From Candidatus Omnitrophota bacterium (lineage in GTDB: Bacteria; Omnitrophota; Omnitrophia; Omnitrophales; Aquincolibacteriaceae), in the NCBI GenBank assembly GCA_035368605.1, contig DAOSLF010000009.1, forward strand, positions 7,079 to 71,078: a stretch of 64,000 nucleotides of DNA, in the 5' to 3' direction. Position 1 is the stretch's first letter. Each line of letters opens with the position of its first letter. The notes beneath the pieces are model-generated. The model was not told the DNA's origin. It saw only the letters and a program-made list of their open reading frames with translations, and made no database searches. Both the position numbers and the translations under genes were made by a program. Shown piece after piece: positions 1 through 64,000 of this stretch.

Positions 1-18
1 GCGGCAGATTGAAGTAAG

Positions 19-1062
19 TTATTTAGACGCAAAGACACCCATTTCTCGGTATTTCTGATACCGAAGTTCGGGCAGGTCTTTTTTGGGAATCTCTTTCAGC
101 TCCGCAAGCGCCGCGTTCACGGTTTGCAAGATGTTGTCCGCCGTACGAACGAAATCACGGTGCGCGCCGCCAAGAGGCTCGGGTATCACGCCGTCGATCA
201 CACCGAGCTCAAGCAGGTCCTGTCCGGTCAGTTTGAGGGCGGTGGCCGCATCCGGAGCGCGGGTCGGTTCTTTCCAAAGGATCGCGGCACAACCTTCCGG
301 GGAGATCACCGAGTAATACGCATTCGCGAGCACATAAACACGATCGCCAACCCCGATGCCTAGCGCGCCGCCACTGCCGCCCTCTCCGATCACGATGCAA
401 ATGACAGGGACCTGGAGATCCCCCATTTCGCGGAGATTATAAGCGATCGCCTCAGCCTGCCCTCTTTCTTCGGCCCCGATGCCCGGATAGGCGCCCGGCG
501 TATCGATGAAGCAGATGATCGGGAGCTGATGCCGCTCGGCGAGTCGCATCACGCGCATAGCCTTCCGATAACCTTCGGGATGGGCACTGCCGAAGCTTCG
601 CATGAGGTTTTCCTTGGTGTCCCGGCCTTTCTGATGTCCGATCACACAGACCGGCTCTTTCCCGTCCCACTTGGCCAACCCGGCAACTATGGCCCGGTCA
701 TCGCTGTACCGACGGTCCCCGTGAAGTTCAATAAAATCCCTGGTCAGGTAATTGATGTAGTCGAGAGTATAGGGTCGCAGCGGGTGGCGGGCGACCTGGA
801 CGCGCTGCCACGGAGTCAGCTTGTCAAAAATCTCCTGGATGGCTTCCTTCAGCTTTTTCTCCGCACTTTTGATCTCATCGGAAAGATCCACGCCATCCTG
901 GCTGATCTTGCGGAGCTCATTGATCTTTTTTTCCATTTCGACAACAGGCTTCTCAAAAGGAAGACACGCGTCGAAAATATTCTTTGTTCCGAGCTGAATC
1001 TTCTCCTTGGGAAGAGAGACCTCTTCAACGGCGATTTTCGCTTTTTTATTTTTCTTTGCCAT
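19..1062 (-). CDS. accA: acetyl-CoA carboxylase carboxyltransferase alpha subunit
   Basis: ORF 19..1137 matches AccA throughout, including the GIGAEERGQAEAIA and IGEGGSGGAL motifs. Start trimmed to ATG at 1062 (MAKKNKKAKI...), which has a plausible RBS. Confidence 0.9.
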   Translation of the reverse strand: MAKKNKKAKIAVEEVSLPKEKIQLGTKNIFDACLPFEKPVVEMEKKINELRKISQDGVDLSDEIKSAEKKLKEAIQEIFDKLTPWQRVQVARHPLRPYTLDYINYLTRDFIELHGDRRYSDDRAIVAGLAKWDGKEPVCVIGHQKGRDTKENLMRSFGSAHPEGYRKAMRVMRLAERHQLPIICFIDTPGAYPGIGAEERGQAEAIAYNLREMGDLQVPVICIVIGEGGSGGALGIGVGDRVYVLANAYYSVISPEGCAAILWKEPTRAPDAATALKLTGQDLLELGVIDGVIPEPLGGAHRDFVRTADNILQTVNAALAELKEIPKKDLPELRYQKYREMGVFASK

Positions 1063-1081
1063 AGGATCCTCTTTGACTGGA

Positions 1082-1924
1082 TTAGTCTTGAACGATGACT
1101 TGAACACCCGCAGGTACGATACCGTAGAGTTCTTCAACGTCCGCGTTCGTCATACGAATGCAACCTTCCGAAGCCTGCTGGCCGATCTTTTCGGGCTCGG
1201 TCGTTCCATGGATCCCGTAGCCCGGCTTGTCAAAACCAAGCCAGCGGGTCCCGAGCTGGTTCTTCGGACTTCCCGGCGCATAGATCGCTCCGGTCTTAAA
1301 CCATGTCGGGTCCCTGAGCTTGACATTGACCCTGAATGTTCCTGTCGGCGTGCTGTTGTCCTTGCCCGTGGAGACTTTGTATTGCTTGACGGGCTTGCCT
1401 GAGGCGGAGAGCGTGAGGGTATTATCTGACTTATCCACCAGGACGGTAAAGGTCCCTTTGTAGAGCTTGAGTTTCCTGCCGGCATAGATCGTGTCTTTCT
1501 TGAGTCCGTTGATCCGCTTGATAAGATCCCCCGTCGTCCCGTTCTTTTTCGCGATCACGTAGAGGCTGTCGCCGGATTGGATGGTGTATTCCGAAAGGTC
1601 TGGTGAGGTCCCCTCCACAAAGATCTCCTCCCAGTTCTTTTGCATATCCTCCGCCGTAATTATCGAAACCGAAGGATGCTCTACACCCAGAGACTCTGCT
1701 TCCGGCAGAGGCTCCCGCGAAACGGCTGCGATCGGCGTATTTCCCTGTTCCCCTTGCTGGGTTGAATCCCCGGCTTCCGTCCGGTTCTGCTGGTCGACTG
1801 AAATCAGCGTGCTATCCGCAACCGCAAAAACCGCATCTTGATCTTGCTCCGCGCGAACTCGATCGTCGGACGCGGGGAAAAACAAGAATAAGATCAGAAG
1901 CAGGGAAAGTTTTTTGAGAGTCAT
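1082..1924 (-). CDS. LysM domain-containing L,D-transpeptidase (YkuD family)
   Basis: N-terminal signal peptide. LysM-like segment (YTIQSGDSLYVIAKKNG...LIKRINGL). C-terminal YkuD catalytic region (HGTTEPEKIGQQASEGCIRM). Confidence 0.8.
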   Translation of the reverse strand: MTLKKLSLLLILFLFFPASDDRVRAEQDQDAVFAVADSTLISVDQQNRTEAGDSTQQGEQGNTPIAAVSREPLPEAESLGVEHPSVSIITAEDMQKNWEEIFVEGTSPDLSEYTIQSGDSLYVIAKKNGTTGDLIKRINGLKKDTIYAGRKLKLYKGTFTVLVDKSDNTLTLSASGKPVKQYKVSTGKDNSTPTGTFRVNVKLRDPTWFKTGAIYAPGSPKNQLGTRWLGFDKPGYGIHGTTEPEKIGQQASEGCIRMTNADVEELYGIVPAGVQVIVQD

Positions 1925-1930
1925 AAGGGC

Positions 1931-2404
1931 TTATCCGCAGAAGATAACGGCAACAAGTATGCCGACAAGAGCGCCCGCGAAAACCTCGAAAGGAGTGTGG
2001 CCAAGAAGCTCCTTCATCTTTTTTTCGGGTACGGCGCCTTTGGAATAAAAATCATCCAGCATCTGGTTCAGAAGCGTGGCCTGTCGCCCGAAGTGGCGCC
2101 GGACCCCTGCCGCGTCGAACATCGTAATAAGGCAAAGGATCAGAGCCAACAGGAAAGGGATCGTATTGAAGCCGTAATAGAGACCGATTGCCGTCGCAAG
2201 GCTGGAAACCGTGGCGGAATGGGCACTCGGCATACCTCCCGTATCGAATAACCACCGAAAATCAAATTTCTTCTTCTGGGTACCCCCAAGAATCACCTTC
2301 AGGGCCTGGGCTAAAAACCAGCTCAGGAATACCGCAAAAAAAGCCTTTCCCGGAGCGAACTGTGGGGTCAAGGGCGTCACCATAGAGATATCAGGGATTG
2401 ACAT
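1931..2404 (-). CDS. divergent PAP2 / DUF212 family membrane protein
   Basis: 157 aa, multi-TM. Contains the GGMPSAHSA motif typical of the divergent PAP2 (acid phosphatase/haloperoxidase-related) family. Confidence 0.6.
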   Translation of the reverse strand: MSIPDISMVTPLTPQFAPGKAFFAVFLSWFLAQALKVILGGTQKKKFDFRWLFDTGGMPSAHSATVSSLATAIGLYYGFNTIPFLLALILCLITMFDAAGVRRHFGRQATLLNQMLDDFYSKGAVPEKKMKELLGHTPFEVFAGALVGILVAVIFCG

Positions 2405-2549
2405 TTATCCAAGAATATGATTTATTTGGATAAAATATATTGTTTATATAAATAATACGTCCGTCTCCCCTTTGTTTGGGAATATTATAGTTTTCGTTAT
2501 TTCAAAATGCAAGGCTTTGCTTCACAAACACAAGCGGGGGAGGAACATC

Positions 2550-4067
2550 ATGATACGGGTCAAAAGCGCCATCTGTATGGGGATCCATGCCTTTCCGGTG
2601 GACATTGAGGTCGACACTGGGGGTGGCATTCCCCAACTCATCCTCGTGGGACTTCCCGACGCCAGTGTCAAGGAATCGCGGGAAAGGGTGCGGACAGCGA
2701 TCAAGAACAGCGGTTATCAGCTTTCCCAAGAGAAAATCACGATCAACCTGGCGCCGGCAGAGCTGAAAAAAGAGGGTGCGGCCTTTGATCTTCCCATCGC
2801 GCTCGGAATCCTTGCCTGCCACGGTCTCGTCCCGGCTGAAAAGCTTTGTGAATTCATTTTCCTTGGCGAACTCGCCCTGGATGGCACCTTGCGCCCGCTC
2901 CGGGGTGTTGTGGCGATCACTTCCAGCTTCAAGGGGAAGTCTTTTGTCCTGCCGGCGGAAAGCTCGTCTGAAGCCGCGATTGTCAAGGATGCTACGGTCT
3001 ACCCGGTCAAAAACCTTAAGGAGACCGTGGCCTTTTTATGCGGGGAAGCAAACATCCAGTCTGTTCCGAAGCGTGCCGTTAGCTCGAAGCCGGCAGCCGG
3101 ATCTGCCGTTGATTTTTCCGAAGTGAAAGGTCAGAGGGCCGCGAAGCGTGCGATCGAGATCGCGATTGCCGGAGGTCACAAAATCCTGTTCCTCGGCCCG
3201 CCCGGCAGCGGGAAAACAATGCTTGCGAGAAGAATCCCGACCATCCTGCCCCCCATGGATTTCGAGGAAGCGCTCGAGGTTACCAAGATCCACAGCGTCG
3301 CGGGTCTGACATTCCCGAATGGCAGCCTGCTCCGGGAAAGGCCGTTCCGCTCCCCTCATTACACGTCTTCTTCCGTTGCGCTCACGGGAGGCGGTGCGGA
3401 CCCGAGGCCGGGTGAAATATCGCTCGCTCATCACGGCGTCCTGTTCCTTGACGAATTCCCGGAATTCCGGCGAGACGCGCTCGAAGCACTCCGGGGACCT
3501 CTTGAAGACGGCTCGGTCACCGTGTCCCGCGCAAAAATGCAGGTCACCTACCCCGCACAATTTCTGCTGGTCGCGGCGATGAATCCATGTCCTTGCGGGC
3601 ATCTCTCCGACCCGCGCAGGGGTTGCCGCTGTTCACTGGGACAGATCCACAAATACCGCTCGAAGGTCTCGGGACCGATCCTCGACCGGATTGACATCCA
3701 GATCGAGGTGCCGGCCCTCTCGTTCCAGACCCTGGCCGCAAGGGAAATCCCCGAGGCCTCATCAACGATCCGCGAACGTGTTTGCGCCTGCAGGGCCACC
3801 CAGAAAAAGAGGTTCAGGATGCGCCCTTACCAGATAAATGCCCTGATGAACCCGAAAGACATCAAAGAGCACGCCACGCCCGACCTCCAGGGTCAAAAAC
3901 TCGTTGAAGCGGCCATGAAAGAACTGCACCTCTCTGCGCGGGCCTATTACAAGATTCTTAAAATCGCGCGAACGATCAGCGATCTCGCGGGTTGCGAACA
4001 GGTTCAGTCGGAGCACATCGCGGAAGCCATCCAATACCGTTCGCTTGACCGCCAGTGGTGGAGTTGA
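2550..4067 (+). CDS. YifB/ComM family Mg-chelatase-like AAA+ ATPase
   Basis: Lon-like N-terminal domain, Walker A (GPPGSGKT), ChlI-type AAA core and C-terminal Mg_chelatase_C motif. Start ATG at 2550 follows a GGGGGAGG RBS; the ORF-track start at 2472 is an upstream extension. Confidence 0.85.
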   Translation: MIRVKSAICMGIHAFPVDIEVDTGGGIPQLILVGLPDASVKESRERVRTAIKNSGYQLSQEKITINLAPAELKKEGAAFDLPIALGILACHGLVPAEKLCEFIFLGELALDGTLRPLRGVVAITSSFKGKSFVLPAESSSEAAIVKDATVYPVKNLKETVAFLCGEANIQSVPKRAVSSKPAAGSAVDFSEVKGQRAAKRAIEIAIAGGHKILFLGPPGSGKTMLARRIPTILPPMDFEEALEVTKIHSVAGLTFPNGSLLRERPFRSPHYTSSSVALTGGGADPRPGEISLAHHGVLFLDEFPEFRRDALEALRGPLEDGSVTVSRAKMQVTYPAQFLLVAAMNPCPCGHLSDPRRGCRCSLGQIHKYRSKVSGPILDRIDIQIEVPALSFQTLAAREIPEASSTIRERVCACRATQKKRFRMRPYQINALMNPKDIKEHATPDLQGQKLVEAAMKELHLSARAYYKILKIARTISDLAGCEQVQSEHIAEAIQYRSLDRQWWS

Positions 4068-4083
4068 AAAAGAGAAAACAAAA

Positions 4084-4242
4084 ATGACAACAAAATTGAT
4101 TGCACAAGAGGTTATTCAAAACAGGATATTGGTTGTCGGGGGCCTGAGGGGCATGCTGGATAGCGATTTGGCAGAGCTCTACTACGGCATTTCCAATCAT
4201 CATCTGAAGCGGGCTCGATCGGGATTCCCCGCTGAGAGTTGA
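4084..4242 (+). pseudogene. ORF6N-domain protein remnant (truncated)
   Basis: The peptide ...NRILVVGGLRGMLDSDLAELYYGISNHHLKRA...FPAES* matches the N-terminal ORF6N motif (R.Q.VMLDSDLAELYGV...N..V.RN..RFPEDF). It stops after about 50 aa, where full-length members are about 170 aa. Confidence 0.4.
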
Positions 4243-4350
4243 CACAACAGGAATATTCCGCTTCAAGACGCTATTTTGGCACCCTTACAAAGAGGCGCCC
4301 ATTCAAACGCCTTTAAAGAGCATGGCATCCGAAAAAGAAAACCCACCGCT

Positions 4351-5085
4351 TTATTTTATTCGGAACGCGGCGGCACAATAAGCGCACGGCGAACAATCAA
4401 AAAAGCGGTACCAGATCATTGCGAAAATGGCCTTGAAGCCGTCCCGCCAGGTGATCTTCTTCCCCTCTTCATAGCTTCTGCCGCTGTAGCTGATCGGAAC
4501 TTCGTAAATGCGGAACCGGTTCCTGGCGACTTTCATCGTGAATTCGGGCTCGCACCCGAACCGCTTCGACCGGATTCGCACCTTCGCAAGGACCTCACGG
4601 CGGAAAGCCTTGTAACAGGTCTCCATGTCCGTCAGGTTGATGTTGGAGAGCATGTTCGAAAGCGTCGTCAGGAAACGGTTACCGACATAGTGCCAGAAAT
4701 AAAGGACACGATGCGGACCTCCGAGAAAACGGGAGCCGTAGACAACATCCGCGCGACCGTCCAGGATAGGCTCGAGCAGCTTCGGATATTCCCTTGGATC
4801 GTATTCGAGGTCGGCATCCTGGATCACGACAAGCTCCCCCGTGACATGCCCGAACGCCGTTTGAAGCGCGGCACCTTTCCCCTGGTTCTTCTCGTGGTAA
4901 AAAATCCGGATGTTCCCGTTCCCTTCATATCGCCTCAACAACTCCCGCGTTCCGTCGGTCGATGCATCATCGACGATAAGGACTTCCTTGTCGACAGGAA
5001 GAGCCAGGACGCGGGCAATGATCTCTTCCACCGTATGCTTCTCGTTGTAAACAGGAATCACGACTGAAAGCTTCATTGTGTTCAC
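4351..5085 (-). CDS. family 2 glycosyltransferase (polyprenol-phosphate sugar transferase-like)
   Basis: VVIPVYNE...DDASTDGT...QDADLEYDP is the GT2 DXD architecture. A 4-bp overlap with the upstream GT-C gene suggests translational coupling. Confidence 0.8.
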
Positions 5086-6917
5086 GCTCCTTTCAATTCG
5101 AACAAAAAACGTCGCCCGTCCCCCGCGAGAGGGACCGCACAGGTCTTCAAAAAGGCGGCAAAAAGACCGCTCGCCTCCGGTTCCAGCCCCGTCGTCTCCG
5201 AGAAAACAACCCCCGGATTCATCAAGAGATGGGTCGCACCCCCGGAAGCAAAAAACCCGGCCACCTCTTCCGGCTTTGTGGCGGTCTTCAGAAACCGTTC
5301 CAGGCTGTAGTGTTCAAAGACATAGTCCGCCGTCCATGGCCCATCGAGAAGGTACCCGTAATTTTTTGCGTCAAGAAGATAGAGACGTCCGCCACCTTTA
5401 ACAGCCTTGGCCGCTTCGCGGTAGATCGGAAACACATCAACCTGTCTGCTCAGGAACCCGTTCCGGTCTTCTTTCCCCGCCCAATAAAGATGAGGTTTCA
5501 CACGGGCAATCTCGAGAACGCCGAACACAGCGAAGCCGAGAGAGATGAGCATCGCGGCCACCAGAACAGCACGTTTGCCGGTCCGCCAAACCCCGAAGAC
5601 CAGCAGGAACGAAAGGACCGGAAGGGCCGGGAAAAGAAAGCGGACCTGCCTTGTCGTAAGGGTCCAATAGAAAAGAAAGAAAAGACTGAAGAGAGCCGGA
5701 ATCCGGACCTCCCCGAAACTTTTTCTGCGCGGATAAAGAAACGGGATCATCAAAAAGACGGGGCCGATCATCCCTTCAAAAAGGGCATGGTCGTTGAAGC
5801 GCGCCGCAAAAAAAACGCGCACGGGAGCAAACACGACATCCCATACCGCCTCCGAGCCGATCCTTGTCCCGAACGTCTGCAGCCATTCGACAAAGAGACG
5901 GGCGCGTTCCGCATCCCAGTTGACCGAATGAAGGCTGAATCCCGGTAGCGGGAACGGGAAAAGGGGCCAGCCTGTCAGGATCAAATTCCTGACGAGATAG
6001 GGCGCGAGGACCAACGCGGGAATCCCTCCCAGACACAAAAGCTCCGGCAAGACCATCTTTTTTTCGGACCGCTGAAGGTTCAGGACCAGATGAAGGCACG
6101 CCAGGATCAGCGCAAGCTGGATGCCGGTATATTTGACCGCCGCCGCCCCTCCCGTCATCAGAGCGCAAGCCCCGAGGATCTTCCAGTCCCGTTTCTCCTG
6201 ATATGCGCCAAAAAGGATGAGCGCCAGAAGCACGTAAAAAGAGAAGGTCAGGTCCACGTAGGCACAACTCATGACTTCCATCACGGAAGGCACGGCCAGA
6301 AAAACAAATACGGCCATCCACGCCGGAACCCGGCCAAGCCACTTTCTCGAGAACCTGTAAAGGGTAAGCGCGAGGAGAAAACCCCACGCCGCGTGAAAAA
6401 ACCGGGCGGCTGTTTCCCCTGAAGTTCCCAGTCCCAGCAGGAAGCAATGCTCCGCCAGTTGGGGAAAATACGCATAAATGTTATCCGCGAAAAAGTACCG
6501 TCCGCCGGAACTCAGCCACATTTTAGGCACGAACAGGTGATAGATAAGTTCGTCGCGGGCATACGGGGGAAGCGAAGCCAGGGCCGCCTGGAAGGCGAAA
6601 TAAACTGCAAGGAAGACAATGGCGAATGTGTGGTTTTTGAAAACATTGCCTGCGGAACGTCCCAGCCTCCACGCCTCGGGGATCCCAAGTAAAAGACAGA
6701 TGCCGGCCGTTAACCAGAGCATTCGGGGACCCGCTATTCCGAACGCCAGACCGCAGAACAGTCCCAGCGAAAGGAGGATCATTCCCGAACCGATGCGGAA
6801 AAGGTCAGAAATGTGTCGGTCAGACACAATAGGCCGGGGAAAGCAAAAACGGCCTATTCTAAGCGCAGCCAGAAAACACACCGGCGCCAGCAAAAAGCTG
6901 AAAGATTCGGTCATCAA
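5082..6917 (-). CDS. polytopic membrane glycosyltransferase, GT-C fold (ArnT/PMT-like), putative
   Basis: 611 aa with more than 10 predicted TM helices, directly upstream of and coupled to a GT2 gene. This is the typical Arn/PMT-like pairing. The family call rests on architecture only. Confidence 0.45.
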
Positions 6918-7234
6918 CTAAAACTCTCCCTTCTCATGAAATCATGATCCCCCGTCTCCGTCCACTAGGTTCCGAAAGGGAATGGCGCATTGTACGACAG
7001 ATACTGAAAAGAATAAATCCGGGACACAATTTCAGCCTGGTATCCCCTCTTGAGACTTTTTTGAGATGTTTCTTTGTAAGTGTTTTGTATCCAGAGAGTT
7101 AGAGCGCAAGCTTCGGTTTGCATTTTTGGGGATCCGGAAGTATACTTCTTAAAGAGGCAGCAAAAGTGTCATCGTATTCCTGCGTGTAATTATTTTAAGC
7201 GCAAAATCAACGCTCTTTTTAAAAGGGGTCTCGT

Positions 7235-7687
7235 GTGGTCACGAAAACGCAACGCCATACACCTGCTGCCTTGTCATCAGGAGGTCCGTTTGTGGGATCG
7301 ACACTTCAGGTCGCCGGGAAGCGCATCCTCATCATTGAGGACGAGCTGAGCGCCAGCAAATTCCTTTCCTTCCGCCTTCAAAAGATCGGCTTTGAGGTTT
7401 CCACCGCATTCGACGGGGTGACCGGCCTGAAAGAAGCAACCGAAAAAATCCCCGATCTCGTCATCCTCGACCTGATGATCCCCAAGCTTCCGGGCGAAGA
7501 GGTATGCAAAGCCATTCGCGAGAACTTTGACGAGGCAATCTCCAGGATTCCGATTATCATGCTGACGGGAAAAGACACCTTGGTGGACCGCGTCGTCGGA
7601 AAAGTGATCGGCGCAGACGCCTATCTGACCAAACCCTACGAATTTGAAGACCTTTTCAAGGAGATACAACGGATCTTGTCTTCATAA
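7235..7687 (+). CDS. single-domain response regulator (CheY-like receiver)
   Basis: REC domain (ILIIEDE...DLVILDLMIP...LTGKDT...KP). GTG start with upstream AAAAGGGG; the start is uncertain, with an alternative GTG near 7292. Confidence 0.75.
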   Translation: MVTKTQRHTPAALSSGGPFVGSTLQVAGKRILIIEDELSASKFLSFRLQKIGFEVSTAFDGVTGLKEATEKIPDLVILDLMIPKLPGEEVCKAIRENFDEAISRIPIIMLTGKDTLVDRVVGKVIGADAYLTKPYEFEDLFKEIQRILSS

Positions 7688-7714
7688 AAAAACAGCGCGG
7701 AGGTTCGGGTTTTT

Positions 7715-9409
7715 ATGCTCAATGAGCGCAACGAAGCGCCGGTTTGGAAGATCCTCCTGGTGGATGACGACCCGGATTTCGCCAATATCCTGAAGATAAG
7801 GCTGAGCAAGGAAAAGAACCCGGTCCTCGATATCACGATCTGCCACAACCTCGAAACCGCACTTCAAAGCGTCCGGGGAAATCCCTGCGATCTCGTTCTC
7901 CTCGACCTCATGCTTCCGGATTCCTCCGGGATTGAAACCTTCACGAAAATGAAGGCGGAGGCCAGACATATCCCGGTCGTCATCATGACGGGCCTCGACA
8001 ACGATCAAATCGCGATCAACGCCGTCCGCCGGGGCGCGGAGGATTATCTCGTCAAAAGCGATATCAGTTCGAAACTCCTGATGCGGATCATCCATCACGC
8101 CATCGACCGCCACCGGATCAAGGAAAAGCTCGCCTCCGTCACCGGCCGGCTCCGCAAAACGAACCTGCGCCTTGAAAAGATGGCCCTGCTCGATCCCCTG
8201 ACCGAGCTCTTCAACCGGCGGGGGCTTCAGCAAGCCTTCAGCCGCGAAATCCAGCTCGGCTCGCGCGAAGGTTACAAGCCTCTCGTCCTGCTCCTCGACA
8301 TCGACAACTTCAAACAGATCAACGACACGCTGGGCCATCCCGTCGGCGACATCCTCCTGAAAGAGGTCGCCAAAAGAATCCGGGAATCCGTCCGTGTTTC
8401 GGACCATATCGCAAGGATCGGCGGCGACGAATTCATCCTGATCCTTCCGAAGACCAGTCTTCAGGAAGGTATCCATCTGGCCGAGCGTATCCGGACCGCC
8501 GTGTCCAACACAATCATTTATGTGGGGAAGACTGAAACGATCCGCATTACGACCAGTATCGGCCTGACCCCCGTTTACGGCGAGATCTCCTCCGTCGACG
8601 AACTGCTCGCGATCGTGGATCCCCTGCTCCGGCGGAGCAAACAGAAGGGTAAAGACTGTGTGTCGTATGACGAGATCGAAACGGTACCGGAAGGCGCGCC
8701 GCCCGTTTCCGAGGCGGACCGTTTCGCTTCTGTCCTGAGAAAAGGGGCGAATTTCTTCTCACTGAAACAACCCATCGTGGATCTTGCGGACTTTTCCGTG
8801 ATCGGCTACGAGTTCCTGAGCCGTCTCAACAACGGCGGCGTCTGCATGCCCGATCATTTCTTCCGCATCGCCCGCGAACAGAACATGCTTACACTCGTGG
8901 ACCACCATTGTTTCCGTTCCTGTATCGCGGCCGCCTCCAGGCTCGCGCCGGAATTGCGCCGGCACATCAATCTCTTCCCCGCAACGATCGTCGATGTCGC
9001 TCCCAACGGGGTCATCGAAAAACTGTCGGTCAGCTGCTCGGCCAGGAGTTATTGTTTCGAGATCAGCGAACAGCAAATCCTCGGCGATCCGTCCAACCTG
9101 ATCGGCCCCGTGGAAGTCTTCAAACGGCACGGGATTTCGATCGCGGTCGACGATGTCGGGTTCGGGAACACCTGCCTCGAAAGCCTGATCCTGCTGGAGC
9201 CGGATGTAATCAAACTGGATAAAAAATACGTTCGCGGCATCTCCCGGGATTCTCACATTGAGCGAACGCTCCGCCGCATCCTGAAGGTCGCTGAGGACTT
9301 GGGTGCCGAGGTGGTCGCGGAAGGTATTGAAACCGCCGAAGATCTCGATATTCTTCGGGAGATCGGCGTGAAGTACGGGCAGGGTTTTTACCTCGGAGTC
9401 CCTGCATGA
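7715..9409 (+). CDS. response regulator with GGDEF and EAL domains (c-di-GMP turnover)
   Basis: N-terminal REC (LLVDDDPDF...DLVLLDLMLP). Intact GGDEF (RIGGDEFILIL). EAL domain with an EFL variant (GYEFLSRL, DDVGFG, KLDKKY, AEGIET, GQGF). Confidence 0.85.
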   Translation: MLNERNEAPVWKILLVDDDPDFANILKIRLSKEKNPVLDITICHNLETALQSVRGNPCDLVLLDLMLPDSSGIETFTKMKAEARHIPVVIMTGLDNDQIAINAVRRGAEDYLVKSDISSKLLMRIIHHAIDRHRIKEKLASVTGRLRKTNLRLEKMALLDPLTELFNRRGLQQAFSREIQLGSREGYKPLVLLLDIDNFKQINDTLGHPVGDILLKEVAKRIRESVRVSDHIARIGGDEFILILPKTSLQEGIHLAERIRTAVSNTIIYVGKTETIRITTSIGLTPVYGEISSVDELLAIVDPLLRRSKQKGKDCVSYDEIETVPEGAPPVSEADRFASVLRKGANFFSLKQPIVDLADFSVIGYEFLSRLNNGGVCMPDHFFRIAREQNMLTLVDHHCFRSCIAAASRLAPELRRHINLFPATIVDVAPNGVIEKLSVSCSARSYCFEISEQQILGDPSNLIGPVEVFKRHGISIAVDDVGFGNTCLESLILLEPDVIKLDKKYVRGISRDSHIERTLRRILKVAEDLGAEVVAEGIETAEDLDILREIGVKYGQGFYLGVPA

Positions 9410-11676
9410 TTTTCCGGAAAAAGGATTCCGTCATCTTCTTCACAAAGATCAGGTTCTTTCTGGCCTTCCTGTTCCTTATCCTGCTATCGACCGGCATCTT
9501 CATGTTGCTCATTTACGAGGTCGCTCAGGCCGAAAAAGATGCCCTCCTGATCTCCGTCATGAGCAATCAGGAGGGGTTCATCCACCGGACCACCTTCCTT
9601 GCCTCCAGCTACGCCCAGTCCAACGACCCCCGGGAAAGAAAATCCTTAAGGGACAAAGTCCATGAAACGCTCACCATGATCCTGGTGTTCGCGAACGGTT
9701 CGCCCGACGGGAACATCACGAAAGCTCAAGTCCCCGCCATCCTGAACCGGGAGGTCTACCATCTCTACCGCGGCTCTCCGTCCAAACTCAATGACGAGGT
9801 CGTGGATTACATCGCCTCCGTAAAAAAATTCATGCTCGGTTCACCGATCCATGTCAGTTCAGACTATCCCCATCTCAAGGCGTTGAACGCCCAGACAATA
9901 CGGCTGCTAAGCGTTCTGCGCGCCGGCGTCAAAAAACACCAGCAGGAAACCCGCCGGCAGATCCTCTTTCTCAAGAATCTCGGTATCGCGCTCTTTGTCC
10001 TCATGCTTGTTTCACTGGGGATCGTAGGCCTTTTTGTGTTCATGCCCGTTATTCGCAAAGTCGAGTCCTATTTGCACCAACTGAGGAATGTCAACGACGC
10101 GCTCGAGGAAAAAGTGAGGGACCGCACCGCGGAGCTGGAGCAAAAGGCCACGGAGCTTGCCCTTTCGAACCAACGTCTCCAGGACCAGATCAAGGAGCGC
10201 CTCAAGGCGGAGGACGATCTCCGGGACGCGAACGCCTTTCTGGATTCCGTGATCGAAAACATCCCTGACATGATCTTCATCAAGGACGCCAAGGAACTCC
10301 GGTTTGTCCGGTTTAACCGGGCGGGCGAGGAGTTGCTCGGCCGGCCGAGAGAGGACTTCATCGGAAAGAACGACTATGCGTTCTTTCCGAAAGAACAGGC
10401 GGATTTTTTCGTCCAGAAGGACCGGGAGACGCTCCGGAACAAAGTGCTTCTTGAGATCGCCGACGAACCCATTGATTCCGCGCAAAAAGGACGCCGGATT
10501 CTTCACACGAAAAAAATCCCCATTCTGGACGGCTCGGGAAATCCGATGTACCTCTTGGGAATCTCCGAGGACATCACGGAGCGCATTCATTCCGAGAAAC
10601 GCCTGCGGGAGCTTTCCATGGCCATGGAAAATGCTCTCGACGGCATCGCCAAACTCGATGTAAACATGAAATTCATGGAGGTGAACAAAGCGGTCGCGGC
10701 CACGCTCGGTTACACCCCCGAAGAGATGGTCGGCCTGAACCGTCTTGTAACGATTTGTCCGGAGGACCACGACAAGGTTCGGGCCGCCTTCAAGGTAATG
10801 CAAGAACACGGAAAGGCGGACCTTGAGATCAAGGCGATCCGTAAGGACGGGAACATCATCCACCAATACGTCGTCATTAGCCGGGTCCTGAACGATAAGG
10901 GTGAATTCGACAGCTTTTACTGTTTCTCAAAGGACATCACGGAAAAGAAATATCACGAGGCCATCAATATCAAATCCGAGCTTATCCAGATGGTTTCGCA
11001 TGAGCTCCGGACGCCGATCCACTCGGTCAAGGAAGGGCTTTCGATCGTTCTCGAGGGACTTACGGGTCAACTCGCACCGGAACAACGCGAGGTACTTGAG
11101 ATCGCGAAACGCTGTGCCGACCGGCTGGCCCGTCTCGTCAACGACGTTCTCGCCTTCCACAAACTTGAGGCCGGCGTGATCGATTTCCGGATGAAGCCGG
11201 CCGATCTCAATGCTGTTGTTGCGGATGTCGCGAAAGCCATGGGCCCGCTTGTCAGGGAAAAAGGCCTTTCGTTCTCAACCGAACTCCAGAGGGGCCTTCC
11301 TGCCATTGAGATGGATCAGGACAAGGTCACGCAGGTCATCACGAACTTTCTTCAAAACGCCATTAAATTCACGGTGAAGGGCGGGATCACGATCAAGACG
11401 TCCTTGGCAAACGATTTTGTGACGGTCGCCATCCGGGATACGGGCATCGGCATCCAGCAAAAGGACATCCCGAAGATTTTCAGGAAATTTGGACAGCTCG
11501 AGGCCGCAAAATCGATAGCGCCGGGCGGCACCGGACTCGGGCTCGCGATCTCCAAAAAGATCGTCGAACAGCATCACGGAACGGTCTCCCTGGAATCGGA
11601 ATTCAGGCGGGGAAGCGTCTTTTCGTTTTCCCTTCCGCTCAGTCAGCCGGTCAACTTTCACACGGCGCCGGTTTAA
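9406..11676 (+). CDS. PAS-domain sensor histidine kinase
   Basis: N-terminal TM/sensor region, coiled-coil, two PAS-like segments. HisKA H-box (SHELRTP) and HATPase_c N/G boxes (DTGIGI, GGTGLGL). 4-bp overlap with the upstream GGDEF-EAL gene. Confidence 0.85.
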   Translation: MIFRKKDSVIFFTKIRFFLAFLFLILLSTGIFMLLIYEVAQAEKDALLISVMSNQEGFIHRTTFLASSYAQSNDPRERKSLRDKVHETLTMILVFANGSPDGNITKAQVPAILNREVYHLYRGSPSKLNDEVVDYIASVKKFMLGSPIHVSSDYPHLKALNAQTIRLLSVLRAGVKKHQQETRRQILFLKNLGIALFVLMLVSLGIVGLFVFMPVIRKVESYLHQLRNVNDALEEKVRDRTAELEQKATELALSNQRLQDQIKERLKAEDDLRDANAFLDSVIENIPDMIFIKDAKELRFVRFNRAGEELLGRPREDFIGKNDYAFFPKEQADFFVQKDRETLRNKVLLEIADEPIDSAQKGRRILHTKKIPILDGSGNPMYLLGISEDITERIHSEKRLRELSMAMENALDGIAKLDVNMKFMEVNKAVAATLGYTPEEMVGLNRLVTICPEDHDKVRAAFKVMQEHGKADLEIKAIRKDGNIIHQYVVISRVLNDKGEFDSFYCFSKDITEKKYHEAINIKSELIQMVSHELRTPIHSVKEGLSIVLEGLTGQLAPEQREVLEIAKRCADRLARLVNDVLAFHKLEAGVIDFRMKPADLNAVVADVAKAMGPLVREKGLSFSTELQRGLPAIEMDQDKVTQVITNFLQNAIKFTVKGGITIKTSLANDFVTVAIRDTGIGIQQKDIPKIFRKFGQLEAAKSIAPGGTGLGLAISKKIVEQHHGTVSLESEFRRGSVFSFSLPLSQPVNFHTAPV

Positions 11677-11714
11677 AGGGATGAGGTCTTTCGGAAGAAG
11701 ACAGCTGTGAATCT

Positions 11715-13352
11715 TCAGTCTTCGTGTCGGACGCCTTCGACACCGGCGCCGCCAAGAACGACCTTCACATAGGGGCTTTCCTCTTCACCGCAAACAACGC
11801 GTATCCGGAGTTCGGCCTTGCCGCCTTCGGCGGTCCATGATGGATCAAGGACCAGGGAGGGCTCCCGGGATTCGAGCGCTGCGATCTTTTTCTTTTTTCC
11901 GGGCCTGGAAACCTCCGCCACATATCGGATCGTATTTCCATCGACAAAACCATGCCTGACGGCCAGGTCTTTAAAAACGAGTTTCCCGTTCAGAACCTCG
12001 AAAGCATCCAGCGGGGCGGCTTTTGAGAACCAGTATTTCGCGATCAGGTCCCGGCGCTCGGCGAGCGTTTGAACAAGATAATCCTCGTCCTCCGGGCGGC
12101 TGTAGCGGCCCGCTTTGACCATGGTCCGGATATCTTCATCCGTAAAGCTTGCGATGATCTTCGCGGCCCAGAACCCGTCGGCGTTCGTCAGAACACGAAA
12201 GGCCTCATAGGGAAGCTGCGCTTTATGGTCTTCCGGATCAAACTGGTCATTGCTGAAATAGCCGATCGCGGGAGACTTGTGGGGCATTTCTCTGGCCCTG
12301 CGCCATTTTTCCTGCCAGGGTTTTTCCCAAAACCCGAGGGCAAAGACTGCCTTCGTGATTTCCCCGTAATCGATCGCGTATTCGTGCCCGAACATCGGGG
12401 GCTTGGCCCCGCCCGCGGCCGCGCCGAAAGCGCTGTTAAAGTCGAAGAGATAGCGCTTGAGGACCGTTTTTCCGTTTTCGGTCACAGCCATTTCAAGCGT
12501 GTTGCTCTCCCGGATATCGTTGTTGTTGAGCCACGCCGAAAAAACGCTGAGCGCCCGGATTTCCCGGCGGTCGCGGTGGTTGACCGGGTCTTCCGGATCG
12601 TTCTGCCGACGCGAACGAAAACTGAGATGGCCGACGTTCTTCCCCGGAACGATCTTGCTCGCCGAGGCGAGGTATTCCCCGTCCTCGGTCACAGGGAGGA
12701 ATGAAAGATACTGTTCCAGAATCTCCGGGGTCATTTTTTTACGGAATCCGGTGTCGTCATAAGTGTAGGCGTTCTCTCCGATCGTGATATCTTCGGCCTT
12801 GAACCGGAGCACGGTGTACTGAGGCACGTGATACCCGATCGCATGATAGAACCGGCTGGCCGCCACTTCCGCGGCCGTGGCGAGCTCCAGGGACCCTTCG
12901 TTATCAAACTTCAGACAATACCTGTCCCCTTTGGCGTCCTCGATGAAAAAACCCGGATGAAGTCCTTGTTGTTTTCCTTTGGTGATCTTCATCGGCGCGC
13001 TCAGGTCGGGACCGGCGGTCTCGGCGGAGCCTTTGGCAAGCTCCTCGTTCGAAAGACGCCGCCTGCCATGGCGATTCGTGAAGAACGAGGAATCGGGAAC
13101 CTCGTCAAAAACGTTCACATTCGCCGCAGGAATCTCTTTCCGGAAGATCTTCCTGCCCCAGCGACCGAGGTCCAGCTGGTTCACGCCTTCATAATAGATA
13201 TTCTGATCGAAAACATCCTTACATAGCGTGGTTTCCCGCTCCCTGAATTTCGGGCTCTCGGACGCGCGCGAGACCATCGGCACGGCAAGGATCATGGTCA
13301 CCGTTATGACCAGGCTGTTTACCGTCAAATGTTTCTTCATAGCTCCCCGCAA
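11715..13352 (-). CDS. secreted hypothetical protein with a protein-kinase-like motif pattern
   Basis: Signal peptide (MKKHLTVNSLVITVTMILAVPMVSRA). No confident family match. It shows NNNDIRESN (D-x4-N catalytic-loop-like) followed about 20 aa later by DFN-SAFG (DFG-like), plus upstream CLKF and AAEVAAS (candidate beta3-Lys and alphaC-Glu). Start abuts the stop of the upstream OMP gene. Confidence 0.55.
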   Translation of the reverse strand: MRGAMKKHLTVNSLVITVTMILAVPMVSRASESPKFRERETTLCKDVFDQNIYYEGVNQLDLGRWGRKIFRKEIPAANVNVFDEVPDSSFFTNRHGRRRLSNEELAKGSAETAGPDLSAPMKITKGKQQGLHPGFFIEDAKGDRYCLKFDNEGSLELATAAEVAASRFYHAIGYHVPQYTVLRFKAEDITIGENAYTYDDTGFRKKMTPEILEQYLSFLPVTEDGEYLASASKIVPGKNVGHLSFRSRRQNDPEDPVNHRDRREIRALSVFSAWLNNNDIRESNTLEMAVTENGKTVLKRYLFDFNSAFGAAAGGAKPPMFGHEYAIDYGEITKAVFALGFWEKPWQEKWRRAREMPHKSPAIGYFSNDQFDPEDHKAQLPYEAFRVLTNADGFWAAKIIASFTDEDIRTMVKAGRYSRPEDEDYLVQTLAERRDLIAKYWFSKAAPLDAFEVLNGKLVFKDLAVRHGFVDGNTIRYVAEVSRPGKKKKIAALESREPSLVLDPSWTAEGGKAELRIRVVCGEEESPYVKVVLGGAGVEGVRHED

Positions 13353-14678
13353 TTAAAAAGCGACCTTGTTCTTCACGTAGAATTTGGTGCCTTCGTCGCC
13401 GTGGGCGACTGAAATATTCAGGACCGTATGTTTGGAATGGCTCACGTAAAAACCCACACCGTAAGACTCCCGGAAATCGCTGAACTTGAACGCGCTGAAC
13501 TCGTTGAACGTCTGGCCTTCGTCCAGAAAGACCGCCGCATTCATGCGAAAATCCCTGTATTCCCAGATTGCGTAGCGATATTCGATGTTGAAGAGCAGCG
13601 CGCTTTCGCCATAGAAACGGTTGTACGTGAAGGCCCGGAAGGTTTCGCTGGTCCTTTGGGACGACCCCATGCCGCCAAGCCTCGTCATATCATAAAACGG
13701 GATCTCGCCGCCATTCACCTCATCGTGATGTTCCCCGAAAAACCGGACCGCGAGCACGCGCCGCGGAGAACCCAGCCGGAAATATTTCGCGGTGTCCAGC
13801 TGGTAGGTGAAGAAGCGGGCTTTGCCGCTGTCCACGCCTTCCGTGAACTTAAAAGTTAACTTCTGATAGCTTCCCCTGGTGGCCTCGTCGTGGCTGTCTC
13901 GCGTGTCGCGCAGCAGCACCGCCTTCCAGCTCAGTTCCTCGCCGCCATAGAGGCCCGGGATGTCCCGCCCCGCGAAGATCTCGGTCATGTCCCCTTTTCC
14001 CTTGTGCGCACGGTGTTTCAGCTGATTCTCTTTAAACTCGAACGTCCCGGTCAGGTCCAGTGTCGGAGAGAATTCATAACCCACGTTGTATCCCAGCGTG
14101 GTCGTTTCCATGCGGACGGAAGAACTGTCGCCAAGGCTTGTGTCGGGCCCGATGCCATAGAACGGTTCCCGGCTGCGGTGGTCAAAGTTGAACGTCCCGG
14201 AACTATGGAATCCCGTTTCTCCAATACGTTGTGCCCCGATCTCGGAATCGACAACGAACCGATTGTCCATCGCATACCGGAGGGACGCCGTAGCGATCAG
14301 GTCGGGGTAATCCTCTTTTTGACGCGCGACCGCCACGAGATCCGCGTTGCCACCCATAAGTGGCAGGATCGCCGAATCCGTGAACGCAAGATGCGGCGTG
14401 AAACCATATTCTTTCATTCTGTCGTAGATGTAGATCGCCTTGTCAGCCACATGGTGATTGTCGATATAGACCAGCGACTTGTCGACGGGCCATTTGACGA
14501 GACGGAACGGAAGCTCCAAAAGCGACGAGACAGGGTCTTTCAGCCTTTTGGCTTTGAGCGGTCCGTTCGGATAAACGGGGGCATAGGTGTCCTGCTGCGC
14601 GAAAGAGGCTCCCGCAAACGCGGCGATGCCGACGGCCACGAGGGCAACACGGATGATGTTACGACATTTCCTGGTCAT
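13353..14678 (-). CDS. outer-membrane beta-barrel protein, Omp85/surface-antigen(D15)-like
   Basis: Signal peptide. Alternating-hydrophobic beta-strand pattern through the C-terminal 300 aa. Terminal aromatic signature ...KFYVKNKVAF. No clear POTRA repeats seen. Confidence 0.55.
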   Translation of the reverse strand: MTRKCRNIIRVALVAVGIAAFAGASFAQQDTYAPVYPNGPLKAKRLKDPVSSLLELPFRLVKWPVDKSLVYIDNHHVADKAIYIYDRMKEYGFTPHLAFTDSAILPLMGGNADLVAVARQKEDYPDLIATASLRYAMDNRFVVDSEIGAQRIGETGFHSSGTFNFDHRSREPFYGIGPDTSLGDSSSVRMETTTLGYNVGYEFSPTLDLTGTFEFKENQLKHRAHKGKGDMTEIFAGRDIPGLYGGEELSWKAVLLRDTRDSHDEATRGSYQKLTFKFTEGVDSGKARFFTYQLDTAKYFRLGSPRRVLAVRFFGEHHDEVNGGEIPFYDMTRLGGMGSSQRTSETFRAFTYNRFYGESALLFNIEYRYAIWEYRDFRMNAAVFLDEGQTFNEFSAFKFSDFRESYGVGFYVSHSKHTVLNISVAHGDEGTKFYVKNKVAF

Positions 14679-15178
14679 GAGATCAGCTGGCTGTCCGTTC
14701 TTTCCCTTTGTTCTTCCAACAAGCGGTCCAGAAGACCCAGTTCGTTGAACAGGACGACCCTGAGTTCACAGGTTTCCGTCCCGATCTTCACCAGATAAGA
14801 ACGGCCTGTTTTGCGGGACCTTGAGGCAATACTTACAACGAACGCTTCCGCCGTCGGCGCGTCCGAGCGATATCTGGCATATTTGTACCGCATGTGCGCC
14901 GCCGCTTGCTGAGACGTATGGGTCACGCCGTTGCGGATGAACTCAACGGAGGATTCCCTGGTCCTCTCGATCAGGTAATCGATCCTCGCCCTCTGGTATT
15001 CCGAGGTCGCGGGCGTTGTCTTCCGCAATCTCCGGAAGGCCTGGTAAGCCGTGGGATCTTCGACCGGGCCAAGCGTCAGCTCGTCGCAGGGGGTTTTCAC
15101 CTCCTCCGCTATAGCCGCCGGACCTGCGATCAAAAACAAGAGCGCCAAAACCGAAACGAGACGAACCAATCGCTCCAT
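14675..15178 (-). CDS. DUF5329-like periplasmic protein
   Basis: 167 aa with a signal peptide. Motif RIDYLIERTRESSVEFIRNG...H...KY resembles the DUF5329 family. 4-bp overlap with the downstream OMP gene. Confidence 0.45.
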   Translation of the reverse strand: MERLVRLVSVLALLFLIAGPAAIAEEVKTPCDELTLGPVEDPTAYQAFRRLRKTTPATSEYQRARIDYLIERTRESSVEFIRNGVTHTSQQAAAHMRYKYARYRSDAPTAEAFVVSIASRSRKTGRSYLVKIGTETCELRVVLFNELGLLDRLLEEQRERTDSQLIS

Positions 15179-15179
15179 T

Positions 15180-16490
15180 CTACAAACCTTCCTCCGAGTA
15201 CACTCGCAGCTTTCTATGAATGAACGCCGTGATCACAAACCACAGCGGCATCAATATTAGAACAAGAATACCGATCCTTTCAACAGAAAGTCCCAACAGG
15301 GGTGCCGCCAGCGCCATGTAGATTCCCGCGAGCGTTTTGGCGCCGCGATAACCCAACATGTCGATCGCGGGCTTGACCCTCCGCCTGAGATGCGCCGGGA
15401 TCGGAAGATAAAGGATCTCCTTGCTCGCCTGCTGGATCGAATAATTCATTCCCGAATCGTACATCTTGTAAAAAATCCCGACAAAAAGGGCCGGCGATAA
15501 CGCGCTGACAAGAGACAGGCCGGCAAGGCCCACAGGCAGGATCCAGAGAGAAATCCCGACCCCGTAACGTTTGAGGAGCTTCCCGGTGATAACGAGCTGA
15601 AGGATGAAGGAGAGGGCGTTCTGCCATCCATAAAAACCTCCGTAGAAAGCCGTAATCGCGTCTTTCCCCTGGATCGCCATCTGAACGACGCCGCCGAACT
15701 GGTTCTCCACGATCGTCGAACTCATCTTGGCAATAACGATAATCCCCGCGATGAGGGCGAGATACGACGCGGTCGCGAACGGATGCTTCTTCGCTTCTTT
15801 TTCCTTGAGAGCTTCATGCGTTCCGGCCGCGGCGATACCGCCTCCGACCTCCACGGCGCCGGAGGCCTTCGGCAGGATGCATTTCCAGAGGAAAGATATC
15901 AGAAAAATACAAAGGACAAGGATGACCACCACTACAAGAAGGAGATCCTCGGTCCTGAGCCACCGGACCGCGAAGTTCGTTATGATCCCGCCGAGGATTC
16001 CGCCCAGCGAGCCGCCGCTGATGATAAGCCCGAAGAGGCGTTTCGCCTCTTCGGGCCTGAAGATATCGTTTGCCAGAATCCAGAACTGCGTGGTGATCAT
16101 GGCCGAAAAGGCCGATTGCCAGATATAGAAAGCTGCGGACACGTAGGGAAGGTTCCTGCGCGCAAAGAACCAGAAGAGGAGGAGGGTTCCGATCAGGAAT
16201 CCGAGGACCGCGGGATAAAGAACCTTATGGGAAAGGCGGCGGGCCGCCAGCGAATAAAGCCAGACGACGGCGATAAGGAAGAGCCCTTCTCCGATATTCA
16301 CGTAGCGGAGCTTGTCGGCGCTGAACTCGGAAAGAAAGAGAGAGCTTCGGACCGGCTTCAGGATATAGATCGTCGAAATCGTGAGGAGAAAATAGCAGAA
16401 CATCAGGAAGGTCTTTGTGCGCTCCCCGGGATGGACCTCTGCAAAGGGCCCGACAAGCCGGGAAAAAACCCTTGAAAAAAATCCGCTCAC
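15180..16490 (-). CDS. TLC/Npt-like nucleotide (ATP/ADP) transporter family or MFS-type transporter
   Basis: 436 aa, about 12 TM. FWILANDIF...EAKRLFGLI resembles the conserved LFW..AN.I...EAKR.Y segment of Npt1/Npt2 nucleotide translocases. The family call is tentative. Confidence 0.45.
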   Translation of the reverse strand: MSGFFSRVFSRLVGPFAEVHPGERTKTFLMFCYFLLTISTIYILKPVRSSLFLSEFSADKLRYVNIGEGLFLIAVVWLYSLAARRLSHKVLYPAVLGFLIGTLLLFWFFARRNLPYVSAAFYIWQSAFSAMITTQFWILANDIFRPEEAKRLFGLIISGGSLGGILGGIITNFAVRWLRTEDLLLVVVVILVLCIFLISFLWKCILPKASGAVEVGGGIAAAGTHEALKEKEAKKHPFATASYLALIAGIIVIAKMSSTIVENQFGGVVQMAIQGKDAITAFYGGFYGWQNALSFILQLVITGKLLKRYGVGISLWILPVGLAGLSLVSALSPALFVGIFYKMYDSGMNYSIQQASKEILYLPIPAHLRRRVKPAIDMLGYRGAKTLAGIYMALAAPLLGLSVERIGILVLILMPLWFVITAFIHRKLRVYSEEGL

Positions 16491-16882
16491 CGCACCTCTC
16501 CTTTTTCAAAGGCACCCTCAAAGAACCTGATCTCGGGCGCGAGGCCCTCCTCCAACGTGATACCCATAACATCAAAAGAGACCGGGGGGTCCTGGAGCCT
16601 CTTGTCCTTGAGGTACCAGGCGGCAAGCTTCACGAGCTTCACCTGTTTCCGGAGATCCACGGCTGCCTCGGGTGATCCGAATCCTTTTCCGCTCCGGGTC
16701 TTCACCTCCACAAAATGAATCCGTCCCGCCTTTTCGGCAACGAGATCGATCTCTCCGAGGGCGCACCGATAGTTCGCCTGAAGGACCTTAAAACCTTTTT
16801 TCCTGAGATATTCCGCCGCACAGACCTCCCCTCGATCCCCGACGGAATAACGGAACGGTTTCGGGTTCGGGGCGATCTTCAT
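16487..16882 (-). CDS. yraN: YraN family (UPF0102) endonuclease
   Basis: About 130 aa with GE.DLVA......FVEVKTR, the hallmark of YraN. Conserved position downstream of rnhB. Confidence 0.75.
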   Translation of the reverse strand: MKIAPNPKPFRYSVGDRGEVCAAEYLRKKGFKVLQANYRCALGEIDLVAEKAGRIHFVEVKTRSGKGFGSPEAAVDLRKQVKLVKLAAWYLKDKRLQDPPVSFDVMGITLEEGLAPEIRFFEGAFEKGEVR

Positions 16883-17643
16883 GTGAGAGCTTTTTCAAAC
16901 GGCCCTTTTTCCGAGAACGCGACCGGCGCAAAACTACGCCGGTGGACGGGACAGGGGCCGAATGCCTGCAGGGCTTCCAGATGCTCGGCGGTCCCATAAC
17001 CCTTGTGCGCGTGGAATGCATAAGCGGGATAAAGACCGTGGAGATGCTTCATCCACCGGTCACGGAACACCTTTGCGACAATCGAAGCGGCCGCGACCGA
17101 GGCCGATTTTTGATCCCCGCTGACAATGCCACGTTGCGGAAGGGGGAGGTCCAGGCGGAGCGGACCGTCGATAAGGACAAACGCCGGGGTATGGGGAAGC
17201 GCAAGGACGGCCCGCTTCATGGCAAGGCGCGTGGCTTCATAGATATTGATTGTATCGATCGTTCTTTCGTCCGCCGTGCCCACACCGACAAGGGCATGAC
17301 GCACGATCTTGAGAAACAGTTTTTCGCGGGAGACGGGTGAGAGTTTCTTGGAGTCATTGATTCCCGCGAGCTCATCGGCCCTCTCCAGGATCACAGCCGC
17401 CGCGACAACCGGCCCCGCAAGCGGTCCCCGGCCGGCCTCATCCACTCCGGCCATCCATCCCGAAGCAAGGATATCCCGGTCAAACTCGAGGAGCCTTCCG
17501 AGACACTCGCGACGGGCCGTTTCCCTTGAAAAACTTTCTCCCTTGGAGAAAGAGGGCGCCTCATTCGCGCTCCCGTCTCTCTCATACTCATTGACCGGCA
17601 GGTCTTTCACTCTTTTCACCCCAAAACCGCGACATCCGTTCAC
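16879..17643 (-). CDS. rnhB: ribonuclease HII
   Basis: GVDEAGRGPLAGPVVAAAVIL catalytic motif and RNase HII core. The N-terminal about 60 aa may be an extension; the true start is uncertain. Confidence 0.85.
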   Translation of the reverse strand: MNGCRGFGVKRVKDLPVNEYERDGSANEAPSFSKGESFSRETARRECLGRLLEFDRDILASGWMAGVDEAGRGPLAGPVVAAAVILERADELAGINDSKKLSPVSREKLFLKIVRHALVGVGTADERTIDTINIYEATRLAMKRAVLALPHTPAFVLIDGPLRLDLPLPQRGIVSGDQKSASVAAASIVAKVFRDRWMKHLHGLYPAYAFHAHKGYGTAEHLEALQAFGPCPVHRRSFAPVAFSEKGPFEKALT

Positions 17644-17654
17644 GGCTCATTCGC

Positions 17655-17677
17655 GGGGTTCGTCATAACGAACCCCG
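17655..17677 (-). terminator. stem-loop between rplS and rnhB (GGGGTTCGT-tatg-ACGAACCCC)
   Basis: Perfect 9-bp GC-rich inverted repeat immediately after the rplS stop. No U-tract follows, so intrinsic-terminator status is doubtful. It may be an attenuator or processing site. Confidence 0.2.
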
Positions 17678-17683
17678 AAGCGA

Positions 17684-17995
17684 TTACTTTTTCTTCTTGA
17701 AGTGATAGAGCTTTGCGCGGCGGGCCTTTCCCTTCGAAGCGACCGTGATCTTCTCGATCGACGGCGAGTAGAGCGGGAAAAGCTTCTCGACCATGTCTCC
17801 GTAGCTTTCCTTGACGACCGAAAAACTCGCGTTGGCGCCGCGGCCCTTTTTGCGGATGCAGATACCCTCAAAAAGCTGAAGGCGGGACTTGTCGCCTTCC
17901 TTGACCTTGATATGGACCTTCAGCGTGTCCCCGACGCGGAACTCGGGAATCTTCTTTGACTCAAGCTCTTTCTCGATCAATTTTATTTTGCCCAT
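17684..17995 (-). CDS. rplS: 50S ribosomal protein L19
   Basis: Clear L19 match (EFRVGDTLKVHIKVKEG...RLQLFEGICIRKKG). Confidence 0.9.
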   Translation of the reverse strand: MGKIKLIEKELESKKIPEFRVGDTLKVHIKVKEGDKSRLQLFEGICIRKKGRGANASFSVVKESYGDMVEKLFPLYSPSIEKITVASKGKARRAKLYHFKKKK

Positions 17996-18678
17996 GATTT
18001 TCTCCTTGAAGATGTTAACAGATCAGGCCGTCTTTCCTTCGTGACCTTCTCGGCCTCTTTTTTTCGCCAGGCCTCGACTTCTTTGTGATGCCCCGACACC
18101 AGCACGTTGGGCACCTTCCACCCCCGGTATTCCCGGGGCCGTGTGTACTGCGGATGCTCCAGCATGCCGCATTCAAAACTTTCGCGAGCGAGCGATTCTT
18201 CGTTCCCGATAACCCCCGGGACCAGCCTCGCGACCGCCTCGATCACGCAAAGGGCCGGCGCCTCGCCGCCCATCGTGATAAAATCCCCGACCGAGATTTG
18301 CTGGTCGACCAGGTGGTCCTTCACGCGCTGGTCGACGCCTTCGTAGTGGCCCGCGATCAGCACAAGATGCTTCTTCTTCGCGAGCTTGCGCGCCAGCTTC
18401 TGGCTCATCGGTTCGCCCTGCGGGTCCAGAAGCACTACAAATCCTTTCGGGGCGACCGCTTCCACGCATTCAAAGATCGGCTCGGGCTTCATGACCATCC
18501 CGGCCCCTCCCCCGAACGGTTTGTCGTCCGCGGTCTTGTGCCGGTCATGCGTCCAATCCCGGAGATCGTGGACCCGAACCTTCACAAGCCCGCGATCCTG
18601 TGCCTTTTTCAACAAGGACTCGCCCAGCGGGCTTTTAAAGAACTCCGGGAAAAGCGTCACCACATCTATGGATAGCAC
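17983..18678 (-). CDS. trmD: tRNA (guanine37-N1)-methyltransferase
   Basis: TrmD motifs (IDVVTLFPEFF, LIAGHYEGVDQRV, SVGDFITMGGE). Confidence 0.9.
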   Translation of the reverse strand: MLSIDVVTLFPEFFKSPLGESLLKKAQDRGLVKVRVHDLRDWTHDRHKTADDKPFGGGAGMVMKPEPIFECVEAVAPKGFVVLLDPQGEPMSQKLARKLAKKKHLVLIAGHYEGVDQRVKDHLVDQQISVGDFITMGGEAPALCVIEAVARLVPGVIGNEESLARESFECGMLEHPQYTRPREYRGWKVPNVLVSGHHKEVEAWRKKEAEKVTKERRPDLLTSSRRKSWAK

Positions 18679-18697
18679 GCTGCGATCCCGGAGGCGG

Positions 18698-18955
18698 TTA
18701 TTTCGCGGCTTTGGCTTTTTTCTTCTGCCGGCGGATAAGGCTCTTCAGGGCCTCGCTTACCCGGGCGCCGTTCTTGACCCAATACTCGAGACGCGCTTCC
18801 TTGAGCGACAGTTTCTCCTGCTTCGGAAGCGGATCGTAATAACCGATCTCCTCGATAAAGCGCCCGTCGCGGGGCGATTTGGAGTCGCACACCACCACGC
18901 GCCACTTGGCCTTGTCCTTCGTGCCGAACCGTTTCATTCTGATCTTGACTGACAT
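18698..18955 (-). CDS. rpsP: 30S ribosomal protein S16
   Basis: MSVKIRMKRFGTKDKAKWRVVV...GYYDP is canonical S16. Confidence 0.9.
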   Translation of the reverse strand: MSVKIRMKRFGTKDKAKWRVVVCDSKSPRDGRFIEEIGYYDPLPKQEKLSLKEARLEYWVKNGARVSEALKSLIRRQKKKAKAAK

Positions 18956-19035
18956 TTCTGCTCCTTGGTTTTTAACGCGGAACGTCCAGCGTTTGATTTT
19001 TACTCCATCCGCTTTTCGCTCTGCGATTCTTTTGA

Positions 19036-20301
19036 TTATTCTTTTTCTCTCCGGACCTGAGCCCCGAGCGAGTTCAGTTTCATCTCCAGATTCTCATACC
19101 CGCGATCCAGATGATAGATGCGCTGGACTTCTGTCTCCCCTTGCGCCACGAGGGCCGCCAGAACGAGCGCCGCGCTTGCGCGAAGGTCGGACGCCATCAC
19201 GGGCGCCCCGCTCAGTTTTTTCACGCCGTGCACAATCGCGCTCGCACCCTCCAGAAAAATCTTGGCGCCCATACGACCGAGTTCCGGGACGTGCATGAAC
19301 CGGTTCGGATAGATTTTTTCCGTGATAATGCTGATCCCCGGCGTCACGGTCATAAGCGCCATTGCCTGGGCCTGCAAATCCGTCGGGAACGCCGGATAGG
19401 GCAGGGTCGTCACATCGACCGGCCGGAGCTTCCCCGTCCGTTTCACGCGTACTGCGTTCTTGTATTTCTCGACCTTCATGCCGGCCTGATGGAGCTTGTC
19501 GATCACGGCGTTCAGATGCGCCGGCTCCATCTTCCGGATCAGAACATCGCCGTTCGTGATCGCCGCGCCGAACATATAGGTCCCCGCCTCGATCCTGTCC
19601 GGAATCACGCGATAGCTCACACCACGCAATTTTTTCACGCCTTCAACCTCGATCCTCGGCGAACCATCCCCCTGTATCTTTGCGCCCATCTTTCTCAAAA
19701 AATTCGCCAGATCGACCACTTCGGGTTCGCAGGCCGCATTCTCGATCACCGTCCGCCCGGCCGCGAGCACGGCAGCCATCAGCACGTTGTCCGTCGCGAG
19801 CACCGAAGATCCGTACCCGCCGCCGAGATAGATCTCGGTCCCGCGAAGCGATTTCTTCGCTTTTGTCCGCACATAACCGTGATCAATCTCTATCTCGGCT
19901 CCAAGGGCTTCGAGACCTTTCAGGTGAAGATCGATCGGCCGCGGGCCGATCGCGCATCCCCCCGGGAGCGAAACCTCGGCCTCCCCGAGCCTCGCGAGCA
20001 ACGGACCCAGCACACAAACTGACGCGCGCATGGTCTTGACCAGTTTATAAGGCGCGAACGGTTTCAGATTGTTCCCCGGCCTGATCTTGAGAACGCCGTT
20101 CTCGAGGATCGCTTTGGCCCCGAGAGACCGGATGAGCCTCACCATGGTCTGGACGTCCCACAGGTCCGGGACGTTCTCGATTATCGACTCCCCTTCGGAC
20201 AGAAGCGCTGCCGCCATGATCGGCAAAACCGCGTTCTTGGACCCCGAAACTTCGACCTCGCCGATCAGCCGGGCGCCGCCTTTAATGATAAGTTTTTCCA
20301 T
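19036..20301 (-). CDS. murA: UDP-N-acetylglucosamine 1-carboxyvinyltransferase
   Basis: Full-length MurA/EPT match (KLIIKGGARLIGEVEVSGSKNAVLPIMAA). Confidence 0.9.
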   Translation of the reverse strand: MEKLIIKGGARLIGEVEVSGSKNAVLPIMAAALLSEGESIIENVPDLWDVQTMVRLIRSLGAKAILENGVLKIRPGNNLKPFAPYKLVKTMRASVCVLGPLLARLGEAEVSLPGGCAIGPRPIDLHLKGLEALGAEIEIDHGYVRTKAKKSLRGTEIYLGGGYGSSVLATDNVLMAAVLAAGRTVIENAACEPEVVDLANFLRKMGAKIQGDGSPRIEVEGVKKLRGVSYRVIPDRIEAGTYMFGAAITNGDVLIRKMEPAHLNAVIDKLHQAGMKVEKYKNAVRVKRTGKLRPVDVTTLPYPAFPTDLQAQAMALMTVTPGISIITEKIYPNRFMHVPELGRMGAKIFLEGASAIVHGVKKLSGAPVMASDLRASAALVLAALVAQGETEVQRIYHLDRGYENLEMKLNSLGAQVRREKE

Positions 20302-21160
20302 TCAGTCCTTCATTAATCCGGGCCATGACAACCCTGTCAAAGCCTAAATAGTCTTTAAAGCGCAGAATATTATCATAACCCGCGCCCTGAAGCCACTTTG
20401 AAACCTGATCCGCCTGCCCCGCCCCCGCTTCGAGGGCTAAAAATCCGCCCGGTTTCAGATATCTCCTGGCCTCAGGAATGATTCTCCGGTAGAAATCAAA
20501 ACCATCGGTCCCGCCGTCAAGGGCCAGCCGGGGCTCAAACGCAAGCTCCGGCTGGAGATTCCGGAAATCGCCCTCACTCAGGTACGGCGGGTTCGAGACT
20601 ACCACATCCCAGGGCTCTTCACCGGCAAACGCCCCGAAAAGATCCCCCCGCTTCAGTAGCGCCCTGTTCTCCAGACCGTAACGCCCCAGGTTCCTTCGGG
20701 CAATCCCGAGAGCCTCCTCCGAAATATCCGACAACGTCCCCTTTGAAAGGGGGAACTTCCTCATAAGGGCAATCGCGATCGCTCCGGACCCGGTCCCGAG
20801 GTCCAGGAACGAAAACTCCCGCTCGGGCGCAAGTTGTTTCGCAAGCGCTTCAACGAGAATCTCGGTCTCGGGTCTCGGTATCAGGCAACGGTCACTGACC
20901 TCGAGAATTTCCTCTCCGAAACAGGCTTCGCCGAGAAGATACGCGAGCGGCTTACGGGTCTTGCGTTCTTCGACAATCCTCAAAAAATGCCGCTCTGCTT
21001 CCGGAGCGACTTCTTTTGCCGCGTCCAGAAACAAAGCGGCTTTGGAAGCCTTCAGGACATTTCCCAGAATCCGCTCCGCTTCCTCTTTCGCTTCCCCGAT
21101 CCCGGCGCGCGCCAACGCGTCGCATCCCGCGGCAAGGAGCGCCGCCCTTGTCATCGCCAT
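20282..21160 (-). CDS. prmC: release factor glutamine N5-methyltransferase
   Basis: HemK/PrmC family: SAM motif DLGTGSGAIAIAL and NPPY motif (VVSNPPYL). Directly downstream of prfA. Confidence 0.85.
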   Translation of the reverse strand: MAMTRAALLAAGCDALARAGIGEAKEEAERILGNVLKASKAALFLDAAKEVAPEAERHFLRIVEERKTRKPLAYLLGEACFGEEILEVSDRCLIPRPETEILVEALAKQLAPEREFSFLDLGTGSGAIAIALMRKFPLSKGTLSDISEEALGIARRNLGRYGLENRALLKRGDLFGAFAGEEPWDVVVSNPPYLSEGDFRNLQPELAFEPRLALDGGTDGFDFYRRIIPEARRYLKPGGFLALEAGAGQADQVSKWLQGAGYDNILRFKDYLGFDRVVMARINEGLNGKTYH

Positions 21161-21161
21161 A

Positions 21162-22250
21162 TCATCCGTTCGTCAGTTTGCGGACCTTTTCATCTTCCGC
21201 GAGCGCTTTCACAACCTCTTCCAGCTTCCCTTCCATGATCACGGGAAGATTGTGAACCGTGAGCCCGATCCGGTGATCCGTCAGGCGCTGGTCCGGATAA
21301 TTATAGGTCCGTATCTTGCCTGACCGGTCGCCCGAGCCGACCTGGTCCTTGCGGTTTTTCGCGATCTCGGCTTCCTGTTTTTCCTTCTGGAACTCGTAAA
21401 TCTTCGCACGCAGCACGCGCATTGCCTTGGCCTTGTTCTTGTGCTGGGACCGCTCGTCCTGGCACGCGACAACGAACCCCGTCGGGATATGCGTGATCCT
21501 CACGGCCGATTCGGTCTTGTTCACGTGCTGTCCGCCGGCCCCCGACGCGCGATACACGTCGATCTTGAGATCGTTCGGCTGGATGTCGATCTCGGTCTCG
21601 TCCGCTTCCGGCAACACCGCGACCGTCACGGCCGAAGTGTGGACTCGTCCGCTCGCTTCGGTTTTGGGAACACGCTGCACCCGGTGGATTCCGCTTTCGT
21701 ACTTGAAAAGGCTGTAAGCGTGTTCGCCCGTCACGCCAAAAACAACTTCCTTCAATCCTCCGATTCCGGTCGGGCTCAGATCCATCACTTCGGTCTTCAG
21801 CCCGTGCCCGGCCGCGAACTGCGAATACATACGATAGAGGTCCGCCACGAAAAGAGCGGCCTCTTCCCCGCCCGTTCCGGCGCGGATTTCGATGATCACG
21901 CTTCGCGCGGCATCCGGCTCGCATCCTTCTAGGATAAGATTCTCCAGCTCGAGGTTGGTCTTCTCGATCTGGCCGTCAAGACTGACAACCTCTTCCTCGA
22001 TCAGCCCTCGCATGGCCGGGTCTTCCTGGCCGCGCTCAAGGTTCGTTCTCAGTTCGGCCTGTTCCGCCTCAAGCTTCCGGTATTTCCGGAAGCCTTCGAC
22101 GATCGGACGAAGCTGCGCGAGCTCCTTGCTCAGCTTCTGCAGCTGCGCGGTATCGCGGGCCGTTTCCGGCTGCGCGAGCAGGGCCTCGACCGCTAGGAAA
22201 CGGGTCTCGGCTTTTTCAAGTCGTTCACGGATTCGCATGGCGGTCACCAC
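21162..22250 (-). CDS. prfA: peptide chain release factor 1
   Basis: GGQ motif ([23 protein letters not shown]) and RF1-type domains. Confidence 0.9.
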
Positions 22251-22317
22251 CCGTCACGAAGACGCACGCCACATAAAAATCCATTCTTGTGGCTTCGCGG
22301 CCTTGCGGCTTGTGTTC

Positions 22318-22638
22318 TTACTTCCCTTCCGCCTTGACCTTGTCCCTGAGGGCCTGGAGATTCGCCTTCCTCATGTCCGCCGCTTTCGCGCGCAGTGCCG
22401 ACACGGGGGCGGCCTTCGTCGATTTCTTGGCGCCGACGATCTTGTCCTGGAACTTCTTCTTGAAACGGTCAATGCGACCGGCGGTGTCCATCAGCTTCTG
22501 TTTACCGGTAAAGAACGGATGGCAGGCCGAGCAAACATCGACCTGGATACGCGGCATCACGCTCCGCGTCCTGATGGAGTTGCCGCAGGCGCAGTCGATG
22601 GTGCTGGGTTGATAGTTCGGGTGAATGTCTTTTTTCAT
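22318..22638 (-). CDS. rpmE: 50S ribosomal protein L31 with C-terminal extension
   Basis: MKKDIHPNY...C.C...HPFFTG... is L31 type A with CxxC pairs. It carries an about 35-aa basic C-terminal tail. Confidence 0.85.
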
Positions 22639-22640
22639 TT

Positions 22641-24059
22641 TTATTTCTCCGCTTGGTTCATTTTAAGAAGGAATTCCGCGTTCGATTTGGTCTTGCGCAG
22701 ACGGTCGACCAGAAGCTCCATGGCCTCGGTCGGATTAAGCTCGTTCAAGACTTTCCTGAGGATCCAGACGCGGTTGAGCTCGTCGGCTGGCATCAGGAGG
22801 TCTTCCTTACGCGTGTTCGACTTTTTGACGTCGATCGCGGGATAAATCCGGCGCTGGAAGAGGTTCCGGTCAAGCTGGAGCTCCATGTTTCCGGTGCCCT
22901 TGAACTCTTCGAAAATAACCTCGTCCATGCGGGACCCCGTGTCGACGAGCGCCGTCGCGATGACGGTCAAGCTGCCGCCTTCCTCGACATTACGCGCCGA
23001 ACCGAAAAAGCGTTTCGGTTTATGGAGCGCGTTGGAGTCCACACCGCCCGAGAGGATCTTCCCGGAGTGCGGCGCGACCGTGTTATAGGCGCGCGCGAGA
23101 CGGGTGATCGAGTCGAGCAGGATAATCACGTCGCGTTTGTGCTCCACGAGACGTTTCGCCTTCTCGAGCACGATTTCGGCGACCTGCACGTGGCGGTCCG
23201 CGGGCTCGTCAAAGGTCGAAGCGATGACCTCGCCCTTCACGGAGCGCTGCATGTCCGTCACTTCCTCGGGACGTTCATCGATCAAAAGCACGATCAGGTA
23301 CGCGTCCGGATGGTTCGTCGTGATGGAGTTGGCGATCTTCTGGAGGAGGATTGTCTTGCCGCTGTAGGGCTGCGCGACGATCATCCCGCGCTGACCGAAA
23401 CCGACGGGTGTGAGGAGGTCCATCACGCGCGTCGAGACCTCTTCTGTCACCGTCTCGAGTATGATCCGTTTGTTCGGATAGAGCGGAGTCAGGTTGTCGA
23501 AGGCGATCTTGTCCTTCGCGTTGTCCGTCTCCTCGAAATTGATCAGCTCGACCTTGAGCAGGGCGAAATACCGTTCTCCTTCTTTCGGAGGACGGATCAG
23601 GCCGCTCACAACATCGCCGGTCCGCAGGTTGAAACGGCGGATCTGGCTCGGGCTGACGTAGATATCATCCGGCGACGGCAGGTAATTATAGTTCGGGGAA
23701 CGGAGGAACCCGAAGCCGTCCTCGAGAATCTCCAGGACGCCCTCTCCGAACATGAGCCCCGATTGCTGGGCCTGCGCCTGGAGAATCTTGAAGATCAGAT
23801 CCTGTTTCTTGAGACCCGAGGCGTTCTCGACGTTCAGCTTATGGGCCATCTCCTGGAGTTTCGCGATCTTCGCCTTCCTCAGCCCGACCACGTCGAGTGG
23901 TTTCTCGCCGGCCTTTTGCTGCCGCATCGCCTTTTCGAGCGCCTCGCCGTTGATCTGCGCGTCATCGTCGCGCATCTGCGGCCTCGGCTGCCTCGGAGCG
24001 CCGTGGTGATCGTCACTTCTCCGATTGTGTGGATGGTGATTCCGTTCTTTTTGCATCAT
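22641..24059 (-). CDS. rho: transcription termination factor Rho (with His/Arg-rich N-terminal extension)
   Basis: Rho N-terminal domain, RNA-binding OB fold, Walker A ([10 protein letters not shown]) and RecA-like core. About 50 aa of extra basic N-terminal sequence. Confidence 0.9.
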
Positions 24060-24148
24060 TGGGTCACTCCCCTTGCCCCGTCAGAAGCCCAAATGCATCT
24101 AACGGTTGGTTGTACTTCTGTTAGTTACTTTTTAAATAGACCTTCAGG

Positions 24149-24775
24149 TCACCGGTCGTAAAAACGGGCCGGCTTCTGGCGCCTTAAAAGCGCGAGACGT
24201 TCCCATAAACGCTTCGCGCTTTTTCCGGTTTTTGATTCAGAACCTGAGTTATCGATCACAAAATCCGCTTTCGCGGCCTTCAGGGATTCTTTCATCTGGG
24301 CCTTTTCGCGCGCCTTGATCTGGACCGGTGAGAAACCTTTGCTTTTCAGCCGGGCCATCCTGATCGACGGCTTGCAGGTCACGACGACCGTCCAGTCGCA
24401 GAGGCCTTCAAAACCAGCTTCGAAAAGAAGCGGCACTTCCACGATCATAACTTTCCTTTTCGCGGCAGCGGCCATTTTCCTGATCTCCCGGTACACGTAC
24501 GGGTGGACCAGGGCTTCCAGCCGCTCTCTCTTTGCCGGATCGGCAAAAACCTTTTCGGCGATCTTTTCCCGGTGAAAATATCTCCCGCATCCGCTGAGCG
24601 CCTCCGGGAAAAGCGCGGCGATCTTTTTAAAGAGCGGACTGCTTTTCCTGAGAGCCGCGTGAGCAACCTTGTCGGCATCGATCGTCGCCGCCCCGAGACC
24701 CCGGAAAGCCTTCGCGACCGTGCTTTTCCCGCTCCCGAACCCGCCGGTCAGACCAACGATCAGTTTTTGTACCAT
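24149..24775 (-). CDS. coaE: dephospho-CoA kinase
   Basis: GLTGGFGSGKSTV P-loop and CoaE fold. Overlaps the polA 3' end. Confidence 0.85.
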   Translation of the reverse strand: MVQKLIVGLTGGFGSGKSTVAKAFRGLGAATIDADKVAHAALRKSSPLFKKIAALFPEALSGCGRYFHREKIAEKVFADPAKRERLEALVHPYVYREIRKMAAAAKRKVMIVEVPLLFEAGFEGLCDWTVVVTCKPSIRMARLKSKGFSPVQIKAREKAQMKESLKAAKADFVIDNSGSESKTGKSAKRLWERLALLRRQKPARFYDR

Positions 24776-27450
24776 GAATCTCCCGCGGCCACGTCTGCCT
24801 TGAGCGGCACCTTCAGCGCGTAAGCGCCCTCCATCTCTTTTTTGACCATCCGTCCGAGCGCCTCAACGCCGGCGGCCGGCACATCAAAGACAAGTTCGTC
24901 ATGGACCTGCATGATCATCAATGCTTCGCTTTTTTCGCTCTCCAGAAGGTCCTGGACCCTGATCATCGCGAGCTTGATCAGATCCGCCGCCGAACCTTGC
25001 AGGGGCGCGTTGATCGCGGCGCGCTCGGCATAATTCCTGAGCGCGACGTTCGACGAACGGAGATTCGGGAAATAGGACCTCCGGCCGAGGATCGTCGTAA
25101 GGTAACCAGCCTTCCTGGCCTGTTCCTTCTGCGATTCGAGGAAATCCCTCACCTTCGCGTAGCGTCCGAAATAATTCCGGATGAAGGCATCGGCTTCCTG
25201 GATTGAAATCTGGAGGTCCTGGGAAAGCCCGAAGCTCGTTTTCCCGTAAAGGACGCTGAAGTTGATCGTCTTCGCGACGTTGCGCATTTCGCGCGTCACG
25301 TCCTTTTCCCTCACATCGTACAGAAGCGTCGCCGTGAACGCGTGGATGTCGCGATCCTCCTCGAACGCCTTCACAAGATTCGGCTCCTCGCAAAAATGCG
25401 CGAGGATCCGGAGCTCGATCTGTGAATAGTCGGCGGAGAGAATCTTCCCCGTCTTGCGACGGGAGACGAAAGCTTTCCGGATCAGGCGCCCGGCCTCGGT
25501 CTTGACCGGGATATTCTGAAGATTCGGCTCCGAACTCGACAGACGCCCCGTGTCGGTCGTGGTCTGGTGATAGGACGTGTGCACGCACCCCGTCTCCGGA
25601 TTCACCATTTCCGGAAGCGCGTCAAGATACGTGGACCGCAGCTTCGCGCGTTCCCGGTATTCCAGAACGAGACGCGGAAGCTCATGTGAAAGCGCGAGCT
25701 TTTCGAGCACGCTCGCATCCGTTGAGTAGCCGGTCTTCGTCTTTTTCATCGACGGAATCTTCTTTTTAACGAAAAGAATCTCCGCCAGCTGTTTCGGCGA
25801 ATCGACATTGAATTCTTCGCCCGCCTCGGCGTGGATTTTCTGCAGAAGACCGTCTATCTCCTCGCCCGTTTTCCGGGAAAGCTGTCCGAGAAGGACGGTG
25901 TCAAGCGCGACGCCGTTTGTCTCCATCTTCCCGAGGATACCCGCGAGGGGCAGTTCGACTTTTTCATAAAGTCCGGCCAAATCCAGCTCCGCGAGTTTCC
26001 TTTTGAGGACCGGCGCGAGCCGCAGAACGCAGTCGGCGTCCTCGCAGGCGTATTCCGTGATCTTTTCGAGCGGGACTTCGGCCATGCTGATCCGGGTCTT
26101 CCCCTTTCCGATCAACGTCTCGACCGGAATCTTTTTGACGTTCAGGTGTTCGAGTGAAATGTCATCCAGGTTATGATTGCGCTTGATCGGATCGATCAGA
26201 TAGCTCGCGATCATCGTGTCGAACCGGACGCCGCGGAGCTCGATGCCGTGGCGCGCCATGACCATGGCGTCGTATTTGATGTTCTGCCCGCACTTTCCGA
26301 TCTTCGCGTCCTCGAGCACAAGCTTCAGCCCCCGGAGCACTTCCGCCAAGGGAAGACCGGGGCCCGGATGCTCTTTGCTTGCTGTCGGGACATAGAAGGC
26401 CCTGTGCGGCTCGATCGCGAAGCTCATCCCGACAAGGTGCGCGCGCATGGGGTCCGTCGAGGTCGTCTCGGTGTCAAAGCTGAATTCGCCGGACTGCTTG
26501 AGTTTCTCCGCGAGTTTTTTCAGGAGCGCGGGGTCGGTAATCACCCGATAGTCACGTTTGCTTTTGTCCTCTTCGCTCACGGCCGAGAACTGTTTCATAA
26601 GGCCACGGAACTCATACCGTTTGAAGAACTCGAGAAGCGCGGCGTCGTCCGGCGCCTGGAACCGGAGCGTTCCCCAATCGATCGCCATCTCCACATCGGT
26701 GTCGATCGTCGCGAGCGACAGGGAAAGACGGAGGTCGGCCTCGTTCTCCTTGAGGGAACTCCGGACTTTCTCGGAAGAGATCTCTCCGAGATTCTTTAAA
26801 ATGCCTTCCACGGAACCGAAACGCTGCATAAGTTTTATCGCTGTCTTTTCCCCGATCCCCGGCACGCCGGGGATGTTGTCGGAAGCGTCCCCCATCAGGG
26901 CGAGCACTTCGACGATCTTGTCCGGGCCGAGCCCGTCATATTTCCTTTTGACGCCATCGATGTCATACACCAGGTTATCTTTGTGCGGCTGCAGAATCCT
27001 GACCTTTTCGTTCACAAGCTGGAAGGCGTCCTTGTCGCCCGTGACGATAAAAACCTCCAGGCCCTGCCGTTCCGCGCGTACAGCGAGGGTCCCGATCACA
27101 TCATCGGCCTCAAAGCCCTGTTTTTCGAACATGGCAAGACGCGAAATCCGGCAGAATTCCTTTATCGGCTCGATCTGGCTGACGAGCTCGGGCGGCATCG
27201 GTTTGCGGTGCGCCTTGTAGTCCCTGTACCGCTCGTGCCGGAAAGTCTTCCCTTTGGGATCAAAACAGACCGCGATGAATTCGGGGCGCTGGTCTTCCAC
27301 GAGCTTCCGCATCATGGTGACAAACCCGTAAATAGCGTTGGTCGGCTCTCCCCTGGAATTCGTCAGCCCCTGGATGGCATAAAACGCCCTGTAGCAGAAC
27401 GAGTTGCCATCGATGAGGAAAAGCCGGCCCTGCGGGACCTTTTTCGTCAT
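24760..27450 (-). CDS. polA: DNA polymerase I
   Basis: 896 aa with 5'-3' exonuclease, 3'-5' exo-like and polymerase domains (RRSAKTINFSVLYG..., QVHDELVFDV). Confidence 0.9.
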   Translation of the reverse strand: MTKKVPQGRLFLIDGNSFCYRAFYAIQGLTNSRGEPTNAIYGFVTMMRKLVEDQRPEFIAVCFDPKGKTFRHERYRDYKAHRKPMPPELVSQIEPIKEFCRISRLAMFEKQGFEADDVIGTLAVRAERQGLEVFIVTGDKDAFQLVNEKVRILQPHKDNLVYDIDGVKRKYDGLGPDKIVEVLALMGDASDNIPGVPGIGEKTAIKLMQRFGSVEGILKNLGEISSEKVRSSLKENEADLRLSLSLATIDTDVEMAIDWGTLRFQAPDDAALLEFFKRYEFRGLMKQFSAVSEEDKSKRDYRVITDPALLKKLAEKLKQSGEFSFDTETTSTDPMRAHLVGMSFAIEPHRAFYVPTASKEHPGPGLPLAEVLRGLKLVLEDAKIGKCGQNIKYDAMVMARHGIELRGVRFDTMIASYLIDPIKRNHNLDDISLEHLNVKKIPVETLIGKGKTRISMAEVPLEKITEYACEDADCVLRLAPVLKRKLAELDLAGLYEKVELPLAGILGKMETNGVALDTVLLGQLSRKTGEEIDGLLQKIHAEAGEEFNVDSPKQLAEILFVKKKIPSMKKTKTGYSTDASVLEKLALSHELPRLVLEYRERAKLRSTYLDALPEMVNPETGCVHTSYHQTTTDTGRLSSSEPNLQNIPVKTEAGRLIRKAFVSRRKTGKILSADYSQIELRILAHFCEEPNLVKAFEEDRDIHAFTATLLYDVREKDVTREMRNVAKTINFSVLYGKTSFGLSQDLQISIQEADAFIRNYFGRYAKVRDFLESQKEQARKAGYLTTILGRRSYFPNLRSSNVALRNYAERAAINAPLQGSAADLIKLAMIRVQDLLESEKSEALMIMQVHDELVFDVPAAGVEALGRMVKKEMEGAYALKVPLKADVAAGDSWYKN

Positions 27451-27629
27451 AACTTTAAAGCGGTGATTACTTTTTTAAGCATCAGGATTTTTGAGGAAAG
27501 GCCTTCTGGCTGCGGTCAAAACGTGATTTCGTTGGATTATGATCGGGAAATGATCTCGGCGGATTGAATTCGGCTTTTCCTGAAAAAAGCGGCCATAGGA
27601 TAGCTATAGCCGATAGTTAGGTCAAGTTT

Positions 27630-28715
27630 TTATTTCTTCTTGCCGGCCGTAACGGGCTGGACCTTGGAAAGCTGGATTCCAAGCTCTTTCGGTTCTACCG
27701 CGTATTCGAGCGCGGCTTCATAGCTGATGATGCCCTGCGCGTAAAGCTGTTTCAGATGGTCGTCGAGCGTGATCATGCCGTAACGGGACCCGGTCTGGAT
27801 CTCGGAAAGAACCTGATAGGTCTTGGCCTCGCGGATGAGGTTGCGGATCGCCGGCGTCGCGAACATGATCTCGAAAGCGGCAACGCGGCCCTTTCCGTCG
27901 ATCTTCGGGACAAGGACCTGGGAAATCACGGCCACGATCGTGGCGGAAAGCTGGATGCGGATCTGGGCCTGCTGTTCCGGCGGGAACACGTCGATGATGC
28001 GGTCCACCGTGCGCGGCGCACCGGTCGTGTGGAGCGTCGAAAAAACAAGGTGACCTGTTTCGGCGGCGCGGATCGCGGACTCCATGGTCGCGATATCGCG
28101 CATTTCCCCGATCAGGATTACGTCCGGGTCCTGGCGGAGGGCCTTGACGATGGCTTCGGAGAAGGTCGGGACATCCTCCCCGACTTCACGTTGAGTGACC
28201 ACGGATTTTTTGTGTTTGTGCATGAACTCGACCGGGTCTTCCGCGGTGATGATATGGCGCGGAAAATTCTCGTTGATATAGTTCAGCATCGTCGCGAGCG
28301 AGGTCGTTTTCCCGGATCCCGTGGGCCCCGTCACGAGGATCAGACCGCGCGGAAGGTTCAATATCTCGATCAGTTGCTGCGGCAGCCCGATCTCCTGAAA
28401 GGAATAGAACTTCGAGGGAAGCAGGCGGAGGACCATCGCGAAATGCCCCTGCTGTTTATAGCAGGACACGCGGAAGCGGGCCTTCTCGCCGAAAGTGAAG
28501 CCGAAATCGACACCGCCAACCTCCTCGATCTTTTTCCGCTGGGCCTCGGTCGTAATTTCCTTGGCCAGCATCTCGGTATCCTGGGCCGTCAGGGGCTTGT
28601 CGTCGATCGAGACCAGATCACCGATCATGCGGAAGGTCACGGGGCGGTTGACGGTCAGGTGAATATCGGAAGCCTCGCGTTCAATCGCTTCTATGAGAAT
28701 CTCTTCAATGGCCAT
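27630..28715 (-). CDS. pilT: type IV pilus retraction ATPase PilT/PilU family
   Basis: GSGKTTSLATM Walker A, AEDPVEF, and the GEMRD His/Asp boxes typical of PilT. Confidence 0.85.
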   Translation of the reverse strand: MAIEEILIEAIEREASDIHLTVNRPVTFRMIGDLVSIDDKPLTAQDTEMLAKEITTEAQRKKIEEVGGVDFGFTFGEKARFRVSCYKQQGHFAMVLRLLPSKFYSFQEIGLPQQLIEILNLPRGLILVTGPTGSGKTTSLATMLNYINENFPRHIITAEDPVEFMHKHKKSVVTQREVGEDVPTFSEAIVKALRQDPDVILIGEMRDIATMESAIRAAETGHLVFSTLHTTGAPRTVDRIIDVFPPEQQAQIRIQLSATIVAVISQVLVPKIDGKGRVAAFEIMFATPAIRNLIREAKTYQVLSEIQTGSRYGMITLDDHLKQLYAQGIISYEAALEYAVEPKELGIQLSKVQPVTAGKKK

Positions 28716-28749
28716 GGTGGATTATATTTCGTCCATCCCGGAAAAAACA

Positions 28750-29265
28750 TTAGAAAATGTACGACAGAATCCCGCCGAGAATCGTCATGATGCAGAAAGC
28801 AAGAAGGCAAAGAAGCGGCCATCCCCTGACCGTTTCCGGAATCTTCGAGAAACGCACGGCATAGCGGAGCCCCGCAAACGCCGTCAAAAAGAGAAAAAGC
28901 CCGCCGACAACGGCTCCGGCCAGCGACAGCTGAAGGGCAAGGTCTTTTGCTTCCAGGACCGCAAGCGCGATCACGGCCGCCGTCAGGTGGAAAACCCCGT
29001 CCTTTTTCTGGTACCGCCCCGCCAAAAACGCGAAACACCAGAGGACCAGAAAATCCGCGCCCCGAACGGCTGCCGCCGTCCTGTCCCATAAAAGCAGCGC
29101 ATTGAATATTGTCAGGGACAGCGCCACGGTCAGGAAAAGGTCCAGCATCTCCCGCCAAACTCCGGAAAGCTCCGGGAAAACGCTTTCCCGAGGAAGAAAG
29201 GCATGCCTTCCGCGCACGGCAAAAAGGAAACCCGCTCCCGCGATGACCCAGATCCAGGCGATCAT
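28750..29265 (-). CDS. 6-TM membrane protein, possible divergent RnfA/RnfE-family subunit
   Basis: Start set at ATG 29265 with a GGAGG RBS; the ORF-track N-terminal 112 aa is rejected. Six hydrophobic helices. The C-terminal segment LRYAVRFSKIPETVRGWPLLCLLAFCIM resembles the RnfA/E tail (R...VP..RG..I.LI.AGLM). The conserved GLCP/TNC motifs are absent. Confidence 0.3.
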   Translation of the reverse strand: MIAWIWVIAGAGFLFAVRGRHAFLPRESVFPELSGVWREMLDLFLTVALSLTIFNALLLWDRTAAAVRGADFLVLWCFAFLAGRYQKKDGVFHLTAAVIALAVLEAKDLALQLSLAGAVVGGLFLFLTAFAGLRYAVRFSKIPETVRGWPLLCLLAFCIMTILGGILSYIF

Positions 29266-29804
29266 GAGGAAGCCTCCTTTTTGGCAGCGCCAAAATCCTT
29301 CCGCGGACTGCGAACCGAAGGGCGATTCCAGAGATAGACCGCGACAAACATCATCAGAAAGATCCATGCGGGGGTGACCACAAAACCTCTCGCCGGATCC
29401 AGGGCGCACGCGGAGGAAAGCGCTCCCGCAAAAACAAAAAAACCGGCGCCGGCGATCAAATGCCCGAAAAAATAGCCCGGTTGTTTTTTCGGGATCGCCG
29501 TGGTTTTGCGCGCGTTCAACACCCCCGAGGGGAATAACAGATAGACGCTGAGGACCCAGAAAGGCGCGAGGCCCGCCGCGCCCCAAAGAAGTTGCCCCCA
29601 CAACGCGAGCCAGAACGGGAAAACCTGCCTCGCCCCGGCTTCGGGGAAAAACCGCCGGAGCGGCCAGAAAAAAAGAAGGGACAGCCAGTACAGTCCGGCC
29701 ACCGCAGCCGCAAGACGCCAGGCGCTGACACCGGATCCCGCATACGCCATGAACGGCAGCCAGGCCAGGAGCATTCGCGAAAAAACACTATCGGGCATTT
29801 TCAT
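29262..29804 (-). CDS. 6-TM membrane protein of unknown family (Rnf-cluster associated)
   Basis: Start taken at MKMPDS (29804), which gives ATGA coupling to the upstream small ORF. Six predicted TM helices. No recognisable Rnf motifs. Confidence 0.3.
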   Translation of the reverse strand: MKMPDSVFSRMLLAWLPFMAYAGSGVSAWRLAAAVAGLYWLSLLFFWPLRRFFPEAGARQVFPFWLALWGQLLWGAAGLAPFWVLSVYLLFPSGVLNARKTTAIPKKQPGYFFGHLIAGAGFFVFAGALSSACALDPARGFVVTPAWIFLMMFVAVYLWNRPSVRSPRKDFGAAKKEASS

Positions 29805-29944
29805 CGGTAAAAGACCTTTCGGACCTTGACGGCAACCCCCGGGTTTTCCGTGAGCGTTCGCGCACTGAGGAATAGCAGGACCATCCCTGCCAGGAATACC
29901 ACGAGGAAACACCACCGGAGAACCGCCGACAGGATCTTCTTCAT
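29801..29944 (-). CDS. small single-TM protein (47 aa) at the RnfG position
   Basis: MKKILSAVLRWCFLVVFLAGMVLLFL... is coupled to both neighbours by ATGA overlaps. Too short to be an FMN-binding RnfG. Confidence 0.2.
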   Translation of the reverse strand: MKKILSAVLRWCFLVVFLAGMVLLFLSARTLTENPGVAVKVRKVFYR

Positions 29945-30768
29945 GATCCCTCCCCCGGCCGCGGGTGAAGCCGCGCGTTCATCCACGGGACCGTAAGGTT
30001 CGTGATCAGGATCGCGTATCCTGTCGCAGCGACAGCCGGATAATGAAGCCCCAGCCCTGCCGTCAGGAACGCCGCCAGTATCGCAAAAACGTTGGCCCCC
30101 TTCCGTGTCAACGGCAGCGTCACCGTATCGGTGATGAGAAAAAAGGCGGCGAACACCGTGATGCCGAAGCCCCTTTCCGGGTCTTTCATTTCTCCCAAGG
30201 CGAGCGCCGACATCCATGAAATGGCCAGATACCAGAGCGGCGTTTCAAAATAGATCAGCCTCCGGCTCAGGAAGATCGCCGCACCCGCGAGGATTCCGCC
30301 AAGGACAAGCGGTTCGTTCGCGTGACTGAAAAGTACAGGCGCCTCCAGCCGGTCCGGGAAGATCATATCGAGAAAAATCCGCGCAAAGACCGCCGGCTGA
30401 AAAAGGCGCCCGCCGAGGCCGCCGAAACATTCCTGGAGGATCACGATCGCGACAAAATCTCCCGTCAGGATCGCTGCCGTGGGACATCCCGGCGGAAGCA
30501 GGAATGCCAGCGTCAGTCCCGTGAGAAAGGCATCTCCGGTTGTAGTCGTTGTTTTTTTGCCCGAAGACCTCCCGCACAGCCATTCCATGGCGGCGGCCCC
30601 CGCAGATGAAGTCATGAGTATCCTGAAAAAATCCATCCCCCCGGCCAGGATTCCCGCGACCGCGACAGGAACGAGCGCGGCACATTTCCACCAGATCCGT
30701 TTCGTTGTGGAGTCGGAAGCCGCGATATGCGGCGGAGAAGCCCGGAGGCAGGAGATAGCGCGACTCAT
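29941..30768 (-). CDS. RnfD/NqrB family membrane subunit (short)
   Basis: TGDAFLTGLTLAFLLPPG matches the RnfD DGGAL.TGLLLAL.LPP motif. ITDTVTLPLTRKG matches the ATDPVT.P motif. 275 aa is shorter than canonical RnfD. Confidence 0.55.
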   Translation of the reverse strand: MSRAISCLRASPPHIAASDSTTKRIWWKCAALVPVAVAGILAGGMDFFRILMTSSAGAAAMEWLCGRSSGKKTTTTTGDAFLTGLTLAFLLPPGCPTAAILTGDFVAIVILQECFGGLGGRLFQPAVFARIFLDMIFPDRLEAPVLFSHANEPLVLGGILAGAAIFLSRRLIYFETPLWYLAISWMSALALGEMKDPERGFGITVFAAFFLITDTVTLPLTRKGANVFAILAAFLTAGLGLHYPAVAATGYAILITNLTVPWMNARLHPRPGEGS

Positions 30769-30769
30769 T

Positions 30770-32044
30770 TCACAGCCCTGCCTTTGCTTGATGGATGAGA
30801 TCGATCATGGGCCGTTTCGAAGGACAAACATAAGCGCAAATGCCGCATTCGATGCAATCCTTCACACGCCATTCCGCGGCGATCCCGAATTCGCCGGTCT
30901 CGGCGGCAAGCGTGATCGTGGCCGGGGAAAGAAAAACAGGGCAGGTGTCCACACACCGGTTACAGCGAATGCACGGTTCTTCGCGCCGCTCTCCCGCGAT
31001 CTCGGCGGGTAATGCCAGGATCGCGTTCGTCGCGGGCGTCACGACCGCCGTTCCGTCCCCCCGTTGGGCGGTCCCCCGCATTGGCCCTCCCGCAATCAGC
31101 CTCGCCGGTTCGCGCAAAAACCCCTTGCAGGCCCGGACCGCTTCCCGGAACGAGACTCCAAACGGCAGCCAGAGGTTCCTCGGTTCCGCCACACATTCAC
31201 CGGCCACGGTCACGATCCGCTCAAAGAAGGGTTTCCCGAAATAAACGGCTTCATAGGCGGCATGGGCCGTCGAGGCGTTGAGGATCCGGGAATCAAGAGA
31301 GAATTCCGCCGGCAGGAAATCTGCCGCTCCCATCGGGTAGATCGCGGGGACCTTGAAAACCTCGAAGGAGGCCGCCTTGAGAAGGTAAATCTTGCTTTTA
31401 ACAAGCTCGAAAAGTTCGCGTTCGGCATCCTCGATCAAAAAAACAACGCGTTCGGCGCCGGATGCTTTTCTTAAAAGCTCCGCTCCTTTAAGAACCTCGG
31501 GCAAGTGTCCCGTCATGAGGATGTTCTCGGACGAGACGTACGGCTCCGGTTCGCAACCATTGATGACGATCGTGCGCGGCGGTTTGCCCTCCGTTTCCAG
31601 GCGGCGGCGCAGGGGCTCGTTCGTTCCATCCGTCACCACGAGACCGAGCTCACAGAAAAGGTTCAAGAGGTCCGGACCGGAAAGAGATTCGGCGTCCGCG
31701 CGCGGGGTGACGAATTTGGGCGGAGCCTGTTTGAAATCGCTTTCCGCCGCGATCTCGATAAAGCTTTCCTCCCCGCCTTCCGGTAAGCTCCGTTTCCCGA
31801 CGGTCTCGACCTTCCCCGAAATACCGGAAAAGACGGGAATCCCTCTTGCGTCCGCCGGTATCGCGACCTTCCCACCGGCCTCGACCCTGTCGCCGGCCGC
31901 CACACAGGGCGAACACGGTATTCCCTCGCAGGAAACGGGCGTGATCCGGAGCCGCTTGATCAGATAGGGCCGCTTGAGGGTGTTAAGAAGGGCCGCCTCT
32001 TTCTTTCTTTCGAGACGGACCCCCTGTGTCCTTGCAGGAAGCAA
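30770..32044 (-). CDS. RnfC-like electron transport subunit with two 4Fe-4S motifs
   Basis: IVINGCEPEPY matches the RnfC INGAECEPY signature. Two ferredoxin-type motifs are present: CIRCNRCVDTCP and CIECGICAYVCP. Confidence 0.7.
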   Translation of the reverse strand: MLPARTQGVRLERKKEAALLNTLKRPYLIKRLRITPVSCEGIPCSPCVAAGDRVEAGGKVAIPADARGIPVFSGISGKVETVGKRSLPEGGEESFIEIAAESDFKQAPPKFVTPRADAESLSGPDLLNLFCELGLVVTDGTNEPLRRRLETEGKPPRTIVINGCEPEPYVSSENILMTGHLPEVLKGAELLRKASGAERVVFLIEDAERELFELVKSKIYLLKAASFEVFKVPAIYPMGAADFLPAEFSLDSRILNASTAHAAYEAVYFGKPFFERIVTVAGECVAEPRNLWLPFGVSFREAVRACKGFLREPARLIAGGPMRGTAQRGDGTAVVTPATNAILALPAEIAGERREEPCIRCNRCVDTCPVFLSPATITLAAETGEFGIAAEWRVKDCIECGICAYVCPSKRPMIDLIHQAKAGL

Positions 32045-32062
32045 TGTTTCGCTCCTTTCGGG

Positions 32063-32803
32063 TTAAGCTTTGGGAACGGCTTTCGAGAAGGCGTCGCCCA
32101 GAATCCTGTCGACCTGGATGCGCTCCCGGAACACGTCCTTGAGCCTGCCGAAACTGCAGCTTTCGACCTGCAGATCGTCAATATCGGGAAGGCTCCCAAG
32201 GATCGGAACACCCGAGAGGTCGTGGATCACTTTCGGATTCGTCAGTTCAGCCAGGGAATAATTGCTGACGGCGACCCGGTTGAAAATAATGCCTTTGATC
32301 TCCAGCCCGCGGATCATGGCGGCATCGACCGTCAGCAGCGCGTGATTGATCGCCCCGAGACCGGCGTGGCTCACAACGATCACCGGCAGTTTCATGTCGC
32401 GGATCAGGTTCGCGACATAGTAATCCTTTTTCAGCGGGACCATGATTCCGCCGATTCCCTCCACAATCATGTAATCGTAGTGTTTGCCGAGATCGCGGAA
32501 ACTTTTGAGGATGCGATCGACGTTCACTTCCTTCTTTTCGAGCATCGCGGCAACGTTCGGTGAAAGCGGGTTCCGGAAACGCGCGGGGCTGTGAAGCGGC
32601 GGGAACTGGCCTTCGGCCGCCTCCATCAGGAATGCCGCGTCGTGGGAGATGAGCCTTTCTTCCGCGCCGTAACAACCGGTCGCGACCGGCTTCATCACCC
32701 CGACCTTGATGCCGCGATCGCGGAGACAGAGCGCAAGCCCCGCCGAAACAATGGTCTTCCCGACTTCTGTATCCGTGCCTGTGATGAAAATACCGGCCTT
32801 CAT
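32063..32803 (-). CDS. bioD: dethiobiotin synthetase
   Basis: MKAGIFITGTDTEVGKT P-loop and BioD fold. Start trimmed to M13 of the ORF. Confidence 0.8.
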   Translation of the reverse strand: MKAGIFITGTDTEVGKTIVSAGLALCLRDRGIKVGVMKPVATGCYGAEERLISHDAAFLMEAAEGQFPPLHSPARFRNPLSPNVAAMLEKKEVNVDRILKSFRDLGKHYDYMIVEGIGGIMVPLKKDYYVANLIRDMKLPVIVVSHAGLGAINHALLTVDAAMIRGLEIKGIIFNRVAVSNYSLAELTNPKVIHDLSGVPILGSLPDIDDLQVESCSFGRLKDVFRERIQVDRILGDAFSKAVPKA

Positions 32804-32891
32804 GAGACCCTCGCGCCACGGGCCGCGGACAACGCACAACAGGGAAGTTTTCCCGGTGCGTGTTGTGTGTTGTGCGTTTTGCAGGCAATAA

Positions 32892-34262
32892 TCATTCCGT
32901 TCCTTCCTTTATAGACTCATACGCGATATCAAGCAATCTGTTCAGTTCTTTTTCCGTCATCGCAAGCGGAGGCATCAGGACAATCACCGGACCGAGCGGC
33001 CGCAGGATCGCGCCTTTTTTTCTTGCGAGCTCGATCACGCGCACCCCGATCTTCTCTTTCGGCGCGAACTCCGCCCTTGTTCGTTTGTCCCGAACCAATT
33101 CAATCCCGATCATGGTTCCGGCCTGCCGGATATCCCCCACCGCGTCGAGCTTGTAAAAATCCTGTAATCTTTTTCGCAAAAGCACGATCTTCGGCTGAAG
33201 TTTCTCGATCGTCCGGTCTTTTTTGAAAAGCTCGAGCGTCGCGAGCGCCGCCGCGCACGCAAGCGGGTTCGCCGTGTACGTGTGCCCGTGGAAAAAGGTC
33301 TTGAAGTCCTCGTATTGCCCGAGAAACGCTTCATAAACCCGTTCTGTTGTTAGGGTTGCGGCGAGCGGAAGATAGCCTCCCGTAAGCCCCTTGGCCACGG
33401 TCATGATGTCGGGAATCACGCCTTCGTGTTCAGCCGCAAACAGCTTCCCCGTTCGCCCGAAACCCGTCGCGACCTCGTCAAAGATCAAGAGCGTATTATA
33501 CTTTCGCGTCAGCTCCCTCGCACGGGAAATGTATCCCGCGGGCTGATCGATCATCCCCGCGGCACCCTGCATGAGCGGTTCCATCACAAGCGCGGCAACT
33601 TCCTCCGCGTTTTCGCGCAGAACCTTTTCCATCATCTCGAGGGATTCTTGCTTGACCTGTTCCGCGTCATCGCTCGCGGGCCACCGGTAGCGGTACGGAG
33701 AGGGAACCTCCAGGGTCTCGAAGAGAAGCGGCCGGTAGATTTGATGAAAAAGATCGATCCCGCCCACACTCACGGACCCGATCGTGTCGCCATGATAAGC
33801 GTTCGTGAGTTTGACGAACTTCTTTTTTTTCGGTTGTCCTCGCTGCTGCCAGTACTGATACGCCATTTTCAGCGCGATCTCGACCGATTCGGAACCGGAA
33901 TCCGAGTAGAACACCCGCGTCAGCGGACGGTCACCGCTCCCGGGCGACGGTTTCGGGGCGATCGCGATCAGCTTTTCCGACAGCTCGATCGCCGCCGGAT
34001 GTGAGAGACCGAGAAACGTCGTGTGGGCAATCTTTCCGAGCTGCCTCTTGACGGCCTTGTCGATCGCAGGGACCCGGTGCCCGAACACATTGCACCAGAG
34101 CGACGACACGCCGTCCAGATACCGCCGCCCATCCACATCGATCAGATAGCAGCCCGCTCCCTTTTCGATGACCGGGAATTCTTCCTCCTGCCAATCCCGC
34201 ATCTGGGTGAACGGATGCCAGATATGTTTTCGGTCGCTTGAGACAAGCTGTGCTTTATTCAT
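32892..34262 (-). CDS. bioA: adenosylmethionine-8-amino-7-oxononanoate aminotransferase
   Basis: Class III PLP aminotransferase with BioA-specific features (HIWHPFTQM, DEVATGFGRTGKLFA). Confidence 0.9.
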   Translation of the reverse strand: MNKAQLVSSDRKHIWHPFTQMRDWQEEEFPVIEKGAGCYLIDVDGRRYLDGVSSLWCNVFGHRVPAIDKAVKRQLGKIAHTTFLGLSHPAAIELSEKLIAIAPKPSPGSGDRPLTRVFYSDSGSESVEIALKMAYQYWQQRGQPKKKKFVKLTNAYHGDTIGSVSVGGIDLFHQIYRPLLFETLEVPSPYRYRWPASDDAEQVKQESLEMMEKVLRENAEEVAALVMEPLMQGAAGMIDQPAGYISRARELTRKYNTLLIFDEVATGFGRTGKLFAAEHEGVIPDIMTVAKGLTGGYLPLAATLTTERVYEAFLGQYEDFKTFFHGHTYTANPLACAAALATLELFKKDRTIEKLQPKIVLLRKRLQDFYKLDAVGDIRQAGTMIGIELVRDKRTRAEFAPKEKIGVRVIELARKKGAILRPLGPVIVLMPPLAMTEKELNRLLDIAYESIKEGTE

Positions 34263-34318
34263 AAATCAATCGGGTTATTTCCCGCCGGCGATCATGCCGG
34301 GGATCGATCCCGCATGGT

Positions 34319-34981
34319 TTACCGGTCATTTTTTTTCGCATACCCCACCGGCTGCGTCAGGATGATCTTCTGCTCCGGCCGAAGCCCCATCTCCTTCGCG
34401 AGACGCTCCCGGTCGATCCAGCCAAGAACCACGGTCGCGAGTCCCTCGGACGCGCAATAAAGATAGACGTTCTGGCTGATGAATCCCGTGTCCGCGGCGC
34501 TGTAGAATTTCGCGTCCTCTTCGGAACCGCCGCGAAATTTGCCGGGGTCCGCAACGAAAATCAGCCCTACCGGCGCTTCCCGGACAAAATCCTGCTTCCC
34601 GGCAAACGGCCGGATATCTTTCGCGAGCACCGGAATCAGCGCATGTTGTTCGGCATTATACAGGTAAAGTCCTTCTTTTTTGGCGACATAAATATCGATC
34701 TCGCGGGCATTATGCGCTGAGGGTACAGTCCGTCGTCCGTCCGGGCGGTTCACGCCGGCCGCGGCCCAGAGAAGGCCGGAAAGGACCTGAGGGGCCAGCT
34801 CTTCGCCGCTGAATTCCCGCGTGCTCTTCCGCTCCGCAAGCGCTTTCATCAGGGGTTGTCCGCCGTCTTTTTGCGGCGGCAGAAGCCGGAGAGGCTCCCG
34901 GGTCCCCGCCAAAAGGGGCATCGGCACCGCCAGGAGTACGAGAACCGTTAAAAAAAACGCCGCTGTTTTTTTGTCTTTCAT
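34319..34981 (-). CDS. nitroreductase-family protein with N-terminal signal/TM segment
   Basis: Start at MKDKKTAAFFLTVLVLL (ATG 34981); the ORF-track N-terminal 118 aa is rejected. Nitroreductase fold motifs (RKSTREF, VGYAK). Sits between bioF and bioA. Confidence 0.55.
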   Translation of the reverse strand: MKDKKTAAFFLTVLVLLAVPMPLLAGTREPLRLLPPQKDGGQPLMKALAERKSTREFSGEELAPQVLSGLLWAAAGVNRPDGRRTVPSAHNAREIDIYVAKKEGLYLYNAEQHALIPVLAKDIRPFAGKQDFVREAPVGLIFVADPGKFRGGSEEDAKFYSAADTGFISQNVYLYCASEGLATVVLGWIDRERLAKEMGLRPEQKIILTQPVGYAKKNDR

Positions 34982-35162
34982 ATTCCCTGCCTTTCCGCGG
35001 GGCTTCCGCCGAGTCACTTGCCGACAAAATAATATTGCACACTTCCCGGAAGGCACAGCAAAATATACGGAAGAAGCCACCGGGTCATCGTACCGCCTAC
35101 GGGGATTTTTAACCAGGAAAGAAGAACCGCCGCGGGGATCAGGCGCGGAATATCCGGCGCGA

Positions 35163-36359
35163 TCATGGATTCTTTCCATCCCGTTCTCCGAGGGCGGCAA
35201 ACGCGTCAATGAGCGCGTCGATCTCTGTGGCCGTGTGAGCCGCGCTGACCGTGACGCGAAGTCGGGCTTTTCCTTTGGGAACCGTCGGATACCGGACAGC
35301 GGGGATGTAAATGCCTTTTGAGAGAAGGAACTCAAAAGCGGCGAGCGCCTTCCCCTCGTCTCCCAGGACCACGGGCAGGATAGCGGAATCGGGCGAAGCC
35401 AGCGAAAAGCCGAGCCTTGTCAGTCCTTCATGAACCTTGCGGATATTCTCCCGGAGCTTTTCCCGGATCCCGGGCTCCTCCTCCATCACTGTAAAAGCTT
35501 CCGCGGCGGCAGCGCAAAGAACCGGCGGCAGTGCCGTCGCGAAAACAAAGGGCCGCGCGAAATTGATGAGATGATCGACCAGGACCTTGTCCGCCGCGAC
35601 AAAGCCCCCGAGCCCACCCGCCGCTTTTGACAGCGTTCCCATGACGAGGTCGACGCCTTCCGAAAAACCTTCCGTCGCCCCGCGGCCTTCTTTGCCGAGA
35701 ACGCCCGTCCCGTGCGCGTCGTCCACGACAAGCAAGGCGCCGTACTTTTTCCGGAGCCGGATTATCTGCCCGAGGTCCGCAAGGTCGCCGTCCATGCTGA
35801 AAACACTCTCCGTCACGAGAATCTTCCTGCGGCCAGGGCATTTCTTCAGAAGATTCTCGCACTTCGCGTAGTTCCTGTGGGGGAAAACCCGGAGCTCCGC
35901 TTTCGAAAGACGGGCGCCGTCCACAAGCGAGGCATGACAGAGTTTGTCCATAATGATCGTGTCGCCTTCTTCCGCGAAGGCGGTCAGGATACCGAGATTC
36001 GCGAGGAAACCGGAACCAAAGACAAGCGCATTTTCCTTGTTCTTGAACCGGGCGATTTTTTTTTCGAGCGCTTCGTGGACATCCGTGCTCCCCGAGATCA
36101 GGCGCGCGGCGCCGGCACCAACCCCATAGCGGTCGAGGGCTTTCTTCGCGGCGCAAACCACGCGGGGATGACGACTGAGTCCGAGATAATCATTCGAGCA
36201 GAAAAGAAGGAGCTTTCTTCCCTCCCAAACAGCCCGGGTCCCGCGGTTCTCTTCAAGCGCGCGAAGTCGGCGATAGAGGTTTTTTCCTTCCAAAGCCGTC
36301 AATCCGGCCCGAACCTCCTGATATATCGAAACATTCTCCAAGACAGAATCCTCCCGCAT
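35163..36359 (-). CDS. bioF: 8-amino-7-oxononanoate synthase
   Basis: Alpha-oxoamine synthase family (SNDYLGL, VDDAHGTGVLG, SFSKAAG-like TLSKAAGG lysine). Confidence 0.85.
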   Translation of the reverse strand: MREDSVLENVSIYQEVRAGLTALEGKNLYRRLRALEENRGTRAVWEGRKLLLFCSNDYLGLSRHPRVVCAAKKALDRYGVGAGAARLISGSTDVHEALEKKIARFKNKENALVFGSGFLANLGILTAFAEEGDTIIMDKLCHASLVDGARLSKAELRVFPHRNYAKCENLLKKCPGRRKILVTESVFSMDGDLADLGQIIRLRKKYGALLVVDDAHGTGVLGKEGRGATEGFSEGVDLVMGTLSKAAGGLGGFVAADKVLVDHLINFARPFVFATALPPVLCAAAAEAFTVMEEEPGIREKLRENIRKVHEGLTRLGFSLASPDSAILPVVLGDEGKALAAFEFLLSKGIYIPAVRYPTVPKGKARLRVTVSAAHTATEIDALIDAFAALGERDGKNP

Positions 36360-37567
36360 TAAACCTTTCGCAACAAAAGCGCCATTGCCTGGCCGCCGAA
36401 GCCCATGGAAACCTTGAGGGCCATCGCGATCTTTTTCTTGCGTGCCCGAAGCGGAGTGTAATCCAGGTCGCAGGCCTCGTCTTTTTCTTCCAGATTCAGG
36501 GTCGGCGGCACGAAGCCATCCCGCATCGCCACGAGCATCGCCGCGATCTCCACCGCCCCCGTTGCGCCGAGCATATGTCCCGTCGCGGCCTTGGTCGAGC
36601 TCATGGCCATACCATAGGCGGCTTCCCCGAAAGCCTCTTTGAGCTCAGCTGTTTCATAAACATCGCCGGGTTTCGTCCCCGTCCCGTGGAGATGGACATA
36701 ATCGATCTCGGCACAAGAAATGCCGGAGCGCGCCAACAACGTCTTCAAGGCCCTTGAAAGCGCGTGGTCGCCGTGATCGAACAGGATGGCGTGTTTTGAG
36801 TCCTGGGCGCATGCCGCATCGAGAACCTCTCCGTAGATCCGGATGCCGAGAGCCTTCGCGCTCTCAAGCGTTTCTAGAAAAAGGACCGCCGCGCCTTCGC
36901 CGACAAGAAACCCGTCCCTTCTTTTATCGAAAGGACGTATGTCCCGTTTCGCGAGCGCCTTCATGTTGTTGTACCCCGCCAGCAGGATCGGAACAATAGA
37001 GGCGTCCGAGGCTCCCGCGAGACAATAGTCGGCGTGGCCTTCCTGCACCATGCGAAACCCCGCGGTCACTGCCGCGACACCGGTCGCGCACGCCGCCACA
37101 TAACATTTCGCCGGGCCTTTGATCTTCATCCGCCGTGCGATCCACTGGTTTCCGGAATTCGGCATCGCGCTCGAATAGATGCGCGCGCCCAGAATCGCAC
37201 TTGGGTGCTTCAGGAACCGGTCCCGGAAGCTATCCAGCGTGTAAACCCCTCCCTTGGAAGAGCTGATTGAAAGACCGACCGCGTAGGGGTCAACCGCGCT
37301 CATATCGAATCGCGCGTCCTGGACGGCGGATTCAGCCGCCGCAACAGCGTACTGGATAAAGGGGTCCAGGATATGCGTGCCGTATTGGTGGGGGTTGAAA
37401 GCCTTGACGCGGAAAACGGGCGGAAACCGGCATCCGAAAACATCCGAAACGGACTCCGCCTCTTTTCCCGAAACCCCGTTCCGCAGGTTCGCGGAGAATT
37501 CTTCGAGCGTGTTTCCGATGGGCGTCAACACCCCCATCCCTGTCACGACAACCCGTCGGTTTCTCAT
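36359..37567 (-). CDS. beta-ketoacyl-ACP synthase I/II-like (FabF/FabB family) in biotin cluster
   Basis: RRVVVTGMGVLTPIGN N-terminus, active-site Cys (AACATG), and the HGTGT and GHMLGATG His motifs. Confidence 0.85.
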   Translation of the reverse strand: MRNRRVVVTGMGVLTPIGNTLEEFSANLRNGVSGKEAESVSDVFGCRFPPVFRVKAFNPHQYGTHILDPFIQYAVAAAESAVQDARFDMSAVDPYAVGLSISSSKGGVYTLDSFRDRFLKHPSAILGARIYSSAMPNSGNQWIARRMKIKGPAKCYVAACATGVAAVTAGFRMVQEGHADYCLAGASDASIVPILLAGYNNMKALAKRDIRPFDKRRDGFLVGEGAAVLFLETLESAKALGIRIYGEVLDAACAQDSKHAILFDHGDHALSRALKTLLARSGISCAEIDYVHLHGTGTKPGDVYETAELKEAFGEAAYGMAMSSTKAATGHMLGATGAVEIAAMLVAMRDGFVPPTLNLEEKDEACDLDYTPLRARKKKIAMALKVSMGFGGQAMALLLRKV

Positions 37568-37579
37568 GGAAATGGGCTA

Positions 37580-38308
37580 TTATAGCGGACGCGACTCAAA
37601 ATGAAACACCTGTCCCGTGACCCCGCGCACAAGACCGGAGGAGAGATAGACCAGAAAGCCGGCAACCTCCTCCGGGTCGGAGATTGTCCGGGTCGGGCTC
37701 CTCTCCAACGCGGCCTGAAACGTTTCTTCCGGAACGTTTTCGGTCATACGCGACTTCATGAAACCGGGGTTCACGGCGTTCACAAGAACCTGTTTTTTGC
37801 CCAGTTCGCGCGCAAGGACCTTGGTCATCGCGATCAGACCGCCCTTGGCGGCCGCATAGTTCGCCGCACCGGGAAGTCCCTCCAGTCCGGCGCGGCTTAC
37901 GATCATGAAAACCTTGGACGGTCTGACCTTCAATAGAAGAGGGAGCAGTTTTTGCGTGAGGTAAAAAGGCGCCTTGAGCCCGACTGCCAGAACACGGTCC
38001 CATTCGGCTTCGCTGAGACTCCCGAGGCGGGCATCCGCGGTCGCCGCGGCATTGTGGACCAGAACATCCAGGGTTTCGTGCGCGGCCAGGAACTCCTTCA
38101 GGAATACGTCCATTGACTCTGTGGACCCGAGATCCACGCGGTGTTTTCGGGCGCCCGTTTTTTCAAGGGCGAGGGCTCTCGCTTTCGATTCATGCCAGGT
38201 GAAATGGACTTCGGCGCCACGCGCGACGGCCTGCCGGACAAAGGCGTTTCCAAGTTCGCTCGTGCCGCCTGTGACCAGAATCTTTTTACGGGACAGGAGG
38301 AGGTTCAA
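37580..38308 (-). CDS. SDR-family oxidoreductase, FabG-like 3-oxoacyl-ACP reductase
   Basis: TGGTSELG Rossmann motif, NAA, and YAAAKGG catalytic Tyr/Lys. Confidence 0.8.
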   Translation of the reverse strand: MNLLLSRKKILVTGGTSELGNAFVRQAVARGAEVHFTWHESKARALALEKTGARKHRVDLGSTESMDVFLKEFLAAHETLDVLVHNAAATADARLGSLSEAEWDRVLAVGLKAPFYLTQKLLPLLLKVRPSKVFMIVSRAGLEGLPGAANYAAAKGGLIAMTKVLARELGKKQVLVNAVNPGFMKSRMTENVPEETFQAALERSPTRTISDPEEVAGFLVYLSSGLVRGVTGQVFHFESRPL

Positions 38309-38312
38309 ATGT

Positions 38313-39341
38313 TCACGCGGCCGTGACGGGCTCGCTTTTGACCGTATAACCAGCCCGCTTCAGGATCTTGAGGTCTTCGGCAACGGGATTCCCCCGTGTC
38401 GTCAAATAACCGCCCACGACGAGCCCGTTCGCCCCGCCCTTCAGGGCTTTTGCCTGATAAAAGGCCCCGAGGTTGAGCTCTTTGCCGCCCGCAAGCTTGA
38501 TGTTGGCGCGCGGATGGATGAAACGGTAGATCGCGATCATTTTCAGAGCGTCAACTGGATCGATCGGCGATTGCTTTTCGAGCGGTGTGCCGGGCCGGGG
38601 GTTCAGGATATTGACGGGAAGGCAGTGCGGTTCGTATTTTTTCAGCTCGAACGCGAGCCGGAGCCGGTCTTCCGTGCTTTCCCCAAGTCCGAAGATCCCT
38701 CCCGAACAGATCTCGACATCGTTCGTTTTGAGGAAGTCCAGGGTTTCCATGCGTTCGTCATAGGTATGTGTCGAAACGATCTTTGGGTAGAACTCGCGCG
38801 AGCATTGAAGATTATGATTGAAGCGCCGCATGCCGACCTTGCGAAGTTCCGCAATCTGCCCGGTCGTCAGGTTCCCGAGGGACCCGTCCAGGCAAAGATC
38901 CGTCTCCTCCGAAAGTATCCGGAACGTTTCCCGGACCTGTTCGAACTCCCGGTCGTTCAGAGTCTCCCCGCTCGTCACGATGCAAAAACTTTTGATACCG
39001 GCGGCTTCGCACTGTTGGGCGGCCTCGAGGATCTTTTCGGGGCTCATCAAGGGGTAGCGGCTCACGCCGGTCTCGTAGCGGGCGGATTGCGAGCAGAATT
39101 TGCAGTCTTCTCCGCAAAGATAGCTCTTGGCGTTCACGAGCGCGCATAGATCAGGCTTCGAAGATCGGAAATGAAGGGTCAGTTCATGGGCGGAAGCGAG
39201 AATCAGATCAATCTCCTCGGGAGAGGAGACCCTCGCGAGGCGAAGGGCTTCGTCGAACGTAACCTCGCCGCCGGCAAGGACCTTTTCTTTCATCTCCCGG
39301 ACGAAAGGAACGATTGACGGATCGATGGGATCGCGAAACAT
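38313..39341 (-). CDS. bioB: biotin synthase (radical SAM)
   Basis: CGEDCKFCSQS radical-SAM cluster motif and BioB C-terminal domain. Confidence 0.9.
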   Translation of the reverse strand: MFRDPIDPSIVPFVREMKEKVLAGGEVTFDEALRLARVSSPEEIDLILASAHELTLHFRSSKPDLCALVNAKSYLCGEDCKFCSQSARYETGVSRYPLMSPEKILEAAQQCEAAGIKSFCIVTSGETLNDREFEQVRETFRILSEETDLCLDGSLGNLTTGQIAELRKVGMRRFNHNLQCSREFYPKIVSTHTYDERMETLDFLKTNDVEICSGGIFGLGESTEDRLRLAFELKKYEPHCLPVNILNPRPGTPLEKQSPIDPVDALKMIAIYRFIHPRANIKLAGGKELNLGAFYQAKALKGGANGLVVGGYLTTRGNPVAEDLKILKRAGYTVKSEPVTAA

Positions 39342-39358
39342 CGGGAGCGCGCCGTTCT

Positions 39359-40576
39359 TCAGGCCTGCGCGAAAACTTCACGCGCCACGATACCGACGAC
39401 TCCGAGCGCTACGGCATTCTCGCCGAACGCGGACGGGATCACTTTGACCTGTGTGGCCGCTTCCTCGACCGCCCATTCCTTGACCGTGCTCTTGACAGCG
39501 TCGAGGAGGGCCGCGCCGCAGTCTTCAATGCCGCCGCCGATCACGACAACTTCGGGGTTGAGAAGATTCACGATGAACGCGATCTTCCTTCCGAGATCCT
39601 GTCCCGCCTGCTCAGCGACCTTGATCGCCAGCGCGTCCTTTTCCTTCACCGCGCGAACAATGTCCTTAAAACTGATCTTGTCGAGGTCGCCTTTAACGTA
39701 ATCCTTGATCAGGGAGGGCTCGCCCTTATCGAGACGCTCGCGCGCGTGACGGACCATACCGATGTCCATCTCCCAGCGTCCGAGTTGTGTCGCGATCTTT
39801 TGAGTGAAGTCCCTGGTCGCGCGCATGCTCGTGATCCCAAGCTCTCCCGCCGCGCCCGTCGCGCCGCGGTAGATCTCTTCATTGATCAAAATGCCGCAAC
39901 CAACGCCTGAGAACATATAAACCATATGCCGGACATCGCGGTCGAGCCCGAGCCACTTTTCGCCGAGCACGGCCGCATTCGCGTCATTCTCGACGAACGC
40001 GGGAATGCCGAGCTTCTTTTCGAAGGTGTCCTTGATGGAGGTGCAAATCGAGATGTCCTTGTCGCCGAGGCTTTGCGGCCAGCGGATCGTGCGACCGCGC
40101 TCATCAATGATGCCGGGGACACCCACCCCGACCCCGACAATCCTGGATTTATCGATCTCCGCTTTTTGGATAATCTCCGCGGCCAGGTCCACCATCTGCT
40201 GGATGACCTGTTCCGAGTTATCCGGCAACCTCTCCCTTTTAAGCTCCGTCACCACGTTGATCTCGAGATCAACGAGCACGCCGACCATGCTCATCATATT
40301 GAGACCGACGCCGACGATATAACCGGCCTTGGGATTGAGCTCGACCAGGACGGGTTTACGCCCGCCCGTCGACTCATCCAGATCGCCCTCCACCACGAGC
40401 CCCTTCTTGATGTAATGGTTCACGTAGTTGGAGACCGTGACGATGTTTAATTCTGTGAGCTTGGAAATATCGGTCCGGGAGATCGGTCCGTTCTTGCGCA
40501 CCACCTCGAGAATCGCGAGATTTTTTCGTTCCTTGTCCGTCAGAACCCGGTCTTTGAGCATTTGCCTGATTATCAT
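39359..40576 (-). CDS. ROK family transcriptional regulator (NagC/XylR-like)
   Basis: N-terminal wHTH (ILEVVRKNGPISRTDISKLTELNIVTVSNYV) fused to a ROK sugar-kinase-like domain (VGVGVGVPGIID, ENDANAAVLGE). Confidence 0.8.
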   Translation of the reverse strand: MIIRQMLKDRVLTDKERKNLAILEVVRKNGPISRTDISKLTELNIVTVSNYVNHYIKKGLVVEGDLDESTGGRKPVLVELNPKAGYIVGVGLNMMSMVGVLVDLEINVVTELKRERLPDNSEQVIQQMVDLAAEIIQKAEIDKSRIVGVGVGVPGIIDERGRTIRWPQSLGDKDISICTSIKDTFEKKLGIPAFVENDANAAVLGEKWLGLDRDVRHMVYMFSGVGCGILINEEIYRGATGAAGELGITSMRATRDFTQKIATQLGRWEMDIGMVRHARERLDKGEPSLIKDYVKGDLDKISFKDIVRAVKEKDALAIKVAEQAGQDLGRKIAFIVNLLNPEVVVIGGGIEDCGAALLDAVKSTVKEWAVEEAATQVKVIPSAFGENAVALGVVGIVAREVFAQA

Positions 40577-40667
40577 GTTTGGCGGCCTCCGTTTTGAAAA
40601 ACGACTCTCTTCGTAACATCAGTCTTTATTGCTATATAAGTCCGACATCGCACACTCATTTTAACTC

Positions 40668-40696
40668 CAAACAATGCTTTTTCAAATCATTGTTTG
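40668..40696. promoter_or_regulatory. perfect 9-bp inverted repeat CAAACAATG-N11-CATTGTTTG
   Basis: Located in the 140-bp region between the ROK regulator start (40576) and the stop of the 696-aa gene (40717). It could be an operator for the ROK regulator or a transcript-end hairpin. Confidence 0.25.
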
Positions 40697-40716
40697 AGCG
40701 GCATTTGTCGCGGGGC

Positions 40717-42807
40717 TTAAAAGAACTTTTCCCCTTCCAGGACCTTTTTGGCCTTTTGGGCGATGGGATCCTTCATAAAATAGTTCTGGATAGCCCCTTT
40801 CCTGAGATGGTTCGCGATCGCGAGAAGGCTCATCCCCTGATCCAGCGCCAGATATTGATACGTGACCTGCCCGTTCCGGAGATTAATGCTGTCATAAAAA
40901 CCGTATTCGCCGTAAACATCATATTCCTGGAGCATTTTTCTGAGGTTTTTCACGGCATCCGACGGAAGGGTTTCCAGCGCGAGAAAACTGACGTAAGGGG
41001 CGATAACGCTTTTGTCCGGATAGCCCTTCGCTCCCAGCTTCCGGATACCGTATTCCCCATAAATCCACTTCCGGCCGCTTGCAAGGGCTGCCGGCGAAAT
41101 CCCCCAGACCGGATACCCTTTTTCTTCAAGGGCATAATCCCGGTGGATCTCGGTAGCGATCCTGTTGTTTGGCTTGAAGCTTTGAGGCGCAAGCCTGCCC
41201 TCCGGAATAACGAGCGTGGGCATAAGAAATTCAAAAAGAGACCCGCCCCAGCTCGGAACAATCTTTTTGGAATCCACAACGTAATGGCCCTGGAAATACC
41301 CAACGCCTTCCCGCGCCTCCCAGGTTCCCACGGGTTTTTGTGTCTGCCAAACCCAGGCTTCCGGCGCCGTTCGGAACAGATACCACCAATGATCTTCGGG
41401 AAGGTCCCCCTTTCCGATCCCGATAAAACTCATGGTTCGCGCCTCGGTCACGAGCATCCCATAATGATATGGGGTCAGCCCCTTGCGCTTCATGTCATAG
41501 CCAATCGCTATGTGACTTGTGTCAGGGTCCAGGAACTCCCCGAAATTCATCTCATCCAGAATCTTTCCGGATTCCCGGGCGACATGCCCCGGGAACGCCT
41601 GACGCGCCACGATCATCGCCGCCGCAAGCCACGCGTTATCAACGCTGGAAACGAACTCTCGCGACACGGAAAGCTTGTTCGTTTCATAGAAATTGTAGAA
41701 AAACCCATTCCACCGCTTGAGTTTTTGGAGGACATCCAGGATTTCCCCGACGCGTTTTTCCGCTTCGGGTTTTTTGATGTACCCGAGCTCAAGCGCGGCA
41801 ACCGTTCCCATAAGGTCCATGGCTATGTTTGTTGGCGACGTGTAAACGCCCGCCATCGGGGAATCCCCCACTTTCACGTGATCGAGAACCAGGTTGCTGT
41901 TCTTGTCGGCCGCTTCATTGAAAAAACGCCAAGTGCTCCGGCCGATCAAGTCGAGAAATTTGTCGTCGTTCCTGGTTGCCAACAATTGCTTCTTTCCTTC
42001 ATAGTCCTTCACAACCCTGGGAAAACCCTTGAGGTTGTCGAGTACGCTCTCGAATCCCACTTCGTTGTTTCCGAAGAAGGCGATCTCGTCGAGCCAAAGT
42101 GACGCGCGGGATCTTTTTCCGCGCCCGATCGCGGTGAATGCGATCCGGGACAGCTGGTCGAAATCGAGCCCCTTGAAGAATTCCACGGGGAGCACCGCGT
42201 CTTTCCATTGCCCCGCGTCCACGCAAGCGTCCGTGATATCGCGGGTCACCGACCGGCCGGTCCAGTCGGTGAGGCTGACCCGGATCCGTCCTTCAAACTT
42301 TGTTTTTGCTTTGGGTTCAAGGCGGCACTTGATGGCCAAAAAACGCGCCTGGCTCATATCGAGTCTTTCGAGCGAGGTATAAAGCGTGAACTGCTGCCGG
42401 TCCTTCATATCAAAATCCATCTTGAGGGAGTGCCCCGGCCGAAGGCCGCGCGCGTCCTCTTTTGCGAGCTCCATGGTGACTTCGCCGGCCTTGGCGTTCT
42501 CGAGCCGCCAATAGCTGTTGAGACGGCTCTTCCATTCCTTGCCGTTGAAATCGTCGACCACGCAGAATCGGGGAGATGTGAGAAGGGACTTGTTCGGAGG
42601 AAGGGATTGATAAATCTGGGGGGCATCAAACTGGACCACATCGTCGATCCCGCCCCGAGCGTCATTGGCCCTAGCCGCAAGCGGGTCCGCCGGTTTCTTG
42701 GCTTCGGCCGCGATCGCTGTCCCGGCACAGGAGAGACACACCAGAGCAAAAAAAACGTTCCTCAGGACCATCGCAGCTCCTGAAGAACGCTTTCTTCGCG
42801 ATCTCAT
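40717..42807 (-). CDS. secreted hypothetical protein, possibly glycoside-hydrolase-like
   Basis: Signal peptide (AGTAIAAEA), 696 aa. Located downstream of a GH94 phosphorylase and an SBP. Functional call by context only. Confidence 0.4.
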   Translation of the reverse strand: MRSRRKRSSGAAMVLRNVFFALVCLSCAGTAIAAEAKKPADPLAARANDARGGIDDVVQFDAPQIYQSLPPNKSLLTSPRFCVVDDFNGKEWKSRLNSYWRLENAKAGEVTMELAKEDARGLRPGHSLKMDFDMKDRQQFTLYTSLERLDMSQARFLAIKCRLEPKAKTKFEGRIRVSLTDWTGRSVTRDITDACVDAGQWKDAVLPVEFFKGLDFDQLSRIAFTAIGRGKRSRASLWLDEIAFFGNNEVGFESVLDNLKGFPRVVKDYEGKKQLLATRNDDKFLDLIGRSTWRFFNEAADKNSNLVLDHVKVGDSPMAGVYTSPTNIAMDLMGTVAALELGYIKKPEAEKRVGEILDVLQKLKRWNGFFYNFYETNKLSVSREFVSSVDNAWLAAAMIVARQAFPGHVARESGKILDEMNFGEFLDPDTSHIAIGYDMKRKGLTPYHYGMLVTEARTMSFIGIGKGDLPEDHWWYLFRTAPEAWVWQTQKPVGTWEAREGVGYFQGHYVVDSKKIVPSWGGSLFEFLMPTLVIPEGRLAPQSFKPNNRIATEIHRDYALEEKGYPVWGISPAALASGRKWIYGEYGIRKLGAKGYPDKSVIAPYVSFLALETLPSDAVKNLRKMLQEYDVYGEYGFYDSINLRNGQVTYQYLALDQGMSLLAIANHLRKGAIQNYFMKDPIAQKAKKVLEGEKFF

Positions 42808-42819
42808 GAATGCGCTCCG

Positions 42820-45276
42820 CTAGCCGAGCGTGACTTCCACCCGGTGGCTTTGTCCGTCCCGGAAATCAGGGATCAGCGTGCCAGGTTGTTTCTTGCCGTC
42901 GACGATCAGCTCCTTAACGCCCTGGCCTTTTCCGCCATTCTTGACCTCAATCATGTAGGTCGTCCCGCGGAAGAGGCGTTTCATCCTGTAGCCCGGCCAT
43001 CGCTTCGGGATCACAGGATCGACGATCAGACCTTTGGCCGTCGGACGAATGCCGAGCAACCAGTTCAGCGCGACCACGGCATACCAGGCGCCGGAACCGG
43101 TGTACCAGGTCCAGCCACCGCGGCCATTGTTCGGAGAATCCGGGCCATCAACGTTGCCGGGCGTCACATACGGTTCCGCGAAATAAAGGTCCGGGTCGAG
43201 CCCGCGGAGGATCGGGTTGAAACTTTTGTAGACCTGATAGGCCTTTTCGCCGTCCCGCATCATCGCTTCGGCCTGAATCGCCCAGGTGCCGGCATGCGTG
43301 TAAAGTCCGCCGTTTTCGCGGACGGAGGGCGCGTAGCGCGTAATGTAGCCGATCGTGGGGTCGGTCTTGTTGTAGCCCGGCGTTAACAGCAGCGGCCCGT
43401 ATTTCTTGTAAAGCCACTTCGCGGCCGAGTTCATCGCGACCCGGGACCGCTCTTTGTCCGACACGCCCGTGATCACGGCCCACGTCTGGCAGTTCAGGAA
43501 TATCTTTCCTGTTTCGCAGGAGCGACTGCCAAGCGGGCGTCCGTCATCGCGCGTTGCGCCGAGGTACCACTCGCCGTCCCAGCCGTCCTTGTTGAGCGCT
43601 TCTTTCAGCGCCTCGGCGCGGTGAAGGTATTTTTTGGCTTTCGTCTTGTCGCCGCGCTCCTTCATGATCGGAGCGATCCGGTTCAGGATGCCATAAAGGA
43701 AATGCCCGAGCCAGATCGACTCGCCTTTCCACTTGATACCGACGTGGCTCAACCCGTCGTTCCAGTCGCACTCGCCGATCAGCGGGAGCCCGCGCGGCGA
43801 AAAACGCGTCAGCGCCTTATCGATCGCGCGAAGCAGATGATCGTAAAGGGAGCCCGATGTGACCCTCTTCGCCGGGTCCTTGGGATCCGGGAGAAAATTC
43901 ACGTCGATATCGAGGATCGCGCGGTCGTCGGTCTCGTCAAGATAGTTCAGCGTGATAAAATCGAGCCACAACAGATCGTCCGAACACTGCGTGATCGCCC
44001 CGATGTTGGTCCCGTGGTGCCACCAGTGATATACCGTTCCGTCCGGGAACTGCTGTTCGGCGTGCAGGAGAATCTGTTTTTTCGCCAGCTCGGGACGTGT
44101 TGCGAAGAAAATCTGGCAGTCCTGGAGCTGGTCGCGGAAGCCGTATCCGCCGCTCGATTGATAGTAGGCGCATTTTCCCCAGAGCCTCGCCGAGATCGCT
44201 TGGTACTTGAGCCATGTGTTCGTCATGAAGTTCATCGCCTCGTCCGGCGTTTCCACTTCGGTCGCGTGAACGAAGGAGTCCCAAAGCGCCCGGACCCTGG
44301 CGAGTTCCCGGTCCGCGTTCTTCGGGTCCTGATATTTCTTGATGATGCGCACGGCTTCATCGCGGGTCTTGGTCGAGCCGAGCGTGAAGATCACCGTTTG
44401 GGACTGCTTCGGAGCCAGATCGACATCGACCTGAAGACTCGCGGATGCATCTCCCCACTTTCCCTCGGAGTTGCGGCATTTGCCTTCCACGACCGCGGAG
44501 GGGGCGCTTTGTTCGCCGTATCGGCCGAGAAATGATTCTTTGTCGCCGTCAAAGGCAACGGGCTTCGGGAACGAACTGTGAAATCCCTGCAGCGGTTTTT
44601 CGGTCATGCCCGTCGAGATGAAACCGGGAACGAGCGGCGCGCGCTTCAGGCCGTGCAGGCATCCGTTCTTCCGGTCGCTCCAGACTTCGATAAAGGTTTT
44701 GTGGAACTCGCGATGGGTGTCCCCGGCATTGCCAAGACACCAGTCAAAATAAGTAAAAAGGCTGAGGCGGCGTTTTTGGGCCGTCTCGTTCGTCAGAACA
44801 ACCTTCCAAACCTCGACCGGATCCTCGACATCGACAAAGATTGTCTTCTCGAAACGGATTCCGTTCAGCCCGGTCGTTGTCACGGTATATCCCTGCCCGT
44901 GACGGACTTCGAAAAAGTCGTATTTCGGCATGCAGGGTTTCCATGTTCCCGACCAGTATTTACCGCTGTCCTTGTCGCGGAGATAGATGTACTTTCCCCA
45001 GTTGTCACGGATGAGATCCTGGTCCCAGCGCGTGATGCGCGAAAGGTTCGAGTTGTCGCGCCAGGAAAAACCGGAGCCGGTCTGTGTTTCGATCGTCCCG
45101 TAATCGCCGTTGGAGATTACGTTGACCCATGGTCGCGGCGTGTCGGGCCGCGTGATTACGTACTCCCGGCCGTCCGGCGTAAAGTAACCGTATTTCGAAG
45201 CGAATTTCTTGCCGGTCGTCGCGGAAGTTTTCGCTTTCATTTTCGTTTTGATTTTTTTTGTGCCGGTCTTGCTCAT
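42820..45276 (-). CDS. GH94 glycoside phosphorylase (cellobiose/cellodextrin phosphorylase-like)
   Basis: N-terminal YGYFTPDGREYVITRPDTPRPWVNVISN and catalytic region YQSSGGYGFRDQLQDCQI are GH94 hallmarks. About 800 aa. Confidence 0.85.
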   Translation of the reverse strand: MSKTGTKKIKTKMKAKTSATTGKKFASKYGYFTPDGREYVITRPDTPRPWVNVISNGDYGTIETQTGSGFSWRDNSNLSRITRWDQDLIRDNWGKYIYLRDKDSGKYWSGTWKPCMPKYDFFEVRHGQGYTVTTTGLNGIRFEKTIFVDVEDPVEVWKVVLTNETAQKRRLSLFTYFDWCLGNAGDTHREFHKTFIEVWSDRKNGCLHGLKRAPLVPGFISTGMTEKPLQGFHSSFPKPVAFDGDKESFLGRYGEQSAPSAVVEGKCRNSEGKWGDASASLQVDVDLAPKQSQTVIFTLGSTKTRDEAVRIIKKYQDPKNADRELARVRALWDSFVHATEVETPDEAMNFMTNTWLKYQAISARLWGKCAYYQSSGGYGFRDQLQDCQIFFATRPELAKKQILLHAEQQFPDGTVYHWWHHGTNIGAITQCSDDLLWLDFITLNYLDETDDRAILDIDVNFLPDPKDPAKRVTSGSLYDHLLRAIDKALTRFSPRGLPLIGECDWNDGLSHVGIKWKGESIWLGHFLYGILNRIAPIMKERGDKTKAKKYLHRAEALKEALNKDGWDGEWYLGATRDDGRPLGSRSCETGKIFLNCQTWAVITGVSDKERSRVAMNSAAKWLYKKYGPLLLTPGYNKTDPTIGYITRYAPSVRENGGLYTHAGTWAIQAEAMMRDGEKAYQVYKSFNPILRGLDPDLYFAEPYVTPGNVDGPDSPNNGRGGWTWYTGSGAWYAVVALNWLLGIRPTAKGLIVDPVIPKRWPGYRMKRLFRGTTYMIEVKNGGKGQGVKELIVDGKKQPGTLIPDFRDGQSHRVEVTLG

Positions 45277-45317
45277 GGTGGGACGATCGCTCCTTTGGGA
45301 TTTCGGAAGAAAACGTC

Positions 45318-46607
45318 TTATCTTTTCAGCGTCGCATTGATCTCCGCGGCCACTTCCTTGATAACTTCTTCCGCGCGTTTCTTGCCGTTGAAAACAAGCT
45401 CGAGCCTGGGCTTGAGGATCTTCTCCTCAATCTCACGCCATTGCGGATGGAGGGGGCTGAAAACCACATGCCGGACCGCCTCGTTCAGCATTTTCTTGTT
45501 CGCGGGAGGTTGGGGATCGTTGGCAAAGGCATCGCCTTTGGCGACCTCGATGCGCGCGGGCTGGGAAAGTCCCCGTTTCGCAAAAAGCTCCTGCCCCTTT
45601 GGACCGGTAAGCGCCTTGATCACTTCCCACGCTTCTTTTTTATGTTTGGAGGATTTCAGAATGCAGTAGCCCGTTCCCCCCGTCCCGAACGCGCGGACGC
45701 CCGCCGCGTTCTTCGGGAACATTACGACGTCCCAGCTGATGTTGTAATTGCGAAAAAGCGGCGTCTCCCAGATTCCGGAAAGAAACATCGCGACGCGGTC
45801 GTTGGCAAACATCCGGTCCGCCCCCATACCGAAGTTCATGAACGCCATCGGAGTCGGCATGACGCCGTAAAGATTGCTCATGTCAGAGTAGAACTGTAAT
45901 CCCTCGATGGTCTTCGGATCATCGAGCATCGTCCGCGTCGGATTCTTGACGTCGTCGACCAGGGCCCCGCCGTTCCCGTAAATGAAGTTCTGCCACGCCC
46001 ATCCGTAGAAGCCATACTGCGTCACACGGCCCGATTCGTCTTTTTGGGTCAGATCGCGCGCGATCCGCAGAAGGTCATTCCAGGTCCAGTCGTCCGTCGG
46101 ATAAGGAAGCCCCGCGGCATCGAAGAGTTTCTTGTTGTAATAGACACACGCAAACGGCGCGATGTCTCTCGGCAGGGCCATCAGTTTTCCGTCGTAGGTG
46201 AAGCGGTCTATGATCTGCGGAAAAAAATCGTCCTTGCGAAAACCGGAAGGGTCCTGATCAACATACGGCGTCAGATCCTCAAGAACTCCCTTGGAGGCGA
46301 AAGTCACGAAGTAGTCCACTTCGGTCGCGATGATGTCGGGCGCGGCGCCTCCGGCGATGCGCGTCAGTATCTTGCTTGTATAGCCGGTATAGGGGGTATG
46401 CTCAAAAACAACCTTGATCTCGGGGTGTTCCTTCTGCCAGTCGGAAAGCGCCTGGGTGATGATATCGATCTCTTCCGGAGTCCCCCAGAAGCTGACCTTG
46501 ACCCCGGTTTTTCCGTCGTTCCTGGGGCCGGCTCCGCACCCGGAAAAAACAAAGCTTGTTAAAAGAACGGAATAAACGAATAAACGCATCACCCATTTTA
46601 TTTTCAT
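45318..46607 (-). CDS. ABC transporter substrate-binding lipoprotein (SBP family 1, sugar type)
   Basis: Lipoprotein signal (LTSFVFSGCGAG) and a sugar-SBP-like fold. No adjacent permease or ATPase genes. Confidence 0.75.
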   Translation of the reverse strand: MKIKWVMRLFVYSVLLTSFVFSGCGAGPRNDGKTGVKVSFWGTPEEIDIITQALSDWQKEHPEIKVVFEHTPYTGYTSKILTRIAGGAAPDIIATEVDYFVTFASKGVLEDLTPYVDQDPSGFRKDDFFPQIIDRFTYDGKLMALPRDIAPFACVYYNKKLFDAAGLPYPTDDWTWNDLLRIARDLTQKDESGRVTQYGFYGWAWQNFIYGNGGALVDDVKNPTRTMLDDPKTIEGLQFYSDMSNLYGVMPTPMAFMNFGMGADRMFANDRVAMFLSGIWETPLFRNYNISWDVVMFPKNAAGVRAFGTGGTGYCILKSSKHKKEAWEVIKALTGPKGQELFAKRGLSQPARIEVAKGDAFANDPQPPANKKMLNEAVRHVVFSPLHPQWREIEEKILKPRLELVFNGKKRAEEVIKEVAAEINATLKR

Positions 46608-47107
46608 TGTGGTGATCCCTTTGCTGAAGGGTTATCTGTTTTCGTTCGACGCCCGCTTATGTACAGGAAAGTCCCAAGAAGCGCGTGGATTATAGCACGC
46701 GACCTTTCGAAGTCAACGGCTTGCCTTTTGCTTGTCCAGTCAAAATAGAAATGTCCGGTTTTCAGGTTGTAGGTGAGTCGGCGTGTATCACATGAATCCC
46801 GAGATCCTCGGCCGCGCGCTGAAACTGGCTCTTCGCTCTCCGGCCGGCTAACTCGTCTTCGATCGTTTGCCGTTTCGGAAAATGGCAGGTCATGTGCTTA
46901 TCCAAATACAACGACGCGAGTATGCCATAACGCTCTATATATCATATCCTCTTAACGACCTCATCGCAGGCAAGGATATTTCCCTTGATAAAGATCCAGG
47001 ACCCGGGTTTTGAACGGAGCAGGACATTATCATTTCGGGATTACATTTCCAGCCTCTCGGCTTATACCTGCCGCTTGATAACCGCGCCGTGGCTGGATAG
47101 TCCCGTT

Positions 47108-48853
47108 TTAATTCGGATCGGAGATGAGGTGGTTGCTGTAGTCAATGGCCGCACCGGACTGGTCGAATTGGCCGGCCGAAGGAGGCGCGGCACCCCACCA
47201 GTTATGCTGTGCGGTTATGGCGCCTACCGTCTTGTTCTGGAAGTCGCAAATGGTGTTTCCGTATATTGAGTTATTGCCTATGGAGCCGAGTGCCCCGCCT
47301 CCGAAGTCCGCGGCCAAGGCTAACGTATAGCCGGCACTGCCCGCTATAACACCGTAGCCGCCGGAGGCAAATACGTTATTGTAAAAGGATCCGGTAAAGC
47401 TTGAGGCAGTCTGGGACCAGATCCCAAGATTTTCCACTGTGCTGCCGGTTACATTGTTGTTATAAACGGTGGCTGTGATGGACGATGAATTTTTTAAGTA
47501 AAAGTTAATGCCATACTTATTCCCTGTTACCGTATTATTCGCAATTGTTGTCGTTACAAGGTTGGCGCTGTCCGAACGCATCCAGATGGCTTCTCCACCA
47601 TTGTTTGTAACAGTGTTATTAGATATGACAAGATCGCTTACAACAGCGGAGGTTCCGGGAATATAGACCTGGATCCCTTTTGTTTTATTACCGGTAGTCG
47701 TATTGTAAGAGATATCGGCAAAGTCGACGGAAGTATTGCCGGCTAGATAAAGATAAACTCCGGAACCGTTGACGCTATTATTATAAATATTATTTCTTAC
47801 GCGCAAATCCTTTATGGATGAATTATCACTTAAAGCAACAACCGCACCATGGCTCTTGTTATTCGATGACACATTATCCGTTATGTAGACGCTCTCTATC
47901 ACAGAATTGTTGTATGGATAAACGCTTATGCCGGCAAAACCCGTATTATTTGACATGTCATTACCGGAGATCCGAATAGATCCGGTGGCGTTGGTCTTAA
48001 AATCAGCCACTATGCCGCGCGCATTGCCCGTAGAGGTGTTACCATCTACGTGAAAAACGGCATTGGCGTTGTCATCGGCCAGCAGATATATGCCATGACT
48101 GGTATTGCCGGTCATGGAATTACCGGATATCGCGTAAGTCCCTGCGATCGTCCCGCCTATGTCCAGATGAACACCTTCGCCGGTGTTCCCGGTTATGGTG
48201 TTATGCCGGATAGTTGTGTTTTGGATGTCGATGCCGTATATACCCCTGGATCCGTTCTGTATCGTAAATCCCATCACGGTGTTGTTATTGGCAAGGGTCA
48301 TCACGTCGGCGCCGGAACCGTCCACAACCGGAGCGCCGGTCGTGGGTATCCCCGCAAACCCTCCGCTATGACCGGCTCCCCACAAAGTAACGTTATTTGC
48401 GAGAGTGACAGTCTCCGCGTAAATTGCATTGCCCTCTTTTACATATACCCACTTGTCTCCCACAGCGTTATTGACGCCGGCCTGGATGGTGGTGTAGGGC
48501 CTCTCCAGGGAACCGTCGGAGACGCCCGTATAGGAGTTATCGACATACGTCAGATCATGCACTTTTGTCTCTTCGATCGGTGCGACGGACTTCCCGGTCG
48601 TGACATCAATATCCCTCACCACGCGGTCAACCATACGCTCCCTCAACGGACGGACGCCTTTCTGGTATTTGAAGTATTTGCCGAATCCGTCAAACAAAGC
48701 GTTCACCTTGAACACATTGATCGTCTCAAGAGGTATCGTGATAAAACCGCCCACGAAACAGTCCGTGCCATTGTGGTTATCCCTCTTGAGCTCGACCTCG
48801 AAGGTCAGCGCACGAATGGGACGGAGCTCGACGCGGCCCTTGATGCCGGACAT
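47108..48853 (-). CDS. parallel beta-helix repeat passenger domain (C-terminal part of a frameshifted surface protein)
   Basis: Long array of N-x-T/S-rich right-handed beta-helix repeats (NNTVTGN, GNTSTGN ...). The reading frame stays open upstream to a TAG at about 48917 and joins ORF 48777..49532 if one C of the C6 run at 48886-48891 is removed. Confidence 0.6.
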   Translation of the reverse strand: MSGIKGRVELRPIRALTFEVELKRDNHNGTDCFVGGFITIPLETINVFKVNALFDGFGKYFKYQKGVRPLRERMVDRVVRDIDVTTGKSVAPIEETKVHDLTYVDNSYTGVSDGSLERPYTTIQAGVNNAVGDKWVYVKEGNAIYAETVTLANNVTLWGAGHSGGFAGIPTTGAPVVDGSGADVMTLANNNTVMGFTIQNGSRGIYGIDIQNTTIRHNTITGNTGEGVHLDIGGTIAGTYAISGNSMTGNTSHGIYLLADDNANAVFHVDGNTSTGNARGIVADFKTNATGSIRISGNDMSNNTGFAGISVYPYNNSVIESVYITDNVSSNNKSHGAVVALSDNSSIKDLRVRNNIYNNSVNGSGVYLYLAGNTSVDFADISYNTTTGNKTKGIQVYIPGTSAVVSDLVISNNTVTNNGGEAIWMRSDSANLVTTTIANNTVTGNKYGINFYLKNSSSITATVYNNNVTGSTVENLGIWSQTASSFTGSFYNNVFASGGYGVIAGSAGYTLALAADFGGGALGSIGNNSIYGNTICDFQNKTVGAITAQHNWWGAAPPSAGQFDQSGAAIDYSNHLISDPN

Positions 48854-49532
48854 GTTCTTGCTGAGTTCCGGAAAATAATGGGTAGCCCCCCAAAAATGCT
48901 CGGGTCTCTACAAACTCAGAAACCACGGGAAGAAGCATGCCCGCCTCATAATCCAGGCCCCGCAGCGCTTCTTCATAAGTTGGCGTCGTCATTTTGACCA
49001 GACTGCGGGACCGGAATCCATAGCTCGTGTCTTCCGAAACAAGCTTTTTGTCGGAAATGGGAAAATAAAAATTGGCCCTCGCATCCACCCACTTCGTGAG
49101 ACCCTCCAGACCGAATCCCAGCTGGTGATGCCGGACCTTGTTCCCGGTATACCGGGTATCATAGAAAAAATTGCCCCCGGCAATAAACTCCTCATCGAAT
49201 AAAAGTCCTCTCGCGCCTATCCCGATGTTCTGCTCATTGGAGCCGTGAGGGCCTATCACGGTCTTTGAATCCGCAAAAAACAAACTGTCGGTGGTACCCG
49301 CCACGGGTATCAGGTTATCGATATACGTCAAAAAACGGCCGTCACCGCCTCTTACCCCGGGCATCACCTGGGCGGGCCACTCTTGGGGGGCTTCCAGAAA
49401 CCAGAACTCCCCGGACCCTTCAACGCCTCCGGCGGCAGGACTATGTGATGAGGCGTTGGCAAACAGCACTCCGGAAGAAAAACGGGAAAAAACAAAAACC
49501 AGAAATACACAACAAAAAAAGAACTTTTTCAT
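48777..49532 (-). CDS. N-terminal signal peptide plus outer-membrane beta-barrel domain of the same surface protein (inverse-autotransporter-like)
   Basis: Signal peptide MKKFFFCCVFLVFVFS, then amphipathic beta-strand pattern. Its 3' end overlaps the beta-helix ORF in the +1 frame. Confidence 0.5.
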   Translation of the reverse strand: MKKFFFCCVFLVFVFSRFSSGVLFANASSHSPAAGGVEGSGEFWFLEAPQEWPAQVMPGVRGGDGRFLTYIDNLIPVAGTTDSLFFADSKTVIGPHGSNEQNIGIGARGLLFDEEFIAGGNFFYDTRYTGNKVRHHQLGFGLEGLTKWVDARANFYFPISDKKLVSEDTSYGFRSRSLVKMTTPTYEEALRGLDYEAGMLLPVVSEFVETRAFLGGYPLFSGTQQEHVRHQGPRRAPSHSCADLRGRAQEG

Positions 49533-49646
49533 GTCACCTCACAGAACCGCCGGACGCCGCTATGGCTCCCGGAACAAAGTATCGGGAAATCTCAATTTCT
49601 ATCGTCGCTTTCCGGTTTTCCTTGACCGACATCCCAGGACGCGGTT

Positions 49647-50618
49647 CTAACCTCGCGGGAGATTGATTTTTTGGAGAATGCGGTCCAGGTCATCAAGGGA
49701 CGCGTAATGTATTTCAATGCGCCCTTCCCTCTGATTTTTTTTGGGATATATTTTTGTTTGAGCGCCGAGATGGTGGACAAGACGATTCTCAAGATCGACG
49801 ATTTCGGGACTCAAATGACGGGCTGTTTTTGCTTTTCTCTTGTGAGCATTGCTTCGGTTCACAATTAGCTCAACCTGGCGGACCGAAAGGTTTTCCTCCA
49901 CAATACGTTTTGCCATCTGGCGTTGATGCTCCGGCGTCAGTAAACCCAGAAGCGCCCGCGCGTGACCAGCTGTGATCTGTCCGGCCGCAAGAAAGGTTTT
50001 GACTTCCTCGGGCAGACGGAGAAGGCGGATCGTGTTTGTGACGGTGGTCCTGTTTTTGCCGACGCGTTTCGCGACTTCGTCCTGCGAAATAGCTCTCTGC
50101 TCCATAATCCGCTGATAAGCCTCGGCTTCCTCCAGCGGGTTCAGATCCTGCCGCTGAATGTTTTCGATCAGCGCCCATTCGAGAAAATCCTCCGAAGCCA
50201 CATCTTTAACAACGGCGGGCACTTCCGTCAACGCGCAGGCTTTGGCGGCGCGAAGGCGGCGCTCACCGCATATAAGCCGGTATTGATCCGGTCCGACCAT
50301 TTTTACGATCACCGGCTGCAGTATCCCTTTCTCACGAATGGAGCTTGCCAGTTCATCAATGGCAACGGGATCGAAATGTTGACGCGGCTGATTTTCGTTC
50401 GGCACGATGTGGTCGATGGGGATCAGCCTGAATGCGCCCTGCGGCTTTGCGGGCGCGGACACCGCAGCCTGACCAGACTGTGTTGCTGCAGGCGCCGAGG
50501 ACACGCTCATGGCCGGTATCGCTGCAACCGAAGATGTTTTTTTTGTTTCCGCCTGCTCCCTGAGAAAACCATCCGGGATCAGTGCGCTTAATCCTTTGCC
50601 GAGGGCTTTTTTCGTCAT
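49647..50618 (-). CDS. parB: chromosome partitioning protein ParB (Spo0J)
   Basis: ParB N-terminal box (GERRLRAAK, QPVIVK) and HTH. Confidence 0.9.
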   Translation of the reverse strand: MTKKALGKGLSALIPDGFLREQAETKKTSSVAAIPAMSVSSAPAATQSGQAAVSAPAKPQGAFRLIPIDHIVPNENQPRQHFDPVAIDELASSIREKGILQPVIVKMVGPDQYRLICGERRLRAAKACALTEVPAVVKDVASEDFLEWALIENIQRQDLNPLEEAEAYQRIMEQRAISQDEVAKRVGKNRTTVTNTIRLLRLPEEVKTFLAAGQITAGHARALLGLLTPEHQRQMAKRIVEENLSVRQVELIVNRSNAHKRKAKTARHLSPEIVDLENRLVHHLGAQTKIYPKKNQREGRIEIHYASLDDLDRILQKINLPRG

Positions 50619-50650
50619 AGAAGAGCTCCTTTCGCGATCCTTCCGAGGAT

Positions 50651-51517
50651 TTATTGAGCAACTTGTGTCTGTTCGTCCGCCGGTCCGGCGTCTCCAGGTT
50701 CTTGCTGGATTGCTGCGGGCGGCTCGCTTGCGATTTGTGCACGATCCGCCTCCGTTCCAAATCGTCTCAAAAATTCATTACCAAGCTCCACATAGGCTTG
50801 CGATCCGCGGTTCTGTGGGTCGTAAATGACCGCGGGCTTGCCAAAGCTTGGAGCCTCCGAAAGTTTTACGGATCGGGGAATCACGGTGTCGAACACCTTA
50901 TCGCTGAAATAGCTCCGAACCTCATCGATCACTTGTTTGGTGAGGTTTGTCTGGAAGCTGGCCATGGTCAAAATAACGCCGCCGAGTTCCAGAGAATCGT
51001 TGAGGCTCTTCTTTACCAGCTGGTACGTATTTAACAGAGAGCTCAATCCTTCGAGCGCATAGTACTCACACTGCAGAGGTATAATTATGTAACTACTTGC
51101 AGATAAAGCATTTATGCTAATAAGCCCAAGCGATGGGGGGCAGTCCAGTAAAATAAAATCAAAAGCATCGGCTATTTTTTCAAGCTGTCTCTTAAGGACA
51201 AATTCCCGGTTTTCCTGATTGATAAGCTCTATCTCAGCCCCAGCCAGATGAGCGTTAGACGGTATAACAGACAAATTTTCAATAACTGTCGGTTTTATAA
51301 CATCAGATGGCTTTGCGTTTTCCACAAGAAGTTGATATGCTGTGGATTCATTTTCATTTTTCTCTAAACCAACGCCGCTCGTTGAGTTACCTTGAGAATC
51401 AAGATCTATCAGAAGTATCTTTTTCCCTTTTTGAGCCAATACTGTGGCTATGTTTATAACCGATGTTGTTTTTCCAACACCACCTTTTTGATTAAAAAAA
51501 CAGAACACCTTTCCCAT
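50651..51517 (-). CDS. parA: chromosome partitioning ATPase ParA (Soj) with acidic C-terminal tail
   Basis: MGKVFCFFNQKGGVGKTT deviant Walker A. ATG at 51517 preferred over the upstream GTG at 51532. Confidence 0.9.
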   Translation of the reverse strand: MGKVFCFFNQKGGVGKTTSVINIATVLAQKGKKILLIDLDSQGNSTSGVGLEKNENESTAYQLLVENAKPSDVIKPTVIENLSVIPSNAHLAGAEIELINQENREFVLKRQLEKIADAFDFILLDCPPSLGLISINALSASSYIIIPLQCEYYALEGLSSLLNTYQLVKKSLNDSLELGGVILTMASFQTNLTKQVIDEVRSYFSDKVFDTVIPRSVKLSEAPSFGKPAVIYDPQNRGSQAYVELGNEFLRRFGTEADRAQIASEPPAAIQQEPGDAGPADEQTQVAQ

Positions 51518-51531
51518 GAGAACCCTCCGCA

Positions 51532-51547
51532 CGTTTCACGTGAAACA
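51532..51547. promoter_or_regulatory. parS site (cGTTTCACGTGAAACa)
   Basis: Matches the 16-bp parS consensus TGTTNCACGTGAAACA (15/16). Sits 15 bp upstream of the parA start. Confidence 0.7.
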
Positions 51548-51783
51548 TAAACAACTGACGAGCTGGCGAAACCGTCTTCAGTCTACTCTTCACGCACGCT
51601 TTGTTCAATTTCTTTTTTCATTTATAATATGATCGCCTGTCGAACACATAAACCTCTTAAATAAAATCAGCTCCTGGTTCTATGGGTTATTTTTCGAAAG
51701 AAATATCTCTACGACATACAAAATCATGCCACGGATAACTGTATGTTATTTTATTATAATATGATAGCGTTTTATGTGCTTTG

Positions 51784-51799
51784 TGTTTCACGTGAAACA
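51784..51799. promoter_or_regulatory. parS site (TGTTTCACGTGAAACA, perfect consensus)
   Basis: Exact 16-bp palindrome matching the canonical parS. Confidence 0.75.
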
Positions 51800-51918
51800 A
51801 CCATGATTTGCTCTGATGATTAGACCGATCGAGTCATTGCCAATGGATATCATAAGGAATCGGTGGAATACTGACAGTACGCTTGTCTCAGAAAAACGCG
51901 AGCGATTTTTGCGGAGGA

Positions 51919-53736
51919 TTATTTTTTGCTGGCGAGTCTTGCAATGTGGACTGCGAGCAGGGAAAGGTCGCACGATGAAATTCCTGGAATGCGAGACGCT
52001 TGACCTATGGAGTCTGGCTTTATCTGTTTTAGTTTTTCTTTCGCTTCCCGGCCAATCCCGTTCACGGTGTCGTAATCGACTTCGTCTGGAATTTTTCTCT
52101 TTTCGACTTTCTTGAAATTTTTGACCTCGATCATCTGTCGGGCGATATACCCTTCGTATTTTATCTCTGTTTCAAGATAATGGGCTTCGTTATCATCTAA
52201 CTTTGATGAGTGTATCTTGTTGTCTGTCAATGCTTTATAGCTTGCTTCGGGCCTTTTTAGATAATGATATAGCGTATCGTTTCCTATCCGTGTTTCTCTG
52301 AGCTTTTTCAGATCATATTCAATGGCCCGTTTCCGCTTGGCAAAGGCGTCGCGTTCCGCCTCACTCACAAGGCCCGCCTGGTAGCCATACTCCAGGAGCC
52401 GCATGTCCGCATTGTCCTGTCTCAGCAAAAGCCTGTATTCCGCGCGCGAGGTGAACATACGATACGGTTCCTTCGTTCCGCAGGTCACCAGGTCGTCGAT
52501 CATCACCGCAATATAGGCCTCCGTCCTGTCCAAAATGAACGGCTCTTCTCCGCGAAGTCTTTTGATGACATTGATTCCCGCCATAAGTCCTTGCGCCGCC
52601 GCCTCTTCGTATCCCGAAGTGCAGTTGATCTGGCCCGCAAGGAACAAACTTTTGATCTTCTTGTTCTCCAGCGTGTGCTTTTGCTGTGTCGGCGGAGCCG
52701 CGTCGTATTCGATCGCGTATCCAAACCTCAGGATTTCCGCGTCCTCAAGCCCCTCGATCTTGTGCAACGCCGCATCCTGGACGTCTTTCGGAAGCGATGT
52801 CGAGAAGCCATTCACATAAATCTCGTTTGTGTCCCGTCCCTCGGGCTCGAGATAGATCTGATGCCTTTCCTTTTCCGCAAATTTTACGATCTTGTCCTCG
52901 ACCGACGGACAGTAGCGGGCTCCGATGCCGGCGATCCGTCCGGCGTAAAGAGGGGACCGGTGCAAGTTGTTGCGGATGATGTCATGCGTTTCAGTGTTGG
53001 TATAAGTGAGCCAGCAAGAAAGCTGGTCCACTTTCCGGTTTTTGGTCCGGTGGGAAAAAAACGGGGGAGGCTCGTCTCCTTTTTGTTCCTCGAGTTTGTT
53101 CCAGCGGATACTTTTACGGTGAAGCCGCGGAGGCGTCCCCGTTTTGAATCGCACGAGATCGATTCCGTGCGCGCGCAAAGAGTCCGAGAGGCCCACCGCG
53201 GGCGGTTCGTCGCGCCGGCCGCCGGGACACTTCTCTTCACCGACATGGATCAGCCCCTGCAGGAACGTTCCGGTCGTCAGAATTACGTTCCTCGCGAAAA
53301 AAGTCTCTCCTTCTTTCGTGCGAACTCCTCGACAGGCTCCGTCTCCGACGAGAATCTCCGCGACTTCGCCCTGCTTCAGGGTGATGTTTTTTTCTTCATC
53401 CAACGCGCGCTTCATGTAGCGCTCGTATTCATACTTGTCCACCTGCGCGCGGGGCGCCCAAACGGCGGGTCCCTTGGACCGGTTGAGCATGCGGAACTGG
53501 ATTCCCGTGGCGTCCGTGGCGCGGCCCATTTCTCCGCCAAGCGCATCGATCTCGCGGGCCATGTGCCCCTTGGCAAGGCCTCCGATGGCGGGATTGCATG
53601 ACATGCGCGCGATCGCATTCGTGTCGAGGGTAAGAACAAGGACGGGAAACCCGCCGCGCGCGATCGCAAGGGAGGCTTCTACGCCGGCATGACCGGCGCC
53701 TACTATGATGGCGGCGTATTCCCGGGTGGAATTCAT
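51919..53736 (-). CDS. mnmG: tRNA uridine 5-carboxymethylaminomethyl modification enzyme MnmG (GidA)
   Basis: FAD-binding N-terminus (AIIVGAGHAGVEASLA) and full-length GidA homology. Start set at MNSTREY; the ORF-track 112-aa N-terminal extension is rejected. Confidence 0.9.
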   Translation of the reverse strand: MNSTREYAAIIVGAGHAGVEASLAIARGGFPVLVLTLDTNAIARMSCNPAIGGLAKGHMAREIDALGGEMGRATDATGIQFRMLNRSKGPAVWAPRAQVDKYEYERYMKRALDEEKNITLKQGEVAEILVGDGACRGVRTKEGETFFARNVILTTGTFLQGLIHVGEEKCPGGRRDEPPAVGLSDSLRAHGIDLVRFKTGTPPRLHRKSIRWNKLEEQKGDEPPPFFSHRTKNRKVDQLSCWLTYTNTETHDIIRNNLHRSPLYAGRIAGIGARYCPSVEDKIVKFAEKERHQIYLEPEGRDTNEIYVNGFSTSLPKDVQDAALHKIEGLEDAEILRFGYAIEYDAAPPTQQKHTLENKKIKSLFLAGQINCTSGYEEAAAQGLMAGINVIKRLRGEEPFILDRTEAYIAVMIDDLVTCGTKEPYRMFTSRAEYRLLLRQDNADMRLLEYGYQAGLVSEAERDAFAKRKRAIEYDLKKLRETRIGNDTLYHYLKRPEASYKALTDNKIHSSKLDDNEAHYLETEIKYEGYIARQMIEVKNFKKVEKRKIPDEVDYDTVNGIGREAKEKLKQIKPDSIGQASRIPGISSCDLSLLAVHIARLASKK

Positions 53737-53816
53737 TTTCAGTACGGGGTACGGAGTCCGGGGTGCGGCGAAAAACGAGTGTTCTTCAGCTCCGCACGCC
53801 GTACTCCGTGTTGTTT

Positions 53817-55439
53817 TTACTGGTCTTCGTGATGTAGAACGACGGCGATCCGGTTGATGAAAACCTGCTGGATGATCGAGAACAGGTTCTGGAGCGTCCA
53901 GTAAAGCGTCAATCCGGACGGCATGTTGTAGCAGATGAACCCGAAAAAGATCGGCATCAAATTCATGATTGCGGCCTGTTCGGGCGTCGAACCGGGCTGC
54001 TGCGGTATGGTCTTCTGATACCAGACCTGGGAGGCCGCCATCAGGATCGGAAGAAGGTTGAGCGAGTTCCATCCGAGAAGCGGCAATGACTGTCCGAACG
54101 TGACGAGCCGGTCAGGCGCCGAAAGGTCCGTGATCCAGCCGATGAACGGCGCGCCGTGCAGTTCGATCGCTTCGGGGAGCAGGCGGAACATCGCGATGAA
54201 GATCGGAATCTGGATCAGCATCGGCAGGCATCCCATCACGGGGTTGACCTTGTTCCGGCGGTAGAGCTCCATAAGCTCCCGCTGTTGTTTCTGCGGATCA
54301 TTTTTGTAGTGTTCCTGGAGCGCCTTCATCTTCGGCTGGATGGCCTGCATCTTTTTCATGTTGGCGTAGCTGACATGGGTGAGCGGCGCGAACACAAGTT
54401 TGATCAGGAGCGTGAGCAGGACGATCGCCCATCCGAAGTTATGCGTGAACCCGTAAAAAAACTTCAGAACCGCGAGCAGGATCGTCTTGAATCCTCCGAA
54501 GAATCCCCGGGAGAAAACATTCTCGAAATCAAAACCGAAACTCTTCAGTGTTTCATAGCGCTGCGGCCCCGCATAGACCAGGAAACGCTGAGACCCTTCG
54601 CTCCCCGGGGCAACGGTGAGAGGCTGCGGGTCAAGGGTTCCCGCTATGACCTCCCCGTCGGCCCGCGCGGACCCCGAGGCAATCCTGTTGTCGGGTTTCA
54701 CCAGCAACGCGAAATATTTTTTGATCATGCCACCCCACACCGCCCCCTCGGGGACGGCAAAACCTTTCTTTTTCAGCTTCCCGAGATCGGCTGTATAAAG
54801 TTTTTCCGTGTAGGCCACGGCATCGAAGAACCCGTAGTTCTTTTGATAATCTTTCTCGTGGTTCATCCCGTAGGTCACCGTCGCGGGAAAGACCCTTTCG
54901 CGCGATGACAGGTTCTTGATCCGCACCGTGAGATCGATCACCGGCTTGTCGTCCCGCACCGTGAACGTTTTGGTGAGGATGTATTGCCCGGGAAGCTCAT
55001 AAGCGAACTCGAACGTCTCATTCTTTTCTCCGCGGCGCGTCATTTTGAAGATCGTGTGCGCAAGATCCGCTGTTTCTCCTCTCAGGTTAACGGCGAAAAT
55101 GCCGCCGGTCCGCTCCGGCGCATTAAAGAACTCTGTTTTGGTGAACGCTTCCCGTCCCGGCTCTCCTTTATAGAAAAGCCGCGTAACCGTTCCTCCCAGC
55201 GTGGAAAACTCGATCTGATAAAGCGCGTTTTCAAAGAGCGCCGTGGTGGCTTCCGCCGCTTCCCGGAGATAGGTCGTTTGGCTCGGCGTCAATGGCGCTT
55301 CGGTGGCCGCGGAAGAAGCGCTGGTCGCGACGGGTTTCTGCATCGCATTCGGGTAGAGCCATTTCACAAAAACGGGATAAAGTATGAAAATAAGGGCGGA
55401 AACGACGACAGCCTTCAAAAAGTTTTTTTCCATGCTCAA
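53817..55439 (-). CDS. yidC: membrane protein insertase YidC
   Basis: N-terminal TM, large periplasmic domain, and C-terminal 5-TM 60KD_IMP core (PLTHVSYANMKKMQAIQPKMKALQ). Confidence 0.9.
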   Translation of the reverse strand: MSMEKNFLKAVVVSALIFILYPVFVKWLYPNAMQKPVATSASSAATEAPLTPSQTTYLREAAEATTALFENALYQIEFSTLGGTVTRLFYKGEPGREAFTKTEFFNAPERTGGIFAVNLRGETADLAHTIFKMTRRGEKNETFEFAYELPGQYILTKTFTVRDDKPVIDLTVRIKNLSSRERVFPATVTYGMNHEKDYQKNYGFFDAVAYTEKLYTADLGKLKKKGFAVPEGAVWGGMIKKYFALLVKPDNRIASGSARADGEVIAGTLDPQPLTVAPGSEGSQRFLVYAGPQRYETLKSFGFDFENVFSRGFFGGFKTILLAVLKFFYGFTHNFGWAIVLLTLLIKLVFAPLTHVSYANMKKMQAIQPKMKALQEHYKNDPQKQQRELMELYRRNKVNPVMGCLPMLIQIPIFIAMFRLLPEAIELHGAPFIGWITDLSAPDRLVTFGQSLPLLGWNSLNLLPILMAASQVWYQKTIPQQPGSTPEQAAIMNLMPIFFGFICYNMPSGLTLYWTLQNLFSIIQQVFINRIAVVLHHEDQ

Positions 55440-55648
55440 TCCTCGACAGGGTCATAGCCGCCCGGATGGAACGGGTGGCATTTGCAAACACGTTTTGCCG
55501 AAAGCCATAAGCCTTTCCAGAAACCTTTTTTGGCAATGGCTTCTTCGGCGTAATGGGAACAGGTGGGTTCAAACCGACAGGCCGGTCCGATCAACGGGGT
55601 CATAACGGCCCGGTATGCTTGGAACAACCAGGAAAAAAATCTTTTCAT
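55436..55648 (-). CDS. yidD: membrane protein insertion efficiency factor YidD
   Basis: IGPACRFEPTCSHYAEEAIAKKG...CHPFHPGGYDP is the canonical YidD motif. Confidence 0.85.
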   Translation of the reverse strand: MKRFFSWLFQAYRAVMTPLIGPACRFEPTCSHYAEEAIAKKGFWKGLWLSAKRVCKCHPFHPGGYDPVED

Positions 55649-56019
55649 ACAAGAATGCCCGTTCTCCGGAAAAGTTCGCCGAGATCCCGATTCGTCTGTT
55701 CCTGGTCGGGTATCGCGCGCCCTTCTCTTGCTTTCACGAGGATCGCGATCCCGGGACGAAGCGCCCCCTGCGTCGCGCGGAACGACTCTCTGACCCTTCG
55801 TTTGATCAGGTTGCGTCTTGTGGCCCGAGCCTGGGTTTTTTTACTCACGACCACACCCAGCGCCGGTCTCGCCGACGGCTCGATCCCGACCGCCGACTTC
55901 TCGCCGGCCCAGACATAGAAAAAACGACCTCGTGCGAAAGTGCCCTTTTTGACGAGGTTTTTAAAAGCCGCCTGCCCGCGAAGCCGTTGCTCCGCCGTAA
56001 AGCGCTTTTCGTTTTTCAA
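55645..56019 (-). CDS. rnpA: ribonuclease P protein component
   Basis: RnpA fold motifs (LGVVVSKK...RNLIKRRVRE). TTG start abutting the rpmH stop. Confidence 0.8.
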   Translation of the reverse strand: MKNEKRFTAEQRLRGQAAFKNLVKKGTFARGRFFYVWAGEKSAVGIEPSARPALGVVVSKKTQARATRRNLIKRRVRESFRATQGALRPGIAILVKAREGRAIPDQEQTNRDLGELFRRTGILV

Positions 56020-56157
56020 TCAGACTTGGGTCAGGCGCTTTCTGCCTTTGCGGCGACGGCGCGCGAGGATTTTTCGCCCGCTTTTCGTCCGCTTGCGGGC
56101 CAGAAAGCCGTGTTTGGAACGACGTTTTCTTTTGGAGGGCTGATAGGTCCGTTTCAT
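56020..56157 (-). CDS. rpmH: 50S ribosomal protein L34
   Basis: Translated by hand as [45 protein letters not shown] (45 aa), which is canonical L34. It is not in the ORF track because it is under 60 aa. Confidence 0.85.
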
Positions 56158-56496
56158 GGTAGCGGATTATATCGAAAAAACATTCGATATCCAGCTTTTT
56201 ATTTCTTCTGCCGCGGTTCTCTCTCCCAATATTTATCTGCGATGAAAAAATTTTCTTTGTTATGGACATTTTTACCTATCCGGGTAAAATACTCCCTTTC
56301 TCCCGGAAATGTTTCTCTCTTTTTTCCGGGAGTTTTATTTTTTGTTCTTTTTAGCCTGTGAATATTCTGTTGATATTCTTTGTTTTAAATTTAATATCTT
56401 TTTTAACCAAGCTTGGAATCGTGCGTTTTTACAATCTCTTTTGTTTAATATCTTGTTGATAACTAATTATCCTCCTGGCTTGAAAGGGTTTGCGTA
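56158..56496. other. oriC candidate region 1 (AT-rich rpmH-dnaA intergenic with degenerate DnaA boxes)
   Basis: About 340 bp, strongly AT-rich relative to the window. DnaA-box-like 9-mers with 1-2 mismatches: TGTTGATAA (about 56455), TTATCCTCC (about 56470), TTATGGACA, TGTGAATAT. A tttgttttaaatttaatatctttttt stretch could serve as the DNA-unwinding element. Confidence 0.5.
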
Positions 56497-57846
56497 ATGT
56501 TGCCTTCCAGCGACACGGATCTTTCCGGAACGTGGTCAAAAATTTCCTCCGTTCTTTCGAGAGAGCTTAGCGAGCAATCTTATAAAACATGGTTTGAGAA
56601 TGTCTGGCTCCTGAAAGCGGATGCTTCGTCTATCACGTTGCGGGTTCCGGACAGTTATTATGGAAAGTGGCTTGAAGATCATTATCAGAATCTGATCCTC
56701 TCTTCCGCAGCCGAAATCCTCGGGAGACCTGTTTCTGTTTCTTATCAGGTGGTTGCCGCTCAAAGCGTTACGACATCAACGCCTTCCGTGTCCGCGCCTC
56801 CCCGAGAGAAGGGACCGGGAACTATTTCTCTTAATTCCGCCTACACATTCGACAACTTTGTCATCGGGCCCGGTAATCGTTTCGCGCATGCGGCAGCTAT
56901 GGCAGTAACGGATGCGCCCGCCAGACAATATAATCCTCTTTTTATTTATGGCCCTACCGGCCTCGGGAAAACACATCTTTTACAATCGATAGCTTGTGAG
57001 ATCAGCAGGAAGAATTCTCATTTCAAAATTCTTTATATTTCCAGCGAACAATTTACCAACCAGTTAATCAATGCCATCCAAACACGCACAACACATCAAT
57101 TTCGCGCAAAGTACAGAACGCTGGATCTTCTTCTTATTGATGATATTCATTCGATCGCCGGTAGAGATTCGACGCAGGAGGAGTTTTTTAATACCTTCAA
57201 CTCTCTCTATGACGCCCACAAACAGATTGTTGTCACCAGCGATCGCCCTCCTAAAGAAATTCCGAGCCTTGAAGAGCGTCTCGTTTCCCGCTTTGGCTGG
57301 GGTTTGGTAACTGATATCCAGCCGCCCGATTTTGAAACCCGCGTTGCCATTCTTAAAAAGAAAATAGAAAAAGAAACGGTGTTGGTCCCGGATGATGTTC
57401 TTTATTTTATCGCGGGGAAGATCAAATCAAATATCCGGGAGCTGGAAGGGGCATTGATAAGGGTGGTGGCTTACTGCACCCTTACCCGGACAGCGCTGGA
57501 TGTCAGGTTAACCCAGGATATCCTTAAAGATGCGGTTAAAGAAGAGGCACAAAAATTCTCTATAGAAGAAATCCAGAAAACCGTTGCGGATTATTTCCAG
57601 ATTAAGGTTTCTGATCTTCGGGCAAAAAAAAGGATTCTTTCCGTTGTTCGTCCCCGGCAGATCGCCATGTATCTTATTCGGGAATTAACCGGACACTCCC
57701 TTCCGGAGATTGGTGAGTTTTTTGGGGGAAAGGATCATACAACTGTTTTACATGCCTGTAATAAAATTTCCCGAGAAAAAGAAAAAGATATCGGGTTGCG
57801 GGGGATATTGGATAAAATAACAAGCCTGTTGAGAAAAGAAGGGTGA
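56497..57846 (+). CDS. dnaA: chromosomal replication initiator DnaA
   Basis: AAA+ Walker A (GPTGLGKTHLL), sensor motifs, and C-terminal DNA-binding domain (DHTTVLHACNKI). Confidence 0.9.
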   Translation: MLPSSDTDLSGTWSKISSVLSRELSEQSYKTWFENVWLLKADASSITLRVPDSYYGKWLEDHYQNLILSSAAEILGRPVSVSYQVVAAQSVTTSTPSVSAPPREKGPGTISLNSAYTFDNFVIGPGNRFAHAAAMAVTDAPARQYNPLFIYGPTGLGKTHLLQSIACEISRKNSHFKILYISSEQFTNQLINAIQTRTTHQFRAKYRTLDLLLIDDIHSIAGRDSTQEEFFNTFNSLYDAHKQIVVTSDRPPKEIPSLEERLVSRFGWGLVTDIQPPDFETRVAILKKKIEKETVLVPDDVLYFIAGKIKSNIRELEGALIRVVAYCTLTRTALDVRLTQDILKDAVKEEAQKFSIEEIQKTVADYFQIKVSDLRAKKRILSVVRPRQIAMYLIRELTGHSLPEIGEFFGGKDHTTVLHACNKISREKEKDIGLRGILDKITSLLRKEG

Positions 57847-57971
57847 TGATCCACAGGTGATTTTTTTTGTAATTATTTCAAAATAAAACAGTTAGGGAAT
57901 TATCCACATTTTCACAAGTACTGGTTCTACGACGACTGTTTTTTAAAAAAGACAGAAGGAGAGATAGGGAT
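57847..57971. other. oriC candidate region 2 (dnaA-dnaN intergenic DnaA boxes)
   Basis: Perfect DnaA box TTATCCACA at 57900-57908. TGATCCACA (1 mismatch) at 57847-57855. AT-rich spacer between them. Confidence 0.55.
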
Positions 57972-59072
57972 ATGGAAATTAAAGTCCAAAAAAGCGATCT
58001 CGTCAGAAAAATAGCCTTAGGTGTTAATATTGCGGGCGGAAAGCCGAGCACCCTCCCCATTTTAAATAATCTTCTCCTTGAAACCCGAAAAGAAGGGGGA
58101 GTGAAAGTCGTTGCTACGGATATGGAGGTGGGGATTTCTGCGACCATTCCTGCGGAAATCGCACAAAATGGAAGCATCACGGTTCCTGCGAGGAAATTTT
58201 ATGATATTGTCAAAGAACTTCCCGAGGGGGAGATTGACATTTCGGTGACAAAAAACAACACCGTGAATATCAAATGCGGCAAATCATATTTCAAGATTAT
58301 GGGCCTAGATAAGGAGGATTTCCCGAAACTCCCCGCGTTTTCCCTGGACCAGGCGATAGAAATTGAACAAAGTGTGTTAAAAGAGTGTTTAACCCTGACT
58401 TCCTTCGCGATTTCTCATGATGAGACAAGATATGTGTTGAATGGCGTGCTTGTGTCTTTTCAGGAAGGGGGTATCCGTTTTGTTGCGACGGACGGACGGC
58501 GGCTCGCGTTTTATAAAAAAGAGATCAAAAAGAAAATAAATATAAAAAACGACATGATTATCCCCGCCAAAACCATTCATGAATTACTTAAATTACTCGA
58601 ATGGGATGGTGTGATAAAGATTACGCAGTCTCAAAACAAGATCATATTTGTTTTGGATGACACCTACCTGAGTTCGAGCTTGATTGAAGGGAATTTTCCA
58701 AATTACGAACAAGTGATACCAAAGGAAGAAAAAACCACAGCGGTTGTAAATCGCGAGGAACTCCTCCAGGCAGTTCGTCGCGCATCGCTTTTAACCTCCT
58801 CGGAATCCCCCGCGTTAAAATTCGATTTTATCAAAGGGAAAGCCCTGGTTTCGGCAAAATCCCCCAATATGGGAGAGGCGAAGGAGGAATTGCCGGCGGA
58901 ATTCAAAGGGCAGGAAATCACGATCGGGTTCAACCCGAACTATCTCATGGATGTTTTAAAGAACCTGACGGATGAAAATATCACCATCTCACTGACCGAA
59001 CCGGATAAGCCGGGGCTTGTGAAGGGACGCGAAGGATATTTATACGTGATCATGCCGATGCAGCTTAATTAA
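57972..59072 (+). CDS. dnaN: DNA polymerase III beta sliding clamp
   Basis: Three-domain beta-clamp homology across 366 aa. Confidence 0.9.
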   Translation: MEIKVQKSDLVRKIALGVNIAGGKPSTLPILNNLLLETRKEGGVKVVATDMEVGISATIPAEIAQNGSITVPARKFYDIVKELPEGEIDISVTKNNTVNIKCGKSYFKIMGLDKEDFPKLPAFSLDQAIEIEQSVLKECLTLTSFAISHDETRYVLNGVLVSFQEGGIRFVATDGRRLAFYKKEIKKKINIKNDMIIPAKTIHELLKLLEWDGVIKITQSQNKIIFVLDDTYLSSSLIEGNFPNYEQVIPKEEKTTAVVNREELLQAVRRASLLTSSESPALKFDFIKGKALVSAKSPNMGEAKEELPAEFKGQEITIGFNPNYLMDVLKNLTDENITISLTEPDKPGLVKGREGYLYVIMPMQLN

Positions 59073-59110
59073 ACGGTAAAAAGCGCCGATAACAGAGCGC
59101 AAAGCATACG

Positions 59111-61938
<2,828 letters not shown>

Positions 61939-61960
61939 GCTCTCATAAAGTAAAAAAGAA

Positions 61961-64000
<2,040 letters not shown>

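Follow-up and report, generated by a model that had tools for sequence, protein, structure and literature searches.

The window, the 64,000-nucleotide stretch of Candidatus Omnitrophota DNA analysed here, carries a widespread and apparently undescribed module in which the gene for an exported kinase-fold protein is paired with one for an Omp85-family outer-membrane barrel, often alongside genes for a DUF5329 protein and for a transporter resembling ATP/ADP translocases, a combination suggestive of extracytoplasmic chemistry that depends on nucleotides. The pairing of kinase-fold protein and barrel is obligate across at least four phyla. Starting from the fold and the synteny, we read the locus, with a probability of roughly 45%, as a four-protein, envelope-spanning module that would carry out extracytoplasmic nucleotide-dependent phosphotransfer. 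The preliminary description of this DNA took the system to be a new one, and nothing we consulted contradicts that view: literature searches found no description of this Omp85/kinase-fold module, and no model in Pfam, NCBIfam or PADLOC covers the kinase-fold family.

Organization of the locus and its envelope proteins

Three minus-strand open reading frames lie at 14675-15178, 13353-14678 and 11715-13352, exactly as first described, and the 4-bp overlap reported between the DUF5329 and Omp85 genes is a real ATGA junction, whereas the 0-bp gap reported between the Omp85 and kinase-fold genes is an artefact of the TTG start. A GGGGAG Shine-Dalgarno sequence stands 6 nt ahead of an ATG at 13340, and a database protein identical to the window's kinase-fold protein (P0001) has 541 aa; the gene therefore likely spans 11715-13340, starting at ATG rather than TTG and following the Omp85 gene after a 12-nt spacer. 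Of the secreted protein of 545 aa originally proposed, the signal peptide stands, without a lipobox in its translation, and the length is likely to be 541 aa instead. A fourth member of the module, the TLC/NTT-like gene at 15180-16490, lies outside the coordinates of the preliminary description and was overlooked there. The operon accordingly extends past those limits: this TLC/MFS gene ends 1 nt ahead of the DUF5329 gene and shares 4 bp at its start with the end of yraN, and the co-directional string runs on upstream through yraN, rnhB, rplS and trmD with gaps of at most 40 nt; string and module probably form one transcriptional unit. The same string also precedes the barrel/kinase pair in four related loci (L003-L006) and, overall, lies upstream of it in 36-41 of 85 related loci. 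A promoter/terminator scan of the locus gave no signal above chance.

Table 1. Features of the module and its upstream context in the window
Feature	Position	Strand	Remarks
Exported kinase-fold protein, 541 aa	11715..13340	-	from ATG 13340; ORF reaches TTG 13352 (545 aa)
Sec-type signal peptide MKKHLTVNSLVITVTMILAVPMVSRA/SE	13263..13340	-	translation
Conserved N-terminal motif ANVNVFDEVPDSSFFTNR, residues 77-94	13071..13124	-	family-wide; R94 nearly invariant
Bilobal atypical kinase core (predicted), residues ~118-445	12018..13001	-	
K148, candidate beta3 ATP-binding lysine	12909..12911	-	115/127 representatives
E162, candidate alphaC glutamate, in helix 157-172 of the model	12867..12869	-	E/D in 116/127
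D279-I-R-E-S-N284, catalytic-loop-like D-x4-N	12501..12518	-	D279 113/127, N284 116/127
DFN (D304), DFG equivalent	12435..12443	-	D304 119/127
C-terminal FN3-like beta-sandwich, residues 448-545, ending in conserved ..HED	11718..12011	-	
POTRA-less ('noNterm'-type) Omp85 outer-membrane barrel, 441 aa	13353..14678	-	Pfam Omp85 1.6e-14; NCBIfam Omp85_fam 2.7e-27
DUF5329 protein, 167 aa, N-terminal signal peptide (..LIAGPAAIA/EE)	14675..15178	-	Pfam 1.4e-18
TLC/NTT-like MFS inner-membrane transporter, 436 aa, no HEAT extension	15180..16490	-	Pfam TLC 3.3e-12
Housekeeping string yraN-rnhB-rplS-trmD	16487..18678	-	upstream context; ORFs and overlaps

The barrel had been recognized as an Omp85/D15-type protein with a C-terminal aromatic signature and no obvious POTRA repeats, and each element of that assignment holds. 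It belongs to the Omp85 superfamily by a Pfam PF01103 match above threshold and a 16-strand barrel (residues 93-436), which follows a signal peptide, a disordered linker and a two-helix periplasmic hairpin (49-90); the C-terminal residue F441 of the beta-signal is invariant, as are D386 and G388 of the FxDxG lid-lock on beta13 (FLDEG, 384-388), and the equivalent of the L6 (V/L)RG(F/Y) motif is ambiguous, with R348 and R354 invariant. No POTRA domain is present, there being neither a Pfam match nor a beta-alpha-alpha-beta-beta unit and residues 49-90 forming two long helices, which places the barrel in the noNterm class; at E <= 1 Pfam returns nothing but Omp85, hence no DUF5982 match. With noNterm Omp85 proteins it shares the 16 strands, the C-terminal Phe, FxDxG, the lack of POTRA and a neighbouring putative partner gene (Heinz & Lithgow 2014, PMC4104836; PMC11358297), but it has a conserved two-helix hairpin where that class has no extension of any kind, and its partner is a kinase-fold protein, whereas the Leptospira noNterm paralogues adjoin Big/DUF1566 lipoproteins (PMC11358297). 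The role of the POTRA-less class, which often has an adjoining partner gene, is an open question (PMC11358297). An Omp85-family barrel whose operon also encodes a dedicated extracytoplasmic partner recalls TpsB/TpsA and TamA-TamB, yet neither POTRA, a TPS domain nor an AsmA/DUF490-like partner occurs here.

The first gene of the original trio was named a DUF5329 periplasmic protein, an assignment borne out by its signal peptide and by its Pfam score (PF17263; 67.4 bits, cut-off 27); most homologues carry a lipobox, the gene usually adjoins the TLC gene, and an orthologue in another locus (L157) matches Pfam at 3.4e-18. The transporter belongs to Pfam TLC (PF03219; 46.4 bits, cut-off 21) and falls well short of the equivalog TIGR00769 (4.5e-13, 48.9 bits, cut-off 387.2). 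In the PDB its sole relative is NTT 9j3n, an ADP,ATP carrier (4.8e-5), with which it shares the motifs FWxxANdI..EAKRlF and KExxYxP...K..ID, and its orthologues at other loci, Omnitrophota-type as well as Acidobacteriota, score above the cut-off, at 40.8-74.7 bits. The long orthologues among them bear HEAT repeats, as do the uncharacterized NTT-HEAT fusions of free-living bacteria (PMC5381601), whereas the window copy, compared with known NTTs, is short and divergent, and its setting is a free-standing envelope operon, not the genome of an intracellular parasite.

The kinase fold and its conservation

The last gene was said to fit no recognized family, and searches of Pfam, NCBIfam and PDB sequences indeed returned no match for its product. 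The AF2 model (pLDDT 84.4, pTM 0.85) has as its best PDB neighbours solely atypical protein-kinase-like folds, in agreement with Foldseek, and its predicted architecture is that of the protein-kinase-like superfamily: a bilobal fold with a beta1-3/alphaC N-lobe and an alphaE-catalytic loop-hairpin-DFG C-lobe, furnished with candidate beta3 Lys, alphaC Glu, catalytic Asp, Mg-binding Asn and DFG Asp residues. The motifs CLKF (146), AAEVAAS (160), NNNDIRESN (276) and DFNSAFG (304), noted earlier for their canonical order, map in the model to beta3, to alphaC, to the loop that follows alphaE and to the post-hairpin position, a placement that matches canonical kinase topology. Conservation was counted over 127 family representatives of 27-44% identity: K148, E/D162, D279, N284 and D304, all five of which the window protein possesses, are each kept in about 89-94%, position 306 is G in 90 representatives, so that the family consensus is a true DFG, and G310 is invariant. 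Judged from these sequences the kinase-like motifs are not a product of chance, since they persist in 113-119 of the 127 representatives at such low identity. An Omnitrophota subclade instead has E at 148, together with G134R and N284D, and canonical ATP binding is therefore not universal in the family.

An earlier suggestion of a kinase-like or HipA/PI3-4K-like fold fits the AF2 and Foldseek results and the recurrence of sub-threshold HipA matches; the structure prediction proposed as a check on it found no non-kinase fold and led to the HipA/PI3-4K-like branch. Among 56 members, Pfam HipA_2 was matched by 8 (best E-value 7.4e-5) and HipA_C by 6 (best 0.007), no other family recurring in more than two, and these matches stay below the gathering threshold, the one bit score obtained, that of P0229, being 13.1 where the cut-off is 27; the window protein itself had no match, nor did profile comparison with PDB HipA sequences give one. 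By its predicted structure the protein falls among the atypical kinases, in the HipA/CtkA/PI4KII/Fam20 class. The HipA family proper, of toxin-antitoxin kinases, was considered and set aside in view of the signal peptide, the Omp85, DUF5329 and TLC neighbours and the sub-threshold scores; no HipB/HipS-type antitoxin lies beside the gene, and PADLOC gave no match. Two-partner secretion (type Vb) cargo was likewise rejected, the model consisting of helices, kinase core and FN3-like domain, with no haemagglutination/TPS Pfam match.

The closest structural neighbour is H. pylori CtkA (PDB 3akj), and HipA/HipT (4pu3, 7ab3, 7wcf) are also among the nearest known kinases. In comparison with HipA and CtkA, the protein adds a Sec signal peptide, the conserved N-terminal segment DEVPDSxFFTNR, a further cluster of invariant residues (H259/R262/R263/R266) and the C-terminal FN3-like domain, and its partner is an Omp85 barrel, whereas CtkA, a translocated Ser/Thr kinase, requires type IV secretion (PMC5536186). 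Fam20C/Fam20B, CotH and PI4KIIalpha, at 9-15% identity in structural alignments, belong to other kingdoms and compartments, and none has an Omp85 partner.

Distribution and synteny

The family comprises at least 3,300 clusters at 50% identity, spans Omnitrophota, Acidobacteriota, Calditrichota, Rhodothermales and others, and has matches in GTDB species genomes on no fewer than 582 stretches; 237 of 246 members have an N-terminal hydrophobic segment. The motif ANVNVFDEVPDSSFFTNR served as a search pattern. An Omp85 homologue adjoins the kinase-fold gene in all 89 non-redundant, fully flanked loci, the pair occurring in Omnitrophota, Acidobacteriota, Calditrichaceae, Rhodothermales and Krumholzibacteriia. 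Conservation of the trio had been proposed as a check; it holds throughout for the barrel and in part for DUF5329, which occurs in 19 of 39 loci from the clades closest to the window but in none of the 50 loci farther away, and is thus an accessory rather than a universal partner.

About 34 of 160 loci have a TLC gene directly beside the pair and in the same orientation. Five arrangements occur (tlc-duf-omp-kin, omp-kin-tlc-duf, tlc-omp-kin, omp-kin-tlc and duf-omp-kin-tlc), with 4-bp overlaps at some junctions; linkage amounts to about 21-31% of loci, and most Acidobacteriota loci hold the pair alone. K148 is present in 28 of 28 TLC-linked kinases and missing from 15 of 61 unlinked ones (Fisher p = 0.002, not corrected for phylogeny), a correlation that may reflect a single evolutionary event.

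Proposed function and its alternatives

In the phosphotransfer module that we favour, the kinase-fold protein would be an active phosphotransferase, located either within the periplasm or at the outer membrane and possibly acting on an envelope protein, glycan or lipid, and the barrel would be its physical partner, as anchor or translocon. The NTT-like antiporter would run in reverse of its counterparts in parasites, carrying ATP out of the cytoplasm and ADP back and so feeding the kinase, with DUF5329 as a putative accessory of the transporter; such a supply may be likened to the lumenal ATP import thought to support Fam20C in the Golgi. The fold model, the five conserved residues, the barrel pairing, the transporter linkage and the signal peptides, which direct the kinase-fold, Omp85 and DUF5329 proteins out of the cytoplasm, all speak for this reading. 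Against it count the classical view of the periplasm as ATP-free, the divergence of the TLC protein and its linkage at a minority of loci, the K148E subclade and the sub-threshold HipA scores. A bolder version, in which the NTT antiporter and a DUF5329 lipoprotein purposely feed the periplasm with ATP to fuel an Omp85-docked kinase acting on envelope or surface substrates, as a counterpart of Golgi Fam20C, is offered tentatively and is somewhat improbable.

A different and unlikely reading would have the barrel export the kinase-fold protein to the cell surface or the medium, in the manner of two-partner secretion, as an effector or toxin against host, prey or competitor cells, which would supply the ATP as for CtkA, while the NTT imports host nucleotides. 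The translocated kinase CtkA as closest neighbour (PMC5536186), an Omp85 gene beside a signal-peptide-bearing partner, which is the TPS layout (discussed in PMC11358297), the import of host ATP by characterized NTTs (PMC5381601) and the placement of the organism in Omnitrophota would all suit it. Of the export with a dedicated barrel proposed in the preliminary description, the pairing nevertheless stands and the exporting role is conjectural, the barrel being POTRA-less and scoring nearer BamA/TamA than TpsB, and the conserved housekeeping context argues against a fast-evolving secreted effector.

Import is also central to the quite improbable proposal that the kinase fold is a periplasmic protein for binding or processing nucleotides, which captures external ATP or other nucleotides for an NTT importer, with Omp85 as the outer-membrane and DUF5329 as the periplasmic accessory: every characterized NTT is an importer, the function of those in free-living bacteria being an open question (PMC5381601). 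Conservation of the ATP/Mg-binding residues K148, N284 and D304, the retention of K148 in all TLC-linked loci and the adjacency of DUF5329 to TLC would agree with scavenging, but the catalytic-base position D279 is conserved as strongly as the binding residues, most loci hold the pair without a linked TLC, and Omp85 is not known as a small-molecule channel, the barrel here keeping its FxDxG lid-lock. MFS/NTT carriers are not known to work with binding proteins.

Just as doubtful is a non-catalytic scaffold, that is, a periplasmic pseudokinase subunit of a specialized machine built around the POTRA-less Omp85 for the biogenesis of outer-membrane proteins or lipids, comparable to the accessory subunits that serve BamA and TamA, with TLC incidental or regulatory. 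It would accommodate the BamA/TamA-like barrel, the obligate pairing, the housekeeping context, the subclade without a beta3 lysine, the lack of an established periplasmic ATP source and the role in membrane biogenesis proposed for noNterm Omp85 (PMC4104836). Retention of five catalytic or nucleotide-binding positions at about 90% would however be unusual for a pure scaffold, the lysine-less subclade displays a coordinated K148E/G134R/N284D switch rather than decay, and TLC is linked in five independent gene orders. That the genes are chance neighbours with chance kinase-like motifs, a view to which the uninformative promoter/terminator scan lends itself, is effectively refuted by synteny and fold.

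Should the phosphotransfer reading prove true, it would challenge the textbook picture of a Gram-negative periplasm without ATP-driven chemistry, give POTRA-less noNterm Omp85 barrels and the NTT/TLC proteins of free-living bacteria their first functional context, and add to the bacterial kinome a large kinase-like family without a Pfam model, members of which occur in Acidobacteriota orders with cultured representatives. The conservative reading needs none of this: the obligate pairing of an exported kinase-fold protein with an Omp85 barrel in at least four phyla already amounts to a well-defined and testable new envelope system.

Gene content of the locus

An operon of three minus-strand genes had been proposed for this locus in the preliminary description, and all three open reading frames are present, with the first two encoding, as had been suggested, a DUF5329 protein (Pfam, 1.4e-18) and an Omp85-type barrel (Pfam Omp85, 1.6e-14; NCBIfam Omp85_fam, 2.7e-27) and sharing a genuine 4-bp overlap (ATGA). 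The 0-bp gap said to precede the third gene, that of the kinase-fold protein, holds only with a TTG start; because an ATG at 13340 has a GGGGAG Shine-Dalgarno sequence 6 nt ahead of it, and because a database protein 100% identical to the window protein is 541 aa long, this gene, judged from its sequence, most likely extends from 11715 to 13340 and follows a 12-nt spacer. The string is longer than claimed, with a TLC/MFS transporter gene and housekeeping genes upstream. Consensus promoter and terminator scans of the locus performed no better than on shuffled sequence, and a PADLOC defence-system search with all four module proteins returned no match.

Features of the locus in window coordinates, with residues numbered as in the 545-aa kinase-fold protein
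Feature	Position	Strand	Remarks
Response regulator-GGDEF-EAL gene	7715-9409	+	4-bp overlap with the histidine kinase gene
PAS/HisKA histidine kinase gene	9406-11676	+	38-nt gap to the module 3' end (convergent)
Kinase-fold gene (kin), TTG start	11715-13352	-	545 aa
Residue 284	12501-12503	-	N in the window protein
Residues 252-266	12555-12597	-	DDPxDxxxHxxRRExR
Residue 148	12909-12911	-	K in the window protein
Residue 134	12951-12953	-	G in the window protein
Residues 77-94	13071-13124	-	NVNxFDEVPDSxFFTNR
Omp85 barrel gene (omp85)	13353-14678	-	441 aa
DUF5329 gene (duf5329)	14675-15178	-
TLC/MFS gene (tlc)	15180-16490	-	436 aa; ends 1 nt before the DUF5329 gene; 4-bp overlap with yraN
rnhB, rplS, trmD		-	Upstream of yraN, co-directional; gaps of 40 nt or less
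yidC-dnaA-dnaN-gyrB region	53817-61938		yidC on the minus strand
dnaA	56497-57846
dnaN	57972-59072
gyrB	59401-61938

The convergent GGDEF-EAL and histidine kinase pair (7715-11676) also lies 3' of the module in two homologous loci, L001 and L002, and among the related loci homologues of its two genes occur in 17 and 24, respectively. The yidC-dnaA-dnaN-gyrB region, where GC content dips (to 0.43 at 56-58 kb) and cumulative GC skew reaches its minimum, very likely marks the chromosomal origin of replication. From there the module is ~43 kb to the left on the minus strand, and its transcription is therefore co-directional with replication.

In the structure model of the barrel (pLDDT 84.4), a signal peptide and a disordered linker precede two long helices in the periplasm (49-90) and sixteen strands (93-436); the protein has an FLDEG (FxDxG) motif and an invariant C-terminal Phe. 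The two helices occupy the place of POTRA domains, in keeping with the earlier remark that no POTRA repeats were obvious, and the protein thus belongs to the Omp85 noNterm class. The transporter scores 46.4 bits against Pfam TLC (cut-off 21), lies far below the TIGR00769 equivalog score, and has as its sole relative among PDB sequences the NTT 'ADP,ATP carrier protein 1' (9j3n, 4.8e-5), with which it shares FWxxANdI..EAKRlF and KExxYxP...K..ID. In related loci there are long orthologues with HEAT repeats, which places these in the NTT-HEAT group known from free-living bacteria, a group without a known function (PMC5381601). Most DUF5329 homologues (for example L003:4080-4685, L111:5186-5686 and L157:11172-11696) bear a lipobox (L-x-G/A-C) and are predicted lipoproteins, although the copy in the window carries an ordinary signal peptide (LIAGPAAIA/EE); searching this protein against PDB sequences gave only noise (RibD at 0.03).

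Fold and active site of the kinase-fold protein

The 545-aa protein had been said to match no recognisable family, and Pfam, NCBIfam, phmmer against PDB sequences and a PDB profile search indeed returned only noise, such as PUA_4 and eL36. The HipA/PI3-4K-like fold suggested for it is supported by its structure model, whose neighbours are atypical kinases: PI4KIIalpha (11.2), Fam20 xylosylkinase and Fam20C (10.6 and 10.0), HipA-type kinases (10.2, 10.0 and 9.4), CotH (9.4), actin-fragmin kinase (9.3) and MavQ (8.3). Each of the four kinase-like motifs read from the sequence falls on the correct element of this model, with K148 at the end of beta3 (strand 144-149), E162 within alphaC (helix 157-172), D279-x4-N284 in the loop following alphaE (helix 268-275), and D304 directly after a hairpin (285-302). 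In a set of 56 diverse members no Pfam family recurs other than HipA_2 and HipA_C, which hit 8 and 6 of them, always below threshold (best E-value 7.4e-5). We place the protein in the HipA/CtkA branch of the protein-kinase-like superfamily and outside the HipA family proper, from which it differs in being sub-threshold in Pfam, exported and without an antitoxin. The proposed signal peptide is of the Sec type (MKKHL...SRA/SE) with no lipobox, and an N-terminal hydrophobic segment is found in 237 of 246 family members. A few family members, P0210 (742 aa), P0211 (1158 aa) and P0246 (969 aa), have long C-terminal extensions without a Pfam match.

The family is large: an exhaustive HMM search yielded 3,327 clusters at 50% identity with E <= 1e-3, 942 of them at E <= 1e-30, and a scan in which a single genome stood for each GTDB species gave at least 582 confirmed stretches, the best 80 of which come from Acidobacteriota (Vicinamibacterales, Bryobacterales, Solibacter, Terriglobia), Calditrichaceae, Rhodothermales and Krumholzibacteriia; homologues named by their source are nearly all Candidatus Omnitrophota. 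Among 127 representatives with 27-44% identity to the window protein, the catalytic positions are largely kept (K148 in 115, E/D162 in 116, D279 in 113, N284 in 116 and D304 in 119), and G306 in 90 makes the family consensus a true DFG, the window protein having DFN. It is improbable, in our estimate, that the protein instead serves an Omp85 biogenesis machine as a non-catalytic pseudokinase subunit. G173, R263, R266, G310, D392 and W395 are invariant in this set, and more than 93% of its members retain R94, D139, D150, D252, D255, H259, R262, H300 and R433. Residues 77-94 and 252-266, which rank among the family's most conserved stretches, lie outside the canonical kinase motifs; the latter stretch contains D252, D255, H259, R262, R263 and R266, and its basic/His cluster may be a site for phosphate or an anionic substrate.

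Roughly half of the sequences in the Omnitrophota alignment have E at residue 148, and we considered whether this variability disqualifies K148 as the catalytic lysine; its retention in the broader family led us to reject that idea. In an Omnitrophota subclade (20 of 156 sequences, among them those of L001, L005, L092 and L093) K148, G134 and N284 are jointly replaced by E148, R134 and D284, the window protein being of the canonical K/G/N type. The substitutions are coordinated and clade-specific, and the switch looks like active-site remodelling and not decay. A basic residue is gained in the Gly-rich loop; this is reminiscent of WNK kinases, and the switch looks like a WNK-style relocation of the basic residue.

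Conservation of the module

We gathered 169 homologous loci through exact-protein look-ups and two collection scans, and scored them by phmmer with the four window proteins as queries; adjacency was assessed in the 89 non-redundant loci whose flanks extend for 4.5 kb or more upstream and 4 kb or more downstream. An Omp85 homologue is present in all 89, nearly always directly upstream and co-directional, so that this part of the proposed trio is conserved. DUF5329 as a universal third partner had to be rejected, since it was detected in 19 of 39 loci of the clades nearest the window, where its usual neighbour is the TLC gene, and in none of the 50 more distant loci. Of the 89 loci, 28 include a TLC homologue (E < 1e-15). 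When only directly contiguous, co-directional genes were counted in 160 non-redundant loci, the order omp85-kin was found in 103, omp85-kin-tlc-duf5329 in 10, tlc-duf5329-omp85-kin in 8 and in the window, tlc-omp85-kin in 8, omp85-kin-tlc in 4 and duf5329-omp85-kin-tlc in 3, other orders being single cases. Several junctions have 4-bp overlaps, and Pfam upholds the TLC and DUF5329 identities in Omnitrophota-type and Acidobacteriota loci. The TLC/DUF5329 linkage survives rearrangement into five gene orders and spans at least two phyla, which is strong evidence of functional coupling. K148, moreover, is kept in all 28 TLC-linked kinases and absent from 15 of 61 unlinked ones (Fisher's test, shared ancestry ignored: p = 0.002 for all loci, p = 0.001 for the >=45%-identity clade), and no fully flanked locus with E148 has a linked TLC gene.

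Clustering of all neighbouring open reading frames, which could have brought out a phosphatase or a substrate, revealed no fifth member that is conserved; besides the module, only housekeeping genes and the convergent PAS-HK/GGDEF-EAL pair recur, and in the Omnitrophota-type clade the Omp85/kinase-fold pair ends a conserved prfA-prmC-murA-rpsP-trmD-rplS-rnhB-yraN string. Two or three such pairs, tandem or divergent, occur within ~8-13 kb in some Acidobacteriota genomes (L027:1-7584, L017:1-7611, L057:2343-7545), and in a few Acidobacteriota paralogues (in L031 and L017) the order is reversed to kin-omp85. The flanks of 16 Acidobacteriota loci contain a membrane-anchored Hanks-type Ser/Thr kinase, in one case just upstream of the Omp85 gene (L080:3059-4681; Pfam Pkinase, 3.3e-42); its recurrence may reflect either clade synteny or a functional link.

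Proposed mechanism and relation to known systems

The analyses show a kinase fold whose catalytic constellation is intact, targeting to outside the cytoplasm, an obligate pairing of barrel and kinase genes, and a recurrent TLC/DUF5329 linkage, and we consider it highly probable that the protein has a kinase fold and forms a conserved module with Omp85. As a system, the module may be an ATP-supplied periplasmic kinase, to which we assign a probability of roughly 0.3. The kinase-fold protein would be an active phosphotransferase whose site of action is the periplasm or the outer membrane, and the POTRA-less Omp85 would serve it as a dedicated anchor or translocon; the antiporter of the NTT type would export cytoplasmic ATP in exchange for periplasmic ADP, thereby supplying the kinase, and DUF5329 would be an accessory of the transporter. 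The full mechanism, with each of these roles as described, we put at a little under even odds. Fam20C is a Golgi-lumen kinase supplied by a lumenal ATP carrier, and this arrangement would be the closest functional analogy to the proposed ATP supply.

TPS-like secretion of a CtkA-like effector through Omp85 is an unlikely alternative, as the barrel is POTRA-less and BamA-like, a TPS domain is absent, conservation is high, the gene context is housekeeping, and the family abounds in large Acidobacteriota genomes. Still less likely is nucleotide scavenging, in which the kinase fold would bind or process nucleotides for an NTT importer. Two-partner secretion proper is rejected, there being neither POTRA nor TPS domain.

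Lacking POTRA domains, the system falls outside both TPS and BamA/TamA. The earlier statement that it is not a described system agrees with our searches: we found no Pfam, NCBIfam or PADLOC model for the kinase-fold/Omp85/TLC/DUF5329 combination, and no paper on such a system in the literature on DUF5329, on Omp85 with periplasmic or kinase-like proteins, or on periplasmic kinases and periplasmic ATP. The parts are variants of known superfamilies; an ATP-supplied periplasmic kinase system, if true, would be categorically new.

Follow-up and report, generated by a model that had tools for sequence, protein, structure and literature searches.

Analysis of a 64,000-nucleotide stretch of DNA from a Candidatus Omnitrophota bacterium (the window) revealed a module of five genes, located at positions 28750-32044 on the minus strand, that is very probably a cofactor-depleted derivative of Rnf unable to run the canonical reaction. 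The reference for this comparison was RnfABCDGE, the Na+/H+-translocating ferredoxin:NAD+ oxidoreductase, with the structures 7ZC6, 8AHX, and 9ERI-9ERL; products of the module are marked here by an asterisk. The best explanation, which we consider likely, is that the protein scaffold was kept and the transmembrane electron loop of Rnf/Nqr was dismantled.

The five genes are translationally coupled and all five ORFs are intact (Table 1). They follow the Rnf gene order C-D-(G)-E-A, with an ATGA overlap at three junctions and the arrangement TGAaATG between rnfC and rnfD. An earlier sequence-only reading of this DNA had described five coupled minus-strand genes, and all five ORFs were found as claimed, as was every motif that it quoted from the encoded proteins (INGCEPEPY, two CxxCxxCxxxCP, TGLTLAFLLPPG, and ITDTVTLP). 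The upstream neighbor bioD is the final gene of a bioB-fabG-fabF-bioF-nitroreductase-bioA-bioD operon. A consensus scan found no terminator-like site in the gap between bioD and rnfC*, and the first intergenic terminator-like site downstream of the module is the hairpin located 3' of pilT.

Table 1. Features of the Rnf-derived module and its neighbors in the window
Feature	Position	Strand	Evidence or remark
bioD	32063..32839	-	ends 18 nt upstream of rnfC*
rnfC* (RnfC homolog, 424 aa)	30770..32044	-	TTG start; AAGGAG ribosome-binding site upstream
Degenerate flavin/NADH loop of RnfC*, residues 134-150, GLVVTDGTNEPLRRRLE	31595..31645	-	canonical counterpart GIVGLGGATFPTHVKL
First [4Fe-4S] motif of RnfC*, CIRCNRCVDTCP	30938..30973	-	sequence comparison
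Second [4Fe-4S] motif of RnfC*, CIECGICAYVCP	30821..30856	-	sequence comparison
rnfD* (RnfD homolog, 275 aa, without five-helix linker)	29941..30768	-	PF03116; phmmer to 7zc6_D
Deletion junction in RnfD*, residues about 145-157	30298..30336	-	flavinylated linker gone
Asp214 of RnfD*, retained	30127..30129	-	position mapping to Asp248
47-aa single-TM peptide, rnfG position	29801..29944	-	slot kept in 22/22 genomes
rnfE* (divergent RnfE homolog, 180 aa)	29262..29804	-	family profile; AF2 model and Foldseek
rnfA* (divergent RnfA homolog, 171 aa)	28750..29265	-	family profile; hhalign
pilT	27630..28715	-	34 nt downstream of rnfA*; conserved downstream neighbor
Terminator-like hairpin and T-run, 3' of pilT	27590..27612	-	consensus scan only

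RnfC subunits were recognized by TIGR01945 / PF13375 + PF01512 + SLBB + Fer4. RnfC* scored 253.3 bits against TIGR01945 (NCBIfam cut-off, 245.95) and carries the Pfam domains RnfC_N, Complex1_51K, SLBB, and Fer4; it is nearer to RnfC than to NqrA (253 bits versus 51 and 20 bits with two NqrA models). Three RnfC domains (barrel-sandwich, NuoF-like, and SLBB) are retained in the protein, as is the ferredoxin domain with its 2x[4Fe-4S], and phmmer matched the protein to the solved RnfC chains 9eri_C, 7zc6_C, and 8ahx_C with an E value of ~1e-51. All eight cysteines of the two CxxCxxCxxxCP motifs are invariant in each family member covering the region. In canonical Rnf, the C-terminal ferredoxin domain of RnfC lies directly above the riboflavin site of RnfD. 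Residue-by-residue alignment of the flavin/NADH glycine loop with the three solved RnfC chains and E. coli RsxC placed GLVVTDGTNEPL of the window protein where the solved chains have GIVG(L/M)GGA(T/I)FP. Among some 60 RnfC* sequences compared, the loop varies, carries substitutions, or is deleted, and it is near-canonical in L034 and L085 only; RnfC-like controls from other loci with a readable loop carry GxVGxGGAxFP or a close variant in all cases but one (L100). The loss of this loop had been missed by the sequence-only reading. The CEPEPY half of the flavin site is still there, and RnfC* might, judging from this half of the pocket, bind a flavin or NAD weakly.

Analysis of RnfD* with PF03116 (NQR2_RnfD_RnfE; 148.5 bits, in two stretches) identified it as an RnfD subunit, which falls under the TIGR01946 subfamily cut-off (110 versus 207 bits). 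Alignment by phmmer placed residues 9-145 on residues 9-145 of 7zc6_D and residues 157-265 on residues 190-299, so that residues 146-189 of 7zc6_D, including Thr153, have no counterpart. In RnfD, the linker comprises residues 140-190, and Thr153 (C. tetanomorphum) bears the covalent FMN (PMC9588780). With E. coli RsxD as the reference, in which an SQAT motif is the equivalent of the flavinylated-Thr site, the linker was found to be deleted throughout the window lineage (23 of 23 members). The sequence-only reading had noted the short length of RnfD* and suggested a search for the covalent-FMN threonine; alignment to both 7zc6_D and RsxD revealed that the entire Thr-bearing linker is missing. 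That the short length is a clean deletion of this flavinylated linker had escaped it. Of the two riboflavin ligands (PMC9588780; bioRxiv 10.1101/2024.06.21.599731), one survives: Asp214, within a retained TDxxT motif, corresponds to the riboflavin/Na+ ligand Asp248 of C. tetanomorphum (Asp249 in A. woodii). Its riboflavin partner Asn124 (Asn123/124) is Gln in the window protein and mostly His in relatives, and the Asn90 position is occupied by Leu. Retention of riboflavin in RnfD* is uncertain because of this replacement by Gln or His and because the N123A exchange kills the activity of canonical Rnf (bioRxiv 10.1101/2024.06.21.599731). At the N terminus of RnfD*, an SPPHI arm aligns with the arm of canonical RnfD that the solved structure shows buried in RnfC (PMC9588780).

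The 180-aa and 171-aa proteins are divergent RnfE and RnfA subunits, shorter than their canonical counterparts by ~20-40 residues. The profile of the 180-aa family (74 sequences) matched RnfE over the full length (9eri_E; E=9.8e-9), with further matches to 7zc6_E, 8ahx_E, and NqrD; the best Foldseek matches of the AF2 model (pLDDT 84.5) in the PDB were 7zc6_E and NqrD (TM 0.52). The profile of the 171-aa family (55 sequences) matched RnfA and NqrE only, over TM5-TM6 (9eri_A, E=7.2e-5; also 8ahx_A, 7xk3_E, and 7zc6_A). Comparison of rnfA* with E. coli RsxA by hhalign gave P=2.4e-4, and a single sister-clade sequence (L034) matched RnfA three times and also NqrE (best E=2.3e-4). Foldseek returned no significant match for the RnfA* model, and single RnfE* or RnfA* sequences miss the Pfam model. 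By their profile matches to RnfE/NqrD and RnfA/NqrE, the two 6-TM proteins are not novel partners. Of the two interpretations offered by the sequence-only reading, the recruitment of RnfC and RnfD into a complex with such partners thus found no support, whereas that of a highly degenerate Rnf held: the five genes go back to rnfC, D, (G), E, and A, the peptide gene probably so, and the losses are specific to cofactor sites.

Canonical RnfA and RnfE coordinate [2Fe-2S] through C25 and C113 and through C25 and C108, respectively, and mutation of these ligands abolishes activity (bioRxiv 10.1101/2024.06.21.599731). In the module, these four positions hold Leu, Val, and similar residues. RnfE* has Leu16 for Cys25 and Val87 for Cys108 (A. 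woodii numbering); among 27 family members, the two columns contain F/I/L and A/C/I/L/V, with Cys in L035 only. At the columns of the RsxA cysteines, no family member has Cys, in an alignment whose N-terminal half is less reliable. The GxCP motif occurs in 0 of 61 RnfE* and 0 of 62 RnfA* sequences. The missing GLCP and TNC motifs reported earlier for both 6-TM proteins are truly lost; the converse case, ordinary RnfE and RnfA with intact motifs, proved right as to homology and wrong as to the motifs. In addition, Asn107 of RnfE is replaced by Ser in RnfE*, and the TM4a/b loop preceding the lost Cys is ~12 residues shorter. The best conserved part of RnfA* is a cytoplasmic segment, LRY..FS.vP..kGWP, comparable to IRERL..vP..G.PI of the RnfB-docking region. 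The R...vP...G.P tail of RnfA is kept, in agreement with the RnfA-like C terminus noticed earlier in the last gene.

A search of all six frames of the 64-kb window for ferredoxin-type Cys motifs revealed two, both in rnfC*, and E. coli RsxB and RsxG queries gave no tblastn match in the window. No FMN_bind or RsxG-like sequence was present in the window or its flanks, and 22 related genomes have neither RnfB nor RnfG within 10 kb of the module. These results bear out the earlier statement that RnfB and RnfG are absent nearby. The slot of rnfG is filled by the 47-aa single-TM peptide, pointed out already in the sequence-only reading, whose ORF start overlaps the rnfD* stop. This ORF is regarded as a genuine gene because a homologous peptide of ~35 aa (MNIKK..KYLFL.LFL.LL.AILYAAQ.LR) fills this slot in all 22 genomes. 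Judging from its position, the peptide probably represents the membrane anchor left over from an RnfG cut down to 35-47 aa; sequence homology to RnfG could not be demonstrated, and none of the three small proteins matched Pfam or NCBIfam. In sister clades, the slot contains proteins of 108 aa and 242 aa, each with an N-terminal TM helix.

Together with the published mutagenesis of canonical Rnf, the losses at the cofactor sites indicate that the module cannot serve as a ferredoxin:NAD+ oxidoreductase or a redox-driven Na+/H+ pump. An ordinary Rnf whose rnfB and rnfG are located elsewhere, working as in published Omnitrophota metabolic reconstructions, is already contradicted and highly improbable: RnfC passes and RnfD approaches the family thresholds, two members of the 171-aa family are named "RnfA subunit" by JGI, and published papers give Rnf as conserved in the phylum, but the family as a whole lacks four independent cofactor sites shown by mutagenesis in A. 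woodii to be essential. The proteins might also be paralogs that mix with, assemble, or regulate a canonical Rnf encoded elsewhere in the genome, e.g., by borrowing RnfB and RnfG in trans. Canonical rnfBCDGEA operons do occur in Omnitrophota MAGs (supplement of PMC8542988; KO lists of PMC10066038), and the strong conservation of the RnfA* segment homologous to the RnfB-docking region would fit such a role. However, a supply of both subunits in trans would leave the canonical path broken, given that the [2Fe-2S] ligands and the flavinylation site of RnfD are missing, which makes this explanation improbable.

The locus bioA-bioD-module-pilT-polA is conserved in 22 Omnitrophota species genomes (GTDB) and was also found in ~59 metagenome loci. 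Clustered at 90% identity, the family forms >110 groups; at 50%, it has 98 representatives. The Rnf-like genes are far less conserved than their neighbors bioA, pilT, and polA (34-48% versus 69-80% identity), as would be expected of a decaying relic, i.e., pseudogenes on the way to loss. Decay is nevertheless exceedingly unlikely, since intact ORFs, steady lengths, and translational coupling persist in >80 loci, invariant residues are maintained among lineages at ~40% identity, and dN/dS values of 0.06-0.43 for all four large genes (C, D, E, and A) contradict it. Because the genes are under purifying selection and the degeneration is specific to cofactor sites, the module is not in decay; it is best explained, with good confidence, as a vertically inherited, lineage-specific Rnf derivative of Candidatus Omnitrophota. 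Purifying selection on RnfE* and RnfA* is comparable to that on RnfC*.

A precedent for an RnfC-type subunit that stays in the complex after loss of its flavin site is NqrA of Na+-NQR, an RnfC homolog without any redox cofactor that has been proposed to stabilize the RnfD/NqrB subunit (PMC12174285). The two cases differ in that both Fe-S clusters are lost in NqrA and both motifs are kept in RnfC*; conversely, the membrane cofactors are all intact in NQR and lost in the module. No NqrF-like gene (FAD + 2Fe-2S NADH dehydrogenase subunit) is adjacent to the module.

The features strictly kept are the two [4Fe-4S] motifs of RnfC*. As the favored but tentative mechanism, which we regard as possible rather than probable, the module might form a short electron stub from Fe-S clusters to the membrane. 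RnfC* would dock on RnfD* through the conserved N-terminal RnfD arm and act as a membrane-anchored Fe-S relay, exchanging electrons between a soluble cytoplasmic partner (e.g., ferredoxin) and a site in or at RnfD*. This site would perhaps be a retained riboflavin, with a membrane or periplasmic acceptor beyond it; as riboflavin retention is uncertain, the stub may stop at the Fe-S clusters. RnfE*, RnfA*, and the small peptide would represent the remaining structural chassis. Purifying selection on RnfE* and RnfA* is stronger than a passive chassis might need.

A somewhat doubtful alternative is a non-redox transporter or channel, in which the RnfD* fold and/or the inverted RnfE*/RnfA* rocker-switch pair would pass Na+, H+, or a small solute by passive conduction or as a secondary carrier, and the Fe-S clusters of RnfC* would be a redox/oxygen sensor or gate or purely structural. 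RnfD is structurally akin to ammonium/urea transporters (Amt), and RnfA/E work by alternating access (PMC12174285; bioRxiv 10.1101/2024.06.21.599731); the membrane subunits are all under selection despite their lost cofactor sites, and predicted loop segments of RnfA* carry the conserved polar motifs A.RG, YQKKTD, and KGWP. Against transport, the residues implicated in Na+ handling are lost (Asn90 and Asn124 of RnfD, Asn107 of RnfE), the TM4a/b loop of RnfE* is shortened, no substrate-related gene is evident among the neighbors, and eight strictly invariant Fe-S cysteines favor a redox over a structural role.

For the Fe-S stub, one possible output is envelope thiol-redox chemistry, as suggested by gene linkage in sister lineages. 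A DsbA-like gene lies between rnfC* and rnfD* in L033-L036 and in 10 metagenome loci. The encoded thiol oxidoreductases are TM-anchored or secreted; those of L033-L035 have intact CPxC sites. The DsbA-like gene is translationally coupled to the membrane-subunit genes, with an ATGA overlap at one junction. In the window lineage, the locus contains no DsbA gene, and RnfD*, RnfE*, and RnfA* offer neither a conserved pair of cysteines nor a cofactor facing the periplasm that could communicate with DsbA. The likeness to DsbB, VKOR, and DsbD-CcdA, which act in the membrane as partners for thioredoxin-fold proteins of the periplasm, is one of genomic analogy only: there is no sequence or fold kinship, and RnfD*, RnfE*, and RnfA* lack a quinone site as well as conserved Cys pairs. 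The comparison is functional speculation.

The membrane cofactors of RNF and NQR have been termed "strictly conserved" (2025 review, PMC12174285), and the family described here breaks this rule. Almost every electron-carrying site of the module is lost, and it is nevertheless kept under selection across an entire lineage of uncultured Omnitrophota; its present role must therefore differ from the Rnf reaction of textbooks.

Analysis of the minus strand of the window revealed five consecutive open reading frames that are coupled by an ATGA overlap at three junctions and by TGAaATG at the junction of the rnfC-like and rnfD-like genes. This confirmed the module described in the sequence-only reading, and each motif quoted there was found. 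A Pfam/NCBIfam search of the module proteins recognized RnfC by TIGR01945 (253 bits, above the cut-off) and assigned the rnfD-like protein to the NQR2_RnfD_RnfE family (148 bits). Single-sequence searches of Pfam, NCBIfam and the PDB with the three small proteins gave no match, and of the search types tried on them, family profiles alone were informative. The Rnf-like genes of the module are marked with an asterisk below.

Coordinates of the Rnf-like module, neighboring features in the window, and selected genes of related loci (L-numbers)
Feature	Locus	Coordinates	Strand	Description
rnfC-like (rnfC*)	window	32044..30770	minus	424 aa; TTG start, AAGGAG 7 nt ahead
rnfD-like (rnfD*)	window	30768..29941	minus	275 aa
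small ORF	window	29944..29801	minus	47 aa, single hydrophobic helix
6-TM protein 1 (rnfE*)	window	29804..29262	minus	180 aa
6-TM protein 2 (rnfA*)	window	29265..28750	minus	171 aa
complete biotin operon	window	32063-39341	minus	directly upstream of module
545-aa ORF	window	11715-13352	minus	
Omp85-family protein	window	13353-14678	minus	
DUF5329 protein	window	14675-15178	minus	
436-aa membrane protein	window	15180-16490	minus	
sugar-use cluster	window	40717-46607	minus	
replication-origin region	window	49647-61938		minus parB, parA, mnmG/gidA; then plus dnaA, dnaN, gyrB
DsbA-like gene	L033	1-540		between rnfC* and rnfD*
DsbA-like gene	L034	1101-1799		between rnfC* and rnfD*
DsbA-like gene	L035	5864-8758		between rnfC* and rnfD*
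DsbA-like genes (several)	L064-L082			between rnfC* and rnfD*
rnfC*, near-canonical loop	L034	1-1050		
rnfC*, near-canonical loop	L085	7983-9299		

The sequence-only reading had left two interpretations, a degenerate Rnf or RnfC and RnfD recruited by novel membrane partners. The profile of the 180-aa family (74 sequences) best matched the solved Acetobacterium woodii RnfE chain 9eri_E over its full length (E=9.8e-9), followed by 7zc6_E, 8ahx_E and NqrD and, more weakly, by RnfA. The AlphaFold model of the 180-aa protein (pLDDT 84.5) had RnfE 7zc6_E and NqrD as top Foldseek matches among 350,000 PDB chains (TM-score 0.52, probability 0.89, with weak E-values). The profile of the 171-aa family (55 sequences) matched RnfA and NqrE chains only, over TM5-TM6 (9eri_A, E=7.2e-5, then 8ahx_A, 7xk3_E and 7zc6_A), and hhalign against Escherichia coli RsxA returned the same segment (P=2.4e-4). 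The RnfA* tail of the sister-clade locus L034 reads LMGLIERLYLTPVPQRLHGLPIFFLTACLLALAFGGF, and plain phmmer with this RnfA* alone retrieved RnfA of three organisms and NqrE (E=2.3e-4). A 3-sequence RnfE* alignment, too shallow as a profile, gave no hhalign match to E. coli RsxE or RsxA. Because the profile and fold matches point to RnfE/NqrD and RnfA/NqrE, novel partners were rejected and the genes were named rnfE* and rnfA*. The degenerate Rnf interpretation held, with homologues of RnfC, RnfD, RnfE and RnfA whose cofactor sites are lost.

The closest database proteins to those of the module came from Candidatus Omnitrophota MAGs. The 171-aa family comprised more than 110 clusters at 90% identity, with members mostly of 165-170 aa and Omnitrophota as the source wherever an organism is given. 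An exhaustive profile search for the 180-aa family yielded 98 representatives at 50% identity, mostly of 150-200 aa, none of which was a recognizable canonical RnfE. The annotation of RnfA* family members is inconsistent: JGI names two 'RnfA subunit' and one 'Stt3' (P0009, P0033, P0090), and the rest are hypothetical or unnamed. Automated annotation may thereby count this module among the Rnf genes of Omnitrophota. Scanning one genome per GTDB species recovered 22 Omnitrophota loci, all with the gene order bioA-bioD-rnfC*-rnfD*-small ORF-rnfE*-rnfA*-pilT-polA. The MAGs with the module include GCA_020632475.1. A scan with the RnfC* alignment added about 59 metagenome loci carrying the RnfC* of this family, and those with readable flanks occupy the same chromosomal place as in the window. 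Distant RnfE* family members share this place in variant operons.

Comparison with the window revealed 69-80% identity for the flanking genes versus 34-48% for the Rnf-like genes. In the closest pairs, dN/dS (Nei-Gojobori) was 0.06-0.43 for all four large Rnf-like genes, which evolve under purifying selection despite their low identity; a pseudogene reading was rejected on these values. Conservation extends to the small ORF, which recurs as a peptide of about 35 aa (MNIKK..KYLFL.LFL.LL.AILYAAQ.LR) with a start that overlaps the stop of rnfD*.

In canonical Rnf, as defined by structures and mutagenesis, electrons pass from the RnfB clusters to the [2Fe-2S] cluster of RnfA/RnfE, the FMN of RnfG, the FMN and then the riboflavin of RnfD, and the 2x[4Fe-4S] clusters and FMN of RnfC to NAD+ (PMC12174285, PMC9588780, bioRxiv 10.1101/2024.06.21.599731). 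RnfB was found neither in the 64-kb window nor within 10 kb of the module in 22 related genomes. The only two ferredoxin-type cysteine motifs in the six frames of the window lie in the rnfC-like gene, and tblastn with E. coli RsxB, RsxG, RsxA and RsxE gave no further match there. The RnfG slot is filled by the small peptide instead. Residues 9-145 and 157-265 of RnfD* align to 9-145 and 190-299 of Clostridium tetanomorphum RnfD. The alignment thus skips the five-helix linker (residues 140-190), which carries the flavinylated Thr153 (PMC9588780), and RnfD* therefore lacks both. This deletion is common to 23/23 lineage members aligned to E. coli RsxD (SQAT motif). A regular expression for the flavinylation motif gave no RnfD* match but also missed most canonical controls. 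The motifs of the control RnfD-type proteins (L099-L119) vary (TTATPL, SGASML, AETPL), and none was found in L100; a simple SGAT expression is therefore invalid, and the loss was judged by the alignment-based deletion.

In canonical Rnf, RnfE contributes Cys25 and Cys108 to the [2Fe-2S] cluster, and RnfA contributes Cys25 and Cys113 (bioRxiv 10.1101/2024.06.21.599731). RnfE* of the window has Leu16 and Val87 at the two RnfE positions. In an alignment of 27 family members, the first of these columns has F/I/L and the second A/C/I/L/V, with cysteine in L035 only, and no RnfE* column reaches 30% cysteine. No RnfA* member has cysteine at the RsxA-cysteine columns, the N-terminal half of this alignment being less reliable. 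The GxCP motif was present in 0/61 RnfE* and 0/62 RnfA* sequences, versus 3/3 canonical controls. The RnfC loop GIVG(L/M)GGA(T/I)FPTHVKL of the three solved chains aligns with GLVVTDGTNEPLRRRLE in the window, where the flavin loop is degenerate. Among about 60 RnfC* sequences, the loop carries substitutions, is hypervariable or is missing, and only L034 (GVVGLGGDMMP) and L085 (GVVGLGGEPFP) have a near-canonical form. The readable RnfC-like loops of control loci in the same scan have GxVGxGGAxFP or a close variant, except L100. L034 and L085 have RnfD*, RnfE* and RnfA* of the divergent family, and in L034 the shortened RnfD and the absent RnfE/RnfA cysteines were read directly. These two loci may represent evolutionary intermediates from which the order of the cofactor losses could be read.

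Other features are retained. All eight cysteines of the two CxxCxxCxxxCP motifs of RnfC* are present in every member covering them, across lineages about 40% identical. RnfD* keeps the N-terminal S-P-P-H-I arm, which is buried in RnfC in the solved structure (PMC9588780), as well as Arg130 and Asp214. The latter corresponds to Asp248/249, a residue that binds riboflavin and Na+ (PMC9588780, bioRxiv 10.1101/2024.06.21.599731). In place of its partner Asn124, the window has Gln and most relatives have His; Leu replaces Asn90 and Gly replaces Ser284. RnfA* keeps the cytoplasmic TM5-TM6 segment, a region that in A. woodii RnfA faces the terminal RnfB cluster (bioRxiv 10.1101/2024.06.21.599731).

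In sister lineages, a gene for a DsbA-like thioredoxin-fold protein lies between rnfC* and rnfD* (L033, L034, L035/L036 and ten metagenome loci), and its stop overlaps the rnfD* start in L034. The fully read proteins (L033-L035) have intact CPxC sites. That of L035 (964 aa) begins with a signal or anchor sequence, followed by four DsbA domains in tandem, each with the active site FHCPFC or YHCPFC. Neither the window nor the loci of its lineage contained a DsbA homologue. In the rnfG slot, L033 has a 242-aa protein, L034 a 108-aa protein and L035 a peptide of about 35 aa; each has an N-terminal TM helix, and none showed demonstrable homology to RnfG. For the small peptide and the 242-aa protein, phmmer against the PDB gave no relevant match and Pfam no family. 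BLASTP of the slot candidates against RsxG gave E=6.7, and the small-peptide HMM against the 242-aa protein gave E=0.38. Since the homology searches to RnfG were all negative, the small peptide is regarded as a putative RnfG stub from its position only.

The module starts 18 nt downstream of bioD, and the pilT start lies 34 nt downstream of rnfA*. The biotin operon has the order bioB, fabG-like SDR, fabF-like KAS, bioF, nitroreductase-family gene, bioA and bioD; its KAS/SDR pair may provide the pimeloyl precursor. The relative L037 has a DUF2007 gene in place of the nitroreductase. A consensus scan detected a good terminator-like site after pilT and none in the bioD-rnfC* and rnfA*-pilT spacers; one long transcript from the bio operon through the module to pilT is faintly suggested. 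A functional link to the biotin operon or pilT was not adopted, because the entire region represents syntenic housekeeping DNA and because sister lineages have intervening genes (mnmA, a methyltransferase).

Given the origin region, in which GC drops to 0.43 at 56-58 kb and GC skew is positive from 58 kb, the module lies about 25 kb from oriC with its genes directed away. Elsewhere in the window, the 436-aa membrane protein weakly matches TLC ATP/ADP transporters (E=3e-12) and MFS_1. A host-dependent lifestyle has been proposed for Omnitrophota, which a nucleotide importer would fit. The 545-aa ORF, without a Pfam match, is a neighbor of the Omp85-family and DUF5329 proteins. The sugar-use cluster encodes a GH94 cellobiose/chitobiose-phosphorylase-type enzyme (818 aa), a putative glucoamylase (696 aa), a solute-binding protein and a ROK-family regulator.

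Canonical rnfBCDGEA operons occur in Omnitrophota MAGs, with RnfD of about 335 aa and RnfG of about 190 aa (PMC8542988 supplement), and Rnf KOs likewise appear in the Omnitrophota data of PMC10066038. The module is therefore probably a paralogue of canonical Rnf. PilT, BioD, BioA and DsbA were searched for in the PMC8542988 supplements, and none is listed.

These results show that the module is a selected, lineage-wide Rnf derivative that strictly keeps the RnfC Fe-S domain and lacks the [2Fe-2S] sites, both covalent-flavin sites, the RnfB input and the RnfC flavin loop. It was rejected as a canonical Rnf because cofactor sites are absent across the family. Judging from published Rnf mutagenesis (bioRxiv 10.1101/2024.06.21.599731) and the lost sites, the module is predicted to be unable to catalyze ferredoxin:NAD+ oxidoreduction or redox-driven Na+ pumping. 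As the most economical reading, we infer a short electron stub. A cytoplasmic partner would exchange electrons with the [4Fe-4S] pair of RnfC*, from which they would travel to a site in RnfD* (riboflavin at Asp214 is one possibility) and onward to some membrane or periplasmic acceptor; RnfE*, RnfA* and the peptide would form the chassis. Envelope thiol redox is a possible output, as the DsbA genes of the sister operons hint. No conserved cysteine pair or periplasm-facing cofactor for a direct relay to DsbA was found in RnfD*, RnfE* or RnfA*. In the main rival to the electron stub, the module would conduct ions or a solute without redox chemistry and have an Fe-S sensor.

No description of a cofactor-less or RnfB/G-less Rnf paralogue was found in the searchable literature. 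The module contradicts the statement that the membrane cofactors of RNF/NQR are strictly conserved (PMC12174285). It is an analogue of the puzzling cofactor-free NqrA. A widespread, selected relative without cofactors represents a natural 'deletion series' that shows which scaffold parts are valuable apart from redox-driven pumping. Since family models recognize RnfC and RnfD in the rnfC-like and rnfD-like genes, metabolic reconstructions of Omnitrophota that count Rnf subunits could take the module for an energy-conserving Rnf. The DsbA-like genes captured in sister operons provide a testable lead on periplasmic thiol redox in quinone-poor anaerobes. A bolder and rather improbable proposal is that evolution has turned the Rnf/Nqr chassis into a membrane machine of a new functional class, whose flavin-poor and cluster-free membrane core carries only a cytoplasmic 2x[4Fe-4S] subunit. 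Such a machine might serve the periplasmic DsbA-like thiol oxidoreductases of anaerobic Omnitrophota as a quinone-independent redox partner, or it might conduct ions or a solute under redox gating; either, if true, would be a function that no RNF/NQR relative is known to have.

What the first reader, a model, noticed from the sequence alone, without database searches (positions are those of the whole stretch)
32063..39341. Biotin cluster with embedded FabF-like and FabG-like genes and a nitroreductase, but no bioC/bioH/bioG/bioW/bioI/bioZ
The minus-strand order is bioB, SDR (FabG-like), KAS I/II (FabF-like), bioF, nitroreductase-family protein, bioA, bioD.

The ring-assembly genes are complete. 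No known pimeloyl-thioester-supplying gene is present, and no ACP gene sits in the cluster. A dedicated condensing enzyme plus ketoreductase inside the bio operon suggests a non-BioC/BioH route to the pimelate moiety. A similar fabF/fabG-containing bio locus has been noted in Desulfovibrio and remains biochemically unresolved.

The signal-anchored nitroreductase between bioF and bioA has no obvious role in biotin synthesis.
Basis: partly seen in the sequence, partly recalled or inferred. Interest (0 to 1): 0.55.

Follow-up and report, generated by a model that had tools for sequence, protein, structure and literature searches.

The report
Biotin operon with its own condensing enzyme
This Omnitrophota bacterium's biotin operon carries a private pair of fatty-acid-type enzymes, and the condensing enzyme's substrate pocket is rebuilt around an invariant lysine, so this two-gene module is a compact and testable candidate for making biotin's pimelate precursor without the usual BioC/BioH methyl-ester step.

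Summary
The tightly packed minus-strand operon reads bioB, SDR, KAS, bioF, nitroreductase, bioA, bioD. The 64-kb window holds no ACP, FabZ, BioC, BioH, BioG, BioW, BioI or BioZ.

The DNA belongs to a Candidatus Omnitrophota MAG. The KAS and SDR are not housekeeping FabF and FabG:
- Both score below the NCBIfam equivalog cut-offs.
- The KAS clade separates from housekeeping FabF in 199 of 200 bootstraps.
- Eight of nine lineages with readable context place the KAS next to bioB and/or bioF.
- Every member replaces the FabF Ile108/Phe202 "back gate" with Lys/Tyr and Gly198 with Met/Leu/Ile/Phe. None of 79 random metagenomic FabFs does this.

This points to a short, cationic pocket for omega-carboxy acyl primers.

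The nitroreductase carries a Sec signal peptide, as do 119 of 120 homologues. It is missing from sister clusters and also occurs outside bio loci, so it is probably a passenger.

A Desulfovibrio-type bio cluster with FAS-like genes is already published, with genetic but no biochemical evidence. This locus is a minimal variant in a new phylum, without ACP or dehydratase.

Two things could not be tested: whether bioC/bioH are absent genome-wide, and whether the KAS is orthologous to DVU2563.

The parts
38313..39341 (-). bioB, biotin synthase (342 aa)
   Evidence: TIGR00433, 348 bits against a cut-off of 225. Radical_SAM and BATS domains.
37580..38308 (-). bio-specific SDR, the putative 3-oxo-(omega-carboxy)acyl-ACP reductase (242 aa, TTG start)
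   Evidence: FabG TIGR01830 scores 172.9 bits, below the cut-off of 297.75. The catalytic Ser/Tyr/Lys are kept. Arg follows the catalytic Ser in 6 of 7 bio-linked SDRs. A C-terminal ...ESR... motif replaces the FabG ...NGGM.... Bio-linked SDRs score 197-318 bits to it, against 83-117 bits for housekeeping FabG.
36359..37567 (-). K-type KAS: a FabF-like condensing enzyme with a remodelled acyl pocket (402 aa)
   Evidence: FabF TIGR03150 scores 353.5 bits, below the cut-off of 493.75. Cys160/His294/His331/Lys326/Phe390 correspond to FabF C163/H303/H340/K335/F400. The signature is G105S, G107S, I108K, A193S, G198L, F202Y and T270I.
37247..37264 (-). SSSKGG motif. The Lys105 codon at 37253-37255 replaces the FabF back-gate residue Ile108.
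   Evidence: Translation. Lys is invariant in all 119 close-clade sequences aligned (window included), 60/60 further family members and all 10 divergent representatives. None of 79 control FabFs has it.
35163..36359 (-). bioF, 8-amino-7-oxononanoate synthase (398 aa). Its start overlaps the KAS stop.
   Evidence: TIGR00858, 454 bits against a cut-off of 426. TAATG junction.
34319..34981 (-). Exported nitroreductase-fold flavoprotein (220 aa), a lineage-specific insert in the slot after bioF
   Evidence: PF00881, 99.8 bits; SagB TIGR03605 scores 50.6 bits, below its cut-off of 78.4. PDB relatives are 3hj9 (E 7e-45), 8cqs and 3hoi. The N-terminus MKDKKTAAFFLTVLVLLAVPMPLLAG is signal-peptide-like, as in 119 of 120 homologues. 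The gene is absent from L014, L015, L016, L018 and L101; L020, a 4.5-kb contig with bioB-KAS only, has no bioF slot to judge. It occurs outside bio loci in L010 and L011.
32892..34262 (-). bioA, DAPA aminotransferase (456 aa)
   Evidence: TIGR00508, 547 bits against a cut-off of 405.
32063..32803 (-). bioD, dethiobiotin synthase (246 aa from the ATG at 32803)
   Evidence: TIGR00347, 169 bits against a cut-off of 83. The public annotation uses the same start.
39359..40576 (-). ROK-family regulator directly upstream, possibly co-transcribed. It is probably part of the neighbouring sugar regulon rather than of biotin synthesis.
   Evidence: PF00480 and an HTH domain. The gap to bioB is 17 nt. The only sigma-70-like sites on this strand lie upstream of ROK. 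The adjacency is kept in L012 and L016.

Best explanation
The operon encodes complete ring assembly (BioF, BioA, BioD, BioB) plus a two-enzyme module for the pimelate moiety.

Shown: the KAS is an active Cys-His-His decarboxylating condensing enzyme of the FabF fold. Its long-chain acyl pocket is closed and made cationic and polar. The Ile108/Phe202 back gate becomes Lys/Tyr, Gly198 becomes Leu/Met, and Gly107 and Ala193 become Ser.

Inferred:
- The KAS accepts short acyl primers that keep a free omega-carboxylate: malonyl-ACP, then glutaryl-ACP. It condenses them with malonyl-ACP to give 3-oxoglutaryl-ACP and then 3-oxopimeloyl-ACP.
- The dedicated SDR reduces these 3-oxo intermediates. It has Arg next to its catalytic Ser.
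- The housekeeping ACP, FabZ and enoyl reductase do the rest. No ACP or dehydratase gene is ever in these clusters.
- Pimeloyl-ACP then goes to BioF, whose start codon overlaps the KAS stop codon.
- No methyl-ester disguise (BioC) or esterase (BioH) would be needed.

The nitroreductase is a Sec-exported periplasmic flavoprotein. It landed in a variable slot after bioF and is most likely not part of the pathway.
For: Dedicated module:
- bioB-SDR-KAS-bioF is conserved in the window and in L012, L014, L015, L016, L018 and L101, at 40-77% KAS identity. L020 has bioB-KAS alone.
- The K-type clade separates from housekeeping FabF in 199 of 200 NJ bootstraps, with the signature columns removed.

Pocket:
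- Lys at FabF position 108 is invariant in all 119 close-clade sequences, in 60/60 further members and in all 10 divergent representatives.
- Position 202 is Tyr in all 119 close-clade sequences and in 57 of the 60 further members, with Phe in three.
- Position 198 is bulky (Met, Leu, Ile, Phe or Val) in all but one sequence, which has Ala.
- The 38 named or unnamed housekeeping FabFs and the 79 control FabFs have Ile/Val/Leu/Met at 108, Phe at 202, and small residues (Gly, Ala, Ser, Thr or Cys) at 198.
- The controls sit next to ACP, FabG or FabZ genes and never next to bio genes.

Literature:
- Ile108 and Phe202 form the back gate of the FabF acyl pocket, and changing it alters chain-length specificity (bioRxiv 10.1101/2021.02.13.431092).
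- FabF Ile108/Gly198 and FabB Gly107/Met197 steer the acyl chain (PMC4606726). The K-type enzyme fills both positions.

Precedents:
- In D. vulgaris a bio-cluster KAS, KR, ACP and FabZ-like genes are required for biotin synthesis. bioC and bioH are absent there, and the authors predicted less hydrophobic active sites (PMC10102598).
- The BioZ route shows that FAS II can finish a free-carboxyl C7 intermediate (PMC7645780).

Nitroreductase.
Against: - The rest of the genome could not be searched, so a BioC/BioH pair or an analogue elsewhere is not excluded.
- One Omnitrophota genome with bio genes carries a bioC KO in a published table.
- The distant sister locus L018 has two class-I methyltransferases right after bioF, and there the SDR has Gln instead of Arg after the catalytic Ser.
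- No 3-D coordinates were available. The claim that Lys108 reaches the omega-carboxylate rests on alignment to FabF and on published FabF structures.
- A Lys at the back gate fits a C5 (glutaryl) acyl-enzyme better than a C3 (malonyl) one, so the first round is the weaker inference.
- Whether housekeeping FabZ and the enoyl reductase accept C5 free-carboxyl intermediates is unknown. E. coli's do not, which is why BioC exists.
- Nitroreductase-like genes recur in Desulfobacterota bio clusters, and DVU1220 is required in D. vulgaris. A role for the nitroreductase is therefore not excluded.
Confidence: 0.5

Rival explanations
1. BioZ-like single condensation. The K-type KAS takes only a glutaryl thioester made elsewhere, for example by amino-acid or glutaconate metabolism. 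One condensation with malonyl-ACP gives 3-oxopimeloyl-ACP. The SDR and housekeeping FAS II finish the job, and no malonyl-primed first round occurs.
For: - A Lys/Tyr pair at the back gate sits roughly where the omega-carboxylate of a C5 acyl-enzyme would lie (inference).
- Only a condensing enzyme, or that enzyme plus a KR, is dedicated. L020 has bioB-KAS alone.
- This mirrors alpha-proteobacteria, where BioZ alone suffices and FabG, FabZ and FabI complete the round (PMC7645780).
- BioZ anchors the C5 carboxyl with polar side chains (PMC12625853).
Against: - No CaiB-like CoA-transferase and no glutaryl-CoA source is in any of the clusters.
- FabF-type enzymes normally take acyl-ACP primers, not acyl-CoA.
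- The D. vulgaris model favours two rounds from malonyl-ACP.
Confidence: 0.2
2. The route is still methyl-ester dependent. A BioC-type methyltransferase and an esterase are encoded elsewhere in the genome, and the KAS/SDR pair is specialised for the methyl-ester intermediates because the organism's housekeeping KAS and KR reject them.
For: - L018 has methyltransferases immediately after bioF. The first one's best NCBIfam hit is BioC, at 68 bits.
- Non-homologous BioC replacements (BioT, Tam-like) exist (PMC12704756).
- A bioC KO is reported in one Omnitrophota genome that has bioF, bioA, bioD and bioB.
Against: - The L018 methyltransferase is far below the BioC cut-off of 185 bits. It scores equally to CpaM, and its full-length PDB relative is MM_2633 (3dtn, 115 bits).
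- The slot it occupies also holds GGDEF, RRM, efflux or nitroreductase genes in other lineages, so it looks like an insertion hot spot.
- No methyltransferase or hydrolase was seen in seven other K-type loci or in the 64-kb window.
- An invariant buried Lys is unnecessary for a neutral ester.
Confidence: 0.17
3. The KAS and SDR are the organism's ordinary FabF and FabG, placed by chance in the bio operon.
For: - Their best profile matches are FabF and FabG.
- No other fab gene lies in the 64-kb window.
Against: - Both score well below the equivalog cut-offs.
- They form a separate clade.
- The pocket is blocked at both chain-steering positions.
- All 79 control FabFs and those of L001, L003 and L017 have the canonical pocket, and most sit next to ACP, FabG or FabZ genes.
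- An Omnitrophota genome without bioF or bioB still has fabF, fabG and acpP KOs.
Confidence: 0.03
4. The nitroreductase is a working part of the pathway, for example the missing enoyl-ACP reductase, as was suggested for nitroreductase-like genes in Desulfobacterota bio clusters.
For: - It lies between bioF and bioA here and directly after bioF in L012.
- Five further contigs appear to carry both a K-type KAS and this nitroreductase, judged by identical longest-contig lengths.
- DVU1220 is required for biotin synthesis, and Syntrophobacter and Desulfobacter clusters contain nitroreductase-like genes.
Against: - 119 of 120 homologues have an N-terminal signal-peptide-like hydrophobic segment, and the 40 N-termini inspected mostly end in an AxA-type cleavage motif, so the mature protein should be periplasmic, away from ACP chemistry.
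- The PDB relatives align only from about residue 19 to 32 of the query onward.
- It is absent from L014, L015, L016, L018 and L101.
- Homologues about 60% identical sit in unrelated contexts in an Elusimicrobia MAG and in a 5.1-Mb genome.
Confidence: 0.1

Closest known systems
Desulfovibrio-type extended bio cluster (D. vulgaris DVU2558-DVU2565; Rodionov 2004, Lin & Cronan 2011, Trotter et al. 2023, PMC10102598)
   Same: - FAS-like genes are embedded among bioB, bioF, bioA and bioD.
- The KR and KAS lie upstream of bioF, going by the locus-tag order in the paper.
- The organisms are anaerobes.
- The proposed route to pimeloyl-ACP is free of methyl esters.
- Nitroreductase-like genes are sometimes present.
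- The biochemistry is unresolved.
   Different: - This locus has no dedicated ACP (DVU2562) and no FabZ-like dehydratases (DVU2560, DORF42491).
- The phylum is Omnitrophota, with a candidate division TA06 relative. The published cases are Desulfobacterota and Chrysiogenetes.
- No Desulfobacterota protein appeared among the best 120 hits of either KAS search. Orthology to DVU2563 is therefore untested, and independent recruitment is possible.
- The nitroreductase here is exported, whereas DVU1220 is an FMN/[4Fe-4S] protein.
BioZ route of alpha-proteobacteria (PMC7645780, PMC8024396, PMC12625853)
   Same: - A dedicated condensing enzyme accepts a primer with a free omega-carboxylate.
- Housekeeping FAS II finishes the round.
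- Polar side chains anchor the carboxyl group.
   Different: - BioZ is a KAS III (FabH-type, Cys-His-Asn) enzyme that uses glutaryl-CoA from lysine catabolism.
- The enzyme here is KAS II (FabF-type, Cys-His-His), has a partner KR, and has no CaiB-like gene nearby.
Housekeeping FabF/FabG of type II fatty-acid synthesis (E. coli FabF, PDB 6okg/2gfw; B. subtilis FabF, 4ls5)
   Same: - The fold and catalytic residues are the same, as are the Phe400 gate and GFGG loop.
- Identity is about 35-42%.
- The SDR keeps the Ser-Tyr-Lys catalytic residues.
   Different: - The back gate is Ile108/Phe202 in FabF and Lys/Tyr here; Gly198 becomes Leu/Met and Thr270 becomes Ile/Leu/Val.
- The genes sit in a bio operon, not a fab cluster.
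- Both score below the equivalog cut-offs.
BioC-BioH pathway (E. coli)
   Same: The logic is the same: two FAS-like elongation rounds from a malonyl thioester to pimeloyl-ACP, handed to BioF.
   Different: - No BioC or BioH is in the window.
- Instead of disguising the carboxylate so that ordinary enzymes accept it, the condensing and reducing enzymes themselves appear adapted to the charged substrate.

Membership tests
FabF, housekeeping beta-ketoacyl-ACP synthase II (TIGR03150 equivalog) | Thiolase-fold KS N- and C-terminal domains with the Cys163/His303/His340 triad, Lys335 and the Phe400 gate | tested here: met
   PF00109 and PF02801 match. The residues align to the verified E. coli FabF sequence.
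FabF, housekeeping beta-ketoacyl-ACP synthase II (TIGR03150 equivalog) | Score at or above the curated equivalog cut-off | tested here: not met
   353.5 bits against a cut-off of 493.75.
FabF, housekeeping beta-ketoacyl-ACP synthase II (TIGR03150 equivalog) | Hydrophobic long-chain acyl pocket with an Ile108/Phe202 back gate and a small residue at position 198 | tested here: not met
   The window protein has Lys, Tyr and Leu at these positions. Lys108 is invariant across the clade and Tyr202 nearly so, whereas 0 of 79 control FabFs have either change.
FabF, housekeeping beta-ketoacyl-ACP synthase II (TIGR03150 equivalog) | Location in a fab cluster with acpP, fabG, fabD or fabZ | tested here: not met
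   The gene lies between an SDR and bioF. No ACP or FabZ is in the window or in any sister locus.
FabG, 3-oxoacyl-ACP reductase (TIGR01830 equivalog) | Classical SDR with the Ser138/Tyr151/Lys155 catalytic residues | tested here: met
   Alignment to E. coli FabG.
FabG, 3-oxoacyl-ACP reductase (TIGR01830 equivalog) | Score at or above the curated equivalog cut-off | tested here: not met
   172.9 bits against a cut-off of 297.75. Bio-linked SDRs form their own score class.
Desulfovibrio-type extended bio cluster | KAS and KR paralogues embedded among bioB, bioF, bioA and bioD, with the KAS next to bioF | tested here: met
   compared with the DVU2558-2565 description.
Desulfovibrio-type extended bio cluster | Dedicated ACP (DVU2562-like) in the cluster | tested here: not met
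   No ACP-like ORF of 40 aa or more is in the window or in 8 sister loci.
Desulfovibrio-type extended bio cluster | FabZ-like dehydratase genes in the cluster | tested here: not met
   The FabZ probe found hits only in the housekeeping loci L001, L003 and L017.
Desulfovibrio-type extended bio cluster | Sequence orthology of the KAS and KR to DVU2563 and DVU2561 | not tested
   The D. vulgaris sequences were not obtainable with the tools. No Desulfobacterota-named protein was in the best 120 hits.
Desulfovibrio-type extended bio cluster | Genome lacks bioC and bioH | not testable with these tools
   Only 64 kb of this genome is available.
BioC-BioH pathway | BioC O-methyltransferase (TIGR02072) and a pimeloyl-ACP methyl-ester esterase | tested here: inconclusive
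   Both are absent from the window, but the rest of the genome was not seen. The L018 methyltransferase scores 68 bits against a cut-off of 185.
BioZ | KAS III (FabH-like) fold with a Cys-His-Asn triad | tested here: not met
   The enzyme is KAS I/II type (PF00109/PF02801) with Cys-His-His.
Nitroreductase superfamily (PF00881); SagB-type dehydrogenase (TIGR03605) | Nitroreductase fold above the Pfam gathering score; SagB domain above its cut-off | tested here: inconclusive
   PF00881 scores 99.8 bits against a gathering score of 23.5, so that is met. TIGR03605 scores 50.6 bits against a cut-off of 78.4, so that is not met. The closest solved structures (3hj9, 8cqs, 3hoi) carry only generic names (oxidoreductase, nitroreductase-like protein, FMN-dependent nitroreductase), and no functional study of them was found.

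The most novel reading that the evidence does not exclude
The Lys108-type KAS and its Arg-bearing KR form a self-sufficient two-gene adaptor. It lets an ordinary type II fatty-acid synthase build pimeloyl-ACP from unmethylated malonyl-ACP, using the host's own ACP, dehydratase and enoyl reductase. This would be the minimal form of the long-unresolved Desulfovibrio route, or an independent invention of it. It would be widespread in Omnitrophota and neighbouring candidate phyla, and the Lys/Tyr back gate would be the structural solution to the charged-carboxylate problem that BioC solves by methylation.
Probability: 0.35. Interest if true: 0.75.

Novelty: new variant of a known kind. Interest (0 to 1): 0.6.

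Why it matters
How bacteria make the pimelate moiety is the variable and still incomplete part of biotin biosynthesis. A December 2025 paper counts three previously characterized routes and adds BioE. The FabF/FabG-containing bio clusters first noticed in Desulfovibrio in 2004 have genetic support only.

This locus shows that the idea extends to a whole uncultivated phylum in a stripped-down two-gene form. It also supplies a concrete, falsifiable structural rationale: an invariant Lys/Tyr replaces the FabF back gate.

A two-gene module that borrows host ACP, FabZ and FabI is far easier to test in E. coli delta-bioC/delta-bioH than the six-gene Desulfovibrio cluster.

It also corrects metabolic reconstructions that score Omnitrophota biotin synthesis as 'partial'. 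In addition, it gives an annotation rule, SSSKGG plus Tyr202, that separates these enzymes from FabF.

Tried and rejected
- **Metagenome-contig scan with a K-type alignment.** The derived patterns were generic KS motifs. Seventy-nine of the 80 loci were ordinary FabFs. I reused them as a negative control.
- **Representative-library search.** Giant PKS proteins swamped the list, and only about a dozen single-domain hits were usable.
- **Finding DVU2563, DVU2561 or the Syntrophobacter nitroreductase.** None could be retrieved. The supplements of PMC10102598 held no sequences.
- **Published Omnitrophota KO table for bioC or fabF copy number.** The counts are binary and the stored file is cut after about three genomes, so it gives only anecdotal information.
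- **L018 methyltransferase as BioC.** Rejected as a confident call. It scores 68 bits against a cut-off of 185, and its full-length PDB match is MM_2633.
- **50-aa ORF annotated between bioF and the nitroreductase.** It has no family hit, and L012 has no room for it.
- **Rfam scan of the window.** No riboswitch or other RNA family was found.
- **Promoter and terminator scan.** It gave nothing above the shuffled expectation inside the operon.
- **Search for papers on PDB 8cqs.** The results were irrelevant.
- **L019.** This is a K-type KAS with no bio gene visible. The downstream fragment is not BioF, and the contig ends there, so it stays unexplained.

Full report
**What is there**

The four ring-assembly enzymes pass the NCBIfam equivalog cut-offs:

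| Gene | Score (bits) | Cut-off (bits) |
|---|---|---|
| bioB | 348 | 225 |
| bioF | 454 | 426 |
| bioA | 547 | 405 |
| bioD | 169 | 83 |

The two fatty-acid-like genes do not pass theirs. The KAS at 36359-37567 scores 353.5 bits against a FabF cut-off of 493.75. The SDR at 37580-38308 scores 172.9 bits against a FabG cut-off of 297.75.

The nitroreductase is best read from the ATG at 34981, which gives 220 aa. This is also how the public annotation reads it.

The genes are packed like an operon. The gaps are 4 nt and 12 nt, and the KAS stop overlaps the bioF start as TAATG. A ROK regulator ends 17 nt before bioB. No gap could hold an ACP or a dehydratase gene.

phmmer probes with E. coli AcpP, FabZ, BioC and BioH found nothing in the 64 kb. 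A Pfam sweep of 38 further window ORFs (four small or terminal ORFs were left unscanned) found none of the following:
- a BioC-like methyltransferase (only PrmC and TrmD were found);
- an alpha/beta-hydrolase;
- a P450;
- a KAS III;
- BioW;
- an ACP.

**Whose DNA it is**

The KAS protein occurs with 100% identity on several public contigs, including NCBI GCA_029553765.1, annotated as Candidatus Omnitrophota. The gene order there is identical.

More than a hundred 90%-identity clusters are 56-77% identical to the KAS. Every one that carries a name is Omnitrophota. A profile of more divergent members also reached a candidate division TA06 protein.

**The KAS/SDR pair is a dedicated bio module**

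I read the neighbourhoods of progressively more distant KAS relatives.

| Locus | KAS identity | Gene order |
|---|---|---|
| L012 | 77% | ROK-bioB-SDR-KAS-bioF-nitroreductase-[efflux genes]-bioA-bioD |
| L014 | 59% | bioB-SDR-KAS-bioF-bioA-bioD |
| L015 | 56% | Same core, with unrelated genes inserted between SDR and KAS and between bioF and bioA |
| L016 | 49% | ROK-bioB-SDR-KAS-bioF-bioA-bioD |
| L101 | 43% | SDR-KAS-bioF-bioA |
| L018 | 42% | bioB-SDR-KAS-bioF-[two methyltransferases, RRM]-bioA-bioD |
| L020 | 43% | bioB-KAS |
| L019 | 44% | No bio neighbour visible before its contig ends |

FabF-like genes at a similar 35-42% identity look different. Those in L001, L003 and L017 sit in ordinary fab clusters with fabH, fabK, fabD, fabG, accB and fabZ.

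Bio-linked SDRs score 197-318 bits to the window SDR. Housekeeping FabGs score 83-117 bits.

In a neighbour-joining analysis of 27 bio-type and 24 housekeeping KAS sequences, the two groups separated in 199 of 200 bootstrap replicates. The diagnostic columns had been removed first.

**The pocket signature**

I aligned the family to E. coli FabF. I had typed that reference sequence from memory, and I confirmed it as 100% identical to PDB 6okg_A.

The catalytic Cys163, His303, His340, Lys335 and the Phe400 gate are all kept. A set of pocket residues is changed, and most of the changes are fixed across the family:

| FabF position | FabF residue | Bio-type residue |
|---|---|---|
| 105 | Gly | Ser |
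| 107 | Gly | Ser |
| 108 | Ile | Lys |
| 193 | Ala | Ser |
| 198 | Gly | Met, Leu, Ile or Phe |
| 202 | Phe | Tyr |
| 270 | Thr | Mostly Ile, Leu or Val |

Lys108 is present in all 119 close-clade sequences aligned (118 homologues plus the window protein), in all 10 divergent representatives, and in all 60 further family members found with the divergent profile.

The 38 housekeeping FabFs in that same list have Gly107, Ile/Val108 and Phe202. So do 79 FabF-like genes pulled at random from metagenomes. None of these has Lys108, and none sits beside a bio gene.

In the window the motif SSSKGG is encoded at 37247-37264.

Published FabF structures identify Ile108 and Phe202 as the "back gate" of the acyl-binding pocket. 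Changing the gate residue alters chain-length specificity (bioRxiv 10.1101/2021.02.13.431092).

FabF (Ile108/Gly198) and FabB (Gly107/Met197) each keep one of the two chain-steering positions small, so that the chain can pass (PMC4606726). The bio-type enzyme fills both positions and places an amine and a hydroxyl at the gate.

My inference is that the pocket is short, polar and cationic. That suits an acyl-enzyme whose far end is a carboxylate, and it does not suit fatty-acid elongation.

The partner SDR keeps Ser/Tyr/Lys. It has Arg immediately after the catalytic Ser in 6 of 7 lineages, and a conserved C-terminal Arg motif replaces the FabG NGGM. This may serve the same purpose, but the sample is small and I could not check the geometry.

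**How it most likely works**

Established: E. coli hides the malonyl carboxylate as a methyl ester (BioC), lets FAS II run two rounds, and removes the ester (BioH).

Established: alpha-proteobacteria instead use BioZ to condense free-carboxyl glutaryl-CoA with malonyl-ACP. FabG, FabZ and FabI then finish the round.

Published genetics: in D. vulgaris, a bio-cluster KAS, KR, ACP and two FabZ-like genes are each needed for biotin synthesis. bioC and bioH are absent there. The authors proposed elongation of unmethylated malonyl-ACP by enzymes with less hydrophobic active sites (PMC10102598).

For this locus I propose the following:
1. The K-type KAS condenses free-carboxyl primers with malonyl-ACP. 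Glutaryl-ACP is the most secure case, and malonyl-ACP in a first round is probable.
2. The dedicated SDR reduces the 3-oxo products.
3. The housekeeping ACP, FabZ and enoyl reductase complete each round.
4. BioF, which is translationally coupled to the KAS, takes the pimeloyl-ACP.

What is shown is the gene content, the conservation, the intact catalytic residues and the pocket substitutions. What is inferred is the substrate identity, the use of host ACP, dehydratase and enoyl reductase, and the independence from methylation.

**The nitroreductase**

It belongs to a very large family. The search returned 7,782 hits with E-values of 1e-5 or better. Solved relatives are 3hj9, 8cqs and B. fragilis BF3017 (3hoi).

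Of the 120 best homologues, 119 carry an N-terminal hydrophobic segment, and the N-termini I inspected have a basic n-region and mostly an AxA-type cleavage motif. Few have a twin arginine. The PDB relatives align only from about residue 19 to 32 onward. The mature protein should therefore be periplasmic, away from ACP-bound chemistry.

It is present after bioF in the window and in L012.

It is absent from L014, L015, L016, L018 and L101. L020, a 4.5-kb contig carrying only bioB-KAS, has no bioF slot to judge.

Homologues about 60% identical lie in unrelated contexts in an Elusimicrobia MAG and in a 5.1-Mb genome.

The slot it occupies holds GGDEF, RRM, methyltransferase or efflux genes in other lineages. 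I read it as a passenger.

There is one caveat. Nitroreductase-like genes recur in Desulfobacterota bio clusters, and DVU1220 is required in D. vulgaris. I could not compare those sequences.

**What remains open**

- *bioC/bioH elsewhere in the genome.* I could not search the rest of the genome. A published KO table shows one Omnitrophota genome with bioF, bioA, bioD and bioB plus a bioC KO. It also shows one genome with fabF, fabG and acpP but no bio genes. The first is a warning. The second shows that the phylum has ordinary FAS II independent of the bio cluster.
- *The L018 methyltransferase.* Its best NCBIfam hit is BioC, but at 68 bits against a cut-off of 185. It ties with CpaM, and its full-length structural relative is MM_2633. 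It is weak evidence for a methyl-ester route.
- *Orthology to the Desulfovibrio genes.* I could not obtain the D. vulgaris sequences. No Desulfobacterota protein appeared in the top lists of either KAS search. This is compatible with independent recruitment but does not prove it.

**Comparison and novelty**

The kind of system is published: FAS-like genes inside a bio operon, taken to supply pimeloyl-ACP without BioC/BioH. It is still biochemically unresolved, and a December 2025 paper does not list it among characterized routes.

Four things are new here:
- The host phylum is new. Two Omnitrophota genomics papers list only bioF, bioA, bioD and bioB, and one of them calls the pathway partial.
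- The architecture is minimal, with no ACP and no dehydratase.
- The KAS forms a sharply defined family.
- The Lys/Tyr back-gate signature turns a general suggestion into a testable mechanism.

I rate it a new variant of a known kind, with interest 0.6.

Noticed in passing
window 49647-62000: This is the chromosomal replication-origin region. parB and parA, mnmG and yidC lie on the minus strand; dnaA (56497-57846), dnaN and gyrB lie on the plus strand. Gene orientation flips, GC skew turns from negative to positive, and GC content drops to 0.43 at about 56-58 kb. The bio operon therefore lies about 20 kb from oriC.
   Followed up: partly
L018:12370-14349: A distant sister bio cluster has two class-I SAM methyltransferases and an RRM-domain protein in the slot after bioF. 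The first methyltransferase's best NCBIfam hit is BioC (68 bits, cut-off 185), but its full-length PDB match is MM_2633 (3dtn). In the same locus the SDR has Gln instead of the otherwise conserved Arg after the catalytic Ser.
   Followed up: partly
L014:1828-8178 and L015:1352-5450: In two Omnitrophota lineages a block of sulfate-assimilation genes lies directly upstream of bioB. It contains APS kinase, PAPS reductase, ATP sulfurylase, two PALP enzymes, a ThiS-like sulfur carrier and a small NIL-domain ORF. This hints at a link between sulfur supply and biotin synthase.
   Followed up: no
L020:117-2316: A groundwater contig has bioB directly followed by a K-type KAS, with no SDR between them. 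The condensing enzyme is therefore the most persistent partner of the bio genes.
   Followed up: partly
L019:10001-11149: This is a K-type KAS (Lys108, Tyr202) with no bio gene visible. It is preceded by RND efflux genes and an unknown 405-aa protein. The downstream fragment is not BioF, and the contig ends there.
   Followed up: partly
L012:10850-15118: An outer-membrane factor and MacA/MacB-type efflux genes are inserted between the nitroreductase and bioA. This shows that the region after bioF is an insertion hot spot.
   Followed up: no
window 35014-35166 (-): Public annotations call a 50-aa ORF in the 181-nt spacer between bioF and the nitroreductase. It has no family hit, and L012 has no room for it (6-nt gap). 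It is probably spurious.
   Followed up: partly
window 28750-32044 (-) and L012, L014-L016: rnfC and rnfD, followed by small membrane ORFs, come directly after bioD. The adjacency is conserved across Omnitrophota lineages, and in some a DsbA/thioredoxin-repeat gene is inserted. In the same way, a ROK regulator and GH94/glycoamylase sugar genes lie upstream of bioB.
   Followed up: no
window 19-1137 (-): This is accA, the carboxyltransferase alpha subunit of acetyl-CoA carboxylase. The organism therefore makes malonyl-CoA and has a biotin-dependent enzyme to serve.
   Followed up: no
window 11715-13352 (-), 4276-5067 (+), 55615-56361 (+): These are sizeable ORFs (545, 263 and 248 aa) with no Pfam match. 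The 248-aa ORF sits right at the putative origin, next to dnaA.
   Followed up: no

What the first reader, a model, noticed from the sequence alone, without database searches (positions are those of the whole stretch)
47108..49532. About 808-aa beta-barrel plus beta-helix surface protein gene split by +1 frameshift at a C6/A5 homopolymer
ORF 48777..49532 encodes a signal peptide and an outer-membrane beta-barrel-like domain. ORF 47108..48853 encodes a long parallel beta-helix passenger domain. They overlap by 77 nt in adjacent frames.

Reading the minus strand across 48886-48891 (plus-strand CCCCCC followed by AAAAA) with one fewer G fuses them into a single open frame: ...ETRAFLGATHYFPELSKNMSGIKGRVELRP... 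This gives an N-terminal barrel followed by a C-terminal beta-helix, the inverse-autotransporter (type Ve) topology.

The break sits exactly on a homopolymer tract. It is therefore one of three things: an assembly or sequencing indel, a genuine pseudogene, or a slipped-strand phase-variation switch for a surface adhesin.
Basis: seen in the sequence. Interest (0 to 1): 0.55.

Follow-up and report, generated by a model that had tools for sequence, protein, structure and literature searches.

The report
Frameshifted inverse-autotransporter adhesin gene, not phase-variable
A surface-protein gene of an uncultured Omnitrophota bacterium is broken by one extra base that is fixed in a single clone, so it is an ordinary loss-of-function mutation and not a homopolymer on/off switch.

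Summary
The two overlapping minus-strand ORFs (48777-49532 and 47108-48853) are real. They are two halves of one 807-aa inverse autotransporter (type Ve): signal peptide, intimin/invasin-like barrel, short linker, C-terminal beta-helix. Pfam IAT_beta spans the junction. The predicted barrel best matches invasin 4E1T and intimin 4E1S. About 60 homologues, mostly Omnitrophota, are single proteins.

The break is not in the G6/T5 tract. All 11 closely related sequences recovered, intact or split, have T5G6. Split alleles carry one extra C four bases downstream (minus strand ACC-ATT becomes ACCC-ATT; plus 48880-48882).

The five split sequences, from different sample records, are 100% identical over 5.6-7.7 kb. 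Every intact allele differs from them by at least 22 substitutions. This is the only indel in 12.7 kb against a 99.4%-identical strain.

It is most likely a recent, stable 1-bp insertion in one clone, which cuts the barrel and leaves the passenger without a signal peptide. Phase variation is not supported and assembly error is unlikely. The architecture is already described. Interest is low.

The parts
47108..49532 (-). Whole interrupted gene. Removing one C at 48880-48882 gives an 807-aa inverse autotransporter.
   Evidence: The 99%-identical intact orthologue P0001 (OQA41851, Ca. Omnitrophica ADurb.Bin314) is 807 aa.
49534..49540 (-). Shine-Dalgarno-like GAGGTGA, ending one base upstream of the ATG at 49532.
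   Evidence: Read from the sequence. The internal ATG at 48853 has no such motif upstream.
49452..49532 (-). Signal peptide, residues 1-27: MKKFFFCCVFLVFVFSRFSSGVLFANA.
   Evidence: The sequence has a KK n-region, a hydrophobic core and an A-N-A motif. The model shows a helix at 2-27 followed by a disordered stretch. No dedicated signal-peptide predictor was run.
48740..49370 (-). Inverse-autotransporter beta-barrel, residues ~55-264 of the intact protein, interrupted after codon 217.
   Evidence: Pfam PF11924 IAT_beta scores 58.6 bits (cut-off 22.3) over residues 71-256 and spans the junction. The model has 14 strand segments between 55 and 264 at pLDDT >90. The best PDB fold matches are 4E1T, 4E1S and 5G26, with TM 0.75-0.79.
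48880..48882 (-). The lesion. The window has CCC on the minus strand (GGG on plus) where all intact alleles have CC, a +1 nt insertion after codon Tyr217.
48886..48896 (-). T5G6 tract (plus strand C6A5). It encodes Phe-Leu-Gly-Gly and is identical in intact and split alleles, so it is not the site of the break.
   Evidence: G215 and G216 are conserved in 49 of 54 homologues.
48777..48779 (-). Premature stop (TAA) of the shifted frame. The product would be 217 native residues plus 34 out-of-frame residues.
48575..48739 (-). Linker, residues ~265-319. It has a low-confidence loop at 271-279 and short helices at 278-286 and 296-301.
   Evidence: R299, R306 and D307 are invariant in the family.
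47108..48574 (-). Right-handed parallel beta-helix passenger, residues ~320-807, with a conserved C-terminal NWWG...DPN end; includes the stop codon.
   Evidence: Pfam DUF1565, Beta_helix and NosD all score above their cut-offs. NCBIfam gives a partial LIC10774-family hit. The model shows regular three-strand coils at pLDDT ~96-98. The family profile hits beta-helix carbohydrate enzymes and tailspikes.

Best explanation
The locus is a single gene for a type Ve (inverse) autotransporter of an uncultured Omnitrophota bacterium.

How the intact protein would work (inferred from the family):
- It would be exported by Sec.
- Its N-terminal intimin/invasin-like barrel would be inserted into the outer membrane.
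- The C-terminal parallel beta-helix would be threaded out through the barrel and displayed on the cell surface. It probably acts as a carbohydrate-binding adhesin or a polysaccharide-active enzyme.

What happened in this strain:
- A single C was inserted after codon Tyr217 (plus 48880-48882), inside one of the last barrel strands.
- Translation from the true start now ends after 217 native plus 34 out-of-frame residues. That product lacks the last three to four barrel strand segments and the linker.
- The passenger ORF has neither a signal peptide nor a ribosome-binding site.
- The gene is therefore a recent loss-of-function (pseudogene) allele, fixed in one clone that has been sampled repeatedly.
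- It is not a homopolymer phase-variation switch and not an assembly artefact.

Shown here: gene unity, fold, position of the lesion, invariance of the homopolymer, and linkage to one haplotype. Inferred: loss of function, surface display, and the role of the passenger.
For: One gene:
- IAT_beta spans the junction.
- About 60 homologues are single proteins with IAT_beta plus Beta_helix.
- The family consensus ETRxYxGGYxYF runs across the break.

Fold:
- The AlphaFold model has pLDDT 90.8 and pTM 0.78.
- The top PDB matches are the invasin and intimin barrels, at E 1.8e-10 to 3.3e-9 and TM 0.75-0.79.

Lesion:
- The extra C is at 48880-48882.
- T5G6 is present in all 11 sequences.

Real, not an error:
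- L002-L005, from four other sample records, are 100% identical to the window over 5.6-7.7 kb, including the extra C.
- At least 7 contigs carry the 581-aa product.
- Six other strains with the identical local context lack the extra C.
- It is the only indel in 12,662 nt against L001, which is 99.38% identical.
- Five other adjacent ORF pairs in the window were tested and none is a split gene.

Single event:
- Split alleles differ from each other by 0 substitutions, and from every intact allele by 22-95.
- None of 11 distinct intact proteins equals the repaired window protein; the minimum is 6 differences.

Recent:
- There is no second stop or indel.
- pN/pS against intact alleles is 0.12-0.45.
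- L010 differs by only 1 substitution in the first 900 nt.

No SD-like motif precedes the internal ATG at 48853.
Against: - No reads were available, so a minority intact subpopulation within this clone cannot be excluded.
- The independence of the five samples is not established. Some JGI, Logan and TPA records may be re-assemblies of the same or sister libraries, and a literature search for the accessions found nothing.
- Loss of function is inferred, not measured.
- The T5G6 run sits immediately upstream of the insertion and could in principle allow rare +1 slippage.
- The split haplotype's two private substitutions, both non-synonymous, are too few to demonstrate relaxed selection, and they fall at variable positions.
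Confidence: 0.82

Rival explanations
1. Slipped-strand phase variation. Under this reading the homopolymer tract changes length at high frequency and switches the adhesin ON and OFF within a population.
For: - A G6 run preceded by T5 lies in the 131-nt stretch where a 1-nt change restores the frame.
- Only 2.2% of windows of that size contain a G/C run of 6 or more.
- Surface adhesins are classic phase-variable genes (general knowledge).
Against: - The tract is T5G6 in 11 of 11 related sequences, whether intact or split.
- ON and OFF states differ at a C2/C3 run, not at the tract.
- OFF is confined to one haplotype, and no ON copy occurs on that haplotype.
- The G6 run is explained by the conserved Gly-Gly motif.
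- From general knowledge, six bases is shorter than the homopolymers that usually drive phase variation.
- The suspected second tract in the signal-peptide region does not vary in length. The 786-aa forms are gene-caller start choices.
Confidence: 0.03
2. Sequencing or assembly artefact. Under this reading the genome really carries the intact gene and the extra C is a consensus error.
For: - The window comes from a metagenome-derived assembly.
- The lesion is a 1-nt indel next to homopolymers.
- Some of the agreeing records may share underlying reads; independence was not verifiable.
Against: - Five contigs of different lengths from different records and assemblers agree exactly.
- Six other strains with the identical 40-nt context, assembled from similar data, lack the insertion, which argues against a context-specific error.
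- It is the only indel in 12.7 kb against L001.
- No other split gene was found among the ORF pairs tested.
Confidence: 0.07
3. Frameshift bypass. Rare +1 ribosomal slippage, or transcriptional slippage, on the T5G6 run just upstream of the insertion would restore some full-length protein, so the allele would be leaky or down-tuned and not null.
For: - In the upstream frame the run reads TTT TTG GGG GGC, so a Gly-tRNA on GGG could re-pair one base downstream on GGG.
- The shifted frame is open from 48910.
- The product would differ from wild type at only two residues.
Against: - There is no stimulatory element such as a stop or rare codon at the site, and no known +1 frameshift motif.
- The tract pre-exists in intact alleles, where slippage would be harmful.
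- The runs are shorter than those known to cause efficient transcriptional slippage (general knowledge).
- The resulting G-A-T replaces the conserved G-G-Y: A is found in 2 of 54 and T in 0 of 54 homologues.
Confidence: 0.03
4. Functional split. Under this reading the barrel fragment and the beta-helix fragment are expressed separately and still work, for example as a barrel-only or two-partner-like inverse autotransporter.
For: - Barrel-only inverse autotransporters, and ZirT-type systems with separate substrates, are described (PMC4943183).
- Both ORFs are called and named separately in public annotation.
Against: - The barrel fragment ends inside the 11th of 14 strand segments, so it lacks the remaining strands and the linker and carries a 34-residue nonsense tail.
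- The passenger ORF has no signal peptide and no SD-like motif, and its ATG lies 77 nt inside the upstream ORF.
- No homologue shows this split.
Confidence: 0.02

Closest known systems
Intimin / invasin (type Ve secretion, inverse autotransporters; Pfam PF11924 IAT_beta; PDB 4E1S, 4E1T)
   Same: - N-terminal signal peptide, then a barrel with a significant IAT_beta match.
- The best structural similarity is to the intimin and invasin barrels.
- A linker and a C-terminal passenger follow, which is the same domain order (PMC6555100).
   Different: - The passenger is a parallel beta-helix and not a chain of Ig-like (Big) domains capped by a lectin domain.
- There is no LysM periplasmic domain.
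- Sequence identity to the invasin barrel is only ~16%.
- The host is an environmental Omnitrophota bacterium, not an enteric pathogen.
- In this window the gene is frameshifted.
Inverse autotransporters with a C-terminal 'pectin lyase' fold domain, noted by Heinz et al. 2016 (PMC4943183)
   Same: The architecture is the same: an invasin_beta/IAT_beta barrel fused to a pectin-lyase-like right-handed beta-helix (Pfam Beta_helix, NosD and DUF1565).
   Different: That survey used UniProt of 2016 and did not report Omnitrophota. Whether those proteins are orthologous to this family was not tested here.
Classical (type Va) autotransporters with beta-helix passengers, such as pertactin and EspP
   Same: They also have a beta-helical surface passenger and a 12-stranded barrel. 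The EspP, BrkA, Hbp and NalP barrels appear as weaker fold matches.
   Different: The domain order is opposite, with the barrel C-terminal in type Va. Their barrels match much less well (TM 0.3-0.37, against 0.75-0.79 for intimin and invasin).
Homopolymer-driven phase-variable surface protein genes (contingency loci, for example in Neisseria, Haemophilus and Campylobacter)
   Same: It is a surface-protein gene found in both frameshifted and intact forms among close relatives, with a G-run near the break.
   Different: - The run does not vary.
- The indel is elsewhere, in a 2->3 nt run.
- The OFF state is clonal.

Membership tests
Inverse autotransporter (type Ve secretion) | Barrel domain matching the IAT_beta / invasin_beta family profile above the curated threshold | tested here: met
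   PF11924 scores 58.6 bits against a cut-off of 22.3, E 9.5e-16, over residues 71-256. A phmmer hit to invasin 4E1T has E 3e-4, and the family profile hits it at E 1.3e-8.
Inverse autotransporter (type Ve secretion) | Barrel fold like the solved intimin and invasin 12-stranded barrels | tested here: met
   Foldseek ranks 4E1T, 4E1S and 5G26 first, at E 1.8e-10 to 3.3e-9 and target-normalised TM 0.75-0.79. The model has pLDDT >90 in the barrel. DSSP gives 14 strand segments.
Inverse autotransporter (type Ve secretion) | Inverted order: signal peptide, N-terminal barrel, linker, C-terminal passenger in one polypeptide | tested here: met
   This holds for the intact allele P0001 and the repaired window gene. 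In the window itself the polypeptide is interrupted after residue 217.
Inverse autotransporter (type Ve secretion) | Linker occupying the barrel lumen and passenger exposed on the cell surface | not testable with these tools
   The model's coordinates could not be inspected, and surface exposure needs experiment (protease shaving or immunolabelling).
Inverse autotransporter (type Ve secretion) | Typical passenger of Ig-like (Big) domains with or without a lectin cap (typical but not obligatory; PMC6555100) | tested here: not met
   The passenger is a parallel beta-helix: Pfam Beta_helix, NosD and DUF1565, with no Big domains. A pectin-lyase-fold subgroup is already accepted within the family (PMC4943183).
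Simple-sequence-repeat phase-variable (contingency) gene | Repeat tract whose length differs among close relatives or reads | tested here: not met
   T5G6 is present in 11 of 11 sequences spanning 97-100% identity. Read-level variation was not testable.
Simple-sequence-repeat phase-variable (contingency) gene | ON and OFF states differ by tract length | tested here: not met
   The states differ by CC versus CCC at 48880-48882, outside the tract.
Simple-sequence-repeat phase-variable (contingency) gene | Both states occur on the same genetic background (reversible switching) | tested here: not met
   All split copies are one identical haplotype. Every intact copy differs from it by at least 22 nt in 2.7 kb, or at least 6 aa.
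Pseudogene (recent loss-of-function allele) | Reading frame disrupted relative to intact orthologues, with the lesion inside an essential domain | tested here: met
   The +1 nt insertion falls after Tyr217, inside barrel strand 209-219. The intact state is ancestral by the family consensus.
Pseudogene (recent loss-of-function allele) | Lesion is real in the organism's DNA | tested here: inconclusive
   Five concordant assemblies and the specificity of the indel argue that it is real. There is no read-level check, and the independence of the samples is unverified.
Pseudogene (recent loss-of-function allele) | No functional product made | not testable with these tools
   This needs a proteome, a transcriptome or a reporter assay.

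The most novel reading that the evidence does not exclude
The most novel reading not excluded is that the frameshift allele is not null. Low-frequency +1 slippage on the T5G6 run immediately upstream of the inserted C would restore some full-length adhesin. The clone would then display a strongly down-tuned, stochastically expressed surface protein, which would amount to translational or transcriptional 'phase variation' without any DNA change. A milder version is that loss of this adhesin is adaptive and helped this clone spread across digester communities.
Probability: 0.04. Interest if true: 0.5.

Novelty: new member of a known kind. Interest (0 to 1): 0.2.

Why it matters
Mainly as a correction.
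- A frameshift near a homopolymer in a surface-protein gene looks like a phase-variation switch. Comparison with close relatives shows that the tract is invariant and that the lesion is an ordinary 1-bp insertion fixed in one clone.
- It also serves as an annotation note. The two public entries, HOE68935 ('inverse autotransporter beta domain-containing protein', 251 aa) and HOE68934 ('DUF1565 domain-containing protein', 581 aa), are fragments of one 807-aa gene.

Of modest biological interest, Omnitrophota carry a sizeable family of inverse autotransporters with beta-helix passengers. These could be attachment or polysaccharide-active surface proteins in a phylum thought to include host-dependent nanobacteria. 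Natural strains evidently differ in whether this gene is intact.

Tried and rejected
1. G-tract repair. It gives an open frame, but it is wrong, because intact alleles keep G6.
2. A second possible switch in the T-rich signal-peptide region (T7/T8 runs in some alleles), suggested by the 786-aa cluster members. The 5' region is in frame and of equal length in all alleles. The 786-aa forms are internal-ATG gene calls on alleles with Val22Met.
3. An exact-pattern scan of metagenome contigs and of genome contigs for more alleles gave only one new locus each, L006 and L007. Further alleles came from exact-protein look-ups.
4. A search for paralogues of the gene in the window found none.
5. A search for other split genes in the window, as evidence of an error-prone assembly. 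Five adjacent ORF pairs were tested and all are separate genes or have no domain split between them.
6. A test for relaxed selection after the break. There are only two private substitutions, both non-synonymous and at variable positions, which is uninformative.
7. Literature look-up of the sample accessions to establish independence found no papers. Searches for inverse autotransporters in Omnitrophota found nothing specific.
8. The promoter/terminator scan of 46600-49800 showed nothing beyond chance.
9. A small ORF at 46762-46911 was suspected to be a transposase relic. It has no Pfam hit and no similarity to the IS3 transposase of L009.
Full report
**Observation.**
The window carries, on the minus strand, a 251-aa ORF (48777..49532) and a 581-aa ORF (47108..48853). 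They overlap by 77 nt in adjacent frames. The minus strand reads ...GCA TTTTT GGGGGG CTACCCATT..., with the G6 run at 48891-48886 and the T5 run at 48896-48892. Deleting one G yields one open 807-codon frame.

**One gene, and what kind.**
- On the repaired protein, Pfam IAT_beta (PF11924, inverse autotransporter beta-domain) matches residues 71-256 at 58.6 bits (cut-off 22.3). That stretch runs straight across the junction at residue ~217.
- DUF1565, Beta_helix and NosD cover the C-terminal two thirds.
- The only solved structure found by sequence with E below 0.001 is the invasin barrel 4E1T.
- A database search returned 66 homologues. Nearly all are single polypeptides of ~590-1300 aa, and most carry both IAT_beta and Beta_helix. 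Those with names come mostly from Candidatus Omnitrophota MAGs.
- A 54-sequence alignment gives a conserved motif ETRxYxGGYxYF exactly at the junction. G215 and G216 are each present in 49 of 54 sequences, Y217 in 43 (F in 9 more), and Y219 in 44 (F in 10 more).
- AlphaFold2 on that alignment gave a confident model of the intact orthologue P0001, with mean pLDDT 90.8 and pTM 0.78. It has a signal helix at 2-27, 14 strand segments between 55 and 264, a short linker with helices at 278-286 and 296-301, and a long regular beta-helix from ~320 to ~770.
- Foldseek against the PDB ranks invasin 4E1T and intimin 4E1S/5G26 first (E 1.8e-10 to 3.3e-9, target TM 0.75-0.79). They sit well above porins and classical autotransporter barrels.

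The protein is therefore a type Ve inverse autotransporter with a beta-helix passenger. The review literature describes type Ve passengers as typically Ig-like or lectin-like (PMC6555100). Heinz et al. 2016 already recorded a subgroup with a C-terminal pectin-lyase-fold domain (PMC4943183), so the architecture is known.

**Where the break really is.**
The best hit, P0001 (OQA41851, Ca. Omnitrophica bacterium ADurb.Bin314), is an intact 807-aa protein 99% identical to the repaired product. Its DNA (L001) also has T5G6.

Aligning it to the window shows that the only length difference is one extra C in the window. The minus strand reads GGGGGGCTACC-ATT in L001 and GGGGGGCTACCCATT in the window (plus 48880-48882). 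This is four bases downstream of the G run.

The intact junction reads AFLGGYHYFPELS, which fits the family motif.

Any 1-nt deletion between 48910 and 48779 would fuse the frames. In this window 55% of 131-nt stretches contain a homopolymer of 5 or more, and 24% one of 6 or more. The G6 run is simply the coding of Leu-Gly-Gly.

**Population survey.**
Exact-protein look-ups and pattern scans recovered ten related loci.
- The split form is in L002 (GCA_029553765.1), L003 (JGI 3300025682), L004 (JGI 3300010344) and L005 (Logan SRR4236665), besides the window. At least seven contigs carry the 581-aa product.
- The intact form is in L001, L006, L007, L008, L009 and L010.
- All eleven sequences have T5G6. 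The five split ones have ACCC and the six intact ones have ACC.
- The split sequences are identical to each other across the 2.7-kb gene region and to the window over their whole 5.6-7.7 kb.
- Each intact allele differs from the split haplotype by 22-95 substitutions, and the intact alleles differ from one another by 10-95.
- None of the 11 distinct intact proteins in the 90% cluster equals the repaired window protein; the minimum is 6 residue differences.

So the OFF state is tied to one clone, and no ON state was seen on that background. That pattern points to a single mutational event and not to reversible switching.

**Error or real?**
- Against L001, 12,662 nt align at 99.38% identity with 77 mismatches and exactly one indel, which is this one.
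- Against L010, the only indel inside genes is again this one.
- Other strains share the identical local context without the extra base, which argues against a context-specific sequencing artefact.
- Five other adjacent same-strand ORF pairs in the window are ordinary separate genes.
- I could not verify from metadata that the split-allele samples are independent libraries, and I had no reads. A residual doubt therefore remains.

**Consequences of the lesion.**
Translation from the true start has a GAGGTGA Shine-Dalgarno-like motif upstream. It would give 217 native residues plus 34 out-of-frame residues and stop at 48779-48777. The break lies inside strand 209-219, the 11th of 14 strand segments, so the remaining barrel strands and the linker are lost.

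The 581-aa ORF starts at Met227 of the intact protein. It has no signal peptide and no SD-like sequence, and its ATG lies inside the upstream ORF. A working surface protein is therefore not expected.

The lesion looks recent.
- There is no second stop or indel.
- pN/pS between the repaired split haplotype and the intact alleles is 0.12-0.45.
- The nearest intact allele (L010) differs by one substitution in the first 900 nt.
- The split lineage has two private substitutions, both non-synonymous (T462I and A785S). They lie at positions that vary in the family, so they say little.

**Likely function of the intact protein (inference).**
- By analogy with intimin and invasin, the sequence of events would be Sec export, BAM/TAM-assisted barrel insertion, and hairpin-mediated export of the passenger (PMC6555100).
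- The passenger profile resembles beta-helix carbohydrate-active enzymes and phage tailspikes, namely alpha-1,3-glucanase 7C7D, mannuronan C5-epimerases and polygalacturonase.
- Its C-terminus partially matches a Leptospira surface-protein family.
- The gene sits next to a sugar-binding protein, a GH94 phosphorylase and a glucoamylase-like gene.
- A glycan-binding adhesin or a surface glycanase is the most plausible role. This is untested.

**Verdict.**
The inverse-autotransporter reading is right. The phase-variation reading is not supported, and an assembly error is unlikely. The best explanation is a recent, stable 1-bp insertion that inactivates the gene in one clone. This is an ordinary strain-level pseudogene in a known protein architecture, so interest is low.

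Noticed in passing
window ~46876 (intergenic, ~230 nt downstream of the gene); L009 3560-4766: In L009 an IS3-family element (HTH_Tnp_1 and rve ORFs) begins where similarity to the window ends, at 46876. The L006 and L008 alignments stop at the same point. This is a strain-variable junction, probably an IS insertion, in the intact-allele strains.
   Followed up: partly
window 47108-48574 (passenger); proteins P0071, P0074, P0075: The intact alleles are mosaic. P0071 and P0074 differ from the window's repaired protein at 35-36 residues, almost all between residues 462 and 785. P0075 carries a cluster of changes at residues 530-568. The barrel is nearly invariant. This suggests recombination blocks or diversification in the exposed beta-helix.
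   Followed up: partly
window 49647-61938: The gene is origin-proximal. gyrB (59401-61938), dnaN (57972-59072) and dnaA (56497-57846) are on the plus strand. yidC (53817-55439), mnmG (ORF 51919-54072), parA (50651-51532) and parB (49647-50618) are on the minus strand, directly upstream of the autotransporter gene.
   Followed up: yes
window 51749-51923: The intergenic stretch between mnmG and parA is rich in small indels when compared with strain L010: 12 gapped positions in ~175 nt. The flanking genes align without indels.
   Followed up: no
window 40717-46607: Immediately downstream lies a carbohydrate-use cluster: an extracellular solute-binding protein (45318-46607), a GH94 phosphorylase (42820-45276) and a glucoamylase-like protein (40717-42807). 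The passenger's profile resembles beta-helix glycan-active enzymes.
   Followed up: partly
public records HOE68934.1 / HOE68935.1 (identical to window ORFs 47108-48853 and 48777-49532): Public annotation lists the two fragments as separate proteins, 'DUF1565 domain-containing protein' and 'inverse autotransporter beta domain-containing protein', without flagging a frameshift. In addition, several intact orthologues are called 21 residues short (786 aa) from an internal Met, which drops the signal peptide.
   Followed up: yes
window 55615-56361 (+), 59881-62055 (-), 28691-29915 (-): Several long ORFs have no Pfam match at E<=1e-5. The 724-aa ORF at 59881-62055 lies antisense to gyrB, so it is probably spurious. 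The others were not examined.
   Followed up: no
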